Below, piece after piece: positions 1 to 64,000 of a stretch of 64,000 nt of DNA. A program made the translations under genes and the position numbers. This DNA is from Candidatus Latescibacterota bacterium (lineage in GTDB: Bacteria; Latescibacterota; UBA2968; GCA-2709665): NCBI GenBank assembly GCA_965237675.1, contig OZ250150.1, positions 384,001 through 448,000 of the forward strand. The letters run 5' to 3'. The notes under the pieces were generated by a model that ran no database searches, had not been told where the DNA came from, and saw only the letters and a list, made by a program, of their open reading frames with translations. Within the stretch, counting starts at the first letter, position 1. The number at the start of each line of letters is the position of its first letter.

Positions 1-341
1 AGGTAAATGGACATTCGACAGCGACATTCTCCCCCGTTTCTTCGGCCTTTCGGATGGCGTCGGCCACGGCCACGGCGGCGACCATGTCGTCTCCCAGGGG
101 ATGCGGCCGGCCCGTGCGGACCATTTCTTTGACGTGTTCGAGGATCACAGCAGACCCCTCGCAGGCATTGAAGTCGTTGAGAACCAGGCCCTGGATGGCG
201 CCCTCGGGGCCGAATACGTGAGTGAACATCTCCGTGAAGCGGAAGTTGGAGACGCAGGGGATCGTGCTGGTCCATCTGCGCGCCGAACCACATCCCATGC
301 ATATCGCAGCGAATAATCCCCGTGCGGATCTTATCTGACAA
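1..341 (-). pseudogene. Gfo/Idh/MocA-type oxidoreductase remnant with large internal deletion
   Basis: Manual translation: TTG at 341 gives MSDKIRTGIIRCDMHGMWFGAQMDQHDPLRL (Rossmann-like start). A different frame from ~257 gives CVSNFRFTEMFTHVFGPEG...DMVAAVAVADAIRKAEETGENVAVECPFT, a typical Gfo/Idh/MocA C-terminal helix. Confidence 0.55.
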
Positions 342-467
342 GGGAAAAAAGCCTTTCGTCTATGGAACCCAAATTACAATGGAAACAGACGGTAGCAGAC
401 CGGACTCAATGGGATTTCAGAATGCCTGGAGCAAAGTGACAACCTCAGAGCAAAAGAATGGTCCGTG

Positions 468-836
468 CTATAGCTCCAATGCGTCAGCCGTCCGAATGAC
501 GAAATATTTCTTTACTGGCTGCGAGACGTGCCAGTGGGTCTTGAGTCCCGCCGGAAAGTGGACGGTATCGCCCGGCCCAAGTGAGTAGCTTTCGCCCCCG
601 TCTTCTTCAATGGTTACGCTGCCCTCGAAGATGTGGGCGAATTCGTCCCATCCGAAGGTCCATTCGAATTTCCCTTCGCTGCATTGCCAGTAACCGCTCG
701 AAACCTTCTTGTCGGCGCTCTGGGTAACGATGGTGCCGCGGGCCGTCGGATCGCCTTCATGAATCCAGTCGGGATCGATGGGCATGGCGGGCAGATCTTC
801 AGGCATGGCGGTGGTTTTTATCTTCAGCTGGTCCAT
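468..836 (-). CDS. cupin domain protein (DUF861/EutQ-like cupin_3)
   Basis: SGYWQCSEGKFEW..WDEFAHIFEG and GDTVHFPAG cupin motifs; AAGGAG RBS upstream. Confidence 0.85.
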   Translation of the reverse strand: MDQLKIKTTAMPEDLPAMPIDPDWIHEGDPTARGTIVTQSADKKVSSGYWQCSEGKFEWTFGWDEFAHIFEGSVTIEEDGGESYSLGPGDTVHFPAGLKTHWHVSQPVKKYFVIRTADALEL

Positions 837-1039
837 GTTGCGCTCCTTGTCTGTGGTATCGTCAGGTGGTCAATTCCGGGGATCATTCAAGACCCTGCTC
901 CCTGTCACTGCCGCGCCGCAATCAGGGGGACGCGGTTTTCTCGCATGATCGGCATGGTCGTTCCAGGTGTCAACAGGATTGTCTTCAGGTTTTGGAAAAC
1001 ACCGGACCGGTTTCCGCCGACCGCCGGAGCGCGATGCAC

Positions 1040-2050
1040 CTACAACGCCAGGATTTCCTCCCAGCAGCCTTCTGCGACCGGGACGCCCAACTCGAGGTTC
1101 TCCTCTCGGGTCCGGAACATCCGCTCGCCGGGATACGACACGGGCTCGCTGCCGTCGAGCGATTCGGCGGCGTGAAAGTCGCCCAGCGTCTGATCCACCA
1201 ATTCGCGCATCCGGTCTCCGGCCACAGCGGCGGCATGGATAGCAAAAAAGACCTGGGAGACACCGTATTCGGCCTCCTCCTGAGCGATCTGAAACGTGGA
1301 ACGGCCCCCCGACAGCAGCGAGGCAACCAGATCCAGCGACATCGCGAGTCCGATCCCTTTCCAGTGACCGATGGGCAGCGGACGGCGAGCAGCCTGGATG
1401 GCGCCGGGGTCGTATGACAGGTTTCCGCTGTTGTCGTATCCCCCGGGGACCGGGAGTCGCCGGTTGGCTTTGCGATATACGTCGAGTTTGCCGTCGGAGT
1501 ACTGGCTCATCGCCATGTCCAGAAGAAAATGACGGCCTTCCGGGCGGGGAATGGAGAAAACCAGGGGATTGTTGCCCACCTTGCGTTCGGCGGAACCGAA
1601 CGGGGGGATAAGCTGGGTGGTATTGGTCCAGCAGATGCCGATACAGCCCGCGTCAGCAGCCCTCAGGCCGTAGGTTCCGGCCCGCATCCAGTGGTTGGTG
1701 TTTCTGAGGGTCACACAGCCGAGACCGTGTTCTTTTGCGACTTCAACGGCGCGGTCCATGCACACGCAGGCGTTGAGGATACCGGGGCCCAGTTTTCCGT
1801 CCCACTGTTCCAGCACGCCGAAGCCAGCCGCTTTTTCGGGTTCGGCGCGGAGGTCCATGCCCTTGCCGGAAGGGGCGTGCCTGGCAAATGCCGGGAACCG
1901 GTTGACGCCGTGGGAATAGACGCCGTCGCGGGTGGTTTCGGCGAAAATTCTCGCGCAACGTTCGGCGCGTTCGGTCGTGAAGCCGACTTTGAGCAGAACG
2001 CGGTTCAGTTCCGCCACCATCGCGTCAAATTGGATACGGCGCATTTCCAT
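1040..2050 (-). CDS. dlgD: 3-dehydro-L-gulonate 2-dehydrogenase (2,3-diketo-L-gulonate reductase, Ldh_2 family)
   Basis: YiaK-like motifs SHGVNRFP, NTNHWMRAGTYG, ICWTNT, GNNPL, DMAMSQYS, PIGHWKG. Confidence 0.8.
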   Translation of the reverse strand: MEMRRIQFDAMVAELNRVLLKVGFTTERAERCARIFAETTRDGVYSHGVNRFPAFARHAPSGKGMDLRAEPEKAAGFGVLEQWDGKLGPGILNACVCMDRAVEVAKEHGLGCVTLRNTNHWMRAGTYGLRAADAGCIGICWTNTTQLIPPFGSAERKVGNNPLVFSIPRPEGRHFLLDMAMSQYSDGKLDVYRKANRRLPVPGGYDNSGNLSYDPGAIQAARRPLPIGHWKGIGLAMSLDLVASLLSGGRSTFQIAQEEAEYGVSQVFFAIHAAAVAGDRMRELVDQTLGDFHAAESLDGSEPVSYPGERMFRTREENLELGVPVAEGCWEEILAL

Positions 2051-2057
2051 CGTGCCA

Positions 2058-2433
2058 TTAACCTTGATTCGTAATTATTCGGGGACCTAAATATCGAATA
2101 TACACAGAAGAACAAAGGCGAATTGATGTCGAAGTTCCAGGATGCTTGAGGTCACTGGACCTGAACGGAAAATTCATCCATTTGAACGACCTCAATACCC
2201 CGTTTCTGAAGTTTTCGCCCGCGGTGTTGCCTCGCTGTATTTTTCGAATTGAGGCTAATTGCCACAAAAGGCACAAAAACAGCTATCCTGTTACAGGGCG
2301 TATAGCCGAGAGTCAACGAAATAACTGCAGGATCACGGAGTTGCGACACACGCCGTTTCGCACCGATACCTTCTGTGCCTTTTGTGCTTTTTGTGGCCAA
2401 TTTAGCGGTTATCTTTTTTCGAATTGAGGTTAA
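2058..2433. mobile_element. non-autonomous MITE-like element (family A), copy 1
   Basis: Ends TTAACCTTGATTCG ... CGAATTGAGGTTAA are inverted repeats; homologous to 47719-47940; extra internal right end at ~2240-2258; GCCACAAAAGGCACAAAA / TTTTGTGCTTTTTGTGGC inverted pair inside. Confidence 0.7.
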
Positions 2434-2837
2434 TCCCTCTCGGTGTAACCCAGGACAACGAGCAGGCATGGACCGCCCGAGACGACCGCAATGCCGGCGT
2501 CTTGAGCATCTTCAACGGCTTTTTGGCTCTCGGCGCCGGGCTGCATCCAGATGTACTCAATGCCGGCGTCCGCTGCTTGCGTGACAATCCCTTCCGTAAC
2601 TTCGGGCGGTGTGATAACGGAAATACGCGCCACCGGTTCGGGCAGCGCGGCGAGATTGGGAAAGGCTTTATGACCTTCGATTTCATCGGAATCCGGATTG
2701 ATTGGAAACACTTTCAGGTCGTGCTGCATATAACATCGCAGGACCTTGTTGCCGTACTTTGAACGGTCGGTTGAAGCGCCGACGACGGCATAGGGACCGG
2801 TCTGCAGAAATGCGTCGATCTTCTCATCGAGTGTCAC
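2430..2837 (-). CDS. CoA-binding protein (YccU-like)
   Basis: AVVGAS.DRSKYG, PINP, WMQPGAES, GPCLLV motifs. Confidence 0.9.
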   Translation of the reverse strand: MTLDEKIDAFLQTGPYAVVGASTDRSKYGNKVLRCYMQHDLKVFPINPDSDEIEGHKAFPNLAALPEPVARISVITPPEVTEGIVTQAADAGIEYIWMQPGAESQKAVEDAQDAGIAVVSGGPCLLVVLGYTERD

Positions 2838-2872
2838 GGGCGTTCTCCCCGGCGGTGTGGATTCGTGAATGG

Positions 2873-3325
2873 CTAAATATCCTCATATCGCGGCAGGTGG
2901 TCCAGGAAGCAGTAGCTTCGTCGTTTGCGGTCGAGGACGTAACAGTAATGGGTGATGCCATTTGTCACCACCAGATAATTCGTTCCGACAGACGTGTTGT
3001 ATCGGGCGATCTGATCGAACACGTCCTGTTTGATTTTCACGTCGGGCGCCTTGCATTCGGCCATGAGAACGGGTTCTCCCCTGCTGTTGTAGACAATGAC
3101 GTCAGCGCGGTGTTGGATGCCCCCATGCGTAATGCCCGATTCGACAGCGGTTCGGCCCGCGGGAAATCCCAGATCCTTGACAAGGTGCTGCACGAGGTTC
3201 TGGCGAACCCATTCCTCGGGCGTGAGTCGCACATATTTCCGGCGAAGCGGATCGAAAATCGTCCTCTTGCCGCCGGTGGCGCGAATGTCAAAGTCATACC
3301 GCCGGGGAAAATTCAGACGTTGCAT
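2873..3325 (-). CDS. stand-alone type I restriction enzyme R N-terminal domain protein (HSDR_N_2)
   Basis: IFDPLRRKYVRLTPEEWVRQ, RADV, ECKAP, QIARYN, VTNG; start placed at ATG 3325. Confidence 0.85.
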   Translation of the reverse strand: MQRLNFPRRYDFDIRATGGKRTIFDPLRRKYVRLTPEEWVRQNLVQHLVKDLGFPAGRTAVESGITHGGIQHRADVIVYNSRGEPVLMAECKAPDVKIKQDVFDQIARYNTSVGTNYLVVTNGITHYCYVLDRKRRSYCFLDHLPRYEDI

Positions 3326-3436
3326 GGAAATCCGAAAGTAAGCAATAACGCCCTGGCGTAAAACACTCGAATTGCGTGTTGTCAATGGATTCGAGTCGAA
3401 TCCCGGCAGATCGCAAGCCGTCCGGGAAGGGTTCCT

Positions 3437-4597
3437 TCAGCGAGCGAGCCAGAGTTCGGGTTGTTCAATGTGGTGGCGAATCGTGTCCAGGAACCGGGCG
3501 GCAGGGGCCCCGTCGACGATGCGGTGGTCGAAGGTGAGACTCAGAGCGACCATGTCCCGGGGTACAACCCGGCCTTCGTGTACCGCCGGTTTGGAGACGA
3601 TCCGGCCCACGCCCAGAATGGCGCACTGCGGCAGGTTGATGATGGGGGTAAAGGTGTCGATTCCGTACGCGCCCAGGTTTGTGACGGTAAACGTGCCGCC
3701 GCGAAGATGCTCCGGATTGAGGTCTCCCTGCTTCGCCTTCTGCACCAATTCCGCGGTTTCGCCGGCGAGCGTTTCCAGGTCTTTGTGAATAACGTCCCTG
3801 ACGACAGGGACCAGAAGCCCGGTGGGGGCGTCTACGGCAATCCCGATGTGGATCCCGTCGTGTACGACGAGGGCTGCATCCTCCCAGGATGTATTCATAA
3901 CGGGATGGTCGGCCAGGGCGAATGCCGTCAGTTTCAGGATCACGTCGTTGTATGTCAGGAAGGGGATGTTGAGTTTGGCGCGCAACGCCACGAGTCCGGT
4001 GGCGTCCGCTTCGGTGGTGAGCGTTACGGGCGCGGTTGTGGCGTGACTCTCCGTCAGGCGCCGCGCAATGACCCGCCGGACAGAAATTTCGGCTTTGTCT
4101 CGGGATTTCGTCGAGGTCGCGGCCCGGACGTCGCGTTCGACAATGCGGCCATTTCGACCGCTGCCCTGGAGCGTATTCCAATCGACACCCAGTTCGTTCG
4201 CCAGGCGGAGCGCCCGGGGGCTGATCGGGGGTCGATTTTTCCTGGCTTGCGTACGATCGGCGCGAGGTTGGGGTGGGGCGGCTTGTTGGAGTCCGGCTTC
4301 CGATTCCTGTTCGTTTTCGGGCCTGGCGTGTGTCTCGGCGGGAGGTTGTTCGCCCGGCTCCAGAAGGAAGCCCAGCAACGTGCCGATGGGTACGGTGTCG
4401 CCCGGTTGGGGCGTGTCGGGCGGGATGAACAGGGTGCCGCTGTCGAAGGACTCGATTTCATTTATCGCTTTGTCGCTTTCAACGGTAAAGATGATTTCTC
4501 CCGATTCAATCGTATCCCCGTTCTGCTTGAGCCACTCGACGAGGGTGCCTTCCTCCATGGTCCATCCCAGACGGGGCATGACGATTTCAATGGGCAT
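3437..4597 (-). CDS. dihydrolipoamide acyltransferase (E2) of 2-oxoacid/acetoin dehydrogenase
   Basis: Lipoyl domain VESDKA, E3-binding ISPRA...GSGRNGRI, catalytic FDHRIVDG; start ATG 4597. Confidence 0.92.
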   Translation of the reverse strand: MPIEIVMPRLGWTMEEGTLVEWLKQNGDTIESGEIIFTVESDKAINEIESFDSGTLFIPPDTPQPGDTVPIGTLLGFLLEPGEQPPAETHARPENEQESEAGLQQAAPPQPRADRTQARKNRPPISPRALRLANELGVDWNTLQGSGRNGRIVERDVRAATSTKSRDKAEISVRRVIARRLTESHATTAPVTLTTEADATGLVALRAKLNIPFLTYNDVILKLTAFALADHPVMNTSWEDAALVVHDGIHIGIAVDAPTGLLVPVVRDVIHKDLETLAGETAELVQKAKQGDLNPEHLRGGTFTVTNLGAYGIDTFTPIINLPQCAILGVGRIVSKPAVHEGRVVPRDMVALSLTFDHRIVDGAPAARFLDTIRHHIEQPELWLAR

Positions 4598-4744
4598 GGG
4601 AATCGACCTTCCGAAGACGTTAAGGAAACGAGCGGGAAGAGGTTGGCGCATTTCTGCTTCGGTGCATCCCTTCTCGCTAGGTTGTTTACGCCGCCTGCGT
4701 TGCCTGCGCTGCATTTTTCGAAGCCTTCCGGTCGAAACGCGCAT

Positions 4745-4890
4745 GCCGAAACGTGGTCATTGAGCTTGTCGAAATGCCCGCGTTTCGCTACCCCTCGGCG
4801 GCCTCAGGGGAACGGCTCAGGGTGCACCGTTTGGCGCTCTTCACTGCCTTTCGCCGACCCTTCGACAAACTCAGGGAGCGGCTCAGGTCG
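4745..4890. repeat. intergenic REP-like repeat (TGAGCTTGTCGAA / TTCGACA(A/G)GCTCAG family)
   Basis: About 50 bp identical to 56994-57043; related copies at 25260-25350 and 43350-43576. Confidence 0.8.
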
Positions 4891-4938
4891 TAGGTGCCTT
4901 TTTAGCCGGGCGACTCGTCGCCTTCCTCGCCGCCGCGA

Positions 4939-5916
4939 CTATTCCTCCATCAGGTCGCGGATGGCCTGCAAAATGGTTTCCGGTTGAGGTGTGCAGGCCG
5001 CCTCCAACGGGGCGCTGTACGGCGTAGGTGCATGCGCGCCGTTGAGGCGGCCTATCGGCGCGTCAAGGTCGTCGAACGCCAGACTCTGAATCTGAGCGGC
5101 GATTTCAGCGCCGATGCCGCAGGGACCGAAGGCCTCGTCCACAATCAGAACGCGGCCGGTTTTTTGCACGGATTCCAGAATTGTATCCATGTCCAACGGC
5201 GCCACCGTGCGCGGGTCGATGAGTTCAACGGAGATGCCCTCCGCGGCGAGTGGGTCGCAGAGTTTCCATGTAACGGGAACCATGTTGGCAAACGCGATAA
5301 CGGTGAGGTCCCTGCCCTCGCGGCGGACCTCGGCCTGCCCGAACGGGATGGCGTATTCCGTTTCCGGTACGGGACCCCTGTGGTTGAGGATGGACTTGTG
5401 TTCCAGGAAGAGAACGGGATCATGTCCCTCCAGGGCGGTTTTGAACAGGCCCTTGGCATCGTACGGCGTGGCGGGCAAGGCCACGCGGAAACCGGGCAGA
5501 TGAGCGAAAATGGGATAGTAATTTCCGGAATGGTGGGTGGCGGCGGCGCCCCCGATGCCGATGCAGCCTCGGAGAATAACGGGCATGGAAAGGCGGCCGC
5601 TGCTCATGTATTGCATTTTGGCGACCTGGTTGACCATCTCGCCGAAGCCGTCCAGGATGAAGTCGATAAACATGAAATCGACCACGGGCCGCGCGCCGGC
5701 CATGGCCGCGCCCGTGCAAAGGCCGATGAATCCGCGCTCGCAAATCGGGGTATCGCACACGCGCATGGGACCGTAGAGGTCGTAAAGTCCGGTGGTGGTG
5801 TTGAAGTTGCCGCCGCGTTTGCCGACGCCCTCGCCGACGACGAAGATGGTCGGGTCCGCCGCCATGGCTTCGGACAGGGCTTCGCGGGCGGCTTCCGTAA
5901 AAGTGATTTCACGCAT
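4939..5916 (-). CDS. 2-oxoacid/acetoin dehydrogenase E1 beta subunit
   Basis: DTPICE, ATHHS, ELIDPRT transketolase-like motifs. Confidence 0.92.
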   Translation of the reverse strand: MREITFTEAAREALSEAMAADPTIFVVGEGVGKRGGNFNTTTGLYDLYGPMRVCDTPICERGFIGLCTGAAMAGARPVVDFMFIDFILDGFGEMVNQVAKMQYMSSGRLSMPVILRGCIGIGGAAATHHSGNYYPIFAHLPGFRVALPATPYDAKGLFKTALEGHDPVLFLEHKSILNHRGPVPETEYAIPFGQAEVRREGRDLTVIAFANMVPVTWKLCDPLAAEGISVELIDPRTVAPLDMDTILESVQKTGRVLIVDEAFGPCGIGAEIAAQIQSLAFDDLDAPIGRLNGAHAPTPYSAPLEAACTPQPETILQAIRDLMEE

Positions 5917-5927
5917 GGGTTCGCTTC

Positions 5928-6899
5928 CTATCCACTGAAGACGTAGTCCGTAACCGTGGCGGGATCCGGCCAGGGGCTTTTCCTGGCAAACTCGACGCCC
6001 GCTTCAACGGCTTCTCGGATTTCCCGCTCGATCCGTTGAAGTCCTTCGGCGTTGACAATGTCTTGATCGAGCAGTTTGTCCGCCAGCCGAGCGATGGGGT
6101 CCCGGGTTTTCCACGCGTCGACTTCGTCCCTTGTGCGGTAACCGGTATCTTGCATGCCCTCGGCGTGAGGACGGGTTCGGTAGGTTTTGCAATCCAACAG
6201 TGTGGGGCCGCCTCCCTCCCTCGCGCGAACCACGGCCTCGCCCGCTTTCTTGTTGACGTCGATGACGTCATTGCCGTCAACCGCAACGCCGGTTACGCCA
6301 TAACCCTCCGCGCGCTGGGCGATATTCGTATTGCGGGTGGCGTATTCAAAAGCGACTTCGGTGGCGTATCGATTGTCTTCCAGGACGAATAGGACGGGCA
6401 GTTGCCAGATGGCGGCCATGTTCAGGCCTTCGTGAAAGGCGCCGTTGTTGACGCCGCCGTCGCCAAAAAAGGCCACGCTGACCCGATCGGTTTGGAGCAT
6501 CCTGAACGTGTAGGCGGCCCCGGCAGCCTGAAGAATGCTGGGGCCCACGATGCCGCTGGTGCCCATCAGGCCGATTTCCGGCGAGAAAAGGTGCATGCTG
6601 CCGCCTCGGCCACGGGCGCACCCCGTGGATTTGCCGAAGAGTTCCGCGATGAGTTCCCCTATGGGCACGCCTTTGGCGAGCGCGTGGCCGTGGCCACGAT
6701 GGGTGCTGAAGATCGTGTCCTCGGTGCGCAGGTGGGCGCAGACCCCCGTTGCGATCGCCTCCTCGCCGACGTACGTGTGGCACGCGCCGGGGATGAGTCC
6801 GGCCTGGTATGACCTGGCAATCTGCTCCTCGGTGCGCCGGATCGTGAGCATCTGCCGGTAAAGGGAGAGGAGCAATTCAGGCCCCTGATTGGCTGACAT
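5928..6899 (-). CDS. 2-oxoacid/acetoin dehydrogenase E1 alpha subunit (TPP-dependent)
   Basis: HRGHGH, GRGGSMH, TPP motif FGDG...EDN, TYR..H. Confidence 0.92.
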   Translation of the reverse strand: MSANQGPELLLSLYRQMLTIRRTEEQIARSYQAGLIPGACHTYVGEEAIATGVCAHLRTEDTIFSTHRGHGHALAKGVPIGELIAELFGKSTGCARGRGGSMHLFSPEIGLMGTSGIVGPSILQAAGAAYTFRMLQTDRVSVAFFGDGGVNNGAFHEGLNMAAIWQLPVLFVLEDNRYATEVAFEYATRNTNIAQRAEGYGVTGVAVDGNDVIDVNKKAGEAVVRAREGGGPTLLDCKTYRTRPHAEGMQDTGYRTRDEVDAWKTRDPIARLADKLLDQDIVNAEGLQRIEREIREAVEAGVEFARKSPWPDPATVTDYVFSG

Positions 6900-6945
6900 G
6901 GAGTTCCCCTGCTTGGTAGATGGGCGTAACGGGGCCGGACCCTGG

Positions 6946-7758
6946 CTATCCGCTGGCGATCGGGCCCCCGGGATAGGTGCCGCCCGCGTTCATCGCCAGG
7001 TTGCCGCCGTCCATCGGCAACAACACGCCGGTGATCCACGCGGACGCATCGGAGGCGAGGAAGATGGCAACGCCAACGATATCCTTCGGCTCTCCAAATC
7101 GGCCGGCGGGAATGCCGCCCAGCCATGTGTCGGCCATTCGGGGCTCGGCCCGCAGGCGTTTTTCCAGGAATTCATTCATGACCTGCGCGGGCAGGATGGC
7201 GTTCACACGCACCCCCCGGCCGCTCCACTCCGTGCTGAGTTCCCGCGTCATCTGCGCCACGGCGCCCATGCCAACGCTATACGCGATATGGCCACGGCCG
7301 ATAGCGGAGACGCTGGCCAGAGAGCCGATGTTGATAATGCTGCCCTTGCCAGCCGCGAGCATGCGCCTGCCCCCTTCCTGGCAGCAGCAGAAGCGGCCGA
7401 TGACGAGGGACTGCAGGCTCTGTTGAAGCTCGTCCATCGTGAGATCCTCCGGTCTTCTCACCATGGTTGCACCGGCAACGTTTCCCAGGACGTGAATGCG
7501 GCCGAATTCCTTGTCAAGGCGTTCGAACAGAGCGCGGACCTGGTCGGTATCGGAAACGTCGCACCGCACGGGGATGGCGCGTCGGCCCAGAGATTCGATC
7601 TTGTGTGCGGTTTCCTGCACACCGGGTTCATCGATGTCGGCCAGCATGAGGTCCGCGCCGGCTTCTGCAAAGCCGATGGCCATGGCTTTGCCCATACCCC
7701 TCGCAGCGCCCGAGACAAGCGCGACTCGGCCTTCGAGGTCAAAGATCGGATGAGACAT
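6946..7758 (-). CDS. SDR family oxidoreductase
   Basis: SGAARGMG, NVAG, IINIGS; catalytic segment reads YSVGM (Lys of YxxxK replaced). Confidence 0.88.
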   Translation of the reverse strand: MSHPIFDLEGRVALVSGAARGMGKAMAIGFAEAGADLMLADIDEPGVQETAHKIESLGRRAIPVRCDVSDTDQVRALFERLDKEFGRIHVLGNVAGATMVRRPEDLTMDELQQSLQSLVIGRFCCCQEGGRRMLAAGKGSIINIGSLASVSAIGRGHIAYSVGMGAVAQMTRELSTEWSGRGVRVNAILPAQVMNEFLEKRLRAEPRMADTWLGGIPAGRFGEPKDIVGVAIFLASDASAWITGVLLPMDGGNLAMNAGGTYPGGPIASG

Positions 7759-7820
7759 GGTCGATCTCCCTATGTGGGCCGCAAGGCGCGGCTTCCCGGC
7801 CCGATCCTGTTTCGGATCCG

Positions 7821-8186
7821 CTACTCGCCGAGGTATGCGACCGCGTCGATTTCGACGAGGATGCCCTTGAACATGTCGCCCGCTCCGACCAGACGCCTGG
7901 TGGGCATCCGGCCTCTGTTATTGAAATACCGCATGTAGGTGCGATTGAAATCGTCGCGGTCGGCCATGTCCAGTAGAAAGACGTTGACGCGGACGACGTC
8001 GTCGAAGGTGGCGCCCTCTTTTTGCAGGACATCCTTCATGTTGTCCATCGTCAAGATGGTTTGTTCCTCGATATTCCTGCCGACGACTTCGCCGCCTTCG
8101 ACGGGGCCGAAGCCGGAAAGGAAGAGCATATCGCCGGCGCGGCGGGCCATGGAATAAAAGGGCTCGGGGTTCTCCATATTGGCCAT
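7821..8186 (-). CDS. RidA/YjgF family enamine/imine deaminase
   Basis: FYSMARRAGDMLFLSG, PTR, LVEIDAVA; AGGAG RBS before ATG 8186. Confidence 0.88.
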   Translation of the reverse strand: MANMENPEPFYSMARRAGDMLFLSGFGPVEGGEVVGRNIEEQTILTMDNMKDVLQKEGATFDDVVRVNVFLLDMADRDDFNRTYMRYFNNRGRMPTRRLVGAGDMFKGILVEIDAVAYLGE

Positions 8187-8248
8187 GGGGTTAATCTCCT
8201 GAAGTTGCGCTCCCCGCTTCAATTCCGCGTGGAGTGCGTCGCGAGCCA

Positions 8249-9316
8249 CTAATGATCAAACAATGTGGGATCGTGTTCCTTCAGTGGATGGCGCGGTCGA
8301 ACGCCAGGGTTGACAATATTATCGGTATGGGGCCGGCGGCCGCTGAGAACCGAGACGAGGTTCTCCACGCCTGTGGTCGCCACCTCCTGGCTGGCCTGGA
8401 CGGACAGACCGGAGATATGCGGGGTGAGAATGACGTTATCAAGCCTTGTCAGCGCATGGTCCGGCGGAGACTCCTGTTCTCCGAAGATTTCTATGTCGTC
8501 AAAGGTGTCCAGAGCGGCGCCGGCCAGGTGCCCGCTCCGCAGCAGACCGGCGAGCGCACCTTCGTCCGTGATGGCGCCGCGGCAGGTATTGATGAAATAG
8601 GAACCGGGTTTCATTTTTTTCAGGTTGGACTCGTCCAGGAGCCGATAGGTATCCGCCGTGAGCGGCAGGTGCAGTGAGACAAAGTCCGACGTTTTTAAAA
8701 GCGTGTCCAGGTCCACCATTCGGACACCCAGGGCGTCGGCGTCGTCCCGCGGCGCCCGCAGGTTTTTCCGGGTGGCCTGGATGTCGAGGCCAAAGGGTCT
8801 TGCGCGTTTTACAACGGCCTTCGCCGAGGCGCCGAATCCGATCAGCCCCAGTGTGAGGCCCGATACGCGCCGGAGCCGGAGACCCTCGTCACGAGCCTGC
8901 TGGTAAGCGCCTGCGTAGAAATGCCGCGACATTTTCGGAATTTGCCGGGCAAGGCCGAGCAGGGAGGCCATTACGTGGTCGGCCATTTCTTCGTTGCAAA
9001 AGGAAGGGACATTTGAGACGAGAATGCCCTCATCGGTAGCGGTTCTGACGTCGATCTTGTCCGTGCCGTTGCCCAACCGGGAGATGATCCGGCATCTGGA
9101 CAGGCTCCTGATGACCGGTTCAGGAAGCGACGCTGAGACAACGGCAAGCGCGTCGCAATCCGCAACGCGGGCGACGATGTCGTCCGGTTCATAGGCGTCC
9201 ACCGGGATGGGCGCGATACCGTAGTGCCTGTAAAGCGATACCTCGGTCGGATTTATCGGTATAACGTCGGCATTGAGGCGGGCGAAGCGGACATCTTCAA
9301 AACCGGTCCCGGGCAT
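8249..9316 (-). CDS. D-isomer-specific 2-hydroxyacid dehydrogenase (CtBP/SerA-like)
   Basis: GNGTDKID, GLIGFG, SLHLPL, INTCRG, LTPHISG; start uncertain (9316-9376). Confidence 0.88.
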   Translation of the reverse strand: MPGTGFEDVRFARLNADVIPINPTEVSLYRHYGIAPIPVDAYEPDDIVARVADCDALAVVSASLPEPVIRSLSRCRIISRLGNGTDKIDVRTATDEGILVSNVPSFCNEEMADHVMASLLGLARQIPKMSRHFYAGAYQQARDEGLRLRRVSGLTLGLIGFGASAKAVVKRARPFGLDIQATRKNLRAPRDDADALGVRMVDLDTLLKTSDFVSLHLPLTADTYRLLDESNLKKMKPGSYFINTCRGAITDEGALAGLLRSGHLAGAALDTFDDIEIFGEQESPPDHALTRLDNVILTPHISGLSVQASQEVATTGVENLVSVLSGRRPHTDNIVNPGVRPRHPLKEHDPTLFDH

Positions 9317-9365
9317 AGGGTAAATTGACAACATTGAAAAGCAATCAGCCCTCATTGGAAAAAAA

Positions 9366-9533
9366 TCAGGCGGCATTTCGCAGGACGACGCAGATATTCC
9401 GGAGTTGTTTTCGGTGTGTTAGTTTTGTTGCATTCGCAGCGTAAGACGCCATTCGGGGCGCACGAGAAGGCCGACGCCTGTCTGCGCGCATGGCGAGCGA
9501 GTAGATATTGGTATCGATCAAGAATTCGTTCAC
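9366..9533 (-). pseudogene. vapC: truncated VapC (PIN domain) toxin
   Basis: GTG overlaps the antitoxin stop (GTGA); reads MNEFLIDTNIYSLAMR, then loses PIN similarity and stops after 55 aa. Confidence 0.7.
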
Positions 9534-9802
9534 TGCCAAAGTTCCGAATCAATGCGTCGCTCGGAGTCAAATTTCTGTTGGATTCGAGCAAACTCATTTT
9601 CGTCCCAACGTCCGAACAGGTGATCCAGGTCGTTATGGATCGCGGTGAACCGACGTGATTTGTTTAGTCCGAACTGTTTTCGCAATGCGTCCAGTGCCGT
9701 CTGGTTCATGCTCTTGCCTTCCCGCTCGGCCACCTCCCTCAACTTGGCGGCAAGCTGGGGGTCCAGCCCACGCAGGGTCATGCTCTTCAGAACATCCGCC
9801 AA
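9530..9802 (-). CDS. FitA/VapB-like ribbon-helix-helix antitoxin
   Basis: KSMTLRGLDPQLAAKLREVAEREGKSMNQ (Arc/RHH fold); C-terminus DLDHLFGRW...IDSELW; TTG start with AAGGGAG RBS. Confidence 0.75.
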   Translation of the reverse strand: MADVLKSMTLRGLDPQLAAKLREVAEREGKSMNQTALDALRKQFGLNKSRRFTAIHNDLDHLFGRWDENEFARIQQKFDSERRIDSELWQ

Positions 9803-9895
9803 GGCGCACTCCCTTCTTGAAATACAATCAATATATGATGGCAAAATGATCTCATTATACGTGATCATTCTCCGCAGTTCAAGCATCATCCGTAT

Positions 9896-10310
9896 GCCAC
9901 CTTTGAAGCAACGGACGTCGAGGGGATTCGGCGCAGGTTCTGCCGCTCCATCGACGAGTACCTCAGAAGCTGTTTTAAAATTACCGGTGAGTTCCCGAGC
10001 GCGAGCGAAAAAGTGACGGTCAAGGCGGGAAAATCCGCCTATGAGAGGCGAGGGGCGCGCAGCCTCGACTAAAGATACGGGTGGGTTTGACCAACGCCGA
10101 CCGGCGCTTTTGCAGCCGCGCGAAGACCGCTGGGGATTTTAAAACAGCTTCTCAGAGCCGTGAGGAAGACGACATCAAGCCTGAGTAGCCGTTCTCAGGC
10201 AAACTTAATGTACGGGTCTGGCCAGACGCTCAGCAGCGCGTTGCACACCAGGCGGCAAAGAACGGTCTGAGCTTGAATAGCCGGAGCACGCAAGCGCTGG
10301 GACGAGCCTG
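9896..10310 (+). pseudogene. decayed HicB-family antitoxin interrupted by a MITE
   Basis: ATFEATDVEGIRRRFCRSIDEYL [MITE] REEDDIKPE*PFSGKLNVRVWPDAQQRVAHQAAKNGLSLNS...QAL; in-frame TAG at 10186 and a frameshift. Confidence 0.7.
9966..10151. mobile_element. 186-bp MITE (IS5/IS1031-like ends)
   Basis: Perfect 16-bp TIRs GAAGCTGTTTTAAAAT / ATTTTAAAACAGCTTC; TCA direct repeats at 9963-9965 and 10152-10154. Confidence 0.85.
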
Positions 10311-10399
10311 CCCGAGTAGTATCAAGACCCTGGACGATGTAGTCTTGCCGTCGCGTTATTGAGCCTCCTCCAAAAAAGTGGCGCAGAGGCAAAGCCTCT

Positions 10400-11461
10400 T
10401 CAGCGGATTTTTCCGCGCGCGTGCACCGGCCAGGTCGCTTCGACCTTTCCGTTTCGCGTGGCAACCATTTCATCGTGTTCGTTGACGCAGGGGCAGGGGT
10501 GAACGGGAAGCACTTGCACACGCTCGCCGATTTCCGGTTTGTCCGCGCATCCGGATATATCCACGTGGCCGTGCTCTTCGGAGGCGATTCCGATCCGGGC
10601 ATCCGGGTATTCGACGATGTGACCCATGCAATCTCCCCGGTCGGTCTTATAAATGGATGCGCTCAGCGCTTTGCTTCCGGCGTCCAGGAACATACGGTCT
10701 TCGGTGGGCCTGCTCACGACGGTCGTGATCACGCGGAGCGCGCATTGCTCCAGGGTGTGGCGGCCTTCGGCAAGGTGCATTGCGCCGCCCACCGTGTATT
10801 CGCCCGCGCGGTACTCGGTGAGTTCCGGGATTTCGTGCGCGTCCATGGCGTGGGGCGTGCCGCCGCCGCTTACAACGGCGCGAGGCAGGCCGGCCCTGTC
10901 GAACAGGTCTATGGTCTCCTGAATGAGCGGTCTTGATTCGGGTGGCGTGGGAAAGCCCATGAATCCCCGGAGTTCCAGACCGGGGAGGTCGTGGACGAGT
11001 TTCGCCAGTTCCGTGGCTTGCCTGGGCGTGGGAACGCCCGTGCGTTCAAATCCCATTTCGACTTCGATCAGAATGCCGATGGAAACGCCTTCAGCGTCGG
11101 CCGCTCCGGAGAGTCCACGCACGGTGAATTCAGAGTCCGGTGCAATGGTAATCGGCAGTCGTTTCGCCAGGGCCGTAAGCCGGTCCAGCTTCTGTCTGCC
11201 CAGGATATTATAGGGAACAAGCAGGTCGGTGTGGATGCCACCCGCTGCCAGGACTTCGGCTTCGCCGAGCTTCTGACACGTCAGGCCTATGGCGCCATAC
11301 TTCAATTGCAACTGGGCGACGGCCAGGGTCTTGTGGGTCTTGATATGTGGACGGAAGCCGATGCCGTGTTTTTTGAAATAGCCGTGGTATCGATCCAGGT
11401 TTTCTTCCAGGGCGTCCAGATTGATGACAAGGACAGGCGTGTCCAGTTCGTCGATGCGCAT
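10400..11461 (-). CDS. D-threonine aldolase / DSD1-family PLP-dependent enzyme (alanine racemase fold)
   Basis: DTPVLVI, RPHIKTHK (PLP Lys), SGGGTP, LDAGSKAL, SEEHG, PVHPCPCVN. Confidence 0.9.
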   Translation of the reverse strand: MRIDELDTPVLVINLDALEENLDRYHGYFKKHGIGFRPHIKTHKTLAVAQLQLKYGAIGLTCQKLGEAEVLAAGGIHTDLLVPYNILGRQKLDRLTALAKRLPITIAPDSEFTVRGLSGAADAEGVSIGILIEVEMGFERTGVPTPRQATELAKLVHDLPGLELRGFMGFPTPPESRPLIQETIDLFDRAGLPRAVVSGGGTPHAMDAHEIPELTEYRAGEYTVGGAMHLAEGRHTLEQCALRVITTVVSRPTEDRMFLDAGSKALSASIYKTDRGDCMGHIVEYPDARIGIASEEHGHVDISGCADKPEIGERVQVLPVHPCPCVNEHDEMVATRNGKVEATWPVHARGKIR

Positions 11462-11765
11462 GCAGGGCTCCTTCGCCGGGAGTCGTCAGTTGGTCTTACC
11501 TGAATAAGAGATAGCTTGCACAGCGGCACAGGTCAAGGAATTTCGCAACCGGAGTACGTGGGATTGCTTTTTCCTTGACATGCTGCGTTTTCGGCCCAAA
11601 GTTAGTGTTGAAAACGGTCCGTTTGGGGTTAAGGATTGCGCATTCGGCACCGTGGCTTTGCTCTCGGAACGACCTGTCGATCGTGCGGGTTCCCGCCAGC
11701 CCGTCAGCACCGGCTGCCTGACGACCGGACCGGAAGGGGTCCGGATATTGGGCGGTCTTCGTTCC

Positions 11766-11794
11766 TTGACGGGGGATGGCGGGTTGGATAGTTT
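11766..11794 (+). promoter_or_regulatory. putative sigma70 promoter of GWxTD gene
   Basis: TTGACG-17 bp-TAGTTT, about 70 bp upstream of ATG 11864. Confidence 0.45.
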
Positions 11795-11863
11795 TCCATA
11801 GAGCAGTCCGTGCTGCTGACTCGATGCGCAAACGAACGGATAACCGGTTCCCGGAGGCAAACC

Positions 11864-14326
11864 ATGAAAAACGACATTTATCGCCGCAGCCCATACCGTC
11901 CGGTCCGCCTGTGTTTCTGGGTGTGGCTTCTGTCCGTATCGGTGGTGTCGGAAACCCCCGCGGCCAAGCAGACAACACACACGTACAGCCCGGCCGCTCG
12001 AGACTCGCTGATTTCAGCGACCGAGCAGCAGTTGCGTTCGGGAGCTTTTGAGGAAGCGGCCGAAATCCTTCGGCAGCTTGTCGAGGCATTTCCGGATGAC
12101 GCCGACCTCCAGACGCGCCAGGGGTACGCCTTGTTGAAGGCGAGAGATTTCGAATCCGCCATAAAGGCTTTCGAATCGGCCAAGAAACTCGATCCCGACC
12201 GTCCGGACACCCATGTGGGGCTCGGGCTGGCCCAGTTGAGAAAACCGGGAATGGGATTGGAGGCGCTTTTCAACTTTCGCCGGGCCGTGGGCGAATCCAA
12301 ATCCGCCATCCAGATCAACGCGGCTTACGGGCCGGCCTATCGGCTCCTGGGGGAGGCCTACGGACGATTTGAAGAAGACCACGAAAAGGCCATGGGCTAC
12401 TATATGACGTACATCGAGTTGGAACCCGACAACCCCGATGGACGCTACGAATTCGGGCTTTCGTGTATCCAACTCGGGCAGTACGAGAAAATCGACACCT
12501 ATATCACCCCCTTTGTCGAGAAGCACCCGTCTGAGACCCGACTGCTTTCACTGGCCGCGCAGGCGCATTTCTTCCTGGAGCGTTTCGGACGGGCGATGGA
12601 ACTCTTCGAGAGGTATCTGCAGACACTGGGCCACGCGGAGCGCGGTCTATATACCGACATTTCCCCGATTGCCTCGCAAGCGGAACTCGAAGAATACCGG
12701 GCCGCCACCGGCGAGGAACAGACGGCCTACCTGAAGAGGTTCTGGTTAAGCAGAGATTCCGATATCCTGACCGCGATTAACGAGAGGATTATCGAGCACT
12801 ACCGCCGTGTCTGGTACGCCCGGACCTTCTTCGCCATCGGGGCCAGCCCGTGGGACAGGCGAGGGGAGGTTTACATCCGTTACGGGGAGCCCGATTACCG
12901 ATCCCGGTCCACGCACAGGCAATTTGTGCAGAATCCAAAGGTTCAGGCCGTACGAGACAGGATGGCAGTCGCCCTCTACGGCGACGAGGCCGCCCTCCTG
13001 ACCTTTACCGGCCCCGTGTTTCCGGTTCGGGCGAATCGCAGTCACCTGGCGGCCACGCTCTTCGACAGGGAGGAGACGCAGGATGTATCCGGCTCGACAA
13101 CGGCTGACGACGAACTCGGAGTCGACGCCTCCCAGGTTTCGGCGCTGGCGGAGGGCGAAACGGACCCACTCGAGACACTTCGCGAAGGCAGCCGCTTCGA
13201 CGGGTTCGGGAATCTGAATACACGGCTCAATTTCGGAGGGTACGCACCGATCACACTGGACAACGAGGGCGGAACCGTGCCCTGGGAAACCTGGACGTAC
13301 ACGCGTATCGGAAACGGCATGGAAATCACGTTTACGGACGAAACGGGCACCGGAGCGTTCGACTTCGCGCCCATCCCTCCTCCGTCTCTGGATACGGCCC
13401 TTTCCCGGCTCTCCCGATTCACCGAGTACGCCCCGGGCGTTGTTTTTCGCAACGCGGTTGCCCGCATGCCCGATGTCTACCGTCCCAGGTTTCACCATCC
13501 CCCGCTGGACTTTTACTTCGACCTGGCCAGTTTCCGGGCGACGGAGGGCCAGACCACACTGGAGGTCTACTACGGAATACCCGCCGCACAGGTGAAGATC
13601 GCGCAAAGGCGCGACGTGTCTTATATCCAGGTCAAGTGCGCGCTGGCCCTGGCCAACGCGGATTACAGCAAGATTCACCGGATGGATTCCAGCCGCGCCT
13701 ACCGCGTCGCGAGCGATTACAGAGGATCCCAGAAAGCATTCATGCCGGAACTGCTCAAACTCCAGGTTCCACCTGGGAAATACGACCTTCAGGTCCAGAT
13801 CAAGGATCTGATTTCCGGGCACACCGGTATATACAGGCAGTCGGTGGAGGTGAGGAAATATCCCGAAGATCGGCTACGTATCAGCGATATTCAACTTGCC
13901 GCCACAATCGGAGACAAGAAACTCCAGGACCGATTCAAAAAAGGCGACGTGTGGGTTGTACCCATGCCAACCCGGAACTACCGGGGAGCCCAGCAGGTAT
14001 ACGCCTACTACGAGATCTACAACCTGAAGAAGGATAGATTCGGCCAGACGCGTTTCAAGGTAAAATACGTAGTGCGATACGTTTCGAAACCCATTCGCGG
14101 GGCCCTCGGATCGGTCGCGACCGGACTCCGCTCGCTTTTCAGAAGCAAGAAACCCCAGGTCTCGGTTTCGTACGAACACGAGGGAAACGAACCGAACGAA
14201 CAGGAATACCTGGAGATCGATCTCGGAAAGGTCAAACATGGGGTGAACATTCTCGAGGTGAAAATAGAGGATCTTGTCAGCGGCAAGAGCGAGGAACGCG
14301 AAATTCGTTTTCAGTACGGAGGTTAA
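11864..14326 (+). CDS. TPR-repeat, GWxTD-domain exported protein
   Basis: Signal-like N-terminus; TPR repeats; FW..RD, EHYRRVWYA, PWDRRGEVYIRYGEPD and WETWTY motifs; GGAGG RBS. Confidence 0.82.
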   Translation: MKNDIYRRSPYRPVRLCFWVWLLSVSVVSETPAAKQTTHTYSPAARDSLISATEQQLRSGAFEEAAEILRQLVEAFPDDADLQTRQGYALLKARDFESAIKAFESAKKLDPDRPDTHVGLGLAQLRKPGMGLEALFNFRRAVGESKSAIQINAAYGPAYRLLGEAYGRFEEDHEKAMGYYMTYIELEPDNPDGRYEFGLSCIQLGQYEKIDTYITPFVEKHPSETRLLSLAAQAHFFLERFGRAMELFERYLQTLGHAERGLYTDISPIASQAELEEYRAATGEEQTAYLKRFWLSRDSDILTAINERIIEHYRRVWYARTFFAIGASPWDRRGEVYIRYGEPDYRSRSTHRQFVQNPKVQAVRDRMAVALYGDEAALLTFTGPVFPVRANRSHLAATLFDREETQDVSGSTTADDELGVDASQVSALAEGETDPLETLREGSRFDGFGNLNTRLNFGGYAPITLDNEGGTVPWETWTYTRIGNGMEITFTDETGTGAFDFAPIPPPSLDTALSRLSRFTEYAPGVVFRNAVARMPDVYRPRFHHPPLDFYFDLASFRATEGQTTLEVYYGIPAAQVKIAQRRDVSYIQVKCALALANADYSKIHRMDSSRAYRVASDYRGSQKAFMPELLKLQVPPGKYDLQVQIKDLISGHTGIYRQSVEVRKYPEDRLRISDIQLAATIGDKKLQDRFKKGDVWVVPMPTRNYRGAQQVYAYYEIYNLKKDRFGQTRFKVKYVVRYVSKPIRGALGSVATGLRSLFRSKKPQVSVSYEHEGNEPNEQEYLEIDLGKVKHGVNILEVKIEDLVSGKSEEREIRFQYGG

Positions 14327-14628
14327 TGTTCGACCGGCGTGCGTTTCAAATGGCTCAGAAAACGGTGCCTGTTGCGGCGAATCGAGCCCTTCCGTCAATC
14401 GCTGCTTCGGCAGGGTTATCGTTCGCGTTCTTTACGGCGCTGGCCAGGGATTACATGGATATTATCCCGGAATCCGTTGCGGCCAGGGCATTGGTCGGAG
14501 GGCACCTGATCCTCTCGATCGGGTGGGGCCTGGTCGTGTTCGCTGCCGTGATGTCGTACATCCAACCGCAGATAGAGCGGATTTCCCTGCGGGAGAAAAC
14601 AGCCAGCCACGACCAGGGGTCCCCCTGA
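14326..14628 (+). CDS. small membrane protein (2 predicted TM helices)
   Basis: TAATG coupling with the upstream gene; two hydrophobic stretches. Confidence 0.5.
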   Translation: MFDRRAFQMAQKTVPVAANRALPSIAASAGLSFAFFTALARDYMDIIPESVAARALVGGHLILSIGWGLVVFAAVMSYIQPQIERISLREKTASHDQGSP

Positions 14629-14662
14629 CGTGCGCACGAAGGCTCTGGCACGGAGGTCAGCA

Positions 14663-17092
14663 ATGTTGAAACTACAGGTTTTGCAGGTTACGGTGAACCA
14701 GGTGCGGTTGGGCGTGGAACTGGCAGGTCACAACGGTGCCCGCATATACCGGTCGCGGCGGGCGTCCGGGCCCTACGAAGAGGTGGGGTTGGCGTTTGAC
14801 GAGACGTATGACGATACCGTGCACCTGGAACCCGGAAAGACCTATTTCTACCTCGCCGTGGAGTGGCGGGCGCCCAGTCTGTATCCGGAAACGAGCAGCC
14901 TCAGGGAAGGAAGTCCGCTTCGGGTTACCGTACCCAGGGCGCAGAAGGAGCGGCGTTTCGTGCTGACGGGGAAGCACGAGGAATTCACGATTTCAATGGG
15001 GGGGTACCTGGACGAATCGAATACGGTGACGGTGGGCCCGGAAGTCTACTGTCCCGGTCCAAATTCGAGTATGCCGCCGTACGATCAGGCCTTCGAGCCC
15101 AACCGGTACGTCGCCATCGAGAACGTGGGAGACACGGACGTGGAGAACCCGTGGGTGGTGGCCAACGGTCAGCGGGACTGGTGGTCGGCGGAGACGATGG
15201 CGAAAGAGATCGCCGGCATCGCCGGCGGCGGCGGGCTGAACGACGGGGACAAGATGATGGCGATCTGGAAATTCGTGGTCGACGAGCTTTACGACAGCCG
15301 GATCGGTATGTCCTGGTTCGACCAGACCAGCGACCCCGTCAGACTCTTCAACGTCTACGGGTTCGAGGGCTGTGTGGCCAACGCCATCACGAGCCGGCGC
15401 CTCGCGGAGGCGATGGGCGTGGAGGGCCGGGAAATCTGGCTGGGAGGCACCATCGACGGACACGGACGCGGGCGCAGTTGCGGGCACGATATCTTCGAGG
15501 CGTTCGCGGACGGGGCATGGCATTTTCTGGATACGGATCTCATGGTGTTTTTTCTGAAACGGGACAACAGGACGGTTGCCGGTTCCGAAGACCTGTCCAG
15601 GGATATCGACCTGCTGCGCCGCTCCCACCGCAACCTGGGCCTGTGCGGGCGCGACCTGCCCGGGAAGGACTATTACTACACGCCTTTTCGGGAACGCCAG
15701 TTCGTATATCCTCCCAACAAGGGCGGCGCCTGGATGGACGCCGCGGGAAAGATAAAACAGACCCCGGGGGAATTCCCGCCCGCACAAACAATGGCGTTAC
15801 GGCTGCGCCCGGGAGAGAAACTCATCCGCTACTGGGACAATGTCGGAAAGAATGTGATCCGGGGGAAGCGGCTTTACCCGACCGTACGGTATTCCAACGG
15901 CAAACTGGCCTACCGGCCCGACCTGCGCAACCCGCTTGCTTTGAAGGGGACCGAACGGACGAAGAACGTCGTACAGGAAACCGGTAGGCGCGTTGCACTG
16001 CATCCGGAAAAGGAAGGGGAGGTTTCGGAGGTGGTGTGGCGTGTGGCGTCGCCCTACGCGATTGCAGGGGCGCGAGTGGGTATCAGATGTCGATGTGACA
16101 CGCAGGAAGACGGTCTGGAAGTGCTGTTTTCCAAAGATGGCGAAGACTGGCGCTCTTTGTGGGTCGCCATCGGGCGGAGGCTGGACGCCTCCGTGGAACT
16201 GGACTGGTATCTCAACCCGGCGCTGAACGATTGGCGTGGGGAGAAGGATCTGGGTTGGCGGATGGGCCCAGGTTACGAATACTACATCAAAGTGGCCATG
16301 TGGGCGGGATCCCGGCCCGAAGCGGTGGGTCTGGACGCGATCCGTTTCGATACGGACATCCAGTGCGCCACGCGGTCCCTGCCTTCGCTATTTTGCGGCG
16401 AGAATAAGATCGCCTACCGGGATGACGGCCCGGGGCAGCGGAAGGTGCAGGTGACGTATGGATGGAGGGAGGAGCGGTCCACCCGTCCACCGGGAGCCCC
16501 CGGGCTGGTGTACCCCGAGCCCGGATCCGACGTCGACTGCCTGGATTTCGAATTCCGGTGGAAGCGTCCGCGAGGGGGTAGCGGAAAGGTGGACGATTAC
16601 CATATCCAGGTCAGCCGATATGCGGATTTCAGGTGGTGCGTCTGCCCCGCGTTCGACCGGTACGTGGAAAGAACCGCTTATGCGGGCGGGACGAAATGGC
16701 AGGCGGAGTTTCCCAATCTGCTGAATCCTGACGAAACGTATTACTGGCGTGTCAGGGCGCGGAATGAAAAGGGCGTGTGGGGGCATTGGAGCGAGGTGCG
16801 AACCTTCGTGCCGCACGGGCCGCGTTTTCCTGTAGGTCTCAAAGTGGAGGGCAGGGGCAGAAAACGAACGCTGGTATGGTCCGCGAACGACGAAGGGAAC
16901 CGGGCGAAGCGTTATCTTGTGCACGGATGTGGGGAGCCCGGAGGATTTTCCGCAACGAATGGGAATCTGCTGGGTGATGTGGGTGAAGCCCGCTGGCCGT
17001 TGAACGACGCAGAGAAGGGGATGTCCTATCGGGTCGTGGCGGTGGATGCCGGCGGCGTCCCGAGCACACCGTCGGACTATGTAACGGTGTGA
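14663..17092 (+). CDS. hypothetical protein with transglutaminase-like (Cys-His-Asp) core and fibronectin-III-like domains
   Basis: GCVANA...GHDIFE...WHFLDTD; Fn3-like YYWRVRARN..GVWGHWS; GGAGG RBS. Confidence 0.7.
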   Translation: MLKLQVLQVTVNQVRLGVELAGHNGARIYRSRRASGPYEEVGLAFDETYDDTVHLEPGKTYFYLAVEWRAPSLYPETSSLREGSPLRVTVPRAQKERRFVLTGKHEEFTISMGGYLDESNTVTVGPEVYCPGPNSSMPPYDQAFEPNRYVAIENVGDTDVENPWVVANGQRDWWSAETMAKEIAGIAGGGGLNDGDKMMAIWKFVVDELYDSRIGMSWFDQTSDPVRLFNVYGFEGCVANAITSRRLAEAMGVEGREIWLGGTIDGHGRGRSCGHDIFEAFADGAWHFLDTDLMVFFLKRDNRTVAGSEDLSRDIDLLRRSHRNLGLCGRDLPGKDYYYTPFRERQFVYPPNKGGAWMDAAGKIKQTPGEFPPAQTMALRLRPGEKLIRYWDNVGKNVIRGKRLYPTVRYSNGKLAYRPDLRNPLALKGTERTKNVVQETGRRVALHPEKEGEVSEVVWRVASPYAIAGARVGIRCRCDTQEDGLEVLFSKDGEDWRSLWVAIGRRLDASVELDWYLNPALNDWRGEKDLGWRMGPGYEYYIKVAMWAGSRPEAVGLDAIRFDTDIQCATRSLPSLFCGENKIAYRDDGPGQRKVQVTYGWREERSTRPPGAPGLVYPEPGSDVDCLDFEFRWKRPRGGSGKVDDYHIQVSRYADFRWCVCPAFDRYVERTAYAGGTKWQAEFPNLLNPDETYYWRVRARNEKGVWGHWSEVRTFVPHGPRFPVGLKVEGRGRKRTLVWSANDEGNRAKRYLVHGCGEPGGFSATNGNLLGDVGEARWPLNDAEKGMSYRVVAVDAGGVPSTPSDYVTV

Positions 17093-17147
17093 GCGCCATC
17101 CGACCTGCGCGTTGCAGGGCGTCTCGACTATTTTACGGGGGTGACAT

Positions 17148-18197
17148 ATGAACGGACGTGAATACCGCGCGGTTATCGTGGGACTGACGGGAATCGGGGC
17201 CAAACGTCCGGCGGAAGCGGAGGATCTGCCGGTATACGGCGCCATGCCGGCGTCGCACGCCTCCGCCTATTACCGGTGTCCTCAGACCCGGCTGACCGGT
17301 GTCTGCGACCTGCGTGAGGAGGCGCTGGACGGATTCAGGGCGAACTGGAACGACGTGTGGCCCGAGATGCGTTATTACGTCGATTATCGGGAGATGCTGG
17401 AGGCCGAGGGCCCCGACCTGGTGAGCGTCGCGACGTCCGACCACTTCCACGCCGATATCGTTGTGGCCGCTGCTGAACGCGGCACGCCCGCGATACTTTG
17501 CGAGAAACCGCTGGCGACAACGCTCGAAGACGCCGACCGGATGATTGCCGCGGCCGAAGCGAGCGGGACCATTCTCTCAGTGGATCACTCCCGCAGGTGG
17601 TACCCACAGTACCTCAAGGCGCGTGAGATTGTCCGAAGCGGGCAGATCGGACCGCTGCGCACCATCGGGTGCGAGATGTTCGGTCCGCGGTCGATGTTGT
17701 TTCGCAACGGGACCCATGCCCTGGATACGGTCTGCTTTTTTGCCGACGAGGACCCTCAGTGGCTGGTGGCGGACCTGCAGGACGGGTTCGAACACTTCAC
17801 CGAGTATCAGGGAGGGGGAGGAAAGGATTCCGCAAGCGATCCGTATGCCTCGGCCTACATCCGGTTCGGGAATGGCGTAAGGGCCTTTTTCAACTCCTTC
17901 AAGACGGGGTTTTCCGGGTGGCGGTTCGTTCTGACGTGCGAGGACGGGCGGGTGGAAGCGACCGATACGTCCGCCAGGCTGATCCGCGGCGCCTCGTTCG
18001 AGACTTCCGAGATCGTTCCGGAGCATTACATGCTCCATTCCAAGGGCGCCATGGTGGCGGAATTGGCACACTTGCTTGAGCACGGAGGAGAACCGGTTTC
18101 TCCCGCTCGTGAGGCGAGGAAGTCGCTGGAGGTCATTCTGGGCATTCTGAAGTCGCATCACGCGGGAAACGCCCGGGTCGACTTTCCGATTTCCTGA
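17148..18197 (+). CDS. Gfo/Idh/MocA family oxidoreductase
   Basis: IVGLTGIG, DLVSVAT, CEKPLA, GTHALD. Confidence 0.9.
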   Translation: MNGREYRAVIVGLTGIGAKRPAEAEDLPVYGAMPASHASAYYRCPQTRLTGVCDLREEALDGFRANWNDVWPEMRYYVDYREMLEAEGPDLVSVATSDHFHADIVVAAAERGTPAILCEKPLATTLEDADRMIAAAEASGTILSVDHSRRWYPQYLKAREIVRSGQIGPLRTIGCEMFGPRSMLFRNGTHALDTVCFFADEDPQWLVADLQDGFEHFTEYQGGGGKDSASDPYASAYIRFGNGVRAFFNSFKTGFSGWRFVLTCEDGRVEATDTSARLIRGASFETSEIVPEHYMLHSKGAMVAELAHLLEHGGEPVSPAREARKSLEVILGILKSHHAGNARVDFPIS

Positions 18198-18209
18198 GGA
18201 GAACGCTAA

Positions 18210-19502
18210 ATGAAGATTGTGGATCCCGTTGCGGTCTGGGACGTGCGCCCGTGGGGGTGTCCGGCTTTCACCATCCGGGACTTTAACGGCGATGGGAAGA
18301 ACGAAGTTCTGTTCGTACAAAGCGCGGGTGCGCATGCCAACGAGGCGTTCGATCCGCGATTTTCCGACGTACAGGGGTATAAGACCGGCGTGGAAGACCA
18401 GGAGCTCTTTTGTCTGACCCTTACGGATGGGGCGGGTCAGATTCTCTGGCAGGTTGGCGAGCCCTGGGCGCTCGAGCGGCCCTTTTCCTGGAACGGAAGC
18501 AATTTCTGCGAGGTGGTGGACCTGGATGGAGACGGACAGATTGAGATTATGATCATCCACAAAGCCGAGTTGATGGTGTACAAAGGGGCCACGGGCGAGT
18601 TGTGCAGCCGGCATGAGTTGCCCCATTCGGGGTTTTATTTCTCCCGCGCGGTTCGAACCGATCACTCCGGAAAGTATCACATCTTTACAAAAAGCGTAAC
18701 GTCTTCCGCCACGCATGGCTACGGAAATCCCAGCCTGCTTCTGGATCACAACTTCAATGTGGTCTGGGAAAAAGAGGTGGACGGCGCCGGGCATGGGGGC
18801 AACTACGCCGACGTGGATGGAGACGGGCTGGACGAACTCCTGATCGGGTTCAGCCTGTTCGACCACGACGGAAGCCCCCTCTGGTCCCATCCACCCATGT
18901 CTCAGAACGACCACCTGGACGATTCGGTGATTGCGGATATCGACGGCGACGGACGGTTCGAGTTTGCGCTGGCCCACGACGGGCACGATGCGGTTGTTCA
19001 CGACACGGATGGAACCGTACGGTTCACCGTTCCGATGCACCACTGCCAGAACATCCTGCCGGGGAGATTCTTCGAAGCCGAAACCGGGCTTCAGTTGGCC
19101 TTTGTCGACAAGGCGATGGGGCGGGCGGAGGAACGGGAGGCCGCGGTCGTAAACGCCGATGGCAGGGAGTTGTCTCGCCACCGCACAATGGGCTATTACG
19201 CTGTTGTCGACTGGCCCACCGACGTGGGCCACGACAGCCTGATCCGCCAGGAATGGCCGGCCGAGACCGACGCCGACCACCGCGTGCTCTGGGTGGATCC
19301 CTCGGGCAGGGAACTGGCGCGGCTGAAGGTACGGAAGAATTTCCACGACCGGTTTCAGAAGTTCGGTCTCGAGTCCTTTCCCGCCGGAGGCCGGTATTTC
19401 GGCACGAGCCATACCGCGGCCATTGGAGATCTTGACGGGGATGGCAGTGAGGAGGTGCTTGTTTCGGATCGTGAGAAGGTATGGATCTTCAAGAAGCCAT
19501 GA
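18210..19502 (+). CDS. FG-GAP/Ca-binding beta-propeller protein (rhamnogalacturonan-lyase-like)
   Basis: Repeated DxD/NGDG..E motifs (DFNGDGKNE, DLDGDGQIE, DVDGDGLDE, DIDGDGRFE, DLDGDGSEE); GHG and DHLD motifs. Confidence 0.7.
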   Translation: MKIVDPVAVWDVRPWGCPAFTIRDFNGDGKNEVLFVQSAGAHANEAFDPRFSDVQGYKTGVEDQELFCLTLTDGAGQILWQVGEPWALERPFSWNGSNFCEVVDLDGDGQIEIMIIHKAELMVYKGATGELCSRHELPHSGFYFSRAVRTDHSGKYHIFTKSVTSSATHGYGNPSLLLDHNFNVVWEKEVDGAGHGGNYADVDGDGLDELLIGFSLFDHDGSPLWSHPPMSQNDHLDDSVIADIDGDGRFEFALAHDGHDAVVHDTDGTVRFTVPMHHCQNILPGRFFEAETGLQLAFVDKAMGRAEEREAAVVNADGRELSRHRTMGYYAVVDWPTDVGHDSLIRQEWPAETDADHRVLWVDPSGRELARLKVRKNFHDRFQKFGLESFPAGGRYFGTSHTAAIGDLDGDGSEEVLVSDREKVWIFKKP

Positions 19503-19652
19503 CCTTTCTCGTATTGGCCCGCGCCGAAACGTCGACGCCGAAGCGGTCGCCGGCGGACGGACGGGTCTTCCGGCGTGAGATACTTTTCGGGCTTGCGTCT
19601 TTGGAAAAATCGTCCGACCGATGGCACCCGGTTTACCGGAAAAAAGGAACCC

Positions 19653-21063
19653 ATGACGCCTGAAGCGATTCTGAACAAGGTCTGCGATTCGATCGACGTG
19701 CTGATTGAGGCGGGGAAACCCTTTGACGGTTTGTTTCCGTCCCTGCTGGACCTGGAAACTCACCGGATGTTGGACGGAACTGCCTCCGCCGATTCAGGGG
19801 CAGCGGATGGGTGACCGCGCCTTTCTGGGTAGCAATCTGATGCACGACCAGCACGTGCTCAAGATCATGTACGCGCTGGACCGCGACGGGTATCCGGAAG
19901 CGGCTGACCGGTATCTGCGACGGTTTGCGACCCATTGCACGGATACGGTTACCGGTCTGTTCCCGTGGGGCGAGCACGCGTACTGGCACCTGGAGGAGGA
20001 CCGGGTCGGCGACAGCCACCGGCTGGCCGTTCCCGAAAAGGAACCCGGGACCACGTTACACGACCATCTGCGGCAGGCACCCGTCTGGTTGTGGGAAGAG
20101 CTGTATGGATTCAACCCCCGGTGTGTCGAGCGATTTGCCGAAGGGCTGGATTACCACTACAAGGACGGGGAGCCGCGGGAATATATCCGTCACGCCCACA
20201 TCGAACGCAAAGAGCGTCTCGAACGCGGGCCGGAGTCGACGGATTTCCCGCGTCACGGGGGGTTTTACATTCTGGACTGGTCGTTCGCCCACGCGAAGAC
20301 GAAACGTGGGGATTTTCTGAGACAGATCCGGATTATGCTGGATTACTGGTGGCCGCGACGGGACCCGACCGGTCTACTGCTGTCCAAGACGAGGTGTCCT
20401 CAAGCGTCGGCGCGCATGCACAACGCGAACACCCCGCCGCAGACGGTTTCCCTCGCGGCCAGCCTGCTGGAGGCCGCTGAACTCCTAGACGGAAGTTCGC
20501 GAGGATTGATCGACCGTATGCGGAAGCGTGCCGGAGTGTATATCGAAGGCTTTCTGTCGGCCCCTCACGATCCGGACGCGGGTGTTTTTGTGTCTGCATG
20601 CCGGCGTCAGACGAATGAGGTCTTGAGCACGACCCCGGTTTGGGGAAGCGTATACGGGAATTGGCCGCTGGCCTACGTGGCTCTGATCGCCCTGTGCATC
20701 TATCGGTTGACGGAAGATGAACGGCTGATGAACTGGGCGGACCATGCCGGACGCTGGTATTTGAAAACCCCCTTCCCCGAAGGCGTACCGGTCCCGGCAA
20801 TGGATGCGGGGCTCGCGGTCGAGTTGCTGGCTGACCTTTACGATCTGACCGGCGACTCGTATTGGCTGGAACGAGGCCTGGAGATGTCAGAGTCGCTGAT
20901 CTCCATCTATATGGACGGAGATCTCATACGGGGCGCGGCGGGCATCTCCTGGTACGAGTCCCAGATGGTTCCCGGGGACCTGCTGCACGGGTTGGCGAGG
21001 CTTGCATTGCTGGGCCTGCACGGGGATGAATGTCCGTTGGATGCGAACTACACCGCGAAGTGA
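19653..21063 (+). pseudogene. alpha/alpha-toroid (six-hairpin / PL2-like) hypothetical protein split by a frameshift
   Basis: ATG 19653 with AAGGA RBS gives MTPEAIL...GLFPSLLDLETHRML; continues as TELPPPIQGQRMGDRA... only if one G at 19772-19773 is removed. Confidence 0.6.
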
Positions 21064-21071
21064 GGCGCGAA

Positions 21072-22121
21072 ATGAGCGTGAGGACGTTCAAACTGTGGGC
21101 GGGAGGCGATGCGCATGTGGGCACGGACCTGGCGGCTGGCAATCGCCGGAGCCTGGCCGAGGCGATCCTGCAGGCCGAAGGGGGCGGCGCCGGGGGCGGA
21201 CCTCCGTTCGATTGGGACATGATGCTGGATATAGGGGACCTGTCGGGGTCGCAGACGCCGCCGGACGACGAGGAAGGTCAGGAGGTGGTGAGACAGTACA
21301 GCGCATCGACCGGACATCCCCGGGAGGATTTCTACAACATTGTGGGCAACCACGACGCCAGCGGACCGGACGAGCCTTGCCAGTGGTGGTTCCGGAAGTG
21401 GGTGGACCCCACGGGCGAGCATACCGAATATTCCGGAGTCCATGCCGGCCGGCGGCCGTATCCGATCGAGGGAACCTGGGAGCGGTATTCGTTTCAGGTA
21501 GGGAATATCCTGTTTCTGGCGATGGGAGACCGCAACGACAGCGGGCCTCCGGTGGGTCGGGCCGATAGAGGTGGATTTCCAGCCGGCGCGGTGACCCGGG
21601 AAACGTTCGAGTGGTGGACAGAGAAGGTGGAGACGAATCAGGATAAGATCATCGTGACGGCGCACCACCATATGTTGAAGGAAACGACGGTGGCGTCGGG
21701 ACCCTGGGAGGGCGTGGACGGAGGATACCACGGGCGGTTTGAAGACGGGGCACCGATTGGCGCATCGTACCTCTATTTCGTGGGGGGGCAGCCCGACGCC
21801 GGCGTGTTCGAATCGTACCTTGAGGCGCATCCGGGTGCGATCGATCTCTGGCTGGGGGGTCATACCCATACGAATCCGGACGACACCCACGGCGGGCGGT
21901 CGCACCTGGAGCGGAAATGGGGCGTGACCTTCCTCAACGTGGCGGCGATTTCGAGACATCACGGGAAAAAGAACATTTCCATGAGCCGGCTGCTGACGTT
22001 TTCGGAAGCGGCGGCGGAGGTCAATATAAAATGCTATCTCCATATGAGCGATTACGCGCCTCGGGGTTGGTACGACAGTGCGGAGCGGTCGGCGCCGCTG
22101 CGGAAGGCATTTGCTTTCTGA
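21072..22121 (+). CDS. calcineurin-like metallophosphoesterase
   Basis: GDAH, DIGD, GNHD, HH, GGHTH metal motifs. Confidence 0.85.
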   Translation: MSVRTFKLWAGGDAHVGTDLAAGNRRSLAEAILQAEGGGAGGGPPFDWDMMLDIGDLSGSQTPPDDEEGQEVVRQYSASTGHPREDFYNIVGNHDASGPDEPCQWWFRKWVDPTGEHTEYSGVHAGRRPYPIEGTWERYSFQVGNILFLAMGDRNDSGPPVGRADRGGFPAGAVTRETFEWWTEKVETNQDKIIVTAHHHMLKETTVASGPWEGVDGGYHGRFEDGAPIGASYLYFVGGQPDAGVFESYLEAHPGAIDLWLGGHTHTNPDDTHGGRSHLERKWGVTFLNVAAISRHHGKKNISMSRLLTFSEAAAEVNIKCYLHMSDYAPRGWYDSAERSAPLRKAFAF

Positions 22122-22239
22122 TGTACGACTGACGCTATAACCTGCCTGAAGACGTCCTCTGGCAACCGGTCAACGTCGATGGCTTCACAATCCAACAGCA
22201 GGCAGTTCAAGGCGTTGTTGGCGAAGCGCGGAGCAATGG

Positions 22240-23205
22240 ATGACGAAATTTGAGATCGAAGGACGCGACAAGAAGGGACCGATCCGGCTGAGGATTGAGG
22301 TCGACAACCCGTTCGAAGGCGGCGGGCGCTGGCTTCGGGGCGGTCTGCATTCCCACGTGGCGCAGATGGGCGAGTCCCACAGAGTTTGCGCGCACTACAT
22401 GAACCTGGGATTCGATTTCCTCGCGACGACCGATTATCTGAGTATCACGCCAATGCCCGAGGCCACGGATGCATTTGTGACCGTGCCTGGAGCGGAAGTT
22501 TTCTGCCCCGAAGGGGACGATCTGACCCACATTATCTGTCTGGGCCTGCGGCATCTGCCGCGGCCGCTGGACGGCACGGTGGAGGATGTCTCCCGCCTGG
22601 TTCGGGACACCGAGGCGCAGGGCGGGCTGGCGGTTATGGCCCACCCCGCCTGGAGCGACTACTCATGGGCGAAAGCCTATGCCCTGGCGAGGTCCGGGGT
22701 CGTCGGGCTGGAGGTAAGCAACCGGTTGACCTGGCAGATCAACGGCAAAGAGCGTTCCGAGGAACTCTGGCAGATGCTCATTAACGCCGGGGTCCGCCTG
22801 GCCGCGATCGGCGTGGACGATGCGATTGTGCTGGAGGACGCGGACGTGACGGGGCGGACCTGGACCGGTGTGCTTGTACGCCGACCCGGCGTGGAGGGGA
22901 TTCTGGAAGGGATTCGTTCCCACCGTACGTACGCCAGCGAGGGGCCCGAGATTCACGATATCCGCATCGAGACACGGGGTGCGATTGTCGTGGAATGCAG
23001 CCCCTGCACGGCGTGTCACTTCCGGTCGAAAGGGTTCGGCGTCCGCAGCGTCCAGGCTGCGGCGCCTTCGAAACGGTTCGAGGTGGACCTGACCGTGGAC
23101 GGTTACCGCATGCGGGACTGGGTATTCGCTTGTGTGGAGGACGAATACGGGCGCCGGGCCTGGACCAGCGCCATTCCCGTCCGTGTTGAAAAGACAACCC
23201 TGTAA
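22240..23205 (+). CDS. PHP-domain (CehA/McbA-like) metallohydrolase
   Basis: WLRGGLHSH, DFLATTD, GAE, HI, AHP.WS, GVDDA, YASEGP. Confidence 0.75.
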   Translation: MTKFEIEGRDKKGPIRLRIEVDNPFEGGGRWLRGGLHSHVAQMGESHRVCAHYMNLGFDFLATTDYLSITPMPEATDAFVTVPGAEVFCPEGDDLTHIICLGLRHLPRPLDGTVEDVSRLVRDTEAQGGLAVMAHPAWSDYSWAKAYALARSGVVGLEVSNRLTWQINGKERSEELWQMLINAGVRLAAIGVDDAIVLEDADVTGRTWTGVLVRRPGVEGILEGIRSHRTYASEGPEIHDIRIETRGAIVVECSPCTACHFRSKGFGVRSVQAAAPSKRFEVDLTVDGYRMRDWVFACVEDEYGRRAWTSAIPVRVEKTTL

Positions 23206-23223
23206 TTACTGGAGAGGGGCAGG

Positions 23224-25239
23224 ATGAAAAGGACCATTCGAAGGACCGCGATGCTGCACTTTGAAGAGGCCAGCTATTCCCGGGACTACGTTAAATGGGT
23301 CAGCGAGGAGGGTTTTACGGACATTGGATTGGGGCTGAAACCCGACGACGACAAATTCACCGGACAGGGGTACGTCTGGGAGAAGGTGTGCCGGCTGGCA
23401 GAATGGGCCGAGGAATTCGGCCTGGGTGTAATCGTGTTTACGGGATACATGAAATACCGGGAGACGTTCCTGCGGACCCACCCGGAACGCAGCCTGGTGT
23501 GCATCGGCGGAAGCGGTACGGCCCTTGACAGCGACAAACTCGTGATGACCAGATGGCTGTGCCCGTTCCAGCCCAAGAACAAGGCCGAATACGTGGATCT
23601 GATTCACAGAGTGATCCGGCTGCCGGCGCTGCGGGAAATCCATCTCAACGACGAGGCCGAGATCGGGTTTTCCAATGGCGACGTGGGCTGCTATTGCGAC
23701 CATTGCGTGGCGGCATACGAACGCGAAACCGGCGGTCCGCCGCCCCGGGAGGTCGATTGGGCGTCCCCGGCCTGGTGGCGGTGGGTGCAGCATCGCATGG
23801 AGGCCTGGACCGCGGTTCACGCCTATTTTCGCGAGGAAATCAAGAAGGTGCGGCCCGACGTCGTCGTGGGCATCCAGCATTCGCCGAAGGTTGTGACCTT
23901 TAACGACAACCCCTGGCTGTCGGGCATCGATCTCTCTCGTGACGCGGAGGCCATGGACGTACTGTGCACCGATCCGTACCACCACATCCACTATTCCCAC
24001 TTCACCTATCGTCCCATGCGCCGGATTCAGGCGGAGGCGACGCGCGCGTTGGCCGGAGCGACCATCGCGCGTTCCCTGTTCATCTATCCCCAGGGTTTCA
24101 TGCCGCCGTCAGGGAGCCTGGAAATGACGCGCCGGGACGGGTTCATGGCCGGGACGGTTCCCTTCGCGCTGGGCGCGGAGAATATCTCGCCCTATACGTT
24201 CGATCTTTGCCAGATCATTCCGGGGTACTACGACGGGCTGAAGGAAGCCTCGCGGCTGATTCCCTATTTCGAGAAAACCCGGCCCTACAGCGCCGCCACT
24301 GTGATCAAGCCTTCCCAGACGGAAATCTACGGGTATCCTGGGAAGCACTGGGGACGCGACGTCCTGGCCATCTGGCCGGACGTGATGAACCAGGTCGGGC
24401 TGCCCTGGCGATGGGTGTTCGACCGGCGGCTTCCGGATGCGGGCGGGGCGTTGAGCGGCCCGGTGATTCTGCCTGAGACCCACTGTCTGACACGGGAACA
24501 GCGCGCCGTACTGAACGCGCACGCGGAGGGTGGCAACGGGCTGCTCTGGGTGGGCCGGACGCCGGCCGGGGAGTGGTCCGGCGAAGGCGCGTATCCACCC
24601 CCGCCCGGCGCCGCTGCAGGGCTTTCAGAGTTGAAGCCGGTCGTTTCCGATCACCCGGTTCTGGAGGGCATCGACGCGCCCATCATGCTGGGGTCGGCGT
24701 TTATGGAACCCGGTCTCGAAGGAGAGACAATCGCCCAAGTGGACGGACGCCCGGCGCTTGTAGCGAGCGAGTCCGCCGGTCGACGCGAGATCTGGATGGC
24801 GGGTACGCCCCTGTTCAACTACGTGGAGCCGGGAGATCACGGAGCGGTTCGCACTCCCACGGGTGGGATGACGCTGCTGCGGAACGCATTGGCCTGGTTG
24901 TCCGGAGAAGCTCCCGCGGCCAGGCTGTGGCCCTATCCTCCCAGGAACGACTATGGAGACCTGCGCCCCTGGGACCGGCGCGACGTGCCGACGATGGAGT
25001 TGTTCCCCATGTCGGGAGACGGTTGTCTCGTCTGTCTGATTTTCAACTATCTGGGGCTGGCTTACGAGACCAACCTGGTGATGCGGGTGCCGCAAGGGTC
25101 GTCAGCCACGACACTTGTGGATATATATTCAGGCGAGGATCTGATGACCTCCGCGGAAGTCGAGGGGCGGATCGTGAGGCTGCCAGTGACGATGCCCGGC
25201 GACAGGGATTTCATGGCGGTTGAACTGCTCTGGGATTGA
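23224..25239 (+). CDS. putative glycoside hydrolase (GH42-like TIM barrel plus trimerisation-like domain), paralog 1
   Basis: LNDEAE followed by CYCDHC, TDPYH; no signal peptide; close paralog at 51819. Confidence 0.6.
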   Translation: MKRTIRRTAMLHFEEASYSRDYVKWVSEEGFTDIGLGLKPDDDKFTGQGYVWEKVCRLAEWAEEFGLGVIVFTGYMKYRETFLRTHPERSLVCIGGSGTALDSDKLVMTRWLCPFQPKNKAEYVDLIHRVIRLPALREIHLNDEAEIGFSNGDVGCYCDHCVAAYERETGGPPPREVDWASPAWWRWVQHRMEAWTAVHAYFREEIKKVRPDVVVGIQHSPKVVTFNDNPWLSGIDLSRDAEAMDVLCTDPYHHIHYSHFTYRPMRRIQAEATRALAGATIARSLFIYPQGFMPPSGSLEMTRRDGFMAGTVPFALGAENISPYTFDLCQIIPGYYDGLKEASRLIPYFEKTRPYSAATVIKPSQTEIYGYPGKHWGRDVLAIWPDVMNQVGLPWRWVFDRRLPDAGGALSGPVILPETHCLTREQRAVLNAHAEGGNGLLWVGRTPAGEWSGEGAYPPPPGAAAGLSELKPVVSDHPVLEGIDAPIMLGSAFMEPGLEGETIAQVDGRPALVASESAGRREIWMAGTPLFNYVEPGDHGAVRTPTGGMTLLRNALAWLSGEAPAARLWPYPPRNDYGDLRPWDRRDVPTMELFPMSGDGCLVCLIFNYLGLAYETNLVMRVPQGSSATTLVDIYSGEDLMTSAEVEGRIVRLPVTMPGDRDFMAVELLWD

Positions 25240-25259
25240 CGTTTCAGTGTTGCTGGCCG

Positions 25260-25350
25260 AATGACGTTCGTTGCACCTATCGAAGCGTGGTCATTGCGTG
25301 CGTTGAGCTTGTCGAAACGGCTTGTCGAAATGCCCGTATTTCGCTACCCG
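25260..25350. repeat. REP-like repeat (TGAGCTTGTCGAA family)
   Basis: Shares GTGGTCATTG, GAGCTTGTCGAAA and TGCCCG..TTTCGCTACCC with the 4745, 43350 and 56994 copies. Confidence 0.7.
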
Positions 25351-25479
25351 TGAGATGGAATTTCCACCGCCCCTGACGTCCCCAATCCCCTCCCTTTTAC
25401 CCCCTTCCTGAAGGAACGAGGGAACTGTCATCGGTTGAAGAGATATCGACGTTAAATAATCCGCGCGACACCCGGTTCT

Positions 25480-25561
25480 GCTCCCCCTCTCCCCCCGGGA
25501 GAGGGGGCTGGGGGGAGAGGTTCTCCCCCTTTCCTTTAGGAGAGGGGGCCGGGGGGAGAGG
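25480..25561. repeat. tandem purine/pyrimidine palindromic repeat (CTCCCCCTCTCC..GGAGAGGGGGCYGGGGGGAGAGG) x2
   Basis: Two adjacent ~40-bp units, each a hairpin followed by a G-rich tail. Confidence 0.7.
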
Positions 25562-25778
25562 TCACGGCGCTGGCGTGAATTTAATGGGCTTTGATTCAAG
25601 CTGACCGCAGATCACTGAAAGCTAATAGCTGTTCTATGCATAGAGAAGCTGGTAGCAAGAAAGGTGCGAGAGTACCACATTACTGGTAACATAATTTGTC
25701 TAACATTTGTTGCCCCTGCTGCAATGGAGCACGATGTAAACCTTAAGCTGCTCCCGTAAATACCGGAGGGATCGAACA

Positions 25779-26624
25779 ATGTCCGAACGAGCCGACGCGC
25801 ATATTCATCTGTTTGAGGGAGGCTACCAGGATTCCTTTGTGAAGCGGCTGGGCCGGCCCATCGATGAAGCCGTCGTTTACGCATCGCTGGCGAAGGATCA
25901 CGGGGTGAAGGCCGCACTGATCGTCGGCTATGCGGATGTCCCTTGGGCGGTGGAAAATACCCGCTTTCTTAAACAAATGGTGGCCGAGTACGACTGGGTG
26001 TATCCCGCGGCCTATTTCGATCCTTCGGATCCGCCGGCGATGGAAGACCTGGAGCAACTGAAAGCCGAGGGATTCGTGGGGTTGAGCTTCTATATATTCG
26101 GGCCGGAACGCGTGCGAGCGCTCCTGAACATATCGGATGAGGTCTGGCGTTGGCTGGCATCCAGCCGTTGGCTCGTCAGTGTGAATTCAAAAGGCAAGGA
26201 CTGGAGGGCATGGCAGGAGGTCCTGCGCCGACACCCGGAATTGCGCCTTGTCGTGTCCCACATGGGCCTGCCGCCGAGACAGGCCGAAACGCCCGACGCC
26301 GACGGTGCGAGGTCCGCGATGGACAGCGTGGTGGCGCTGGCCGGATTTGCTCAAACCAGGGTTAAGCTGAGTGGATTTTATGCGTTGACTGATCCGGGTC
26401 ACGATTATCCGAACCGGGCGGCCTGGCCTTACGTGGAAGCCCTGCTGGATGCCTACGGCGTCGAACGGTTGCTCTGGGCGTCGGATTTTTCGCCCTGCCT
26501 GGACTGGCTCACGTTTCCTCAAACTTACGGCCTGTTTTCCATGATGCCGTTCCTGACCGAAGCGGACCGGGAGCGGATCGAAGGGTCCAATCTTCTGGCC
26601 TTGCTGGATGAGGTCGCAAGGTGA
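25779..26624 (+). CDS. amidohydrolase family 2 protein
   Basis: DAHIH, SHMG, VKLSG, RLLWASDF. Confidence 0.88.
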   Translation: MSERADAHIHLFEGGYQDSFVKRLGRPIDEAVVYASLAKDHGVKAALIVGYADVPWAVENTRFLKQMVAEYDWVYPAAYFDPSDPPAMEDLEQLKAEGFVGLSFYIFGPERVRALLNISDEVWRWLASSRWLVSVNSKGKDWRAWQEVLRRHPELRLVVSHMGLPPRQAETPDADGARSAMDSVVALAGFAQTRVKLSGFYALTDPGHDYPNRAAWPYVEALLDAYGVERLLWASDFSPCLDWLTFPQTYGLFSMMPFLTEADRERIEGSNLLALLDEVAR

Positions 26625-26703
26625 ACCGGACGTCCGCATCGTGAAGGTGAAACGTACGACAGAATCACTATCGGACTCGGAAAGAAGCGACGGAGGTCTT
26701 GCA

Positions 26704-27696
26704 ATGAAAAAACTGGGCGTTGGGATTGTGGGCATCGGACACGCGGGACGGGAACACTTCACGGCGTTTGAGGAGAATCTCCACGCTGCAGTACGGGCGG
26801 TCTGGGCCCCCAGCCGAAGCAGACTCGACCTCTTCCCGGGGCCAACCGGTCTTTTTGCCTCGAGCTACGAATCGATACTGGAACGCGACGATATCGATAT
26901 CGTTTCCCTCTGCAGCCCCAACTACGCGCACGCCGATCAGGCGGTTGCGGCGCTCGAAGCCGATAAGCACGTGATCTGTGAGAAACCCCTGGCGACCACG
27001 CTGGAAGACTGCGAGCGGATCGTGCGGATGGCCGATACAAAACCCTCGCTCAAATTCATGGTGGGGCAGAGCGCCCGGTTCAATCCAATTTGCAAGACCA
27101 TTAAACGCCTGTACGACGAGGGAGAACTGGGAGAGGCCTTCTACGCGGAGGCGGATTATCTGCACAACATCGGGAAACGGATCAAGGACTGGTGGGCCGA
27201 CGACAAGAATCCGCACTTCGGACTGATGGGCGGCGGCGTGCACCCCATCGATCTCCTGCGATGGATCGTGGGAGATATCGATGAAGTATTCGCGATTTCC
27301 AACCATAAGGTGCTCGCCGACTTCCCCCACGACGACGCTTTCCTGATGAATTTCAGGTTTGAGAACGGATGCCTGGGAAAGATGGCCGCGTTTCTGGGAT
27401 GTCAGCGGCCCTACGAGTTGAATCTTGCGATTTACGGAACAAGAGGCACCGCGATCAACAACAGGTTGTATCTCAGCAAAGTCGAGGAACTGGAGGATTT
27501 TATCCGGTTGCCGATAACGATTCTTGCCGAGCACCCCACGTTCGGGGAAGAGATGGCGCATTTCGTGGAATGTATTCTGAACGACAAAAGGCCGATGATC
27601 GACGTGCGGGACGGCGCGAAGTCCGCGGCTACCTGCATCGCAGGAGGTGAATCCATCGAGACCGGCAAGCCCGTCCGCGTGAGAAACGCGTTTTGA
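26704..27696 (+). CDS. Gfo/Idh/MocA family oxidoreductase
   Basis: GIVGIG, CEKPLA, GVHPID; GGAGG RBS before ATG 26704. Confidence 0.9.
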   Translation: MKKLGVGIVGIGHAGREHFTAFEENLHAAVRAVWAPSRSRLDLFPGPTGLFASSYESILERDDIDIVSLCSPNYAHADQAVAALEADKHVICEKPLATTLEDCERIVRMADTKPSLKFMVGQSARFNPICKTIKRLYDEGELGEAFYAEADYLHNIGKRIKDWWADDKNPHFGLMGGGVHPIDLLRWIVGDIDEVFAISNHKVLADFPHDDAFLMNFRFENGCLGKMAAFLGCQRPYELNLAIYGTRGTAINNRLYLSKVEELEDFIRLPITILAEHPTFGEEMAHFVECILNDKRPMIDVRDGAKSAATCIAGGESIETGKPVRVRNAF

Positions 27697-27968
27697 TTTC
27701 CGTTCATTTGACGTGTATTATTCACGAAAAGAGATGGTTTCTTGAATAAACGATTGTTTTTAAAGAAATTCAGTGTTGACCATATAGACAACCTTAACGG
27801 GTGTGGGAACGGGGTGGTCAGAGTAATGTCGCGCAGTCTATGGTGGACGGATTCATCGCTGTAACCCCCAAAAGGGAGCATTTCTCGTGCTCTTGGTTTT
27901 TTGTCCTGTCTATCCTGTCCATCCATGTAAATTCCGGCTTTTGAATTGAAGAGGTTACGGAGGTTCCG

Positions 27969-28766
27969 ATGAAGCTTTCGCTGTCCGGTCGACTGATTGA
28001 AATGACGAAACAATCCTATGCGATGACGGTGGAAGAATTCCTGCAGCTTACCGTAAAAGCGGGCTATCAGGGGGTGCATCTGAGGGACGGGCAGATCGAT
28101 CACCTCTTCAGGGAGGAACGTTCCGACGAACTGGAAGCCCTCTTTGTCGAACACGGTCTGGGCTGCAGTATGCTCTGGGGACGGTTGGACTCCGCTTCGT
28201 TCGACGCGGAACTGACAAGGAAGAAACTGGCATTCCTGCGGCGGGTCGAACTGGATCAACTGATGATCGGGTACCCGACGGATATAGGATTGATCCGTGA
28301 ATGGTGCGACCTGGCGGCGCAGCAGGAAATCACGCTCGTCATCGCGTGCCACGTCAACAGCCTGTTTGAGAATATTCTTCGCGCCCGCGCTTTCATAAAG
28401 AAGGTTGACCGCCCGAATCTCGGACTGAATGTCGATCCCTTGAACATATATATGGCGGAACAGGACTACGGCCTGGCCACCCTGGAACAGGTTAAAGACC
28501 TGTTACGGATCGTCAACATACAGGGCGGCGTATTGCACCAGGGCGAGCAGACCATTCGCCGGTATTACCTGAAGACCACCCCGACGTTCCGCAGGGTCTA
28601 CCTGTGCGACGAGGATCATCTGGACATCCCCCGGTTTATTTCGGACTTGAAAACCGTCGGCTACGACGGTTATGTAAACGTCCTGGAGCCATATTCCAGG
28701 GACGATGATCTCTCACGCGTGGCGACGGATACGGCGCGATTGCTGCAAGGATATATCGACGGTTGA
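27969..28766 (+). CDS. sugar phosphate isomerase/epimerase (AP-endonuclease-2 TIM barrel)
   Basis: GYQGVHL, NLGLNVDPLN, GYDGYVNVLE. Confidence 0.78.
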   Translation: MKLSLSGRLIEMTKQSYAMTVEEFLQLTVKAGYQGVHLRDGQIDHLFREERSDELEALFVEHGLGCSMLWGRLDSASFDAELTRKKLAFLRRVELDQLMIGYPTDIGLIREWCDLAAQQEITLVIACHVNSLFENILRARAFIKKVDRPNLGLNVDPLNIYMAEQDYGLATLEQVKDLLRIVNIQGGVLHQGEQTIRRYYLKTTPTFRRVYLCDEDHLDIPRFISDLKTVGYDGYVNVLEPYSRDDDLSRVATDTARLLQGYIDG

Positions 28767-29082
28767 TTACCTGCGCCGGTATGCGGGTATCGTCACGAAA
28801 GCATCATGCACCGTGCGCTTTCTGAAGCGGAAAACAGAAAAGCGCCTGAATTTTCAACGATCCGTGACCGGTCCGCAATATTCTCGTAAGATTTTTCTTT
28901 TTGTTAACGGATCGGCGACAGGAACCGACGCAGCCCTCGCGGGATTTCCCGCGCACACGCTGAACGAACCCGCATTTGCCTCCGGCTATATGTACGTAGC
29001 GGTGGTACGTCCCAAGCCATTTTCGTTACGTGACCCCGGTTCGCACGACGTGGATTTTTCTTCGAACCAGGCTGAAAATCAC

Positions 29083-29126
29083 TTGACAAAGTTGATATCA
29101 TCCATAAATTGCTGTCATTATGACAG
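29083..29126 (+). promoter_or_regulatory. sigma70 promoter plus palindromic GntR/FadR-type operator
   Basis: TTGACA (29083) ... TAAATT (29105); perfect palindrome CTGTCAT-T-ATGACAG at 29112-29126. Confidence 0.65.
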
Positions 29127-29146
29127 AAGTGAAGCGGTCCGTCAAT

Positions 29147-29884
29147 ATGGACGAATTGAAACCGGTCTCCAGGGAGACGCTTGCAGACCAGGTTGTGTTT
29201 ATCTTAAAACGCTTTATTCTGGCCGAGAGACTCAATAAAGGCGATAGGCTGCCACCCGAACGGACCCTGGCAGCCAATCTGGGCGTCAGCTATCGGGTCA
29301 TTCGCGAGGCTCTGGCCGTTCTTGTCGGTGAAGGCGCCGTTACAAGGGAGCAGGGGCGCGGTACATTTGTCAGAACCGTGGACACCAACCCTCTCGAAAA
29401 CGGCCATCTCGATGTTTTCCCATCCATCTCCAACCGCACGGACATTTATGCGCTGCGCATTTCCGTCGAGATGGCGGCGGTCGGCATAGCGGCCGAAAAT
29501 GCGACGGAAGAAGACCTGGCGCATCTTAAGGCAATTGCCGACTTCAAGGCGCTGGACCTCGACCAGGGTATGATGGCGTATGAAATTCGCTTTCATCGCG
29601 CCCTGTTGCGGGCAACGCATAACCCGGTGCTGCAACGATGTGCAGACCTCATTACCGAGGCGTTGCGCCTGAAAGCCTACGATATAGACAGCCCTGTTTT
29701 TGGCGAGCGCCTGTCTGCTCGAGATTCCGGAAGGATTGCCGTAGCCGAGCATCGGGAAATTGTCAACGCGCTTTATGCACGGGATGGCGAGAAGGCGACT
29801 GCGATTATGTATAATCAGATGGCCAGCGTCCGCGCCCTGATCCTTGCTCTGGAGGTAAAAAATGATCACGCTGGCCATCAATGA
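29147..29884 (+). CDS. FadR/GntR family transcriptional regulator
   Basis: GDRLPPERTLA..LGVS..VIREAL...GRGTFV HTH; FCD motifs FHRAL..ATHNP, EHREI. Confidence 0.92.
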   Translation: MDELKPVSRETLADQVVFILKRFILAERLNKGDRLPPERTLAANLGVSYRVIREALAVLVGEGAVTREQGRGTFVRTVDTNPLENGHLDVFPSISNRTDIYALRISVEMAAVGIAAENATEEDLAHLKAIADFKALDLDQGMMAYEIRFHRALLRATHNPVLQRCADLITEALRLKAYDIDSPVFGERLSARDSGRIAVAEHREIVNALYARDGEKATAIMYNQMASVRALILALEVKNDHAGHQ

Positions 29885-29925
29885 AAGCCGAACATCAGAA
29901 ATTACCCGTAGACAACGGACAACCA

Positions 29926-30120
29926 CTGGTGTTCTGTCCATGAAATAGATTGCCGAAATTCGGCCGATCAGAAGCAGCAAAAACAGCTCTCAGCCGTCAG
30001 CTTGAACCAAAAACCCAATCAGTTGACATCAGCGCCGTGAAGAGACGAGACCAGAACGGGCGCAGCGAGACGGGATGAATCGGCGGATGAATAGTAACAT
30101 ATTTCTGGGACGGGACACTG
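29926..30120. mobile_element. MITE (family B, IS630-like ends), copy 1
   Basis: Ends CTGGTGTTCTGTCCATGAAATA / TATTTCTGGGACGGGACACTG; shares AAATTCGGCCG and GCGAGACGGGATGAATCGGCGG with 37511-37678. Confidence 0.65.
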
Positions 30121-30219
30121 CGAGGAGGTGATAGACCGAAAGGATTGAGGGATGTTTTGCAAAAGGGCACCGGGGAGTCCGGATGTCGCGTGTGACATCG
30201 GAACAAAAGGAGGTTGTGT

Positions 30220-30936
30220 ATGCGAAACGTTGTGCTGGTATGTATTGCAGCGGCAATTCTGCTGTTCTCGGCAGGAGCGGTCTATGCGGGCGATGTGGGC
30301 GGCAGTTGGGGGATCGGGACGTTCCTGGATTATAACCGGTCGATCTTCAAGCTGAAAGACTGGTACGAAACCGGCCGTGGCGAGGTCGGGGTCGTTTTCA
30401 CCTACGTGATGAGCCAGAGGACCAGCGTGGAGATGGAGTTTCACCGGTCCAAATTCGACAACGGAAAGCTGGAAGACCGCCCGTTTACGTGGCCGGTGGA
30501 CGGGAAAGCGTATATGTCCCCCAATGCGGTGAGCGAGATGCGGATCAGCAGCTTTCTGGTCAACGCGGTCGTCCGGCGCGGGGGCATGGGTATCCTGGCT
30601 AAAGAGAACTATTCCACGTATGTAACCGTCGGCGCCGGGTTTTACGACTACAGGACGGATGTACGCGGACTGATCTTTCCCGGCCAGCGCGAGGCGCCAA
30701 TAAACAAGGAGCTTGTGATAGATCCTTTCAGCGATTCGCGCACGGCGCTGGGGGCGAACGTGGGCGTGGGTGTCGAGGCGTTTGTGTTCGACAACATTTC
30801 GCTGGATGTACGTGCCCGATACAATCTCCTGCTCGGCGAGTTGAGGCCTATGGAAGCGTGGAATCTCGACGGCCAGACCTTTCCGATGCAGTTCTTGAAT
30901 GCGCGCGGCGGCATCCGGTTTTATTTCAAGAAATAG
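30220..30936 (+). CDS. small outer-membrane beta-barrel protein
   Basis: Signal peptide (AVYA-G), alternating amphipathic strands, C-terminal GGIRFYF; AGGAGG RBS. Confidence 0.8.
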   Translation: MRNVVLVCIAAAILLFSAGAVYAGDVGGSWGIGTFLDYNRSIFKLKDWYETGRGEVGVVFTYVMSQRTSVEMEFHRSKFDNGKLEDRPFTWPVDGKAYMSPNAVSEMRISSFLVNAVVRRGGMGILAKENYSTYVTVGAGFYDYRTDVRGLIFPGQREAPINKELVIDPFSDSRTALGANVGVGVEAFVFDNISLDVRARYNLLLGELRPMEAWNLDGQTFPMQFLNARGGIRFYFKK

Positions 30937-31025
30937 CAATTCAGTCATAACCGGTAATTGCCAGGCGGTTGGATCTCTGTTGGAGAATCTCGCAAGCGAA
31001 ATAAATGCTGCGTAAAGGAGGAACC

Positions 31026-34000
31026 ATGAGAAGGCTCAGGTTTATGACGGGCGCTGTGGCCGTGTTGTGTTCCGTGTTTTTTGTCACCAGCGCGGTAACG
31101 GCCGCGACAACCGGCAAAATCGTCGGCCGGGTGACCGACGAGCAAGGAGAGCCCCTGCCAGGGGCCAGCGTCTCAATTGAAGAAACGCGGCTGGGGGGAA
31201 CGACCGATGCGGATGGATTCTACGTCATCGTTTCCGTAACTCCCGGACAGTACAAGTTGACAGCTTCAATGGTGGGTTATCACTCGGTGGTCAAAGAGCA
31301 AGTGGCCGTGCGGGTGGACTTCACCACGACCGTAGACTTCCAGCTTCGTGAATCCGAACTGGAACTCGAGGAGATGGTGGTCGTGGCGGAAAGGCCGGCG
31401 GTCGACCCCGACAAGACGGACAGCCGTTACGTCGTAACCGCCGAGGAGATCCAGCGAACGCCCATTCTAAGGAACGTCACCGAGGTTCTGGAATTGGAGC
31501 CGGGTTATGCCGTTGACGGCAGCGGCGCCATCCGGGGTTGGGTTGCCAGCCACAACGTGGTCTACGTCGACGGCGTCCCCGTAGCGGGCAGGGACGGACG
31601 CGGCATCGGAGGGGGATGGGGCGACGGCGGCGAGAGGCAGTGGTACGGCGTCAACCTCAAGGCGGTGCAGGAGGTCTCGGTAATCACGGGCGGCATGAAC
31701 GCCGAGTACGGCAACGCGCAGGCGGGCGTCATCCAGATTGTAACGCGCGACGGCGGCGCCGACTACCACGGCGAGGGGGAGTACCGTCTCACCCCTGGCG
31801 GCAAGAAGCACTGGGGGGCGGACGTCTACGAGGCGCCGGAGTTGCGGGGGAACGCGAAGTGGAACGATCCCTCTTGGACTTCCGAGGTGGACCCCGAGAC
31901 CGGAAATCTGGTGCACCATCGAACCAATTATACAGACTGGAGAGGCCACTACCTCGACGGCTATCTGAGCGGCCCGCTATTCGGGCAGGCTTCGTTCTTC
32001 GCCAGCGCCCGTCACCTTCGCGACGCCGCCGTTCTCCCCGGTCCGTGGCGCACCCGGCCGCCGAACATCCGGACCACGGCGAAGCTGACGGTCCCCGCCG
32101 GGCTGAACATGAAACTGCGGATCGGATGGATGTACGACTGGTCGGAGGGAATCAACAACGGACGGCTGTCCAGGTACAGCTTCCCGAACATCCTCCGAGG
32201 ACCCGGGCGGGATCTCTTCATTCCCGAGGGGTCGGTCGCCGGGACGGAATCCCAGTTGGACAACATGGTCTACGGCGTTCTCACCCATACCGTCAACCCC
32301 AGGACGTTCTACGAGGTGAGCGTGTCGCGCTACCGCAGCAGGACCGACACAAGCGGCGTGGGGAATGCAACCACGGCCGTCAGGACGGACAGCGACGGGT
32401 TTTTCTACATCGGCCGAGACGACGTTTGGGCCTTCAAGGTCGGTGAACAGAACCGATACAGCGTGAAGGCCGATCTGTCCAGCCAAGTGAATCGCGAACA
32501 CTTCGCCAAGACCGGCTTCGAGTTCATGACGTTCAGCAACTGGTGGACGTGGACGGGCATGACGCCCGGCGACGCCAAGCGGGATATCCGTTACATCGGA
32601 CAGCCCGAACCGGGCGAGCCCGTGACGCCCAGGCAGTTCAGTGTGTACGTCCAGGACAAGATGGAATTTGAGGGGTTGATCGTCAACGTCGGCCTGCGCT
32701 ACGACCGGATGTGGGGTCAGGACGTACAGTTGCTGCCGACGTTCACGTCGGGATGGTACAACGCGATGGATACCTTCATCCAGGCGCCGACCGGGCCCAT
32801 GCGGACGATCTCCGGCTGGAGCCCCAGGATGGGAATCTCGCACCCCATTACGTCCAGGTCCAGCTTGCATTTCTTTTACGGCCGATTCATGATGCTCCCC
32901 TCCTTCCGGCAACAGTTCGGCAGCCACTGGGAAACGGCTTCGGGGCCGTCGGGCGTTCCGGGCGTGCCGTGGAGTCATTTCAACGCGAAAGACGAAAGCT
33001 ACGGCGCGAACGCTATCAGCCCGGTTTGGGACCACGGTCACCCTACGAACAGTTTTGAGGTAGGCACCGACTGGAACTTCGTGAGCGACTATGTGGCCTC
33101 TCTGGCCGCCTTTTACAAGAGCGGCCACCTGCAGAGCACCGGTCTCTGGCACGACGCCGTCGATCCCGTGACCGGGAGAACAGGCGCCATCGGTGGCACG
33201 TACGGTTCCGAGCGCACGGAGGACGTCAAGGGCTTCGAGTTCAGCATGAGGAAGGGATTCAGCAACCTTTTCTCATTCCGGGCCGCAATGAACCTGGAAT
33301 GGCTGGAAGCCATCCACTGGCTTGGAGATCTGGAGTCTGTCGCGAGTGTCCTCGTCTATCCCGATGCCAGCTTCATCGCCAGCGGAAAGTACCACAAGGA
33401 GTGGCGTGCCGCGGGCGGCCGCAGGGAACCCGTTCCGCTGACAGCCGACGAGATCCGGGAAATCTCCGCCAAGGCCGAAGAGAACCTGCAAAAGGTCAGG
33501 GAAAATCATGAGTTCTTCCTCACCAGCGGTGGCGCCGGCCCGATTCAACCGGCGTGGGAAGCCCCGGGCCTGACGGCCGAAGCCAAGGAATATCTGCAGG
33601 GCATCTGGTTCCAGAAGTTGTGGTTCAGCACCGGGAACATCTTCTCACGCGGGCGCCGCAGCCAGGGCAGTCTGCAGATGTTCTTCTCCTCCCCGCTTGA
33701 CTTTGGCCCGGGCGCCAGGATGGCCGGCACGACGCTCTTTGGCGGCATCAACGCCAACCTGATCTACCGGATCTACACGGGCGGCAAGTTCAATTACATC
33801 AAGCTTACCGGAAACAACACATCGGCGAGGGGTCCGTTGCACACGGAAACCGACTTGAACTTACAGAAGCACTTCCGCTTCGGGAGCTTCAACGCCGATG
33901 TGTTCGTCGAAGTGTTCAACCTGTTCAACCAGCAGGACGCGGCCCGCGTTACCAATACGGACTACATGTGGTGGGGGCTCCAGCAGCCCAGGCCCGACGA

Positions 34001-34094
34001 TGCGAACTACCTGAATTACGGGGACTTATCTGACCGCTCGCGCTACATCGGCAATCCCCGGATTACCCACGTGGGGATCAGGTTGAATTTCTGA
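31026..34094 (+). CDS. TonB-dependent receptor with N-terminal carboxypeptidase-regulatory-like domain
   Basis: Signal peptide; GKIVGRVTD..GEPLPGASV; plug motifs VYVDG and GGMNAEYGNAQAGVI; C-terminal GIRLNF. Confidence 0.92.
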   Translation: MRRLRFMTGAVAVLCSVFFVTSAVTAATTGKIVGRVTDEQGEPLPGASVSIEETRLGGTTDADGFYVIVSVTPGQYKLTASMVGYHSVVKEQVAVRVDFTTTVDFQLRESELELEEMVVVAERPAVDPDKTDSRYVVTAEEIQRTPILRNVTEVLELEPGYAVDGSGAIRGWVASHNVVYVDGVPVAGRDGRGIGGGWGDGGERQWYGVNLKAVQEVSVITGGMNAEYGNAQAGVIQIVTRDGGADYHGEGEYRLTPGGKKHWGADVYEAPELRGNAKWNDPSWTSEVDPETGNLVHHRTNYTDWRGHYLDGYLSGPLFGQASFFASARHLRDAAVLPGPWRTRPPNIRTTAKLTVPAGLNMKLRIGWMYDWSEGINNGRLSRYSFPNILRGPGRDLFIPEGSVAGTESQLDNMVYGVLTHTVNPRTFYEVSVSRYRSRTDTSGVGNATTAVRTDSDGFFYIGRDDVWAFKVGEQNRYSVKADLSSQVNREHFAKTGFEFMTFSNWWTWTGMTPGDAKRDIRYIGQPEPGEPVTPRQFSVYVQDKMEFEGLIVNVGLRYDRMWGQDVQLLPTFTSGWYNAMDTFIQAPTGPMRTISGWSPRMGISHPITSRSSLHFFYGRFMMLPSFRQQFGSHWETASGPSGVPGVPWSHFNAKDESYGANAISPVWDHGHPTNSFEVGTDWNFVSDYVASLAAFYKSGHLQSTGLWHDAVDPVTGRTGAIGGTYGSERTEDVKGFEFSMRKGFSNLFSFRAAMNLEWLEAIHWLGDLESVASVLVYPDASFIASGKYHKEWRAAGGRREPVPLTADEIREISAKAEENLQKVRENHEFFLTSGGAGPIQPAWEAPGLTAEAKEYLQGIWFQKLWFSTGNIFSRGRRSQGSLQMFFSSPLDFGPGARMAGTTLFGGINANLIYRIYTGGKFNYIKLTGNNTSARGPLHTETDLNLQKHFRFGSFNADVFVEVFNLFNQQDAARVTNTDYMWWGLQQPRPDDANYLNYGDLSDRSRYIGNPRITHVGIRLNF

Positions 34095-34105
34095 CGCGGT
34101 TGAAC

Positions 34106-34123
34106 CCCTCCGGTAACGGAGGG
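34106..34123 (+). other. intercistronic GNRA hairpin without U-tract
   Basis: CCCTCCG-GTAA-CGGAGGG right after the TBDR stop. Confidence 0.55.
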
Positions 34124-34157
34124 CCCAACCCTGTTGGACATCTTTGAGGAGATCTAG

Positions 34158-36437
34158 GTGATGAAAAAGATTATGGTATGCGGAATCGCATTCTTGGTTC
34201 TCGCCCAGGTGTTTGGCGGCGCCGGGCACGCGGAACTCCGCGTTCAGTCCCGCGCGAAGGTGTGGGATATCTACTGGAATTCAGGCACCCAGGGCGTGCG
34301 CGCCGCAACGCCCATGAGTTGGTACCGACCCGTCGGCCTGGCCTATCCCGGGACCTTCTGGGTGCAGTTCCCGCAGGAATTCGTGGACTACTGGGGCACC
34401 CGACGCTGGGGGGTCCGGTCCGAGTGGGTCGTCTATTACAACGAATTGTGCGGCACGATGCCCGGCTGGAACCAGTTCATCGCGACAAGAGTCGGAGGCG
34501 AATACCACGTCTCCGAATCCAAGGCGACTCTGGAATCCGAAGACGTGGTCCCGATGGCCTACGATCCGTCCCAGGGGCCTGAGATGAATATCGGCTACCG
34601 GAAGGTATCGCCCCTGGGTCCGGTCATGGCCAACTGGTGGTCCGGGCAGCCCGCGCCGGGGCCCGCTTCGCCTGTGGAGATCCACAACTACCGGTACAGC
34701 GAATACATGGAGCCCGACAAAGACAGTTTTCCGGAGAGCACTATCATCAGCAAATGGACCACGCGCAACGGCATCACCGTCACCAAGAAGGCATACGCGT
34801 GGAGCTTCCCCGACTTCGACGATTTCGAGATTCTGGAATACACGTTCGAAAATACCGGAGATTCCGACGGCGACGGCGTGGCCGATCTCGGCGGCGGGGG
34901 GTTGCAACTGAACGATACGTTCCTGATCTTCTCTACCCGCTTCTATACCTCCCAGTGCGGCCAGGCCCACTATGTCGGGGATTCGTTCTTCAGGTACACG
35001 CTGCCGTTAGCTTTGGACGATTGGTACAAATATACGGAGGCGGCCAATTTCGACGGTCCAGGCGCGGCGACGGGGCTCAAGATGTGGTACGCCTATGACG
35101 GGGAGAACCCGGACCTGCCAGGCGAGGACATCGGCAAGCCCTACAGTCAGAACCGCGCCAACCAGAGTTGGCACAGCTGCTGTCTCAAACAAACAAAAGT
35201 GGAGGGCCAGTTGGGGGCCTTCCAGTACGTGGGCGCCGCACCGCTCGCCTACACGCCGGGATCGGTCAACGATCCGTCATCCTTCACCTACGACACCGGA
35301 GGCGATGCGAGCTTCGTGGCGCCACGGGTCGCGGACCAGCCCCACACCGTAAAGTGGTGGGACTACCGGGACCGGACCGATTTCTCGGAACCCGGTTCGG
35401 AGAACAAGAGTTCCGAGCAGATCTATACCGAATTGACGAGTGCGTCGCCCTTCATCCAGGACAATCCCACGGTGGTGGACGGCGTTACGGCTTCGTTCGC
35501 CTATGGACCGTACGACCTGGCCCCCGGGGACAAGGTGAGAATCGTCTACGCCCTGGTGGCGGCCGCCCCGGTGGAGGAGAACATGTGGGGTTGGGCCAAG
35601 CAGGGCAGACAGGAGGACATGTACACGGATAAGGCGATGAACAACCTCCTCAAACACCACAAGGCCGCCGCGGACGCCTTCAGGTGGGGCTACGATCTGC
35701 CCGATCCCCCGCCGGACGTGAAGACTGAGGTAGCCGCTTCGGTCGACGGATTCAACCTGATCAAGTGGACCGACGACGGGGACGACGCGACCGACCCGGA
35801 CTACACCGGCGCAGAGGCCCAGGATATCGTGGGCTATCGAATCTACCGCTCGGACTTCAAGATTGACGACTGGAAGCTCATGGCCGATATTCCGTTGAAG
35901 GATCCGGAGTATTATAGCGGTGGCACCTACCAGGTTGAAGACAGGAAATCCGTGGCGGGTTTTGAATACACCTACCGCGTGGCGGCCTACGACTCGGGCC
36001 ACGACGACTGGAACGGAACGGGGATGGCCATCTCCTCCATGGAGGGCGGGAACAGTTCGCCCGAGCAATGGGTGGGAGGCGTCATGACCAGTGTTCCTTT
36101 CGTACCGGCCAATGCGGCGGCGGACCAGATGCAGCGGGACGTGATCATCGTTCCCAATCCACACAAAGTCGACGGAGCCCACAACTATCCGTCTGCGGGG
36201 CTGATACGGTTTACCAACGTCCCGCAGCGTTGCACGATCAGGATCTACACCGTGGCGGGGGAGCTTGCCGCTGTGATCGAACACAACGATCCCAGCAGGG
36301 GCGAGGCCGGATGGGACCAGATACCCCGCTCGCGCGGCGGGAACGTGCCCTCCGGCGTCTATTACTGGATCGTCGAATCCCAGATGCCGGGAAGCCAGGG
36401 CCAGACACAGTCGGGCACGTTGATGATCATCAAATAG
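34158..36437 (+). CDS. secreted protein with Fn3-like domain and C-terminal T9SS-type sorting domain (CTD)
   Basis: Signal peptide (AGHA-E); PPPD.V, GYRIYRS, YTYRVAAYD; CTD VIIVPNP...IRFTNVP..CTIRIYTVAGE...WD...SGVYYW...MIIK from 36141. Confidence 0.8.
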   Translation: MMKKIMVCGIAFLVLAQVFGGAGHAELRVQSRAKVWDIYWNSGTQGVRAATPMSWYRPVGLAYPGTFWVQFPQEFVDYWGTRRWGVRSEWVVYYNELCGTMPGWNQFIATRVGGEYHVSESKATLESEDVVPMAYDPSQGPEMNIGYRKVSPLGPVMANWWSGQPAPGPASPVEIHNYRYSEYMEPDKDSFPESTIISKWTTRNGITVTKKAYAWSFPDFDDFEILEYTFENTGDSDGDGVADLGGGGLQLNDTFLIFSTRFYTSQCGQAHYVGDSFFRYTLPLALDDWYKYTEAANFDGPGAATGLKMWYAYDGENPDLPGEDIGKPYSQNRANQSWHSCCLKQTKVEGQLGAFQYVGAAPLAYTPGSVNDPSSFTYDTGGDASFVAPRVADQPHTVKWWDYRDRTDFSEPGSENKSSEQIYTELTSASPFIQDNPTVVDGVTASFAYGPYDLAPGDKVRIVYALVAAAPVEENMWGWAKQGRQEDMYTDKAMNNLLKHHKAAADAFRWGYDLPDPPPDVKTEVAASVDGFNLIKWTDDGDDATDPDYTGAEAQDIVGYRIYRSDFKIDDWKLMADIPLKDPEYYSGGTYQVEDRKSVAGFEYTYRVAAYDSGHDDWNGTGMAISSMEGGNSSPEQWVGGVMTSVPFVPANAAADQMQRDVIIVPNPHKVDGAHNYPSAGLIRFTNVPQRCTIRIYTVAGELAAVIEHNDPSRGEAGWDQIPRSRGGNVPSGVYYWIVESQMPGSQGQTQSGTLMIIK

Positions 36438-36496
36438 GGGCAGATCTCTATTTCTGCACGGCTCAGGTCCATACTGAAACTTAAGGAGAGTACACG

Positions 36497-37450
36497 ATGA
36501 AACGAACGTTGTGGATCGGACTGACAGCGGTGGTGATCTGCGCCCTGCTCTATCCACGGGGAGCAGATGCCCAGGATCAGAGGCGGCTCTCGCGGATGGT
36601 CCTTCCCGTACTGAAGATCGATCATGGAGCGCGTATGGCCGGTATGGGAGGTTCGTTTGTGGCCGTATCGGACAATATCGATGCCATCTTTTCAAATGTG
36701 GCCGGGTTGACGCATATCGAGGGGTCCGCGTTCACGCTCGGATACACCCGATGGCTGATGAACGACCACATTCTGAACGGCGGCCTGGCCTTCAAGACCG
36801 GGTACGGGGTTGTGGGTTTGAGCGTGGTCACATTCAGACCCAAGGGGTTCGAGGAGACAACCATTTTTCAGCCCACGGGCACGGGCCGGGAACCGGATAT
36901 GGGCGATCTGTCCCTGGGCGTGGCCTACGCGAAAAAGCTGACGGACAAACTTTCGGTGGGCTCCTTGTTCCGCTGGACCCAGCAGACACTCGATACCGAC
37001 CGTCTGACGGCGTACGACGTAAACGTATCGACGTTTTTCTACACCGGCTTCAAAAGTCTGCGTCTCGGAATGACGTTTGAAAACATGGGCAAGGACGTCA
37101 AGGTGGTTGAAGATGTGAGAAAGATGCCGGTTTCCTTCGGTACGGCGGTCGCAATGGAAATTGTCGGCGCCAAGGGCGACCCGTCGTACCTGACGTTTAC
37201 TGCTGAGAATCACTACGCCACGGATTTCGCCGACCCTCAGTACCGGCTGGGCGGAGAATTCTGGCTCCAGAACAGCTTTGCCCTGCGGGCGGGATACAAG
37301 GTCAACTATGACGAAGAGTCATGGACGCTCGGGGCCGGTTTGAAATTCACGATGGCGGACGGCCGTGTGGTGCAGGCGGATATCGCCTATGGCGATTTCG
37401 GCGCGTACCTGAATGCCCCATTGAGGTTCACGCTGAGCGGGGCGTTCTGA
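36497..37450 (+). CDS. PorV/PorQ-family outer-membrane beta-barrel (FadL-like)
   Basis: Signal peptide; LKIDHGARMAGMGGSFVAVSDNIDAIFSNVAGL (PorV-type GAR..GMG...NPAGL); terminal Phe. Confidence 0.82.
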   Translation: MKRTLWIGLTAVVICALLYPRGADAQDQRRLSRMVLPVLKIDHGARMAGMGGSFVAVSDNIDAIFSNVAGLTHIEGSAFTLGYTRWLMNDHILNGGLAFKTGYGVVGLSVVTFRPKGFEETTIFQPTGTGREPDMGDLSLGVAYAKKLTDKLSVGSLFRWTQQTLDTDRLTAYDVNVSTFFYTGFKSLRLGMTFENMGKDVKVVEDVRKMPVSFGTAVAMEIVGAKGDPSYLTFTAENHYATDFADPQYRLGGEFWLQNSFALRAGYKVNYDEESWTLGAGLKFTMADGRVVQADIAYGDFGAYLNAPLRFTLSGAF

Positions 37451-37473
37451 GTTTTCCGGAACAATCGTGGTTA

Positions 37474-37511
37474 AAGGAAATGGCGGTCCTCAGGGATTGC
37501 CATTTCTTTTT
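37474..37511 (+). terminator. rho-independent terminator of the TBDR-CTD-PorV operon
   Basis: AAGGAAATGGCGGTCC-TCA-GGGATTGCCATTTCTTTTT hairpin with T-tract. Confidence 0.75.
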
Positions 37512-37678
37512 AGTGTTCTTTCCCAGAAATAGGTTGCCTAAATTCGGCCGTCGAGTCGCCCGGCTCGCAAGGCGCCAGAGCGCAGGCGACCTGCGTAAGT
37601 TCGGCGAGCGAAGGCAACGCCGCGAGACGGGATGAATCGGCGGGAGAATGGTTAGATATTTTTGGGACAGGACATTAG
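37511..37678. mobile_element. MITE (family B, IS630-like ends), copy 2
   Basis: Imperfect TIRs TAGTGTTCTTTCCCAGAAATA / TATTTTTGGGACAGGACATTAG; homologous to 29926-30120. Confidence 0.7.
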
Positions 37679-37744
37679 GTGGTGGATTCCATATATTCTA
37701 CCACTATCCGGATCTCGTGACCAACGCGCCTATCGGGGGCTGTC

Positions 37745-38971
37745 GTGGGTCGATTTCGAACGATATGCCAGAAGTGCGATGCGAAACAACAGGATGCCCG
37801 ACTCTTGAATTGTGGTGTCTGCGGGGGTCCACTGGGGTTTCGATACAGCTATGCCGATGTTGCGTGGGACAACCGCTTCGAAGGTTCCATGTGGCGCTAC
37901 TGGCCCCTTCTACCGGTCGACGGCCCGGACGCGGCCGTCACCCTGGGTGAAGGCGGTACGCCTCTGCTGCACGCACGGAGCTTCGAAGGGCGGCAGGTTC
38001 TTCTGAAGGACGAAACCCGCAATCCCACCGGGTCCCATAAGGACCGTTCTCTCTCGGTCGCGATCACACACGGAAAGTCCATTGGCGCGGATGTTTCCGT
38101 TATTGTGTCAACGGGAAGCGCCGGCATCTCCAACGCCGCCCTCGCAGCACGCGCCGGAATGCGCAGCGTGGTGGTCATGGCCGAGGGAACGCCGCCCGAA
38201 CGGCTCTACCCCATGTTCGGCCTCGGCGCCGTGCTTCTCGAGGTGAGTGCACAGATCGACCCGATCGTGGAAGGGGTTATTGCCGTCTGCCGCAGCCAGG
38301 GACTCTATCTGAGCACCACCAGCCGGAACTCCAATCCGTACCAGTCCGAAGGGAATAAGACCATCGCCTACGAGATCGTGGAGGAACTTGGCAGGGCGCC
38401 GGACTGGGTGGTGGTTCCCGTGGGTGGCGGCGGTACGGTTTCGGGTGTCTGGCGGGGGTTCCGGGATTGCCACGCGCTTGGGCTTATTGACTCTCTTCCA
38501 AGGATGATTGGCGTGGTTCCTCGTGACTACAACGCGCTGGAGGTGGCCTTCGAACGCGGGCTGGAACAATGGAAAGAGGTACTGGCGCTGCCCTATGACA
38601 ACCCGCCGCCCTCAATTCTTGTGAAGCTTGCCCACAGCTATCCCCCCGACGGAATGGAAGCCCTCCGGACCCTACGTGCGTCGAGGGGAAATTTCATTTC
38701 CGTCACGGACGAGGAGGCCCTGACGGCCCAGGAATTTTGCGGGCGGCAGGAAGGGCTGTTCGTGGAGCCGTCCACCGGTGCCTGCCTGGCCGGCACAGCC
38801 CGGCTGTTGGATTCGGGACGTGTGGATCCAGGGGATCTCGTGGTTGCCGTCGTGAGCGGTTCCGGGTATCGCGAGACTGCCTGCACCATGGCCTCGCGCC
38901 CCCTGAAGAAGCAGGCAATATCGATCGAGGAACTGTCCGGCACCCTTGCGGGCTTTGCCGGGTCCGGGTGA
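37745..38971 (+). CDS. threonine synthase-like PLP-dependent enzyme (fold type II)
   Basis: N-terminal CxxC...CxxC; SMWRY; LGEGGTPL; NPTGSHKDR; EGNKTIAYEI; PVGGGG; FVEPS. Confidence 0.85.
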   Translation: MGRFRTICQKCDAKQQDARLLNCGVCGGPLGFRYSYADVAWDNRFEGSMWRYWPLLPVDGPDAAVTLGEGGTPLLHARSFEGRQVLLKDETRNPTGSHKDRSLSVAITHGKSIGADVSVIVSTGSAGISNAALAARAGMRSVVVMAEGTPPERLYPMFGLGAVLLEVSAQIDPIVEGVIAVCRSQGLYLSTTSRNSNPYQSEGNKTIAYEIVEELGRAPDWVVVPVGGGGTVSGVWRGFRDCHALGLIDSLPRMIGVVPRDYNALEVAFERGLEQWKEVLALPYDNPPPSILVKLAHSYPPDGMEALRTLRASRGNFISVTDEEALTAQEFCGRQEGLFVEPSTGACLAGTARLLDSGRVDPGDLVVAVVSGSGYRETACTMASRPLKKQAISIEELSGTLAGFAGSG

Positions 38972-39103
38972 ACGGCCCGGGCTTCCCATCCTCAATTGAC
39001 CGAGTCGCCAGAATGGAACACCGGACAGGCATGCGCGGCGGCGAACGTGTTTAATCTGGACAATTCACAAAAAAGGTAGTTTCCTTACTCAAGTCAATGA
39101 GAA

Positions 39104-39128
39104 GGGCAGACAGGAGTGTCTGCCCCAC
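39104..39128 (-). repeat. GTGG-type REP palindrome
   Basis: Minus strand GTGG-GGCAGACA-CTCC-TGTCTGCC. Confidence 0.6.
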
Positions 39129-39267
39129 ATTCACACACGCTTCCTCAACGGCTCCACAAGCCATTGTGCGGGGTTGAGATGATTGATTCGCGAATAAGGC
39201 AGAAAATCCAATCCACCTGTCCTGCCGGGAAGTGGCGCGGCTCGACTCTGGCCGAGGGACTGAATGC

Positions 39268-40290
39268 ATGTTCATGCATCGTGCGAAATGGCAGCGTAGC
39301 GAGCAGCCGGTTCTGTCTGCCCTGACCACCCGACAGGACTGGTCCCGGGTTGAACTCTACAATCCGACGGTGGTCCGCGTCGAGGACAGGTACATGATGT
39401 GGTACATCGGCAACAGTACCGCCACCCGTACAGACGATACGAAACTGGGCTTTGCCACGTCGGACGACGGGATCCACTGGGACGAGCATCCGGACAACCC
39501 CATCCTGACTGGCGCCCACCTGCCCGCCTGCGACGCCTGGCAGACCCCGCACGTAATATTCGACGCGGACGAGGGCCTGTTCAAGATGTGGTTCATCATG
39601 TCGACCGTCGTGCGGGGCGGGCCAACCTGGCTCATCAGCTTCACTCAACAGTTGGGTTACGCTTCAAGCCGCGACGGTCTGGGATGGGACGTCCATCCCG
39701 AGCCAATTTACCCCAGCGGGCGGCGGCCGTGTGTGATCAAGGACGGTCCGGGCGCCTACCGGATGTGGATGAACTCATCGCCGACGCCCGACGGTAGCTT
39801 CGACGATCTGGTCCGGCACATCTATCGATTCGAATCCACCGACGGCATCGATTGGACGCGGGACCCTGAACCTGTCGTGAGCTTCAACGAGAAGCTCAGG
39901 GGCACGATCTATCCTTTCGTTATGCGGGACGGCGACGGATATATCATGTGGTACGGCGGCTGGCCCGCCGAAGGCGAAGTGGTGATCGACGCGGGTTCCG
40001 ACGCACCCCTGGTTCGCCCCGTGTTCGAAATATACTGTTCGACGTCCGCCGATGGCCTGAATTGGACCCACCACCAGGACACGCCCGCCCTGCCGGCGAC
40101 GCGCAATCCCGTCGACTACGACGGGCGGTATACCTCCACGCCGTGTGTCGTCGACGGCGGGGACCGCTACCTGATGTACTATTCCGCCAGGGACTGGGGT
40201 ACCCTCTATAGAACCGGAGCGGACACGCTGGGCATCGATAAAGCCGGAATCTATCGTCACATCGGCGTGGCCGTGTGCCCCAGGACTTGA
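39268..40290 (+). CDS. five-bladed beta-propeller glycoside-hydrolase-like protein (GH32/GH130/GH43-like), paralog 1
   Basis: Repeats YMMWY.G, ATSDDGIHW, NPIL, S.DG..W; DGRYTSTPCV. Confidence 0.7.
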   Translation: MFMHRAKWQRSEQPVLSALTTRQDWSRVELYNPTVVRVEDRYMMWYIGNSTATRTDDTKLGFATSDDGIHWDEHPDNPILTGAHLPACDAWQTPHVIFDADEGLFKMWFIMSTVVRGGPTWLISFTQQLGYASSRDGLGWDVHPEPIYPSGRRPCVIKDGPGAYRMWMNSSPTPDGSFDDLVRHIYRFESTDGIDWTRDPEPVVSFNEKLRGTIYPFVMRDGDGYIMWYGGWPAEGEVVIDAGSDAPLVRPVFEIYCSTSADGLNWTHHQDTPALPATRNPVDYDGRYTSTPCVVDGGDRYLMYYSARDWGTLYRTGADTLGIDKAGIYRHIGVAVCPRT

Positions 40291-40330
40291 TGTGTCGTCC
40301 ACAACAGTCCGTTGAAAAAGGGGAGAACGA

Positions 40331-42343
40331 GTGGAAGGCTCTCAAGCCCGAAGCCTGCGGAATCGGGCCGACCCACAACAACGCGCGTCTTCGGAGAATC
40401 TTCCTGCGTCTTCACAGGACGGTCTGACGTTGCGGGCTTTCCTGATCGGGCTCGTCCTTTGCGTGTTCCTTGGTGTCGCGCTGACGCACAACCGTATGGT
40501 CGTCCAGGGGCCCTTCATGGGCAGTTACTTTATGGACCGGGGCGTGCTGTTCGTTTTCTTCGTCCTTGTTCTGGCCGTAAACCCTCTGGCGGCGGCCCTG
40601 AAGCGCCGATATGCACTGGGGCGGGGCGAGTTGTTGGCCATCTATGTCATGTTGCTGTTTCTGATGCCGGCATGGAAAATGACCAAGGCCCTGCTGGGCT
40701 TTATGACGGGCGTGACCTACTATGCCTCGCCGGAAATGCGGCACCTGGAAGCGGTGTTGCCCTACGCCCTTCCCTGGCTGTCGATACTGGATACGCATGC
40801 GGTAAGGGGGCTGTACGACGGTCTTCCCGCCGGCGACCCGGTGCCCTGGTTGACGTGGGTGGTTCCCATGTGGAGCTGGGGGTCGTTCCTGGTGGTGTTG
40901 TACGTCGTTCTCGTCTGCCTGGCGGTTCTGATGAGAAAGCAGTGGGAGGAACACGAACGATTTGCGTTTCCCATCATGCAGGTGCCGCTGGAGATGAGCG
41001 AGGCGGGCGCGCGAAAGGTGGGACCCCTGTTCCGCAACAGGATGATGTGGGGGGGATTCGCGGTTCCATTTCTGATCGGATTGTTGAACGGGCTTCAGAG
41101 GTACTACTACTCCCTGCCCCGCATTCCGCTGAGAACGGTGATCTGGATCTTCCGCCGCGCGATTCCCTTGCATATCGGCCTTCATTTTGCGATCCTTGGG
41201 TACTCGTATTTCGTGAATACGGACGTGAGTCTGAGCATCTGGCTGTTCAACGTGATCGCCAAGTGCGTCAGCGGAATTCTGGCCATCGTGGGGGCGGAAA
41301 CATACGGCGTTTCCGGGGTGGTGGGCCGGCACAGTTCCCAGGGATCGGAATTCCTGGCGATGATGGGCATGGGCTACATGCTCGCCCTTGCAGGGTACAG
41401 TCTGTGGATCGCGAGGGGGCACCTGCGGGAAGTGTGGGCCAGGGCGATGGGCCGCCCGTCACGCCTGGACGATTCGGACGAGGTTATCCCCTACCGGTCG
41501 GCCGTGGCGGGCATCGTTGCGGGGACCCTGTATCTGGGATGCTGGCTCTACCAGGCAGGCATCTCTCCCCATCTCGTCCTGCTGCTGGGCTTTTTCTGTT
41601 TTGTCGTCTTTCTGGTTCTTGCCCGAATCGTGAGCGAGACCGGTTATTCGGTTACCTACGCCCCGCTGAACCCCTCGGAGTTCGTGGTGTGTGCGGTCGG
41701 TTCCGCGGCGTTCAGCCCAACTGGCCTCACGACCCTCGGCGTCAGTTTCGCCTGGACGATGACCCGGCTGAATACGCTGATGCCCCGGGCCTCGGGCGCG
41801 CTGAGACTCGCACGGGAGATCGGACGCAAGCGGGGGCTGGTCCTGGCGATGGGCGCCGCGCTGGCGGCGGGCCTTGTCGCGGCGAGCTATACGACGCTTC
41901 AACTGGGATACGAGCACGGCGGCCGCAACCTGGATTATTGGTTCAGGGACGTAAACGATTGCGCGCTGCCGTTCGACGAATACATCGGACGCCGGTTGCT
42001 CTCACCGACTCCGATCTTCTACCCCGGATTTCTTTACACGGCGCTGGGGGCCGCCGTTGTCGTCGTTCTGATGTCGCTCCGGTCGCGGCTCCCGTGGTGG
42101 CCGCTGCACCCGGTGGCGCTGCCGGTGAGTACGATCGCGTATACGCACAATTACTTCTTCAGCGTATTTCTCGCCTGGGGAATCAAGGCGCTCGTGCTGC
42201 GGTATGGAGGGGCCAACCTGTACAGGATGACCAGACCGTTTTTCATGGGAATCATCCTGGGTGAGGCGGTCTGCCTGGGGATGTGGATCGTCATCGACAG
42301 CGTAACCGGGAAAGTGGGCGGGATCTGGATCCTGCAACCCTGA
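40331..42343 (+). CDS. polytopic inner-membrane protein, DUF6785/DUF6784-type putative transporter
   Basis: Many TM helices; GLTLRAFLIG, RKQWEEHERFAFP, RIVSETG, WWPLHPV, PFFMGIILGE. Confidence 0.75.
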   Translation: MEGSQARSLRNRADPQQRASSENLPASSQDGLTLRAFLIGLVLCVFLGVALTHNRMVVQGPFMGSYFMDRGVLFVFFVLVLAVNPLAAALKRRYALGRGELLAIYVMLLFLMPAWKMTKALLGFMTGVTYYASPEMRHLEAVLPYALPWLSILDTHAVRGLYDGLPAGDPVPWLTWVVPMWSWGSFLVVLYVVLVCLAVLMRKQWEEHERFAFPIMQVPLEMSEAGARKVGPLFRNRMMWGGFAVPFLIGLLNGLQRYYYSLPRIPLRTVIWIFRRAIPLHIGLHFAILGYSYFVNTDVSLSIWLFNVIAKCVSGILAIVGAETYGVSGVVGRHSSQGSEFLAMMGMGYMLALAGYSLWIARGHLREVWARAMGRPSRLDDSDEVIPYRSAVAGIVAGTLYLGCWLYQAGISPHLVLLLGFFCFVVFLVLARIVSETGYSVTYAPLNPSEFVVCAVGSAAFSPTGLTTLGVSFAWTMTRLNTLMPRASGALRLAREIGRKRGLVLAMGAALAAGLVAASYTTLQLGYEHGGRNLDYWFRDVNDCALPFDEYIGRRLLSPTPIFYPGFLYTALGAAVVVVLMSLRSRLPWWPLHPVALPVSTIAYTHNYFFSVFLAWGIKALVLRYGGANLYRMTRPFFMGIILGEAVCLGMWIVIDSVTGKVGGIWILQP

Positions 42344-42469
42344 GCGGGCGTCGGGCGGGCGTGGAACGACCGGGACGTGGAGGTGGATCGGATTAAGTTG
42401 CGTTTTCGGCTGTATGGCCGCGCCAGGCTATACAGTTTTGCGTTCCAGGCTTCGAATGAGGCTAAGTGA
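42344..42469 (+). pseudogene. orphan C-terminal fragment of a paralog of the 60324-61853 protein
   Basis: WNDRDVEVDRIKLRFRLYGRARLYSFAF versus WGGKCLADVGRDRFKLRFWLYGAARLYGYKF. Confidence 0.6.
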
Positions 42470-42502
42470 GGACGATCAACCCACAAAAAGAGAGTTGAAG
42501 AC

Positions 42503-43336
42503 ATGGAAGCGGGAACTGAATTGGACGACCAGATGCAAAGCGAACTGAATCAGATGCGCGTCAACGGCTGGTGTGTCGTCAGGAACGTCGTCCACCAGGA
42601 TCGGGTCGCGGCCGTGAGAAAGAGCGTTATGGATGCCGTTCATCGGCACGCGAATGCCGACACTCTCGATGACAAGGGCATCGGCCACGTCTCCGGATTC
42701 GTAGCCCGCGAGCAGTCGTTCGCGCCCTATGTGGCGGATTCCCGGGTCATGGGTGTCGTCAAGGGAATGTTAGGCGACCACGCCCGGATCTCTTTCACGA
42801 CGGCGACGGTGAATTTCCCCGGAAACCCGCGCGGCGTGTGGCACGCCGACTGGCCCTTCAACCAGAACAACGCCGGGCATATCACGGCACCTTATCCCGA
42901 TGTGGTGATGCACCTCACCACGCTATGGATGCTCTCCCCCTTCAGTGCGGAAAACGGCGGAACGCTCATTCTCCCCGGCAGCCACCGTTCGAATAACAAT
43001 CCAAGCGGGGAGAACGGATTCGATCCGCTCGGCACGATTCCCGGGGAGTGCAACGCGGAAGGCGACGCGGGAAGCGTGCTGATGCTGGACAGCCGGCTCT
43101 GGCATGCCACGGCGCCGAACCGCTCCGACGCGCCGCGTGTGTCGGTCGTCATTCGCTATGCGCCCTGGTGGCTCAATACCGATGTCCTGATGCCCGGGTC
43201 CGAGGAGCGGGCCCGGATGTTGGAAGCAACCGGGCTGAAGGCGCCCGAGGTCCCGCCCGTTCCCCGGGACGTCTACGATACCATGCCCGAGCGGGTGAAG
43301 CCCCTCTTCCGTCACTGGGTAAGAGCAGAGAACTGA
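42503..43336 (+). CDS. phytanoyl-CoA dioxygenase (PhyH) family Fe/2OG enzyme, canonical HxD
   Basis: WHADWP, GGT...PGSH, DSRLWH, N.S..PR. Confidence 0.9.
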   Translation: MEAGTELDDQMQSELNQMRVNGWCVVRNVVHQDRVAAVRKSVMDAVHRHANADTLDDKGIGHVSGFVAREQSFAPYVADSRVMGVVKGMLGDHARISFTTATVNFPGNPRGVWHADWPFNQNNAGHITAPYPDVVMHLTTLWMLSPFSAENGGTLILPGSHRSNNNPSGENGFDPLGTIPGECNAEGDAGSVLMLDSRLWHATAPNRSDAPRVSVVIRYAPWWLNTDVLMPGSEERARMLEATGLKAPEVPPVPRDVYDTMPERVKPLFRHWVRAEN

Positions 43337-43349
43337 CGAAGACCGGCCA

Positions 43350-43576
43350 GAGGCTCAATGACGTTCGCTGCGTGCGTTGAGCCTGTCGAAACGCCGTCAT
43401 TGAGCTTGTCGAAGTGCCCACGTTTCGCTATCCTTCGAGACCCTTCGCCGACCCTTCGACAGGCTCAGGGAGCGGCTCAGGGTGCAGGCGCGATGGCGGT
43501 TGTGGTGGCGCTGCCTGTGCTGCCCGCACTGTTTACGCTGCCTGTGCTGAGCCTGTCGAAGCAAGCTTGTCGAAAC
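43350..43576. repeat. REP-like repeat cluster (TGAGCCTGTCGAA / TTCGACAGGCTCAG)
   Basis: Several direct and inverted units; same family as 4745, 25260 and 56994. Confidence 0.8.
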
Positions 43577-43605
43577 ATGTCAATCTTCTTTGGAGGTGCA
43601 CCGAA

Positions 43606-44559
43606 ATGGGAGAGACAGCAACAAAAACCAGGTATACCGCGCCGAATCCCGGATTCGGGTTCTCGGACGTGGCGCAGGCCGAACCCGAATATCCATTCCC
43701 GGCCCTGACGCTGGAACAGCGGATGCGGTTCGAGCTTTTCGGGTATACCATTGTGGAGGATCTGTTTACCGAGCAGGAGTTGCAGGCCATAGAAGCGGCA
43801 GCCAGGAGCGCCAGAGCCGAAATTCTGGAAGCAGTAGGCGACAACGAGATAACGCCACCTCCGCCGCCAAAAAAATACGAAGACTTCAGGGACGGGTCGA
43901 TCTGGCGGGCCAATCGAAGGAGGACGGCTTCGGGTGACTTGCACATCGAACGTCTGGAAATTGAGAACGTGCTGGGGCTGGACCCCATTTACCTGTCCGT
44001 GCTGACCAAACCGCGCGTCCTGGGGGTCGCGACCGAACTGCTGGGCGGGACCTTCCGGTTCCACCAGGTCGCCGTCCGCTTCAACCGGCGCTCCGAAACG
44101 CCCGTCCTGGGATGGCATGGCGGGGTGACCCGGCACAAAGACCGTGCGGTGTGCAAGAACGGGTGGTTCCATACGCAAATCCTCGGCTTGATTCTCTACC
44201 TCACGGACGTGTGGCCCGGTGACGGCGGTACCGGGATCTTTGCGGGAAGTCACAGACTCGACCTTTCCTATGACGACCTGAAGCAGTACATCACAGATCA
44301 TCCGGATTCCGAGTTCTTCCACCAGACCACGGCGAAGCGGGGGTCGGCTCTGCTGTTCGCCGACGGGCCCCTCATGCACCGGACCATCAACATCGAAACG
44401 GATAAGGAAAGGCTCATCATGCTCTCGCGGCTGGTCCATTCAGACTACGAGTTCGGCCGCATGGAGTCGCTCGGGCGGACCGACCACGTACCGCATGAGC
44501 TTATGCCGCTTTTCTACGGCCGGGCGTTTACGCCGAGATATCGACCCCGAGGGGAATAA
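43606..44559 (+). CDS. PhyH-family Fe/2OG enzyme with HGG motif (candidate halogenase), paralog 1
   Basis: GWHGG (His codon 44116), YLTDV..GDGGT...GSH, LMHRT, ER; GGAGG RBS. Confidence 0.8.
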   Translation: MGETATKTRYTAPNPGFGFSDVAQAEPEYPFPALTLEQRMRFELFGYTIVEDLFTEQELQAIEAAARSARAEILEAVGDNEITPPPPPKKYEDFRDGSIWRANRRRTASGDLHIERLEIENVLGLDPIYLSVLTKPRVLGVATELLGGTFRFHQVAVRFNRRSETPVLGWHGGVTRHKDRAVCKNGWFHTQILGLILYLTDVWPGDGGTGIFAGSHRLDLSYDDLKQYITDHPDSEFFHQTTAKRGSALLFADGPLMHRTINIETDKERLIMLSRLVHSDYEFGRMESLGRTDHVPHELMPLFYGRAFTPRYRPRGE

Positions 44560-44577
44560 CACACGGAGGTAATACTG

Positions 44578-45855
44578 GTGGCAGCGAGTGTTCTCGAAGG
44601 GCCGAAGTGGTATTTGCCCCGAATCTGTGGGATCAATCCGACCGGTCCGCGGATTTCAGTCAAGGCCGGAGGCGCTGTGGACCTGCGCCTCGAGGTGGAG
44701 CCCTGTCAATGCCTCCCGACAGGCCAGGTCTGGCGGCGTCAGTCCGAGCCCATCCTGTCGGCCGCGACGACCCGTCAGGACTGGTGCCGCGTGCTCCTCT
44801 ACATGCCCTGCGTGCTGAGACTGGACGGCATCTACAAGATGTGGTACGTGGGCAGTTCCGACCACGCTCGCGGTCCTTCGTACATCCACCTCGGGTACGC
44901 CGTGTCGAGTGATGGATTGAACTGGGAGGCATATCCCGACAATCCGATCGTGACCGACCAGGCGATACCCTGGGGCTGGCGTTTCCAGTCGCCCTGCGTG
45001 CTTTACGATCTGCAGGATAAGATCTACAAGATGTGGTTTACGGCGGTGGATGAGAGCGACCGGGAGGGCAGTCCGTGGTTGAACCAGCGGGTGGGATACG
45101 GCGAAAGTCCGGACGGGATATCGTGGACGTTCCGTGAGAAGCCGGTGTTGCGCACGGGGCGGCGTCCATACGTGATGAAACAGGATGGTGGGACGTACAG
45201 AATGTGGGTTAACGCCCCGTCTGCGGACACCCCGGGTTTGCAGATGACCGAAAACATCGTTTCCGCCCGTTCCGAGGACGGCCTGCATTGGAAAACGGAA
45301 GGAGACGCGGTCCGGTACGGCGGGATCTATCGCTCCTGCGTTTATCCTTTCGTCATGCGCGACCGGGGCGAACTGGCGATGTGGTTCGGCGGTCACCGGG
45401 CGGGCGGCGCTTTCGATATTTCGTTCGGACGCACGCACGACGGCAGCACCTGGTACTACCAGAACGACGTGCCGATTTTTCCGTCGAACCCGCGCAGGGA
45501 AGCGTTTGACGGCCGGTACACGTCCACACCGCACGTGTTGAAGCTGCCGGGCAGATACCTGATGTACTATTCCGCGCGGGACCTGGACGACGGCTGGTTC
45601 GCGCCCGACGGCTCGCGTCAGCACGACAGCGCGGGGGTGTATCGCCACATCGGGTGCGCCGAATTACCCGTCGACGAAATAGAAGATCCCGGACTCCGGT
45701 TTTCGTGGACATCGGACGGCAGGACGATGCCCGGAAACGGCAGTTCTTTGCGGTTTGAGGCAGACAGGGCGGGCAGACATTCGGTCACCTGCCGCGTGGA
45801 GAATTCCAACGGTTCCGCGGCTTACACATGGGAAATGGATGCAGAAGATGGATAG
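44578..45855 (+). CDS. beta-propeller glycoside-hydrolase-like protein (paralog 2) inserted in a PKD/Ig-like domain
   Basis: Shares WxRxxxP(I/V)LSAxTTRQDW, GRRP, DGRYTSTP, YLMYYSARD, AG(V/I)YRHIG with 39268; extra beta-rich N- and C-terminal segments. Confidence 0.7.
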   Translation: MAASVLEGPKWYLPRICGINPTGPRISVKAGGAVDLRLEVEPCQCLPTGQVWRRQSEPILSAATTRQDWCRVLLYMPCVLRLDGIYKMWYVGSSDHARGPSYIHLGYAVSSDGLNWEAYPDNPIVTDQAIPWGWRFQSPCVLYDLQDKIYKMWFTAVDESDREGSPWLNQRVGYGESPDGISWTFREKPVLRTGRRPYVMKQDGGTYRMWVNAPSADTPGLQMTENIVSARSEDGLHWKTEGDAVRYGGIYRSCVYPFVMRDRGELAMWFGGHRAGGAFDISFGRTHDGSTWYYQNDVPIFPSNPRREAFDGRYTSTPHVLKLPGRYLMYYSARDLDDGWFAPDGSRQHDSAGVYRHIGCAELPVDEIEDPGLRFSWTSDGRTMPGNGSSLRFEADRAGRHSVTCRVENSNGSAAYTWEMDAEDG

Positions 45856-47722
45856 ACACGTAATCCTGGCTGCGGGCCGCCGCGCACGATGCGCGGTGGA
45901 GGTGCCCGCGAAACCGGAACCCGGCGAAAAGACGGCCGGGGAAGAACTCGCTCGCTACCTGGGTAAGCTGGCCGGCGTTCCAATCGGCCTTCTTCAGGGC
46001 GAGAAAAGCCGCGCACCCGTAAGGATCCTGGTGGGGTCCAGAGCCAGGGAGGTGGTGGACGACCTGCCGCTGGATGCGGTTCGGGATGACGGGTTTGTGC
46101 TGCGGGTCTCGCCGGACCGGATTGCCTTGGCCGGCGCCAACGCCCGGGGCACGCTGTACGCCGCGTATGAACTGATCGAGCGGTTGGGGGTGCGGTGGTA
46201 CGGGCCGGGTCCGGAGGGTGAGTATGTGCCGGCGGCGGGGGACATGGTGATTCCCGAGGGTGTGGCGGTGATCAACCCGTCCTTCCGGTTCCGATTCCTG
46301 CGTGCCATCTTTGCCGCGATGGTCGGGCTGGGCAAGTCGGGAATGTGGCAGCCCTTTTCGCCGCCCCGGAAGGAGCAGCTGCTGGACTGGGGCGTGAAGA
46401 ACCGGCTGAACGCGGGTTTCTGGCCATTTGACGATCCGGACGTCACCACGTTCTTCGCCCGGCGCGGCGGCGTGGCGTGTGTGGACCACGCTCACGCCCT
46501 TCCTTACATGATCCCGCCTGGCCAATACTGGGAGTCGCACCCGGAATACTTCGCCGTCGACGAACAAGGCGAGTTGTTCGAGAGGCGGGCGAACGAGTAC
46601 GGGATACACGTGTGCACGTCAAATCCCGATGTCCTGGACCTGGTGGTCCGGAAGGCCCTCGAGACGATGGAACGCGACCCGGATGCGGGCTTCGTGAGCA
46701 TTACCCAGGCGGACGGCCAGTTCCATTGCCGGTGCCCGGCCTGCCTGTCGAAGTGCAACCAGGGATCTCTGGTATTTCTGGGCGACGAGCAGATCATCCG
46801 GACCGATTGTACGGTGGACTTCGCCAACCGGGTGGCGGAACGGTTCTGCGAGCGATGGCCGGGCCGGAACCTGATGATCCTGGGTCATCATCAGACGATT
46901 CCGCCGCCGACGATTGCCGTGCACCCGAACGTGATGGTCAAGCTGGCCTGTTCGCCGCACGGGTTCGTGTCGTTCAACCGGCCCCTCGAGGATCCCGCGG
47001 GGAACCACTTTATCTTCCAGAGGGCCGTGGAGGGATGGGCCGCCACGGGTACGCCGCTGGCGTATTACGGTTATAACCCCCACAGTTCGTTTGCCCACGC
47101 CCCCTTTTCGGCGGGCCGGAGGTTTCACAGCGATATCAGATGGCTGCACCGGCACGGCTTCGTGGGCGCCGAGTTTCAGGGTGAGGGTACGCTCTGGGGG
47201 TTCTACGGGCTCAATCACGTGATCCAGGCCCGCACATTGTGGGACATCGACGTGGATTTCGACCGTCTTCAGGAGGACTACTTCCGCTGTCTGTTCGGTG
47301 CCGCGGCCGAACCCGTGAAGGCGCTGCACGAGGCGTTCGAGCGGGCGGTGGTGGAACACGAACCCATGATGAAGGGCCTCGGCGCCTTCCTTTCGCCGGA
47401 GGTGATCGCCAGGGGAAGAGATCTGATTCGCGAGGGTCGCGACGCGGAAACGTCTGATGACGTCCAGGGCCGCCTGAACGTCCTGGCCGCCCAGGTTGAA
47501 TATGGGGACCGGCTGATGGGCGCCAGACGAACCGCGGAGACGTACCACCTGACGCGGGAACGGGACCATTTGAAGCGGCTGGTCCGCGAACGGGACGCGA
47601 TTGTAAGCTACATCGAAGCGAATCCCGTGGACGGCGCCTATCACCTGGGCGGCATCGGAGGGCAACGAGGGAATATAAACGGGTTCCTGCTGGGCCATCT
47701 GTGGGGAATCGACAAGATTTAA
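45848..47722 (+). CDS. DUF4838-domain protein (GH67/GH20-like N-domain plus TIM barrel)
   Basis: DGFVL, RGTLYAAYELIERLGVRWY, HPEYFA, CTSNP, D...CRCPAC. Confidence 0.78.
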   Translation: MDRHVILAAGRRARCAVEVPAKPEPGEKTAGEELARYLGKLAGVPIGLLQGEKSRAPVRILVGSRAREVVDDLPLDAVRDDGFVLRVSPDRIALAGANARGTLYAAYELIERLGVRWYGPGPEGEYVPAAGDMVIPEGVAVINPSFRFRFLRAIFAAMVGLGKSGMWQPFSPPRKEQLLDWGVKNRLNAGFWPFDDPDVTTFFARRGGVACVDHAHALPYMIPPGQYWESHPEYFAVDEQGELFERRANEYGIHVCTSNPDVLDLVVRKALETMERDPDAGFVSITQADGQFHCRCPACLSKCNQGSLVFLGDEQIIRTDCTVDFANRVAERFCERWPGRNLMILGHHQTIPPPTIAVHPNVMVKLACSPHGFVSFNRPLEDPAGNHFIFQRAVEGWAATGTPLAYYGYNPHSSFAHAPFSAGRRFHSDIRWLHRHGFVGAEFQGEGTLWGFYGLNHVIQARTLWDIDVDFDRLQEDYFRCLFGAAAEPVKALHEAFERAVVEHEPMMKGLGAFLSPEVIARGRDLIREGRDAETSDDVQGRLNVLAAQVEYGDRLMGARRTAETYHLTRERDHLKRLVRERDAIVSYIEANPVDGAYHLGGIGGQRGNINGFLLGHLWGIDKI

Positions 47723-47940
47723 CCATGATTCGTCGTTTTTCGGGGACGTTAAATCGTATATATGCAAGTTAATAAAGGCGATTAAACTGCGGATTACCAG
47801 GATACACCAGGTCACTGGATGTGAACGAAAAAAATGTCCTTATGAACGACCTCAATACCCCGTTTTGCACCGGTACCTTCTGTGCCTTTTGTGCTTTTTG
47901 TGGCCAATTTGACTGTTGTCTTTTTTCGAATTGAGGTTAA
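47719..47940. mobile_element. MITE-like element (family A), copy 2
   Basis: TTAACCATGATTCG ... CGAATTGAGGTTAA; internal GAACGACCTCAATACCCCGTTT and CCTTCTGTGCCTTTTGTGCTTTTTGTGGCCAATTT shared with 2058-2433. Confidence 0.72.
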
Positions 47941-47979
47941 GCAGCCTGGCGCGGCTTCGCATCCCTCAACCGCAACCGA

Positions 47980-48306
47980 TCATGTGCCGCCTGCCAGCCG
48001 CGCACTCACAAGCCGGTTCACGCTCACGCCCTGTTCCGCCGCTTCGATAACCAGGGCACGGTGTGATTCCGGCGGCAAACGCACCAGGAATTTACCGCTA
48101 TAGGTTCGGTCGGCCAATGGCACCGGTACGGGTTCGCCGGCGGCGCGCATGTCGCCTACACACTCCCGTACCAGCCGCTGAATGCCGGACAGTGCCTCGT
48201 CGGGTGACGGCGCCAGCCAGCTCAGCGATGGGAATTCCGCGCAAAGACCCACATGTTCTTTGTCTTCGGCGGACCACGTGATGCGGTAGGTGTAATGGTC
48301 AGTCAT
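47980..48306 (-). CDS. hicB: HicB-family antitoxin
   Basis: HYTYRITWSAED.EHVGLCAEFPSLSWLA; YSGKFLVRLPPESHRAL..EAAEQGVSVNRL. Confidence 0.88.
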   Translation of the reverse strand: MTDHYTYRITWSAEDKEHVGLCAEFPSLSWLAPSPDEALSGIQRLVRECVGDMRAAGEPVPVPLADRTYSGKFLVRLPPESHRALVIEAAEQGVSVNRLVSARLAGGT

Positions 48307-48551
48307 TCTGTCGCTTCCATTTTCTCGATTGCCTTGATCGCCTGGCGGACTTGATATGCCTTCGCCATGCCCTTGTCATTCTGTATGTTCACGCGTGGAT
48401 CGCCTGGCCACGGCGTTCGGTAAACCCGATGACTGGTGCCCTTCTGGCGCGGTTCCCCGAAATAGGCGTCACAAATCCTGGCAAGATCCGCAAATCGAAC
48501 TCCCGTGGGATTGTAGCGTAGTGCTTTGAGGATTTCCGCCGCGCTTGCCAT
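48303..48551 (-). CDS. hicA: HicA-family toxin
   Basis: NPTGVRFADL..IC..YFGEPRQ.GTSH.VY.TPWPGDPRVNIQ..G.AKAYQVRQ; ATGA overlap with hicB. Confidence 0.85.
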   Translation of the reverse strand: MASAAEILKALRYNPTGVRFADLARICDAYFGEPRQKGTSHRVYRTPWPGDPRVNIQNDKGMAKAYQVRQAIKAIEKMEATE

Positions 48552-48556
48552 GAAAT

Positions 48557-48585
48557 ATGGTATCAATAATGATACTATTTGTAAA
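48557..48585 (-). promoter_or_regulatory. hicAB promoter with overlapping palindromic operator (leaderless transcript)
   Basis: TTTACA-17-TACCAT ending 5 nt before the ATG; inverted repeat ATGGTATCA-ATAA-TGATACTAT. Confidence 0.65.
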
Positions 48586-48728
48586 GTAGAAACCATTCCG
48601 GTCTGGAACGACGGGCGATGTGGAACCCACTCTCAATCTGCTTAGCGTGACACGAGCGACAACGTCATTAGGCTACGAGCGGTCAAAGGTCGCCTGCGTT
48701 CATTTCCCCCTGCAAAAAAGGTACCTGC

Positions 48729-50546
48729 ATGGAACAACCCATCCTGATTCTTCGTCCGGACAGCGATCCGTCGGAAGGCCTCTGCGCCGAGGTGCTCCGG
48801 TGCGAGGGATTTCCCTGGCTTGAAGAGCGGCCCGCTGGCGAATTCGACGGTGTACCGCCGGGCGTGAGCGTGGTGATTCTGGCTGGCTCGGGCGTCAGCC
48901 GAAACACCGCCGAGCGGCTGGCAGGGGCAGTTTCCGAGGGTGTGTCGCTGATCGCGACGGCGCCTGACCCGGCCCTCGCGGCCGCGTTCGACGTCGCTGT
49001 CTCCATCGCTGTTCCCGACGCTCACCTTTCTGTAGAATCCCTTTATGGCTGGGAGCATGGGGAGGTGCCGCTGCTTTGTCCCGACGATACCGCGCGTCCC
49101 CTTCATGGGGGACAGGAAGTGGCGGCGCTGCGGACGGTTGACGGCGAGCGATGTGGATCGGGAATCGTATCCGCCCGTCTGGGTGAAGGTACGGCCTGGA
49201 TCTACGGATATGACCTCTGCCGAACCGTGGCCACGCTGCGTCACGGCACGGGAGACGTGCGCGAAAGGCCGGCGAAGGATATGGGCCCGCTCACGGGGCC
49301 CCGGCATATCTACGGTTTCTTCGACCTTTCCGACAAGCTGCCCCGGGACGTGCCGGTATGCGACCTTCACCAGGATATTCTCCGGACGCTTGTCCTGTCC
49401 GCGCTCTCCGATACCGTTCTTCCACGACTGTGGCACTTTCCGGACGGCGCCCCGGCGCTCTGGTTCGTAAAAGGGGACGGATGCGGAGAGTCCGGCGCCG
49501 ACGTTGAGGTGGAAGTCGTGGAGGAATACGGCGCCTATCTGACCTTCAACCGGCCGCCCGTGAGCCAGTACAGCGGGGACCTCATGAGAGATTGGCACGA
49601 ACGCGGACACGGCATCACCATAGAAGCGAGCCTGGACGACGTCACCCGGCCCACCGTCGAGCACTCGGGCAAGATGGTCAGACGGTCCCGGACCGCGGAG
49701 GACCTGAACGAAAACGCACTGCCCGATATTCGCGCCAACCTCGAGGCGCATCGTGACAGCTTTGTACGCGACACCGGCCTGGATATGGACACGATTTGCA
49801 TCCACGGATGCCAGTGGTCGGGGCATCCGATGGCGGAGATGGTCGTCGACCTGGGCTGGTATACACCCACCCATTTCATCTCGCACGATCCGCGCATGCG
49901 CCACGATGAGCGCTACGGGCCTTATATGATCTCCACCGCCCTGCCCCTCCGCTACTTCCAGCACGGCGTGGGGGTTCTCGACCTGTGGCATATGCCGGCG
50001 CAGTGGGACGAGAGTCAGACGCTTGGGGAACGGGATCCCGCGGATCCCAAATCGACGGGCAGGGTGGGCCTCTCGGCGGAGGCGTACGGCGAGGAACTCA
50101 CCCGGTTCGCCGAAGACGCGGCGCGGCGCTGGCACGGCTGCCAGATCGCCAATTTCCACCCGAGCTACGTCGCAATGCCCCAGGACCATCCCCGGGCGTC
50201 CCGCCTGGCGCTGGAAATAGGTCTCGAGGGCGCCCGGTCGGCGGGATGCCGGTTCGAGAACCAGGAGCGGTGGTCCCGGTTCTCCAGGGCCCGGGCGGAC
50301 GTGCGGCTTGTGGATCGGTGGAATGAGGGCGGGGCCGTTTTTCTGAAGATGGTCTCCCCCGGGGATCTGCATGGGCTCACGCTGCTGCTGCCCGACCCCG
50401 TTACCGGGGTCCGCGCCGCCGAGACGGGCGAGGTTCTGGAAGTGCGGGAGGCTGAGCTGGAGGGACAGAAACAGCGTTGTGTACATCTCGATCTCCTGTC
50501 GGGCACGCCGCGGACACTACGGTTGGCTCACGCGGAAACGGAGTGA
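48729..50546 (+). CDS. hypothetical protein, possible polysaccharide-deacetylase-like barrel with N-terminal GATase-like domain
   Basis: PRLWHFPDG..A, KGDGC, DWHERGH, NFHP; long ORF in operon orientation. Confidence 0.55.
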   Translation: MEQPILILRPDSDPSEGLCAEVLRCEGFPWLEERPAGEFDGVPPGVSVVILAGSGVSRNTAERLAGAVSEGVSLIATAPDPALAAAFDVAVSIAVPDAHLSVESLYGWEHGEVPLLCPDDTARPLHGGQEVAALRTVDGERCGSGIVSARLGEGTAWIYGYDLCRTVATLRHGTGDVRERPAKDMGPLTGPRHIYGFFDLSDKLPRDVPVCDLHQDILRTLVLSALSDTVLPRLWHFPDGAPALWFVKGDGCGESGADVEVEVVEEYGAYLTFNRPPVSQYSGDLMRDWHERGHGITIEASLDDVTRPTVEHSGKMVRRSRTAEDLNENALPDIRANLEAHRDSFVRDTGLDMDTICIHGCQWSGHPMAEMVVDLGWYTPTHFISHDPRMRHDERYGPYMISTALPLRYFQHGVGVLDLWHMPAQWDESQTLGERDPADPKSTGRVGLSAEAYGEELTRFAEDAARRWHGCQIANFHPSYVAMPQDHPRASRLALEIGLEGARSAGCRFENQERWSRFSRARADVRLVDRWNEGGAVFLKMVSPGDLHGLTLLLPDPVTGVRAAETGEVLEVREAELEGQKQRCVHLDLLSGTPRTLRLAHAETE

Positions 50547-50713
50547 AGGGTTCCGGCGTCGGGGCCGGCCCGCAGCGCTGGATCGTCGCGAAACCGACGT
50601 CCCGGAGGATGCGGTCTCTCCTTGAGTCCTCCCCTTCCGGACAGCAGGCCGATGCGGCGCCCGGATATAATGCATCCGAACCCCGTGGAGTGATCGACCA
50701 AAAGGAGAATCCG

Positions 50714-51682
50714 ATGAACAGTCAGATGTGGGACCCCGTGCAGGAAGAGGTACGTCGAAAGCTCGGCGCCATCGTCTTCTCGGATCATCCATACCAAATG
50801 GGAGACCAGGACTTTCCATTTCCGGCCCTGACCCTGGAGGAAAGACTCCGGTTCGAGTTGTCCGGCTATACGATCGTGGACGATCTGTTTACCGAAGGTG
50901 AGCTTGGATCGATCGAGGCCGCGGCGAATACGGCCAGGGAAGAAATCCTCGCGTCCCTGGGCGACCGCCCGTTTCACCGCCCGCCTCCCCCGAAGAAATA
51001 CAACGACTTCAAAGAGGGCTCGATCTGGTGGGGGCATCGGACGGTATCGGAGTCGGGCGAACTTTATCTCCACCGCTTGATCATCGAGAGCGTGCTTGGA
51101 CTGGACCCGGCTTTTCTGACCGTCCTGTCGAAGCCTCGCTTACAGGGAATTGCCACTGAATTGCTCGGCGGGACATTCCGATTCCTGTCGCTCGCCGTGC
51201 GCTACAACCGGCGTTCCGACTATCCCGATCTCGGCTGGCATGGCGGCGTTGGCCGGTTCAAGGACCGGGTGGCTTACAAGAACGGCTGGTTCCACACGCC
51301 CATTCTCGGGATGATCCTCTTCCTCACGGACATCGGGCCGGAAGACGGCGGAACGGGGTTCTTCGCCGGAAGCCACCATCTGGACCTGCCCTACGATACA
51401 ATGAAACAGTACATAACGGACTGTCCGGATTCGGAATTTTTCCACCAGGTCGAGGGCAGGCGCGGTTCGACGCTTTTTTTTGCCGATGGTCCCCTGATGC
51501 ACCGGACCATCCCGATTCAAAGCGATAGGGAACGCCTCATCATGCTCTCGCGCCTGGTCCATTCGGACTATGAAATCGGTCAGACGGAGCCGACCGGCAG
51601 CGTTGAGCACGTGCCATCCGATCTCATGCCGATGTTCTACGGACGCGCCTTCATGCCGAGGTATCGACCCGCCGGGCGATAG
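50714..51682 (+). CDS. PhyH-family Fe/2OG enzyme with HGG motif (candidate halogenase), paralog 2
   Basis: GWHGG (His codon 51239), FLTDIGPEDGGT..FAGSH, LMHRT, ERLIMLSRLVHSDYE shared with 43606; AGGAG RBS. Confidence 0.8.
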   Translation: MNSQMWDPVQEEVRRKLGAIVFSDHPYQMGDQDFPFPALTLEERLRFELSGYTIVDDLFTEGELGSIEAAANTAREEILASLGDRPFHRPPPPKKYNDFKEGSIWWGHRTVSESGELYLHRLIIESVLGLDPAFLTVLSKPRLQGIATELLGGTFRFLSLAVRYNRRSDYPDLGWHGGVGRFKDRVAYKNGWFHTPILGMILFLTDIGPEDGGTGFFAGSHHLDLPYDTMKQYITDCPDSEFFHQVEGRRGSTLFFADGPLMHRTIPIQSDRERLIMLSRLVHSDYEIGQTEPTGSVEHVPSDLMPMFYGRAFMPRYRPAGR

Positions 51683-51818
51683 TTTCGATTGCGGCAGATA
51701 AAACCGGCTTTCCGGCGTGGTTTGCGGTCGGACCGCCGTTCCCTGCGTACCAAACCGCACAGGACTCGAGAACGTAGCGTCGAGGCATTTCACCCGATCC
51801 GGGTTACGGGGAAGATGG

Positions 51819-53834
51819 ATGAAACGGACGATTCGCAGGACAGCGTTGTTGAATCTGGAGAAGGTGAGTTATTCGCGCGACCACGTGGCGCGGGTCAGCC
51901 GAGAGGGGTTTACGGATATCGGCGTATCCCTGAAGACAGGCGTAAGAAAATTCACCGGCCAGGGATTCGACTCGGAACAGGTGTGTCAATTTGGCGCGTG
52001 GGCCGAGGAATTCGGCCTGGGGATGACCGTTTTCACCGGATATATGAAGTACCGGGAGACTTTCCTGCGGGACCATCCGGAACGGGCTATGGTGTGCGTC
52101 GGCGGCTCGGGGACCTCCCTGGACAGCGACAACCTCGTGCGAACGAAGTGGCTGTGCCCGTTTCAGCCGGAGAACAAGGCGGAATACCTCGATCTCTTGA
52201 GGAAAGTAATCGGGCTGCCGGCACTGCGGGAGATCCATCTGAACGACGAGGCCGCCATCGGATTCGCGAACGGCGACATCGGTTGCTACTGCGACTATTG
52301 CGTTTCTGAATACCAACGGAAATACGGGACACCGCCCCCTGCCGACTTCGACTGGGAATCGGAGGCGTGGTGGGCGTGGGTACAGCGCAGAATGGCGCGG
52401 TGGACCGAGGTCCATGCCTGGTTCCGCGCGCAAATCAAAAAAGAGCGCCCCGACGTCATGGTTGGCATTCAATATTCGCCGGTGGTCGTGTCCTTTAACG
52501 ACAATATCTGGCGTGCGGGGATCGATCTCTCGCAGGACGCCTTGGCTCAGGACGTGCTGTGTACGGATCCCTATCACCATAACCATACTTCGCATTTCAC
52601 CTACCGGCCCGCGCGTAGGATCCTGACCGAGGCGACCCGGACACTCGCCGGCGCCACGGTCGGGCGTTCGATGAATATATATCCGCAGGCATTCAGACCG
52701 CCCCTGGGCGGTCCGGAACTGACCCGCCGCGACGGATTCATGGCCGGCGCCGTTCCCTACGCGCTCGGCGCGGACAATATCACGCCGTATTCCAATGATC
52801 TGGCCCGTATCATTCCCGGTTTTCTGGACGGGTTCCACGAGGCGGGGAAACTCATTCCCTATTTCGAGAAGACAAAACCCTATGCGTACGCCACCGTAGT
52901 CAACCCCACTCAGACGGAAATATACGGGAATCCGGAAACCGGTTGGGGCCGGAAAGCGCTGGCGATCTGGCCCGACGTCATGAACCAGGTCGGGATTCCG
53001 TGGCGCTGGGTTTTCGACGGTCGCCTCGCGGACGCCGGGGAGGCGCTGCAAGGGCCGTCGATCCTGCCGGATACACACTGCCTGACCGGCGAGCAAAGGG
53101 CGGTACTGCAGGCGCGTGCCGGATCGGGCGCCGGCCTGCTTTGGGTGGGAAGGACACCGCGCACGGATTGGCCTGGAAATGGACCCTGTCCGCCGCCGGA
53201 AGGCGAAACCACCGACAGCGCGGAGATGCGGCCCGTCCAACGGGAACACCCCTTTCTGGAGGGCATTTCACTTCCTGTAATGCTGCAGTCGGCGTATTCC
53301 GAGCCGGGCATCGCTGGGGAGACGGTCGGTGAAGTCGACGGGAAGCCGGCACTGGTCGTGAACGAGGAAAACGGCGGGCGGCAGGTCTGGCTGGCGGGGG
53401 TTCCGGAGTTCAGCTACGTGACCCCCGGAGACCACGGTGGTGTCCGGACGCCCACGGACGGGATACCGCTTCTGCGGAATATTCTGAAATGGCTGGCGAA
53501 AGATGAGCCGGTTGCCCGCCTCTGGCCCTATCCGCCGGAGAACGCGTACCGGGACCTGCGGCCGTGGGACCGCCGCGACGTGCCGACCATGGAATTGTTT
53601 CCGATGATCGGCGACGGCTGCCTGGTCTGTCTGATCTTCAACTACGTGGGACTGGAGTACCGGACGAATCTGGTGATGCGTGCGCCGGAAGGCGCGGAAA
53701 TCGCGTCGCTGACTGACGTCTTCACGGGAACCGACGAACTTCCCGCCTCACACGTTCGCGGGCGGGAGGTTGTGATGCCCGTCAGGATGTCGAATCAGAC
53801 CGATTTTCTGGCGGTGGAAATGACGTGGCGATAG
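51819..53834 (+). CDS. putative glycoside hydrolase (GH42-like), paralog 2
   Basis: Near-colinear with 23224-25239 (MKRTIRRTA, WLCPFQP, LPALREIHLNDEA, RPWDRRDVPTMELFPM). Confidence 0.6.
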   Translation: MKRTIRRTALLNLEKVSYSRDHVARVSREGFTDIGVSLKTGVRKFTGQGFDSEQVCQFGAWAEEFGLGMTVFTGYMKYRETFLRDHPERAMVCVGGSGTSLDSDNLVRTKWLCPFQPENKAEYLDLLRKVIGLPALREIHLNDEAAIGFANGDIGCYCDYCVSEYQRKYGTPPPADFDWESEAWWAWVQRRMARWTEVHAWFRAQIKKERPDVMVGIQYSPVVVSFNDNIWRAGIDLSQDALAQDVLCTDPYHHNHTSHFTYRPARRILTEATRTLAGATVGRSMNIYPQAFRPPLGGPELTRRDGFMAGAVPYALGADNITPYSNDLARIIPGFLDGFHEAGKLIPYFEKTKPYAYATVVNPTQTEIYGNPETGWGRKALAIWPDVMNQVGIPWRWVFDGRLADAGEALQGPSILPDTHCLTGEQRAVLQARAGSGAGLLWVGRTPRTDWPGNGPCPPPEGETTDSAEMRPVQREHPFLEGISLPVMLQSAYSEPGIAGETVGEVDGKPALVVNEENGGRQVWLAGVPEFSYVTPGDHGGVRTPTDGIPLLRNILKWLAKDEPVARLWPYPPENAYRDLRPWDRRDVPTMELFPMIGDGCLVCLIFNYVGLEYRTNLVMRAPEGAEIASLTDVFTGTDELPASHVRGREVVMPVRMSNQTDFLAVEMTWR

Positions 53835-53920
53835 CATCCCGGGCTCGCGAAGCGCAGCGAGGATTGCCCGCGGCGCCACGAGGTAATTTGCAGCGTATTT
53901 TTTAACGGGGACGCGGTTTA

Positions 53921-55024
53921 GTGATCGAGGTCGTTGACAGTGGCATCCTTTCCCGGCAGCCGGGACGCGGGGCGTACATGCCGACCATCACCCCGCTGTC
54001 TGACGGGAGCATGATCGCCTGCCAGCACATGGGCGCGGAACTGGGTTCCCAGGACAACCATATCGAAGTCCTTCGCTCCAACGACGGGGCCGCGACATGG
54101 GTGAACGAGGGCAGCATCCACGGTGGCGGACCCCCGGATGATGGATGGACCTACAGGAGTCCCCACGTCAGCGAAGCGCCCGGCAACCGGCTGGTGATGA
54201 CCGCGACGCGTTTCGAAATGCGGTCCGGCAAGCTGTTCGATCCGAACTCGGAGGTGCTGCAGCGACCGGAGATGCTGCTGTTCTGGTCGGATGACGCGGG
54301 GCGCACCTGGTCGGCGCCCCAGGTCGTCCACGTGGACCTGCCTCCCGAGAAATACACGTGCAATGGCGCCGGCGTGCTTCTTCAGCTCGCTCCCGACCGG
54401 TGGATGTATCCCCTGGAGACCTGGAAGCCGGAGGGGTACGCGGGGCCGCCCGACCAGAAGGCGGCGGCGGTGTTTTCGGCGGACCAGGGGCGAAGCTGGG
54501 GGGCGTTTACCGTTGTGGCCGACGACCCTTCGGGGGCATTGCTCTGGTGGGACCAGATGTGTGCGGTGCTGCCGGACGGCAGAATCTATACGATGCTCTG
54601 GACGCACCGTTACGGGACCTCGGAGGACCTGCACAACCACTGGACCGTCTCCGAAGACGGCGGGCGGACGTGGTCGGCGCCACGGCCCACCAACCTGCGC
54701 GGGCAGGTCTGCGCCCCCATCGCCCTGGCCGACGGACGGGTGGCCGCCATCTACAACTTCCGGCACGATCCACAGGGTATCCGCGTGGCCCTCAGCGACG
54801 ACCTGGAAAGTTTCGACCTTTGCAGCGAGGTCGTGGTGTTCGACGCGGGGGCCGAGGCAACCCTCGGAGAGCCGGAGACGGACAATTTTCTGGCCGAACA
54901 TATGCAGATCGCTTTCGGCAAGCCGGGCGGAATCCGCCTCGCCGACGGGGATCTGATGACGTATTTCTGGTGTACGGTCGGAGGCGTCACCCACACGCGC
55001 TGGGCACGGCTCCGGGTGAACTAG
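53921..55024 (+). CDS. sialidase-family / BNR(Asp-box) repeat protein
   Basis: Asp boxes SNDGAATW, SDDAGRTW, SADQGRSW, SEDGGRTW. Confidence 0.82.
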   Translation: MIEVVDSGILSRQPGRGAYMPTITPLSDGSMIACQHMGAELGSQDNHIEVLRSNDGAATWVNEGSIHGGGPPDDGWTYRSPHVSEAPGNRLVMTATRFEMRSGKLFDPNSEVLQRPEMLLFWSDDAGRTWSAPQVVHVDLPPEKYTCNGAGVLLQLAPDRWMYPLETWKPEGYAGPPDQKAAAVFSADQGRSWGAFTVVADDPSGALLWWDQMCAVLPDGRIYTMLWTHRYGTSEDLHNHWTVSEDGGRTWSAPRPTNLRGQVCAPIALADGRVAAIYNFRHDPQGIRVALSDDLESFDLCSEVVVFDAGAEATLGEPETDNFLAEHMQIAFGKPGGIRLADGDLMTYFWCTVGGVTHTRWARLRVN

Positions 55025-56891
55025 ACCTTAAATAAGCGAGTATTGTTGTTTGCTGAACAGAAAGGCCAATTTGTGTTGCGGTTTGGTTGATAGAAGTATC
55101 GGTGCCGCCTAATGGGGTCGACGGGAGGTCGTTCTGCGGTTTGTTGCGTGTATGTATGAGTCGTAAAGCGACCCATTATTTGTGGGGTGGGCGTATTTGT
55201 CCGTTGCGTCGCGGTAGGCGTCGTGGGTCTGGTGGTCTATGGTCACGGTCCGTACCGGTGTCAGGTGAAGCCGGTGCGTTCGATGGTGGCCCAGGCGCTC
55301 AAGAGTCTATTCAGTGACGGCTGATAGCCGATGATGCGCACGGTGGTGCTTCGTGCGTGTCTCACGACACGACAGGGAAACAGGATGATGTGTGAGAGGA
55401 AGGTCCGAAAGTCCATACGGATATAGTGTCGGCGATGGTTTTTTCGATGCATCATCAAGGCAAACCACGACTTGATGTTCCAGGCCAGCGCGGCGATGAC
55501 CATGTAGGCCCAGTTGCTGATCAAGTCATACAAGGGCACGCGCAGGGCATTGACGCCGTTCTTGAGCTGTTCGATGACGTTTTCCTGGTCGCATCGTTTG
55601 TTGGCAGCAAAGACGACCTCGGCGGGGGTCAGGTCGTCGCGCGTGGTGATGTAGAAGAAATAGCGGATTTCGTCGAAGAGGGTCTGCTCACCTTTGGCCT
55701 TACTGATGTTTTTTCGCAGCGCCACAACGCGGTAGGACCGTTCGCACTTGCCGGGCTGATAGTCAAACTCAGCCACGTCTTCGAAGTTCAGCGCCAGCTT
55801 GAGGTAGCCCCGCGCCTTGACGATACGCTGCTTCTCATTGTCGCGCCGCCGCCTTTTCTGGGGTGCTACAGGTCGGTGCAGGCGCTGCCAGTTGGCTTCG
55901 TCAAGGGCCTCGGCGCGTGTTCGTAAGGCGTCATTGCAGTCCATCCCGAAGATGAAATCGACGTCCTTCGCCCAGCGATCGAGGTGAGCCGTAAGCGAAA
56001 AGTCCGTGTCGCCGCGTAGGCACACGCGCCCCGCGTGGGGCTTCACCACCCGGATGGACGCATCGATCCAGGGGGCGGCCCCCTGGTGAGAAGACGCGTT
56101 GCCCGGACGGTTGACGATATACAGCACCTCTTTGGTATTGGCCAACGATACGATCAGGGGCGCATACCCCCACACGCCCTTGTAGGAGATGTCCATGCCG
56201 CCCTTCTTCTCCCCATACGTTGGGGCGCTTGTGCCATCCACGTCGATGTACGCCACCGGAGAAAGCAAACTGGCAGCCCGCGTGCGCCACAACTTAGACC
56301 GTACCGCGTTAATGCAGTCCATCAGCCCGATCACGTCCGCTTCCGTGAAGCGACGCGTAAAGTCGCCCGCAGTCGTCGGGTCCGGGATCAGCTTCGCGCT
56401 CAAGGCATTCATGTAGGCCCCGTCATGCCGCAAACGCTCGATGTCTTCCAGACGCGTGCCGCCGCACATCACGTTGTAGGCAAGGTTCAACACGTGATCC
56501 GACTCATGATACGGCAGATGCACCTTCAGCAACTTCAACGTCGCGTCGATGCCTTCGACCAAGCCCAACTTCGTCACCAGACGATGCACGGCCGCTATGC
56601 CACCGTAACTCATCCCTTCCGGCTGGGCGCTGACCTCGTAATGCACATAGGTGCTGCCAAACATTGGCTTGCCTTGCGCACAAAAACGACCGCCAAGCTG
56701 ATGCCGAGTACGTACCTTGCGCCCACAATTAACACTGTTCCTGCGGCTTTCTTTTACCGATATTCTTTTCACCGGAAAGGCCTCCTTCGTTGGAGTAGCA
56801 ATTTCTCGTCGGATACTGCTATCTTCAACAAAGATAAGTCTTTCCGGTGCTTTTGTACATAAAAATCTCAAAAAACCCGCTTAATTAGAGA
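55025..56891 (-). mobile_element. IS1380-family insertion sequence
   Basis: CTAG direct repeats at 55021-55024 and 56892-56895; imperfect IRs ACCTTAAATAAGCGAG / CCCGCTTAATTAGAGA; encodes a transposase. Confidence 0.8.
55261..56772 (-). CDS. IS1380-family DDE transposase
   Basis: IPDPTTAGDF, IDVDGT, GYAPL, RPGN, LRGDTDF, RCDQENVIEQLKNG, NWAYM..A.LAWN; AAGGAGG RBS before GTG 56772. Confidence 0.9.
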   Translation of the reverse strand: MKRISVKESRRNSVNCGRKVRTRHQLGGRFCAQGKPMFGSTYVHYEVSAQPEGMSYGGIAAVHRLVTKLGLVEGIDATLKLLKVHLPYHESDHVLNLAYNVMCGGTRLEDIERLRHDGAYMNALSAKLIPDPTTAGDFTRRFTEADVIGLMDCINAVRSKLWRTRAASLLSPVAYIDVDGTSAPTYGEKKGGMDISYKGVWGYAPLIVSLANTKEVLYIVNRPGNASSHQGAAPWIDASIRVVKPHAGRVCLRGDTDFSLTAHLDRWAKDVDFIFGMDCNDALRTRAEALDEANWQRLHRPVAPQKRRRRDNEKQRIVKARGYLKLALNFEDVAEFDYQPGKCERSYRVVALRKNISKAKGEQTLFDEIRYFFYITTRDDLTPAEVVFAANKRCDQENVIEQLKNGVNALRVPLYDLISNWAYMVIAALAWNIKSWFALMMHRKNHRRHYIRMDFRTFLSHIILFPCRVVRHARSTTVRIIGYQPSLNRLLSAWATIERTGFT

Positions 56892-56993
56892 CTAGAGACA
56901 GACATATCACGTATATGGCACACTTCCCCCATGGCTTGTATGTCGCGGGGAGCATTTTAAAGTTTACATCATTATCCTCTGTAGTCCCGTTCT

Positions 56994-57095
56994 TGCCGAA
57001 ACGTGGTCATTGAGCTTGTCGAAATGCCCGCGTTTCGCTACCCTTCGCCGACCCTTCGACAAGCTCAGGGAGCGGCTTGGGAAGCGGCTCGGGAT
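56994..57095. repeat. REP-like repeat (TGAGCTTGTCGAA / TTCGACAAGCTCA hairpin)
   Basis: Inverted pair TGAGCTTGTCGAA...TTCGACAAGCTCA; 5' part identical to the 4745 copy. Confidence 0.8.
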
Positions 57096-57156
57096 CCTGG
57101 CAATAATTCCACGCGAAATCCGCGCTTGAGACAACTGGATAAGGGAGATTGAGAAT

Positions 57157-58236
57157 ATGGATGGCGCAGATCAGGCTGATACCCGTGTGGCTGCCGACGT
57201 GCTGGAAACATTCGTGCGCGATCTGTTTCTGGCTGCCGGCGTGCCCGGCGGGGATGCGGAAACGATTGCCCGAGCGATTCTCAGCCAGGAAATCCGCGGC
57301 AATACAACCCACGGGCTCCGGCTTGTCCATTTCAATCTGCGGGGGCTGGACGATGGGACGATCCGCGCCAATCCGGATCAGCCGGTCCTGAGCGATCGGG
57401 GCATGACCGCGGTCATCGAGGGAGACCACGGCGTTGGCATTGTCGGTTGCATGAAAGGGATGCGGCTTGCGATCCGGAAGGCCCGGGAGGGCGGCATCGG
57501 CGTCGCTCTGATCGTACGTAACAACCATTTTCTCGCTGCCGTTCCATATTGCCTGGAAGCGGCCAACGCCGGCATGATCGGCATTGCGTTCTCGAACACC
57601 AAGGGTTCCATGGGATATCCCGGCGCACGCGGCTCGGTGATCGGCAATACGCCGATGGGGTTCGGCATACCGACCGCCGGAGGTTTTCCGATCCTGTTCG
57701 ACGCATGCATGACCGCCTCCGGGGGCAGGATGAGGCAGTGGATTCGAGAGGGCAGGCGCATTCCGCGGGATATACGAGGGTTTGACCGGGATGGCAGGCC
57801 CACCGACGATCCGCAAGCCGTAATCGGCGGTGGTACGACGCTGCCCATTGGCGTCCACAAGGGCGCGGGTCTGGCCATTCTCGTGGAGGTGCTGACGGGC
57901 GTGCTGGGCGGCGCCGCTTTTCTGAGTGATATCACGCCCCGTGATCAGTCGGACAGAACGGACAAGACCCATGCGGTCAGCCACTGTTGCATCGCCATCG
58001 ACGTCGGGTCATTCATGCCCGTGGCGGAGTTCGAAGCGCGGATGGCAGACTTCATTGCCGATATCAAGGACAGTCCCCTGGACGGTGAGTCCGATGAGAT
58101 CCGATTGCCCGGGGAACGAATGGAGCGAACCCGGCGGGAATGCGAGATCCTCGGTATCCCCCTGGAACCGGATGTGCAGGACGAACTGGAGGTGTGGGCG
58201 AAGAGGCTGGGTGTGCGTTTCCCCGATCCACTGTAG
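57157..58236 (+). CDS. Ldh_2 (malate/L-lactate/sulfolactate dehydrogenase) family oxidoreductase
   Basis: RGNTTHGL, RNNHF, IGNTP, LPIGVHKGAGL, RLPGE. Confidence 0.88.
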   Translation: MDGADQADTRVAADVLETFVRDLFLAAGVPGGDAETIARAILSQEIRGNTTHGLRLVHFNLRGLDDGTIRANPDQPVLSDRGMTAVIEGDHGVGIVGCMKGMRLAIRKAREGGIGVALIVRNNHFLAAVPYCLEAANAGMIGIAFSNTKGSMGYPGARGSVIGNTPMGFGIPTAGGFPILFDACMTASGGRMRQWIREGRRIPRDIRGFDRDGRPTDDPQAVIGGGTTLPIGVHKGAGLAILVEVLTGVLGGAAFLSDITPRDQSDRTDKTHAVSHCCIAIDVGSFMPVAEFEARMADFIADIKDSPLDGESDEIRLPGERMERTRRECEILGIPLEPDVQDELEVWAKRLGVRFPDPL

Positions 58237-58263
58237 CACGCCGTCGCCACGATGCGAGGGGAT

Positions 58264-58761
58264 ATGGACGACAGATACCGGATTCGCGGCGCAACCGAAG
58301 ATGATCTGGACCGGATAGGGGAAATCATCCGCCAGGCGTGGGAGCCGATTTTCGGGCTGCACGAAGAGAAATGGGGCGAGGAACTGTTCGACGTCCTCTA
58401 TGCGAACTGGCCCGAGAACATCAAGGCCAGCGTGGGACGCCACCTGACGGAACACCCGGACTGGGCGTTCGTCGTGGCGTCGCGCGAGACCGGCGAGGTG
58501 GTTGCGTTCATCACCTATCTGCTGGATACGAAGAAGGGGATTGGAATCGTCGGCCTCAACGCCGTGGCAGCCGGGTTGCAGGGGCAGGGAATCGGGACGA
58601 AGATGTACGACTTCGTCATGAATCGGTTCCGGGAGGCAGGGCTTAAATACGCCCAGGTCCGAACGGGATTGAACGACGCGCAGACCGGCGCCCGGAGGGC
58701 CTACGAGAAGGCAGGGTTCAACATCGAGCGCAAAGAGGTCACGTATTACGCGTATTTGTAG
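58264..58761 (+). CDS. GNAT family N-acetyltransferase
   Basis: NAV...QGQGIG acetyl-CoA motif, ARRAYEKAGF. Confidence 0.88.
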   Translation: MDDRYRIRGATEDDLDRIGEIIRQAWEPIFGLHEEKWGEELFDVLYANWPENIKASVGRHLTEHPDWAFVVASRETGEVVAFITYLLDTKKGIGIVGLNAVAAGLQGQGIGTKMYDFVMNRFREAGLKYAQVRTGLNDAQTGARRAYEKAGFNIERKEVTYYAYL

Positions 58762-58766
58762 AACGC

Positions 58767-58787
58767 CGACCGAACGGGAACCAGCAT
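58767..58787 (-). pseudogene. N-terminal remnant of YafQ-like toxin
   Basis: ATG 1 nt after the antitoxin stop reads MLVPVRS (YafQ-like start), then runs into the 3' end of the GNAT gene. Confidence 0.5.
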
Positions 58788-58788
58788 G

Positions 58789-59046
58789 TCAGATGCCGAG
58801 ATCCCGGAACAATTCGTCGGCGCTGCCGAATCGCTTGCCCTTACCCTCCTCCAGTTGCGCCATCGCTTTGACGGTAGTGGGATTGGGGACCTGCACGGCG
58901 AACGGCAGCCGCTTTTCTTCGGCTACTCGCAGCAGAAGCAGGCGAATCGCATCTGATACGGATAGTCCCATCGCATGAAGCGCCTCGGTAGCCCGGGCCT
59001 TTGTATCGCTGTCGATCCGGGCGCGTACGACGGTATCGTTGCCCAT
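58789..59046 (-). CDS. dinJ: RelB/DinJ family antitoxin
   Basis: VVRARID..K..A...L..MGLSVSDAIRLLL.RVA.EKRLPF...VPN.TT..AM. Confidence 0.88.
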   Translation of the reverse strand: MGNDTVVRARIDSDTKARATEALHAMGLSVSDAIRLLLLRVAEEKRLPFAVQVPNPTTVKAMAQLEEGKGKRFGSADELFRDLGI

Positions 59047-59065
59047 TTTTTCAACCTCCGGAAAT

Positions 59066-59104
59066 TTGTAGTTACAATGTAGCTACAATGACATAAATTG
59101 TCAA
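59066..59104 (-). promoter_or_regulatory. dinJ promoter/operator
   Basis: TTGACA-17-TACATT on the minus strand; tandem palindromes TGTAGTTACA / TGTAGCTACA. Confidence 0.6.
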
Positions 59105-59155
59105 GGAAGAATCCTGTCAGCATTGACTCAGAGCACTCGTAGAAAGGGGACGGTT

Positions 59156-60223
59156 TTGGAAAAGTACACATTTCGTGGAGGCCCCGCCGAAGCGGGACGG
59201 GCACAGGGTGCGCTCAATCCCGAATATGCCCAGCGGGAGTTGGCGCGAAGGTTGAAACAGCCCCAGAACTTCGAGGAGCGCTACTTCCGTGAGAACATGT
59301 CCTTCATGCGGCGGGAATTCCCGGAACTGGTCGCGCAGATGGAGGCGTACGGCGAGGCGGCTGGGATTGAAAGCTTCGATCATACGTATCTGCTGCATGT
59401 GTACTTTACCGCCGCCGACCTGGACGGATGCTCGGCGTTCGGTATGATGCTTAAGGACGACGGTCCGGCAATGCTGAGGACCTACGATACGAGTTCGGTC
59501 AGCAGGGTTGAAGATTTCGTGAAGGATAAAATCCTGATGCGCCTTCCGGACAGCAGGCCGCGCGGGCTGGTCGGCATCGGAGAACGATTCGGTACTACAG
59601 TCGGCACGGCGATCAACGACGCGGGGTTGCTGGTGGGCAGTGCCTCGGGCCACCGGAAGTTCAACCCCGGCGTCAACCCGGAACACGTCAATCTCTATTT
59701 CACTGCTCACCTGCTCGCCCAGTATTGCTCCGACTGCGACGACGTGCGGCACTTCCTCCGTCAGTACCGGATCTCGGGCATCAAGGGACTCACGGGAGCG
59801 GCCGTTGACGCGTCGGGCGATATGGTCGGGTTCGAACTGGAATCGGAGAATATTGCCCTTAGGGAACCTGAAAACGGGATGGTTGTCGAGACCAACCACT
59901 GGCAGGACCCGGACCTTCAGCGTCCGTCCCGCGAGGCGAATCCGGACTGGTGGGCGAGCACCTCGTATTACAACTCCCAGAACCGGATCCAGTACATAGC
60001 CTGTCACCGGGAACCGTTCCGAACGATGCGCACCGTGGATGAACTGGTGGATTTCTCGTTCGACGTGCACGCGCCGGGAAGGCTCCTGCAAGCGCCGGAA
60101 ACCAATATCGGAAACTGGTTCACGACTCACGGGATCTTTATGACGTCGAGAGACCGGAAGCTGCGCGTCCACCGGTATCCGCTGGACAAGGAACAATTCA
60201 CTGAAGTGGCGTACGCCCAGTAA
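59156..60223 (+). CDS. C45 family Ntn-hydrolase (acyl-CoA:6-APA acyltransferase-like)
   Basis: Autoproteolytic G|CSA site, INDAGL, ETNHW, SQNR. Confidence 0.75.
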   Translation: MEKYTFRGGPAEAGRAQGALNPEYAQRELARRLKQPQNFEERYFRENMSFMRREFPELVAQMEAYGEAAGIESFDHTYLLHVYFTAADLDGCSAFGMMLKDDGPAMLRTYDTSSVSRVEDFVKDKILMRLPDSRPRGLVGIGERFGTTVGTAINDAGLLVGSASGHRKFNPGVNPEHVNLYFTAHLLAQYCSDCDDVRHFLRQYRISGIKGLTGAAVDASGDMVGFELESENIALREPENGMVVETNHWQDPDLQRPSREANPDWWASTSYYNSQNRIQYIACHREPFRTMRTVDELVDFSFDVHAPGRLLQAPETNIGNWFTTHGIFMTSRDRKLRVHRYPLDKEQFTEVAYAQ

Positions 60224-60323
60224 AAAGGGTGTAAGGCACTCAATAGAAGCACTCGTCACGTTTGGTTGCGGCCTGCTGGTTCGATTGGTAAACAGACGTG
60301 GCGAACCGGGAGGAAAAACGAAT

Positions 60324-61853
60324 ATGGGGGAGAATGCGCAAATGGCGGATAATCTGGACCGGTTGAACACGGACAAGGGCAGCGGCGACGGGTTTCTACT
60401 CATGGACGGAATCGAGTCCGTTTATCACGTGGCGCAGGCCGTGTGCGAGGCCGAAAAGCATCCCCTCAACCCGGTACTTCCGGTGGGCGACTCGCACGAG
60501 TGGGATTCCACGCACTGCGCACCGTGGTCGTCGCCCTCCGTTATCTACGACGACGAAGACAAGCTCTTCAAGGCCTGGTACGCGGGTTCCGACATCGCGC
60601 CTTCGCGATGGTGGGCAACCGGTTACGCGTTCAGCGAGGACGGGGTCAACTGGCACAAACCCGAGCTGGGCCTGTACGAGTACAACGGGAGCAAGAAAAA
60701 CAACATCGTCCTCGACGGACGAGGACCGATCATCAAGGACGACACCGAGCCGGACCCGAACAAGCGATTCAAGGGGATCAAGCGCAGCTTCGGCGGACAG
60801 GCGGTCTATGCCCGCAAGGGCGCCCGGGCGAACTACTCGCCCGATGGGATCCACTGGACCGAGGGTCCGAATATCGACCTGCCCGAGTGGTTCCGGGGTC
60901 CTCCGGATATCGGCGTGCTCGTCCGCGACGACCAGGACCCTGACCCCACGCGGCGGTACAAGTCGGTTTTCCAGGAGATGGTGCCGTTCGACAAGCCGGA
61001 TATCAAGCGCCATGCCGATCGGTACCGCGGCCTCGGCCGCGCCAAGATTCTGGCGTACGGCCCGGACATCGAGCACTTTCGACGGGCGGAAGAAAACCCT
61101 CTGCTTTCCCCTGCCGACGGCCTCGAGTACGAGGACCATCACATCATGATGTCGCCGTACGGGGGCGCGTGGATCATCTGCTACGAGTACGGCTGGTACG
61201 TGCCGAGCCGCTACGGCTGCTACGGGATGTACTCGGCGGACATTCGCCTGGCGGCCAGCGGAGACGGGCTCAATTTCCACCGCGTGAATCCTCACCAGAA
61301 GGTCATCAGCCGCGGCGCCCACGGCGAGTGGGACGGGGGGCTGCTCATTATTACGGATAAGCCGGCTGTCAAGGACGGGACCATCTACATGTTCTATGGC
61401 GGATCGGGCGAAGAATTCACGAGCTGGCCGCCGGAGAACGAGATCCCCGAGTTCATTCATGAAATGGGGAGCGGAAGCGCGCGCATGGCGCGGATGGGCC
61501 TGGCCACGCTTCGCGAGGACGGGTTCACGTGCCTGGAGACCCCGGACCGCGAGACGCCAGGCCACGCGACGACGGCGCCGCTGGCGCTGACCGATCGATC
61601 GACCGCGCTGACGGTCAACGTGGGAGACGTTCGACAGAACCGCAACTGGGTCGAAGTTGAAGTCCTCGATGCGGATTCCGGCGAGCCGATTCCGGGATAT
61701 GGATGCGAGGACTGCGACGATATCTACGTCGACGGACTGCGGCGCCCCGTGAAATGGGGCGGCAAATGCCTTGCCGACGTCGGTCGGGACCGGTTCAAGT
61801 TGCGCTTTTGGCTCTATGGCGCGGCACGGCTCTATGGATACAAATTCGTCTGA
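60324..61853 (+). CDS. beta-propeller glycoside-hydrolase-like protein (GH32-like) with C-terminal beta-sandwich
   Basis: KHPLNPVL, FKAWY, SEDGVNWHKPELGL, SPDGIHW, GLATLREDGF, LRF.L..ARLY. Confidence 0.7.
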   Translation: MGENAQMADNLDRLNTDKGSGDGFLLMDGIESVYHVAQAVCEAEKHPLNPVLPVGDSHEWDSTHCAPWSSPSVIYDDEDKLFKAWYAGSDIAPSRWWATGYAFSEDGVNWHKPELGLYEYNGSKKNNIVLDGRGPIIKDDTEPDPNKRFKGIKRSFGGQAVYARKGARANYSPDGIHWTEGPNIDLPEWFRGPPDIGVLVRDDQDPDPTRRYKSVFQEMVPFDKPDIKRHADRYRGLGRAKILAYGPDIEHFRRAEENPLLSPADGLEYEDHHIMMSPYGGAWIICYEYGWYVPSRYGCYGMYSADIRLAASGDGLNFHRVNPHQKVISRGAHGEWDGGLLIITDKPAVKDGTIYMFYGGSGEEFTSWPPENEIPEFIHEMGSGSARMARMGLATLREDGFTCLETPDRETPGHATTAPLALTDRSTALTVNVGDVRQNRNWVEVEVLDADSGEPIPGYGCEDCDDIYVDGLRRPVKWGGKCLADVGRDRFKLRFWLYGAARLYGYKFV

Positions 61854-61888
61854 GGGATCCGGCCGTACCGCGCGGAATCGAGATTTCC

Positions 61889-63718
61889 ATGGAAGAGCAA
61901 CAGACGTCCGACGTGATTGTGGCAAGAGACGTGATGGTCCCCATGCGGGACGGCGTGCGCCTGGCCACCGACCTCTACTTTCCCGGGAAAGTCGCGCACG
62001 AACGAACCGGAACCTTTCCCGCCGTCCTGAACAGGACGCCGTACAACAAACGTGGCGGTGCGGACACGGCGAGTTTTTTCGCGCGTCACGGCTATATGTC
62101 CGTGGTGCAGGACTGCCGGGGACGCTATGGTTCAGAGGGCGTGTTCTTTCCGTTCATAGACGATCCCGAGGACGGATACGACACCATCCAGTGGATCGCC
62201 GATCACCCGTCGTGCAACCGGAAGGTGGGAATGTACGGGTGTTCCTACGATGCATGGGTGCAGTTCCACGCGGCCACCCGGAACCCCCCGGCGCTGGCCA
62301 CGATGATCCCGTTTGAAGGACCTATCAACGCCTACCATTACAGCATGCGCGAGGGCGGCGCCCTGCATCTGGGGCTTCTGAACTGGGCGGTCCGGATGTC
62401 GACCACGAGCCAGGAGGCGCGGGCGAACCCGGCGATCGCCGAAGCCATACGGCCGATGTCCGCCGACGGGCGGCAATTCCTGGAATGGGCTTCCCGAATC
62501 CCCTGGCGGCGCGGTCAGACTCCGCTGGCGATGGTGCCCCAGTACGAGGACGTCGTTTTCCAGCTTTATTTTGAAAATAACGATTATTCGGAATTCTGGC
62601 GGCAGCCCGGACTCGCCATGGACGAGTATTTCGATTCGTTTCCCGACATGCCCATCCTTTGGATGGTGGGCTGGTACGACTGGTATCCCAGGACGATTAT
62701 CGACGGGTTTCAGAAGATGGTGAAGATGAACCGGAAGCACCAGCATCTGCTCGTGGGTCCCTGGACGCACGGCAACTGTAAACCCACCTGCGGCGACGTG
62801 CACTTCGGGCCGGAGGGCGGTCTCCATTTCCACCAAGATTTTCTTCAGCTCTACCTTCAGTGGTTCAACCGGTGGCTCAAGGAGGACGACGCGGTAGACG
62901 TGGGCAGCGCCGTGCGGATGTTCCGAATGGGCGGCGGCGATGGCAGCCGCGACCGGGATGGACTCCTGAAGCACGGCGGGAAGTGGTTCAGCGTGGGTGG
63001 CTGGCCGCCGGAGGGCTCCCGTGAGACGCCTTATTATATCCACAAAGACGGGACCCTGTCGGCCGAGGCGCCCTCCGCGGAAAACGCATCCACGACGTAT
63101 ACCTACGACCCGCGCGATACCGTGTCCAGCAACGGCCGCTGTATCATCCCCTACGGTCCGATGAAGGAGGGGTGGTTCAAGGGGATGGGGCCCCGCGACC
63201 AGATCGAGATCGAGACCCTTCCCGGTCATGGTATTCCGGGCATGCCCATCGCCTCGCGGCCGGATGTTCTGGTCTTCCAGACCGCGCCGTTGGATGCGGA
63301 CGTCTCCATTGCGGGGAACATCGAGGGGATTCTGTGGATTTCCTCGGACGCGCCCGATACGGATTTCTTTTTGAAGCTGCTCGACGTATATTCCTCCAGC
63401 CTGGATTATCCGAACGGATACGCCTTACCGGTTTCCGAGGGCATCCTGCGCGTGCGATACAGGGACAGCTTCGAACGGCCCTGTCCGATGGAACCGGGAA
63501 CGGTATATCGCATCGAAATCGACATGCAGCCGTCCGCAAATCTGTTCAGAGCCGGCCATCGCATCCGCCTGGATATCTGCAGCAGCAACTTTCCCAACTA
63601 CGACATCAACCGGAACACCGGCGATCCGGACGACAGAAGCTGGCGGATCGCACAAAACACGGTCTATCATGAAGCCGGGCGAGGTTCGTTTGTTCAACTG
63701 CCCATCTGGACGGCGTGA
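61889..63718 (+). CDS. CocE/NonD family serine hydrolase
   Basis: VPMRDGVRLATD, RTPY.K, QDCRGRYGSEG, GCSY nucleophile, GWYD, GPWTHG, SSNFP. Confidence 0.92.
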   Translation: MEEQQTSDVIVARDVMVPMRDGVRLATDLYFPGKVAHERTGTFPAVLNRTPYNKRGGADTASFFARHGYMSVVQDCRGRYGSEGVFFPFIDDPEDGYDTIQWIADHPSCNRKVGMYGCSYDAWVQFHAATRNPPALATMIPFEGPINAYHYSMREGGALHLGLLNWAVRMSTTSQEARANPAIAEAIRPMSADGRQFLEWASRIPWRRGQTPLAMVPQYEDVVFQLYFENNDYSEFWRQPGLAMDEYFDSFPDMPILWMVGWYDWYPRTIIDGFQKMVKMNRKHQHLLVGPWTHGNCKPTCGDVHFGPEGGLHFHQDFLQLYLQWFNRWLKEDDAVDVGSAVRMFRMGGGDGSRDRDGLLKHGGKWFSVGGWPPEGSRETPYYIHKDGTLSAEAPSAENASTTYTYDPRDTVSSNGRCIIPYGPMKEGWFKGMGPRDQIEIETLPGHGIPGMPIASRPDVLVFQTAPLDADVSIAGNIEGILWISSDAPDTDFFLKLLDVYSSSLDYPNGYALPVSEGILRVRYRDSFERPCPMEPGTVYRIEIDMQPSANLFRAGHRIRLDICSSNFPNYDINRNTGDPDDRSWRIAQNTVYHEAGRGSFVQLPIWTA

Positions 63719-63845
63719 CGGGATCGCCGCATCCGGCGGGTGCGAAACCTGGGCAGGCGCCGGGTAAAGGGCAGAAGCGTGACGACCAGGCATGTCACGC
63801 GGAAATGCCGGCCCCAGGGATACCGTAGGGTCGAAGGAGTATAAA

Positions 63846-64000
63846 TTGAGATCCGAAGGGATAGCGTCTGCTCCTGAGATTCGTGAACTTGCGTGCAGAA
63901 AATTGCTCTGCATGGATATTCTGGAAGAACCGATCGTGGTGTCGGGCTTCGCCTGGCTGGATCGGGAGCGACGGTTCTGCCGGCTGCCGGTTGACGTTTT
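63846..64000 (+). CDS. partial CDS, possibly SGNH hydrolase with GxDLY-type N-terminal domain
   Basis: AAGGAG RBS, TTG start, ...SGFAW..RERRFCRLP; runs off the window. Confidence 0.35.
   Translation, partial: MRSEGIASAPEIRELACRKLLCMDILEEPIVVSGFAWLDRERRFCRLPVDV

Follow-up and report, generated by a model that had tools for sequence, protein, structure and literature searches.

A recurrent cassette of a TonB receptor, a secreted protein with a T9SS-like tail and a PorV/PorQ-family barrel in Latescibacterota and related phyla

TonB receptors are numerous in Latescibacterota, KSB1 and related uncultured phyla, and SusD is not recognisable in this lineage, which raises the question of how such receptors might capture large substrates. 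A candidate for this task is a gene cassette in a 64,000-nucleotide window of a Candidatus Latescibacterota genome (NCBI GenBank assembly GCA_965237675.1, contig OZ250150.1, positions 384,001 to 448,000; genome of 5.6 Mb, 99.9% complete, 8% contamination), the closest related loci of which are also from Candidatus Latescibacterota (83–89% identity). The initial annotation had described the locus as an import cassette lacking SusD and composed of a GntR regulator, a small outer-membrane barrel (B), a TonB-dependent receptor (T), a protein with a T9SS C-terminal domain (CTD; X) and a dedicated PorV paralogue (V), with X acting on the cell surface as the receptor's substrate-binding lid or processing partner.

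All five open reading frames are present on the plus strand at the positions first assigned to them, and B, T, X and V form one run closed by a terminator-like hairpin. B occupies 30214–30936 (likely start ATG 30220), T 31005–34094 (likely start ATG 31026), X 34158–36437 and V 36497–37450; a ribosome-binding site precedes each of the four, and the spacers counted from the likely starts are 89 nt (B–T), 63 nt (T–X) and 59 nt (X–V). These spacers therefore leave no room for a SusD gene within B-T-X-V, and X itself has no SusD Pfam match, which bears out the proposed absence of SusD from the locus. The T–X spacer holds a G+C-rich hairpin on the plus strand (approximate limits 34100–34131), read from the sequence, that is a possible mRNA processing or stabilising element. 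A sequence scan after V found an intrinsic-terminator-like hairpin of 17 pairs with a U tract (37473–37510, plus strand); hairpins of this kind occur at chance level (8 against 8.0 expected), and this one has by far the longest stem. The GntR/FadR-type regulator (29120–29884, plus strand), recognised by matches to its helix-turn-helix and FCD domains, proved accessory and drops out of the cassette: it ends 335 nt before B, with a dispersed genome-wide repeat filling the gap (approximate limits 29923–30119; 153 genome blastn hits for 29885–30200), and a GntR gene is present in 5 of 80 related loci. Upstream of gntR lies a putative sigma-70-like promoter (29083–29110, plus strand; 10/12 match, called from the consensus alone), a type of site found 9 times against 3.2 expected.

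Transcript support for the run is weak because RNA contigs may derive in part from DNA and reveal neither the strand nor whether the genes share one transcript. Among the matches listed, 14 metatranscriptome runs contain between a fifth and a third of the words sampled, and in four runs from four studies RNA contigs, mostly at 90–99% identity, span the cassette. Contig pieces among those listed bridge B–T in two runs and X–V in one run, and one contig continues past the stop of T just 26 letters into X. Summed RNA-contig depth is higher over 29170–37713, but in contigs that cannot show level, strand or ends, and it is given no weight here.

The three barrels of the run belong to different families. 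B exceeds the cut-off for PF13505 (36.9 versus 28.7 bits). T, which encodes 1,022 amino acids from ATG 31026, combines an N-terminal CarboxypepD_reg-like extension with a plug (PF13620, PF13715 and PF07715 over cut-off), and its modelled barrel matches TonB-dependent receptors and carries long extracellular loops; the SusC/RagA model TIGR04056 scores 61 bits against a cut-off of 368, over the N-terminal part alone. V is a member of the PorV/PorQ family (NF033709, 143 bits versus a cut-off of 90), with a profile that matches PorV (6h3i) at E 1e-28 and, weakly, FadL/TodX at E 2e-4. The description of V as a PorV paralogue thus stands at the level of the family, within which V belongs to a cassette-linked subgroup, but V is neither the PorV nor the PorQ equivalog (NF033710, 56 versus 250 bits; NF033711, 46 versus 220 bits), and a PorP/SprF match is absent from both the Pfam and the NCBIfam results at E 0.1. 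A quick tree of 53 barrels, calculated without bootstrap and with long branches among the non-cassette barrels, contains a branch with an SH-aLRT value of 88 that parts the 46 V sequences of cassettes from this genome's seven remaining members of the family.

X is a 759-residue protein whose N terminus reads as a basic-hydrophobic-AxA Sec signal with no lipobox, and a lipobox-like match occurs in 2 of 119 start-defined rows of the alignment. A structure model built from 34 sequences (pLDDT 82, pTM 0.84) divides X into a β-supersandwich (residues ~25–514), an FN3-like part (~520–640) and a CTD-like tail (653–759). The supersandwich is most similar to cellodextrin phosphorylase (5nz7; Z 16.8, rmsd 3.9, 267 aligned residues), followed by glucoamylase (Z 16.6) and GH116 (Z 15.8), and Foldseek agrees weakly with this assignment. 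The matched region comprises the N-terminal β-supersandwich and linker helices, and the helical catalytic barrel is absent from X; we take the corresponding part of GH94, GH15, GH116 and GH65 enzymes to be their N-terminal β-sandwich, with catalysis residing in the helical barrel. The same fold also occurs in proteins that are themselves catalytic, including mutarotases and aldose epimerases (Z 12.0), GH174 fucanase (Z 12.2) and lyase domains. By sequence, X has no match in the PDB, and no Pfam catalytic family was detected among 53 X homologues. Across 245 sequences the conserved positions are mostly glycine, proline and aromatic residues, no acidic or histidine residue of the N-terminal domain is invariant, and the acidic residues at positions 193 (97%), 227 (92%) and 221 (87%) are retained. 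We infer from the modelled fold, which does not of itself establish function, that X is a non-catalytic binder.

The tail of X has the fold of a T9SS CTD and a sequence that the existing models recognise poorly. Residues 653–759 of the model superpose in VIA-align on the CTD of PorZ (5m11, residues 686–776) with Z 10.8, rmsd 2.6 and 86 aligned residues, and residues 652–750 match the PorZ model at E 5e-5. Against the type B model PF13585 the tail reaches 16.7 bits with a cut-off of 27; for type A, nothing exceeds the cut-off of TIGR04183 or PF18962, and PF18962 gives no match. The proposed T9SS CTD is therefore upheld as a PorZ-like fold but not by profile searches, in which every match is below cut-off, and several X homologues match FlgD_ig weakly. 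The C-terminal residue is arginine or lysine in 230 of 245 sequences. A profile of the X tail separates the six cassette X proteins of this genome (64–110 bits, all six in the training set) from its other open reading frames (at most 24 bits). Outside the training set, 20 larger proteins of 831–1,447 residues, picked from matches dominated by the tail, have T as a neighbour in 17 cases, V in 17 and both in 16, with two of the missing neighbours at contig ends. By these sequence comparisons the X tail appears to be a tail class of its own, specific to the cassette.

X constitutes an unannotated family, which at E 1e-30 or better comprises 325 cluster representatives. Its profile detects members in 117 of 121 Latescibacterota genomes at E 1e-10, partial matches counted, in 53 of 61 genomes of the KSB1 phylum at E 1e-40 and in 29 of 41 genomes of a third phylum at E 1e-60; a metagenome scan with one distant homologue gave only 2 loci. 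Within DNA taken around the best-scoring X matches, which are a subset and include kin loci that are not independent, T lies directly upstream of X for 243 of 270 distinct X genes (by group 91/93, 99/117, 52/59 and 1/1) and V directly downstream for 220 (90/93, 91/117, 39/59 and 0/1), with some of the missing neighbours explained by contig ends. The remaining 27 of the 270 X genes lie in tandem arrays or without an adjoining T, some of them at contig ends. The T-X-V order is accordingly conserved across three phyla, a point that the initial annotation had named as a check, and is present six times in this genome, with B in five of the six copies. Its recurrence is far beyond chance. Frequent orders outside Latescibacterota include T-X-V-T-X, T-V-X-X, V-T-X and arrays of X, and because of these variants T-X is the tighter pair and V is able to serve a whole locus. 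A V dedicated to a single receptor is consequently only part of the picture: cassette V sequences do form a group of their own, but 18 of the fetched loci contain two T-X units and one V in the stretch. B, proposed as part of the core, turns out to be accessory: it is present at 59 of 80 loci, most of them from Latescibacterota, and a further set of 82 loci, of which many end shortly upstream of T, contains it in 4. Among the same 80 related loci, DUF6785 occurs in 45 and GWxTD-type proteins in 22–34, depending on the query. B, GntR, DUF6785 and the GWxTD proteins are lineage-level additions and not core.

Within the genome, the genes of this receptor group and of X go together. Of 18 Plug matches in all, six receptors form one group; these six lie in cassettes without exception, and so do the six full X genes. 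With a profile trained on T from cassettes, these receptors reach 865–1,128 bits and the other receptors no more than 193. There are 11 TonB_C matches, and the PorV family numbers 10 genes over cut-off among 14 matches. PF07980, the one SusD-type model searched genome-wide, gives 0 matches with a positive control; it gives none in 17 other genomes of the same family, and a single weak match in each of 26 of the 121 genomes sampled from the phylum. The search for sprA, which the initial annotation had named as a check, found SprA well over cut-off (TIGR04189, 616 versus 200 bits), and SprA is also present in 41 of 41 sampled genomes of the KSB1 phylum and 41 of 41 of the third phylum. The genome further encodes 15 proteins matching the type A CTD model TIGR04183, X not among them, and one C25 PorU-like peptidase that scores below the PorU cut-offs. 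No GldL (0/31), GldM or GldN (0) was found over cut-off with models that are also silent on control genomes; one weak GldM match below cut-off lies opposite a long open reading frame and was set aside as chance. Neighbouring genes encode a Gfo/Idh/MocA oxidoreductase, a xylose-isomerase-like barrel, a GH32/GH130-like propeller, a PLP enzyme, PhyH dioxygenases and DUF6785, a set that suggests sugars or sugar derivatives and names none in particular. A carbohydrate or a derivative of a sugar is the likeliest substrate of T.

Covariation across 205 T-X-V triplets (~111 effective sequences, ridge regularisation) offers a view of possible contacts; weak regularisation returned noise, and stronger regularisation recovered β-hairpin pairs within chains. 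Among the 30 strongest X–V pairs, 8 connect the X tail with predicted extracellular loops or the N-terminal tail of V, for a loop set drawn from the strand pattern after the first covariation result had been seen; 30 shuffles within phyla gave a mean of 1.3 and at most 3 such pairs, and neighbour swaps 0–2. Examples are Y736 with L87, M88 and D90, all among the top 100, T754 with K116, and M756 with E132. Taken over its full length, the tail shows no enrichment in X–V pairs (12 of 30 versus a shuffle mean of 12.5). Two X proteins that share one V resemble each other in the tail beyond what their N-terminal domains would lead one to expect (mean percentile 0.83, n = 18); in these loci, which are kin, the FN3-like part reaches 0.69, and comparison loci with two V genes give 0.67 (n = 7). 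This weak covariation, together with analogy to known cargo–shuttle pairs, makes it plausible that V holds X by its tail.

The strongest T–X score (10.5) does not exceed those of shuffles (11.0 and 12.9), and the case for X touching T, or serving as its lid, is gene order. Between T and V, covarying pairs (H613 of T with T179 of V, E556 with K151 and T616 with K151, T numbered from 31005) cluster at the predicted periplasmic ends of both barrels. The third-ranked score is above 25 of 25 shuffles and the top score is exceeded in 3 of 25; the signal is largely retained under neighbour swaps, is absent within Latescibacterota and comes from KSB1, and the box around it was drawn post hoc. T and V also show the largest partial distance correlation (0.54–0.64). 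A complex prediction for T (312–1029) and V (36–317) scored 0.05 against a mark of 0.32, with controls not folded, and counts neither for nor against a contact. We regard a T–V contact as a covariation lead. Domain-resolved mirror trees (85 non-redundant triplets) were rejected as contact evidence because the subsets disagree: over all rows the tail followed V better than T, the reverse held in KSB1 plus the third phylum, and Latescibacterota showed no difference.

Together these observations are consistent with T-X-V acting as an outer-membrane uptake module. X would cross the inner membrane through Sec, and its Ig-like C-terminal tail would then direct it through the SprA translocon across the outer membrane. 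Judging by precedent and by the weak covariation, V rather than the general PorV would then take the tail and leave it uncleaved, and X would therefore be held at the surface without a lipid anchor. Gene order, fold and the lack of SusD point to the supersandwich as the non-catalytic, substrate-capturing partner of the cognate T, which X would reach over its FN3-like spacer and which would import the substrate with TonB energy. Against this reading, no GldL, GldM or GldN that might power the export of X was detected over cut-off, in searches whose controls were also silent. We favour this sequence, in which SprA exports X, V anchors it at the surface by an uncleaved tail and X captures substrate for T, and judge it reasonably likely to be correct. 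That the three proteins form one complex, with V sitting sideways on T and holding X by the cassette-specific tail over the mouth of the receptor, is a more tentative idea that we would not at present expect to hold.

Other arrangements account for parts of these data. X could be a V-anchored surface enzyme, such as an epimerase, lyase or hydrolase, that processes the substrate of T in the manner of utilisome glycosidases and forms no lid. Its fold is indeed shared with galactose mutarotases, the GH174 fucanase and lyase domains, and acidic residues 193, 221 and 227 are retained; but the sandwich resembles those of GH94, GH15, GH116 and GH65 enzymes without their catalytic helical barrel, the 245 sequences contain no invariant catalytic pair and the 53 homologues no Pfam catalytic family, and we consider an enzymatic X unlikely. 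Somewhat less likely again is an X that SprA does not export, remaining periplasmic or being handled by V alone; its tail would then be an Ig domain resembling that of FlgD, and V would act either as a channel of the FadL type or as a private exporter of the Slam kind. The sub-cut-off CTD scores, the weak FlgD_ig matches of homologues, the weak FadL/TodX match of V and the lack of a detected T9SS motor would all fit such an arrangement, whereas the far closer relationship of V to PorV, the PorZ CTD fold of the tail, the covarying pairs between the tail and predicted extracellular loops of V, and the presence of SprA in this genome and in 82 of 82 genomes of the two other X-bearing phyla speak for export through SprA.

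A further possibility concerns the receptor, which might not serve mainly in import: T could help V to pull X from SprA in a motor-less T9SS, or T-X could be a sensing or adhesion unit. The absence of GldL, GldM and GldN over cut-off, the T–V partial distance correlation and the weak covariation cluster at the periplasmic barrel ends lend this idea some weight. However, the plug and barrel of T are ordinary, the surroundings of the cassettes include genes for catabolism and for DUF6785 membrane proteins (at 45 of 80 loci), and at least 15 type A CTD proteins in the genome have no cassette, and export therefore needs no T in general. We think a receptor of this kind improbable, and continue with T-X-V as an uptake module in which X captures substrate for T.

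This module is related in its proposed working to several known systems. Like the SusC/SusD (RagA/RagB) pairs and utilisomes, it places a TonB-dependent receptor with a CarboxypepD_reg-like extension before the gene of a secreted partner and occurs in many paralogous copies per genome. Unlike them, X has a β fold and no lipobox, T is below the TIGR04056 cut-off and the unit includes an additional barrel, V. SusD itself has a helical fold. The pairing of X with V recalls type B CTD cargo and its PorP/SprF shuttle (SprB–SprF, PG1035–PorP), where the barrel gene is also downstream, as V is for 220 of 270 X genes; in T-X-V, however, the barrel belongs to the PorV/PorQ family, the X tail lies under the PF13585 cut-off and the known type B cargos are adhesin-like. 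According to sections of PMC12618676, type B cargo depends on the shuttle whose gene follows its own directly downstream and remains attached to that shuttle, some shuttles being common to several cargos, and PMC9143113 likewise has the cargo anchored on its shuttle; the word 'TonB' is absent from the main text of PMC12618676. Closer in family are PorZ–PorQ and PorU–PorV, in which an uncleaved CTD sits on a PorV-family barrel and, for PorZ, has the fold of the X tail. These are single housekeeping parts, by contrast with the multiplied, receptor-linked X-V pairs. Excerpts of PMC10202324 describe PorZ as keeping its CTD bound to PorQ and propose that cognate PorV-like barrels may shield CTDs from cleavage.

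Two further comparisons concern architecture. Receptor, secreted helper and private barrel also occur together at the Slam/T11SS loci of Proteobacteria, which encode a TonB-dependent receptor, a co-receptor or hemophore and a dedicated exporter. The barrel and the signal are different there, and Slam/DUF560 is not among the Pfam and NCBIfam matches at the locus. The BamG–BamH–BamM canopy of the Flavobacterium BAM offers a structural analogy for V and X positioned over T: in part of PMC12611786, BamG is described as a FadL-family 14-stranded barrel that lies beside BamA and anchors an extracellular canopy above it. The canopy differs in being made of lipoproteins and in its role in protein assembly, and V matches BamG only at E 0.08. 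The same portion of PMC12611786 lists Chlorobiota as the only one of the FCB phyla without SusCD and SprA, and an excerpt of PMC11285876 states that T9SS may exist in other FCB phyla. A literature search, mostly at abstract level and largely outside subscription journals, returned no description of the T-X-V cassette, and the portions of PMC12635249 and PMC5317091 covered by it do not mention the cassette. T-X-V thus resembles both SusC/SusD and T9SS cargo–shuttle pairs in its proposed working and is a member of neither; it is a real, widespread and apparently undescribed variant that would join T9SS-type anchoring to TonB import.

T-X-V probably fills the role of SusC/SusD in these uncultured relatives of Bacteroides. 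If the proposed working is correct, T9SS sorting would be tied to nutrient import, the X tail and V would represent a new tail–shuttle class, and the cassette would provide a marker for utilisation loci. Should the three proteins also form one complex, T9SS parts, served by an SprA system that possibly operates without the Gld motor, would provide an independent second answer to the problem that the SusD lid solves, and the complex would represent the main route by which Latescibacterota, KSB1 and related phyla take up macromolecules selectively.

Several genes recur around the cassette formed by the TonB-dependent receptor (T), the predicted secreted protein with a CTD-like tail (X) and the PorV/PorQ-family barrel (V). 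A DUF6785/DUF6784 membrane protein is encoded at window positions 40331-42343, 2.9 kb downstream of V. Such genes occur at 45 of the 80 related loci, and the source genome has 23 of them. The protein is a candidate permease of the inner membrane that would work with the cassette. TPR and GWxTD proteins are encoded immediately 3′ of V in two of the six cassettes of the source genome (at L002:1810-4572 and L009:2192-4594), and this genome has about 20-30 related genes overall. PorP has a periplasmic partner, PorE, and by analogy the TPR and GWxTD proteins could be periplasmic partners of V. Upstream of two further cassettes, at L003:2-3643 and L004:13759-17933, a large FN3/He_PIG repeat protein with a dockerin at its end precedes a small protein carrying a type A CTD/FlgD tail, possibly forming a dockerin-anchor surface display pair.

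Cassette layout also varies. Two loci of a KSB1-titled genome, L098 (G122:C427) and L097, carry X genes in arrays with as many as six members and no intervening T or V, suggesting spare or exchangeable partners for a single receptor. At L063 the order is small outer-membrane barrel, T, X and DUF6785, with X directly adjoining DUF6785; V is absent from this cassette and may be supplied by another locus. Other cassettes are interrupted: T is split at L058, a transposase-like ORF separates X from V at L069, and T and X each comprise two ORFs at L084. Dispersed intergenic repeats border the window cassette on both sides (29923-30119 and 37515-37680, with 153 and 110 blastn matches in the source genome), and a G+C-rich hairpin in the T-X spacer (34100-34131) possibly sets the T:X ratio.

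The source genome encodes the T9SS translocon SprA and a 1919-aa C25 PorU-like protein with a CTD of its own (G000:C1:3799310-3805624 and 5586878-5592637). Searches for the motor components GldL, GldM and GldN returned nothing over cut-off in this genome or, likewise, in control genomes. Together, the presence of SprA and the PorU-like protein and the lack of GldL/M/N matches over cut-off suggest that this bacterium possibly possesses a T9SS that lacks a Gld motor.

Follow-up and report, generated by a model that had tools for sequence, protein, structure and literature searches.

The window, that is the whole stretch of DNA analysed here, comprises 64,000 nucleotides from a Candidatus Latescibacterota bacterium (contig OZ250150.1, positions 384,001 to 448,000). 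It contains a run of genes encoded on the same strand, in which each intergenic gap between 37 and 56 kb is shorter than 430 bp. Two paralogous genes of this run, HGG_A and HGG_B, encode proteins of the PhyH fold that carry His-Gly-Gly where the canonical members of the family carry an H-x-D motif. The features of the locus, in order of position, are as follows:

31005..34094, + strand: TonB-dependent receptor (CarboxypepD_reg and Plug domains), heading the run of genes on this strand
37745..38971, + strand: PLP-dependent enzyme, a relative of threonine synthase scoring below equivalog cut-offs; opens the conserved syntenic block
39232..40290, + strand: beta-propeller of GH130/GH32-like type, weakly similar to mannoside phosphorylases
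40331..42343, + strand: polytopic membrane protein with DUF6785 and DUF6784 (E 4.6e-109), a presumed importer
42503..43336, + strand: canonical PhyH-family oxygenase P0003, 277 aa, with WHAD...H...R (PF05721, E 5e-20, 73 bits)
43606..44559, + strand: HGG_A (P0001, 317 aa), Fe(II)/2OG enzyme with the PhyH fold, in the HygX-like clade
44578..45855, + strand: second GH130-like propeller, beginning 18 bp past HGG_A
45755..47722, + strand: DUF4838 protein whose N-terminal domain resembles those of GH67 and GH20
48729..50546, + strand: conserved 605-aa protein with no family match, upstream of HGG_B
50714..51682, + strand: HGG_B (P0002, 322 aa), paralog of HGG_A
51717..53834, + strand: conserved protein (about 700 aa) without a family match, downstream of HGG_B
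53921..55024, + strand: BNR-repeat (sialidase-fold) protein; closes the syntenic block

Related loci were found with an alignment of the close family (A2), and the counts of genomic context given here cover that family. The locus of glycan-type genes is kept in at least 14 related genomes, and an ortholog of P0003 is encoded immediately upstream of the HGG_A ortholog in 14 of the 22 related loci. No canonical PhyH gene is adjacent to HGG_B or to the distant homologues (L017-L022), and distant members L017-L019, L021 and L022 sit outside this glycan locus. Sister genomes are losing HGG_B, which is frameshifted or truncated in two of them (L001 and L002). The glycan-type genes, together with the finding that none of the 42 window ORFs scanned contains a PP-binding/carrier, NRPS or PKS domain, bear out the original prediction that the setting is catabolic rather than biosynthetic: Candidatus Latescibacterota has here a conserved locus for glycan uptake and catabolism that is free of carrier genes. 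Our literature searches returned no match for DUF6785 and, among the matches listed, none that joined 2-oxoglutarate dioxygenase or phytanoyl-CoA to polysaccharide utilization.

Active-site residues of the two paralogs

HGG_A and HGG_B are 67% identical across 300 residues, and both match the Pfam PhyH family (PF05721) with scores (36.9 and 31.1 bits, respectively) above its gathering cut-off of 22. The start codon of HGG_A is backed by a homologue (P0004) with the same beginning. The ORF translations contain GWHGGVTR in HGG_A and GWHGGVGR in HGG_B. The WHGG of HGG_A pairs with WHAD of P0003 in the BLASTP alignment and with wHsD of ectoine hydroxylase (4mhr) in the HMMER alignment, which places Gly at the usual position of the carboxylate ligand. 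With H-G-G at the H-x-D position and both histidines kept, the H-x-D/E...H facial triad is incomplete in both proteins. The distal His is found within LMHRT and is followed by the 2OG-binding Arg at His+11. The relevant residues and their codons are listed below:

HGG_A, residues: H171-G172-G173; loop F251-A-D253-G-P-L-M-H258; T260; R269; G194 at the position of HygX Lys137
HGG_A, codons: H171, 44116-44118; G173, 44122-44124; H258, 44377-44379; R269, 44410-44412
HGG_A, candidate relocated carboxylate ligand: Asp253, codon 44362..44364, + strand
HGG_B, residues: H176-G-G178; loop F-A-D258-G-P-L-M-H263; T265; R274; G199
HGG_B, codons: H176, 51239-51241; G178, 51245-51247; H263, 51500-51502; R274, 51533-51535
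HGG_B, equivalent of the candidate ligand: Asp258, codon 51485-51487

H171, H258 and R269 are invariant in all 73 sequences of the broad alignment (A1), and the same holds in all 13 members of the close family for the His pair, the Thr at His+2 (T260) and the 2OG Arg. T260 and R269 are predicted, by homology, to bind the C5 carboxylate of 2OG. The loop F-A-D-G-P-[L/V]-M-H is likewise present in 13/13 members, with D253, G254 and P255 invariant, and the invariant basic residues specific to these 13 sequences include R176, R180, R259 and R275. When all six frames of the window were scanned, WHGG turned up nowhere except in the HGG_A and HGG_B ORFs. Chance does not explain the motif, because every full-length homologue that we fetched (11/11) has GWHGGV. 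The original prediction had described a pair of PhyH-fold paralogs with HGG at 43606-44559 and 50714-51682, which keep the first His, the distal His and the 2OG Arg, have Gly in the usual place of the carboxylate ligand, and lie near a PhyH protein at 42503 with canonical WHAD; the ORFs, Pfam scores, motifs and alignments given above agree with this description throughout.

Relationship to HygX and the position of the acid

A model of HGG_A, predicted with AF2 as a single protein, has a pLDDT of 90.4 and a pTM of 0.88, and its core region of weakest confidence is the block 171-180 (pLDDT 75). A Foldseek search of the PDB with this model returned at least 500 matches at E<=0.001, and all those listed are 2OG oxygenases of the double-stranded beta-helix fold. 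The six top matches are chains of HygX (E 2.6e-15 to 1e-14), at a sequence identity of only 16-18%. HygX is also the top PDB match of the A1 profile (4xcb/4xc9, E 1.7e-39), followed by EctD (E 1.2e-23) and PhyH (E 6.6e-21); PHYHD1 (2opw) is matched at E 1.3e-11, SyrB2 at rank 24 with E 4.5e-11, and CytC3 at E 4.2e-6. Both chains, TlxJ and TlxI, of PDB entry 7vbq match this profile, and neither WelO5 nor BesD appears by name among the best 60 of its 79 PDB matches. A profile of the 13 close members retrieved five PDB sequences at E<=10, namely two of HygX (E 5e-4), two of EctD, and GriE; no halogenase was found at this threshold. The wHGG of the close family is aligned with LHGG of HygX by HMMER. 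A search of the PDB with the single sequence of HGG_A gave EctD alone (E 0.025), and the ESM Atlas yielded nothing more specific than PhyH clusters of Gemmatimonadota and Poribacteria. HGG_A and HGG_B have the PhyH fold and are members of a HygX-like clade, with HygX as their closest solved relative by both profile and fold.

HygX (4XC9/4XCA/4XCB/4ZPI) is the Fe(II)/2OG oxygenase that forms the orthoester of hygromycin B; it acts on a glycoside. A 2026 review (PMC13374393) describes the conversion of hygromycin C into B by HygX in vitro and a motif "H-X-G E-X3-H", in which the acid has moved and the gap is filled by Lys137. HGG_A and HGG_B resemble HygX in three respects: the first ligand position reads H-G-G in all of them, the loop ahead of the distal His contains an acid, and the same His...Thr/Ser...Arg arrangement is present for 2OG. 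They differ in having Asp at His-5 instead of Glu at His-4, within a loop that is longer by one residue (D-G-P), and Gly instead of Lys137. HygX is a biosynthetic enzyme from an antibiotic gene cluster of Streptomyces, whereas HGG_A and HGG_B are encoded in a catabolic glycan locus. The canonical PhyH hydroxylases (PhyH 2A1X, EctD 4MHR/3EMR and GriE 5NCH) have the Pfam family, the DSBH fold, the distal His and the 2OG Arg in common with the two paralogs, but carry H-x-D/E in place of H-G-G.

Gly at the H-x-D position marks a large PhyH subclade, of which HygX is the sole solved member. In a 126-row alignment with 113 assessable rows, 71 rows combine HxG with an acid at His-4, and another 13, which are exactly the close family, combine HxG with an acid at His-5 alone. 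When the close family and P0003 are left out, the acid is at His-4 in 86 of 99 assessable relatives; the search yielded at least 86 clusters at 50% identity of this kind. The Gly is not peculiar to HGG_A and HGG_B. In a tree rooted on the HxD protein P0003 and built without sequences of HygX, EvdO1/2, AviO1, SyrB2, CytC3, WelO5 or BesD, the close family is monophyletic (SH-aLRT 100) and nested among HxG/ExxxH relatives, and HGG_B groups with P0013, P0010, P0008 and P0007 in a B-type subclade of their own. The stem of the close family is long (1.12 substitutions per site), and therefore its function may have shifted.

HMMER aligns Asp253 with the HygX Glu, and both MAFFT and hhalign align it with the Glu that is invariant in the relatives. 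The residue type and the spacing differ, D-x4-H in the close family vs E-x3-H in HygX, and an ungapped backward alignment from the distal His puts Gly254, not Asp253, in the Glu column. Asp at His-5 is likewise present in P0003 and EctD, which are canonical HxD proteins and in which this Asp is not known to act as a ligand. The column of HygX Lys137 is occupied by Lys in 59 of 117 aligned rows and by Gly in 13/13 close members (Gly194 in HGG_A, Gly199 in HGG_B). Another acid, the Asp of the KDR motif (D179), had been suggested as a possible substitute ligand; its conservation holds within the close family but not in the wider HxG clade, which makes it a weaker candidate than D253. D179 also falls within the block 171-180, where model confidence is lowest in the core, and we rejected it as the better substitute.

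Probable chemistry and its implications

We lean towards the reading that HGG_A and HGG_B are HygX-type oxygenases, in which Asp253/258 is a relocated ligand and which act on an imported glycoside, and that they are not halogenases. They would work in the cytoplasm as Fe(II)/2-oxoglutarate oxygenases and belong to the HygX-like PhyH branch, where the acid of the 2-His-1-carboxylate triad appears to be gone from the H-x-D position, now Gly, with the carboxylate probably coming from the loop ahead of the distal His, which in HygX and the majority of relatives means Glu at His-4. The close family has a loop longer by one residue, and there we infer that Asp253/258 takes this role, while H171/H258, T260 and R269 would hold iron and 2OG in the usual manner. 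The space freed beside the iron, at the position of Lys137 in HygX and Gly here, probably has room for a glycoside that is bulky or anionic. The target of oxidation could then be a C-H bond in an oligosaccharide or a derivative of a sugar, which would be imported by the DUF6785 membrane protein together with the TonB receptor, and the GH130-like, DUF4838 and BNR proteins of the locus may be responsible for its further processing. A model for a possible PhyH role in a catabolic sugar locus is offered by PHYHD1 and FJS, which are reported to be PhyH-family 2'-O-methyl-nucleoside demethylases that oxidise a sugar substituent in catabolism; the likeness is known at the level of the superfamily.

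It is possible, if rather doubtful, that Asp253 misses the iron and that the remaining coordination is provided either by water, the situation in AspH, or by the substrate itself through an anionic group (e.g., uronate, sulfate or phosphate), with products that would again be oxidised, for example hydroxylated, and not halogenated. Such an arrangement fits the Gly at His-4 of the loop and the replacement of the HygX Lys by Gly, and R176, R180, R259 and R275 would suit an anionic substrate. According to PMC10947486, AspH is an active hydroxylase on two His ligands alone; it functions without a carboxylate ligand, so HxG need not mean halogenation. However, AspH is a eukaryotic protein hydroxylase of a different family and fold subtype, and its likeness to the HGG proteins is therefore an analogy only. 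Three aligners put the invariant Asp253 into the ligand column, which argues against a site with two His ligands alone, as does the observation that carboxylate loss usually kills such enzymes: in PMC2767507, P4H D414A/G is inactive and has no small-molecule rescue. A combination of Asp253 off the iron and the missing Lys would leave an open coordination site that binds either a halide or an anionic group of the sugar substrate, and this we consider improbable. If a halide were bound there, the HGG proteins would be the first radical halogenases encoded in a locus for glycan catabolism in an uncultured phylum; if an anionic sugar group were bound, the facial triad would be completed by the substrate.

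The original prediction offered radical halogenases or non-canonical oxygenases, and the oxygenase half is favored, with HygX closest by profile and fold, while the far weaker matches to SyrB2 and CytC3 speak against the other half. For free-standing radical halogenases, the Gly would make room for a halide, and the halogenation of an unactivated carbon of a small molecule would fall to a chloro- or bromo-ferryl species. Both His and the 2OG Arg are conserved alongside H-x-G as this would demand, SyrB2 and CytC3 are detectable relatives inside the same superfamily, and the gap-filling Lys of HygX is Gly in 13/13 close members, so the halide-binding position of halogenases may be empty here. 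Nevertheless, we regard this chemistry as highly unlikely. HxG is ancestral to the whole clade, the characterised member of which is an oxygenase with a relocated acid, and the invariant Asp occupies the column of that acid; we know of no relocated acid in SyrB2 or CytC3. Matches of the A1 profile to these two enzymes are at least 28 orders of magnitude worse than to HygX, and the close-family profile retrieves zero halogenases from the PDB at E<=10. SyrB2 and CytC3 also need a carrier-tethered substrate, and a carrier gene is absent from the 42 window ORFs scanned; the neighborhood is catabolic, without carrier protein or biosynthetic genes, and HGG_B is under loss in sister genomes. Halogenases of the SyrB2/CytC3 type do have Ala or Gly for the carboxylate, as stated in PMC10245910, but Gly/Ala at the HxD position is insufficient by itself for a halogenase, as PMC2767507 and PMC10245910 indicate.

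The least probable reading is that an HGG protein is a non-catalytic or auxiliary subunit that pairs with the adjacent canonical PhyH, in the way that TlxJ and TlxI, which both match the A1 profile, act as a heterodimer, and that it either lacks iron chemistry of its own or is a decaying duplicate: the canonical gene lies immediately upstream of HGG_A in 14/22 loci and HGG_B carries a frameshift or truncation in L001 and L002, but the invariant His pair, Thr and 2OG Arg (13/13) argue for a working active site, and a canonical PhyH is missing next to HGG_B and next to the distant homologues L017-L022.

HGG_A and HGG_B are thus more likely to be unusual sugar oxidases than chlorinating enzymes, because the HygX branch supplies the acidic ligand from another loop. 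H-x-G in the PhyH superfamily does not by itself flag a halogenase, since a large, almost wholly uncharacterised clade combines H-x-G with a relocated acid, and motif-based mining for halogenases should inspect the loop ahead of the distal His. A HygX-type active site, so far described for one antibiotic enzyme, now apparently occurs in conserved sugar-catabolic loci of Latescibacterota, in a version with a further remodelled loop (D-G-P) and the Lys missing. Should HGG_A and HGG_B prove to oxidise glycans, Fe/2OG chemistry would join the repertoire of polysaccharide breakdown, and the two enzymes would represent a natural experiment on the limits of iron-ligand rearrangement.

Two paralogs with glycine in the H-x-D motif

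The original prediction placed two PhyH-fold paralogs with H-G-G at the first ligand position next to a canonical PhyH protein, and this arrangement was confirmed. Open reading frames carrying the motif were found for both paralogs at the predicted positions, and both proteins exceed the Pfam PhyH gathering score:

42503-43336: canonical PhyH protein (P0003) with WHAD, directly upstream of the HGG_A gene
43606-44559: HGG_A (P0001), 317 aa, GWHGGVTR
50714-51682: HGG_B (P0002), 322 aa, GWHGGVGR

HGG_A and HGG_B are 67% identical across 300 residues. The WHGG of HGG_A pairs with the WHAD of its canonical neighbor in BLASTP and with the wHsD of ectoine hydroxylase in HMMER; a six-frame scan of the window found no WHGG outside the two reading frames. 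The distal His (LMHRT) and the 2OG-binding Arg, at His+11, are both kept, as had been claimed, and are accompanied by a Thr at His+2. Neither N-terminus has a hydrophobic signal segment as judged by eye, which is consistent with predicted cytoplasmic enzymes requiring 2OG.

A repeat fills the spacer between the canonical PhyH and HGG_A genes (43366-43576); its palindromic TGAGCCTGTCGAA / TTCGACAGGCTCA units have perfect inverted arms of 15 nt. The repeat looks like a REP/MITE-type element and is responsible for a spurious upstream extension of the HGG_A reading frame to 43414. The window holds 8 unit matches with at most one mismatch (0.08 expected), and the remaining ones, at 4761, 25304, 57011 and 57055, are apparently all intergenic.

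Relationship to HygX and position of the acidic residue

We searched the PDB with a profile of 73 sequences, comprising 12 members of the close family (13 proteins with H-G-G and the F-A-D-G-P-[L/V]-M-H loop) and 61 of the more complete relatives. Among the best 60 of 79 matches, HygX, the Fe(II)/2OG oxygenase of hygromycin B synthesis (4xcb, 4xc9), is by far the top solved relative (E 1.7e-39), followed by EctD (1.2e-23) and human PhyH (6.6e-21), with the halogenases SyrB2 (4.5e-11, rank 24) and CytC3 (4.2e-6) lower down. A profile of the 13 close members matched five PDB sequences at E<=10, namely two HygX (best E 5e-4), two EctD and GriE, and no halogenase. The AlphaFold2 model of HGG_A built on the 73-sequence alignment is confident (pLDDT 90.4, pTM 0.88), and HygX chains take the first six places among its Foldseek PDB matches (E 2.6e-15 to 1e-14, TM 0.63-0.69 on target). 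A passage of a 2026 review (PMC13374393) describes the in vitro conversion of hygromycin C to hygromycin B by HygX via orthoester formation, and an iron site of the type 'H-X-G E-X3-H', in which the acid has moved elsewhere and Gly takes its former place.

HMMER sets the family consensus 'wHGG' opposite 'LHGG' of HygX and 'fadGplmh' against 'LNE-ALMH'. Comparison of the 13-member profile with a profile of 58 relatives by hhalign places F-A-D-G-P-l-M-H opposite F-x-E-(gap)-a-l-i-H (100% probability, E 1.8e-47); the Glu is invariant in 58/58 relatives, which is partly a product of row selection (P0069, P0132 and P0139, whose acid-column residues are Gly, Glu and Asp, were left out). MAFFT agrees, so that all three methods set the invariant Asp253 (Asp258 in HGG_B) in the Glu-ligand column, followed by a one-residue insertion. 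In the same alignments the close family differs from HygX at Lys137, where it has Gly194/199. Lys occupies this column in 59 of the 117 rows aligned there, and Gly does so in 13/13 family members. DSSP assigns residues 253-257 of the model to a non-strand link joining strands 248-252 and 258-261, which agrees with a ligand-bearing loop without proving one.

When aligned without gaps back from the distal His, Gly254 lands in the Glu column and Asp253 matches an Asp at His-5 that is also present in canonical H-x-D proteins (P0003, EctD). A true two-His site, possibly completed by a substrate anion, would have a precedent in AspH (PMC10947486); we regard such a site as unlikely here, if still worth serious consideration.

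Among 5.8 billion proteins, a word-indexed search matched 17, and all 11 full-length sequences retrieved carry GWHGGV[S/T/G]R and FADGP[L/V]MHRT. Exhaustive phmmer search of 1.84 billion cluster representatives gave 143 matches at E<=0.001, with a single full-length cluster above 50% identity and the remainder at 20-38%. Motifs were counted in a MAFFT alignment of 126 stored sequences of 200-450 aa (out of 161); 13 rows incomplete or misaligned at either His column were left out.

Ligand motifs in the 113 rows assessed
H-x-G with acid at His-4 (four residues before the distal His): 71
H-x-G with acid at His-5 only: 13 (exactly the close family)
H-x-G without acid: 11
Other non-acidic residue at His+2 (S, A, N, Q, H, C, P) with acid at His-4: 12
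H-x-D/E: 6 (P0003 and five relatives)

Eight of the 11 acid-free rows look truncated or misaligned; in the remaining three the acid column is occupied by Gln, Gly or His. Acid at His-4 is present in 86/99 relatives, not counting the close family and P0003. Therefore, loss of the H-x-D carboxylate is a clade-wide trait that accompanies a conserved acid in the loop preceding the distal His. A quick IQ-TREE search under LG+G4 covered 92 rows and was rooted on P0003; it excluded rows outside 250-400 aa along with 19 that were truncated or misaligned. In this tree the close family is a single clade with SH-aLRT 100. Its stem is long (1.12), it is nested among H-x-G/E-x3-H relatives, and its A-type and B-type subclades hold the two window genes. 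This nesting indicates that the D-G-P loop is derived from an E-x3-H ancestor.

Conservation of the genomic neighborhood

Scanning 185,579 species genomes with the 13-member profile yielded 22 loci. Of these, 15 carry the record label Candidatus Latescibacterota (two of them come from a single genome), 3 are labeled Gemmatimonadota and 2 Phycisphaerae or Phycisphaeraceae, and the remaining 2 have no taxon in their labels. Three MAGs labeled Gemmatimonadota (L007, L008, L012) have the same locus at ~90% protein identity to Latescibacterota MAGs, so the taxonomic labels conflict.

Using tblastn with the window's neighbor genes, we found one block conserved across L001-L012 and L015: PLP enzyme, GH130-like propeller, DUF6785 membrane protein, canonical PhyH, HGG_A, second propeller, (DUF4838), (HicB), 605-aa protein, (HGG_B), ~700-aa protein and BNR protein, with genes present only in some loci in brackets. 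The L006 contig stops just past HGG_A, and tblastn gave no BNR match in L010. The canonical PhyH is also directly upstream of HGG_A in L016, making 14/22 loci in total. In the window a GntR regulator and a TonB-dependent receptor precede the start of the run. Distant homologs (L017-L019, L021, L022; 63-75% identity) have different neighbors, including an Ldh_2-AAT fusion, xylose-isomerase-like TIM barrels, GFO/IDH/MocA oxidoreductases and proteases, and no biosynthetic genes were found among them. The glycan-type block, together with the absence of carrier, NRPS and PKS domains from the 42 window ORFs scanned, upholds the earlier view of the locus as catabolic rather than biosynthetic.

HGG_B is dispensable. 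Its ortholog is spread across two reading frames in L001 (18106-19070; the frameshift may be an assembly error), lacks residues ~180-294, the part with the distal His, in L002 (16824-17426), and is missing from its usual position in a further ten loci; L014 and L020 retain an intact copy. The second paralog is thus being lost in this lineage.

Other genes were observed in and around the block:

1040-2050 (-): Ldh_2-family (malate/L-lactate dehydrogenase) gene
31005-37450: TonB-dependent receptor, 759-aa protein with a weak PorZ-like C-terminal end, PorV/PorQ-family outer-membrane protein
47980-48306 (-): HicB-family antitoxin
48303-48596 (-): overlapping 97-aa ORF
55261-56871 (-): IS-type DDE transposase (DDE_Tnp_1_4), directly past the BNR gene at the block end
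57157-58236 (+), 59123-60223: Ldh_2 / AAT/C45-type acyltransferase-peptidase genes

The PorZ-like and PorV/PorQ-family genes are type IX secretion-related parts beside an uptake locus. The HicB gene, mid-locus on the opposite strand, has a homolog at the same place in 9/22 loci; the 97-aa ORF has no Pfam match and is a possible toxin partner. Ldh_2 and AAT/C45-type genes recur near HGG homologs in otherwise different neighborhoods (L017 10967-13198, where they are fused directly after the HGG gene; L021 18538-19557; L022 12588-13607) and may hint at the pathway. With its two Ldh_2-family genes and several GFO/IDH/MocA oxidoreductases and xylose-isomerase-like TIM barrels, the entire 64 kb has the look of a catabolic island for sugars and organic acids.

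Proposed activity

The original prediction allowed radical halogenases or non-canonical oxygenases, and membership in the HygX-like clade favors the latter. Halogenase activity is improbable: the characterized clade member acts as an oxygenase, the family conserves the Asp, the context is catabolic and carrier-free, and change of Asp to Gly or Ala is insufficient alone to make a halogenase, according to PMC2767507 and PMC10245910. An auxiliary or decaying subunit is, if anything, slightly less probable still.

HGG_A and HGG_B are most likely Fe(II)/2OG oxygenases with a relocated carboxylate, acting on an imported glycoside, an explanation that, with Asp253 as iron ligand included, we consider slightly more probable than not. 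With the H-x-D position vacated and the Lys of HygX missing as well, a bulky or anionic sugar would have room beside the iron; a C-H bond would then be hydroxylated, or oxidized in some other way, by the ferryl species. One option would be that oxidation beside an ether or glycosidic oxygen brings about cleavage or demethylation; enzymes of the PhyH family oxidize 2'-O-methyl ribose in this manner (PMC12709175). Both substrate and reaction we only infer.

The H-x-G site with a relocated acid is already known from HygX. What is new is its broad spread among uncharacterized environmental proteins, its presence in Latescibacterota within a catabolic glycan locus that is conserved, and the D-G-P/Gly194 variant of the HygX-type site.
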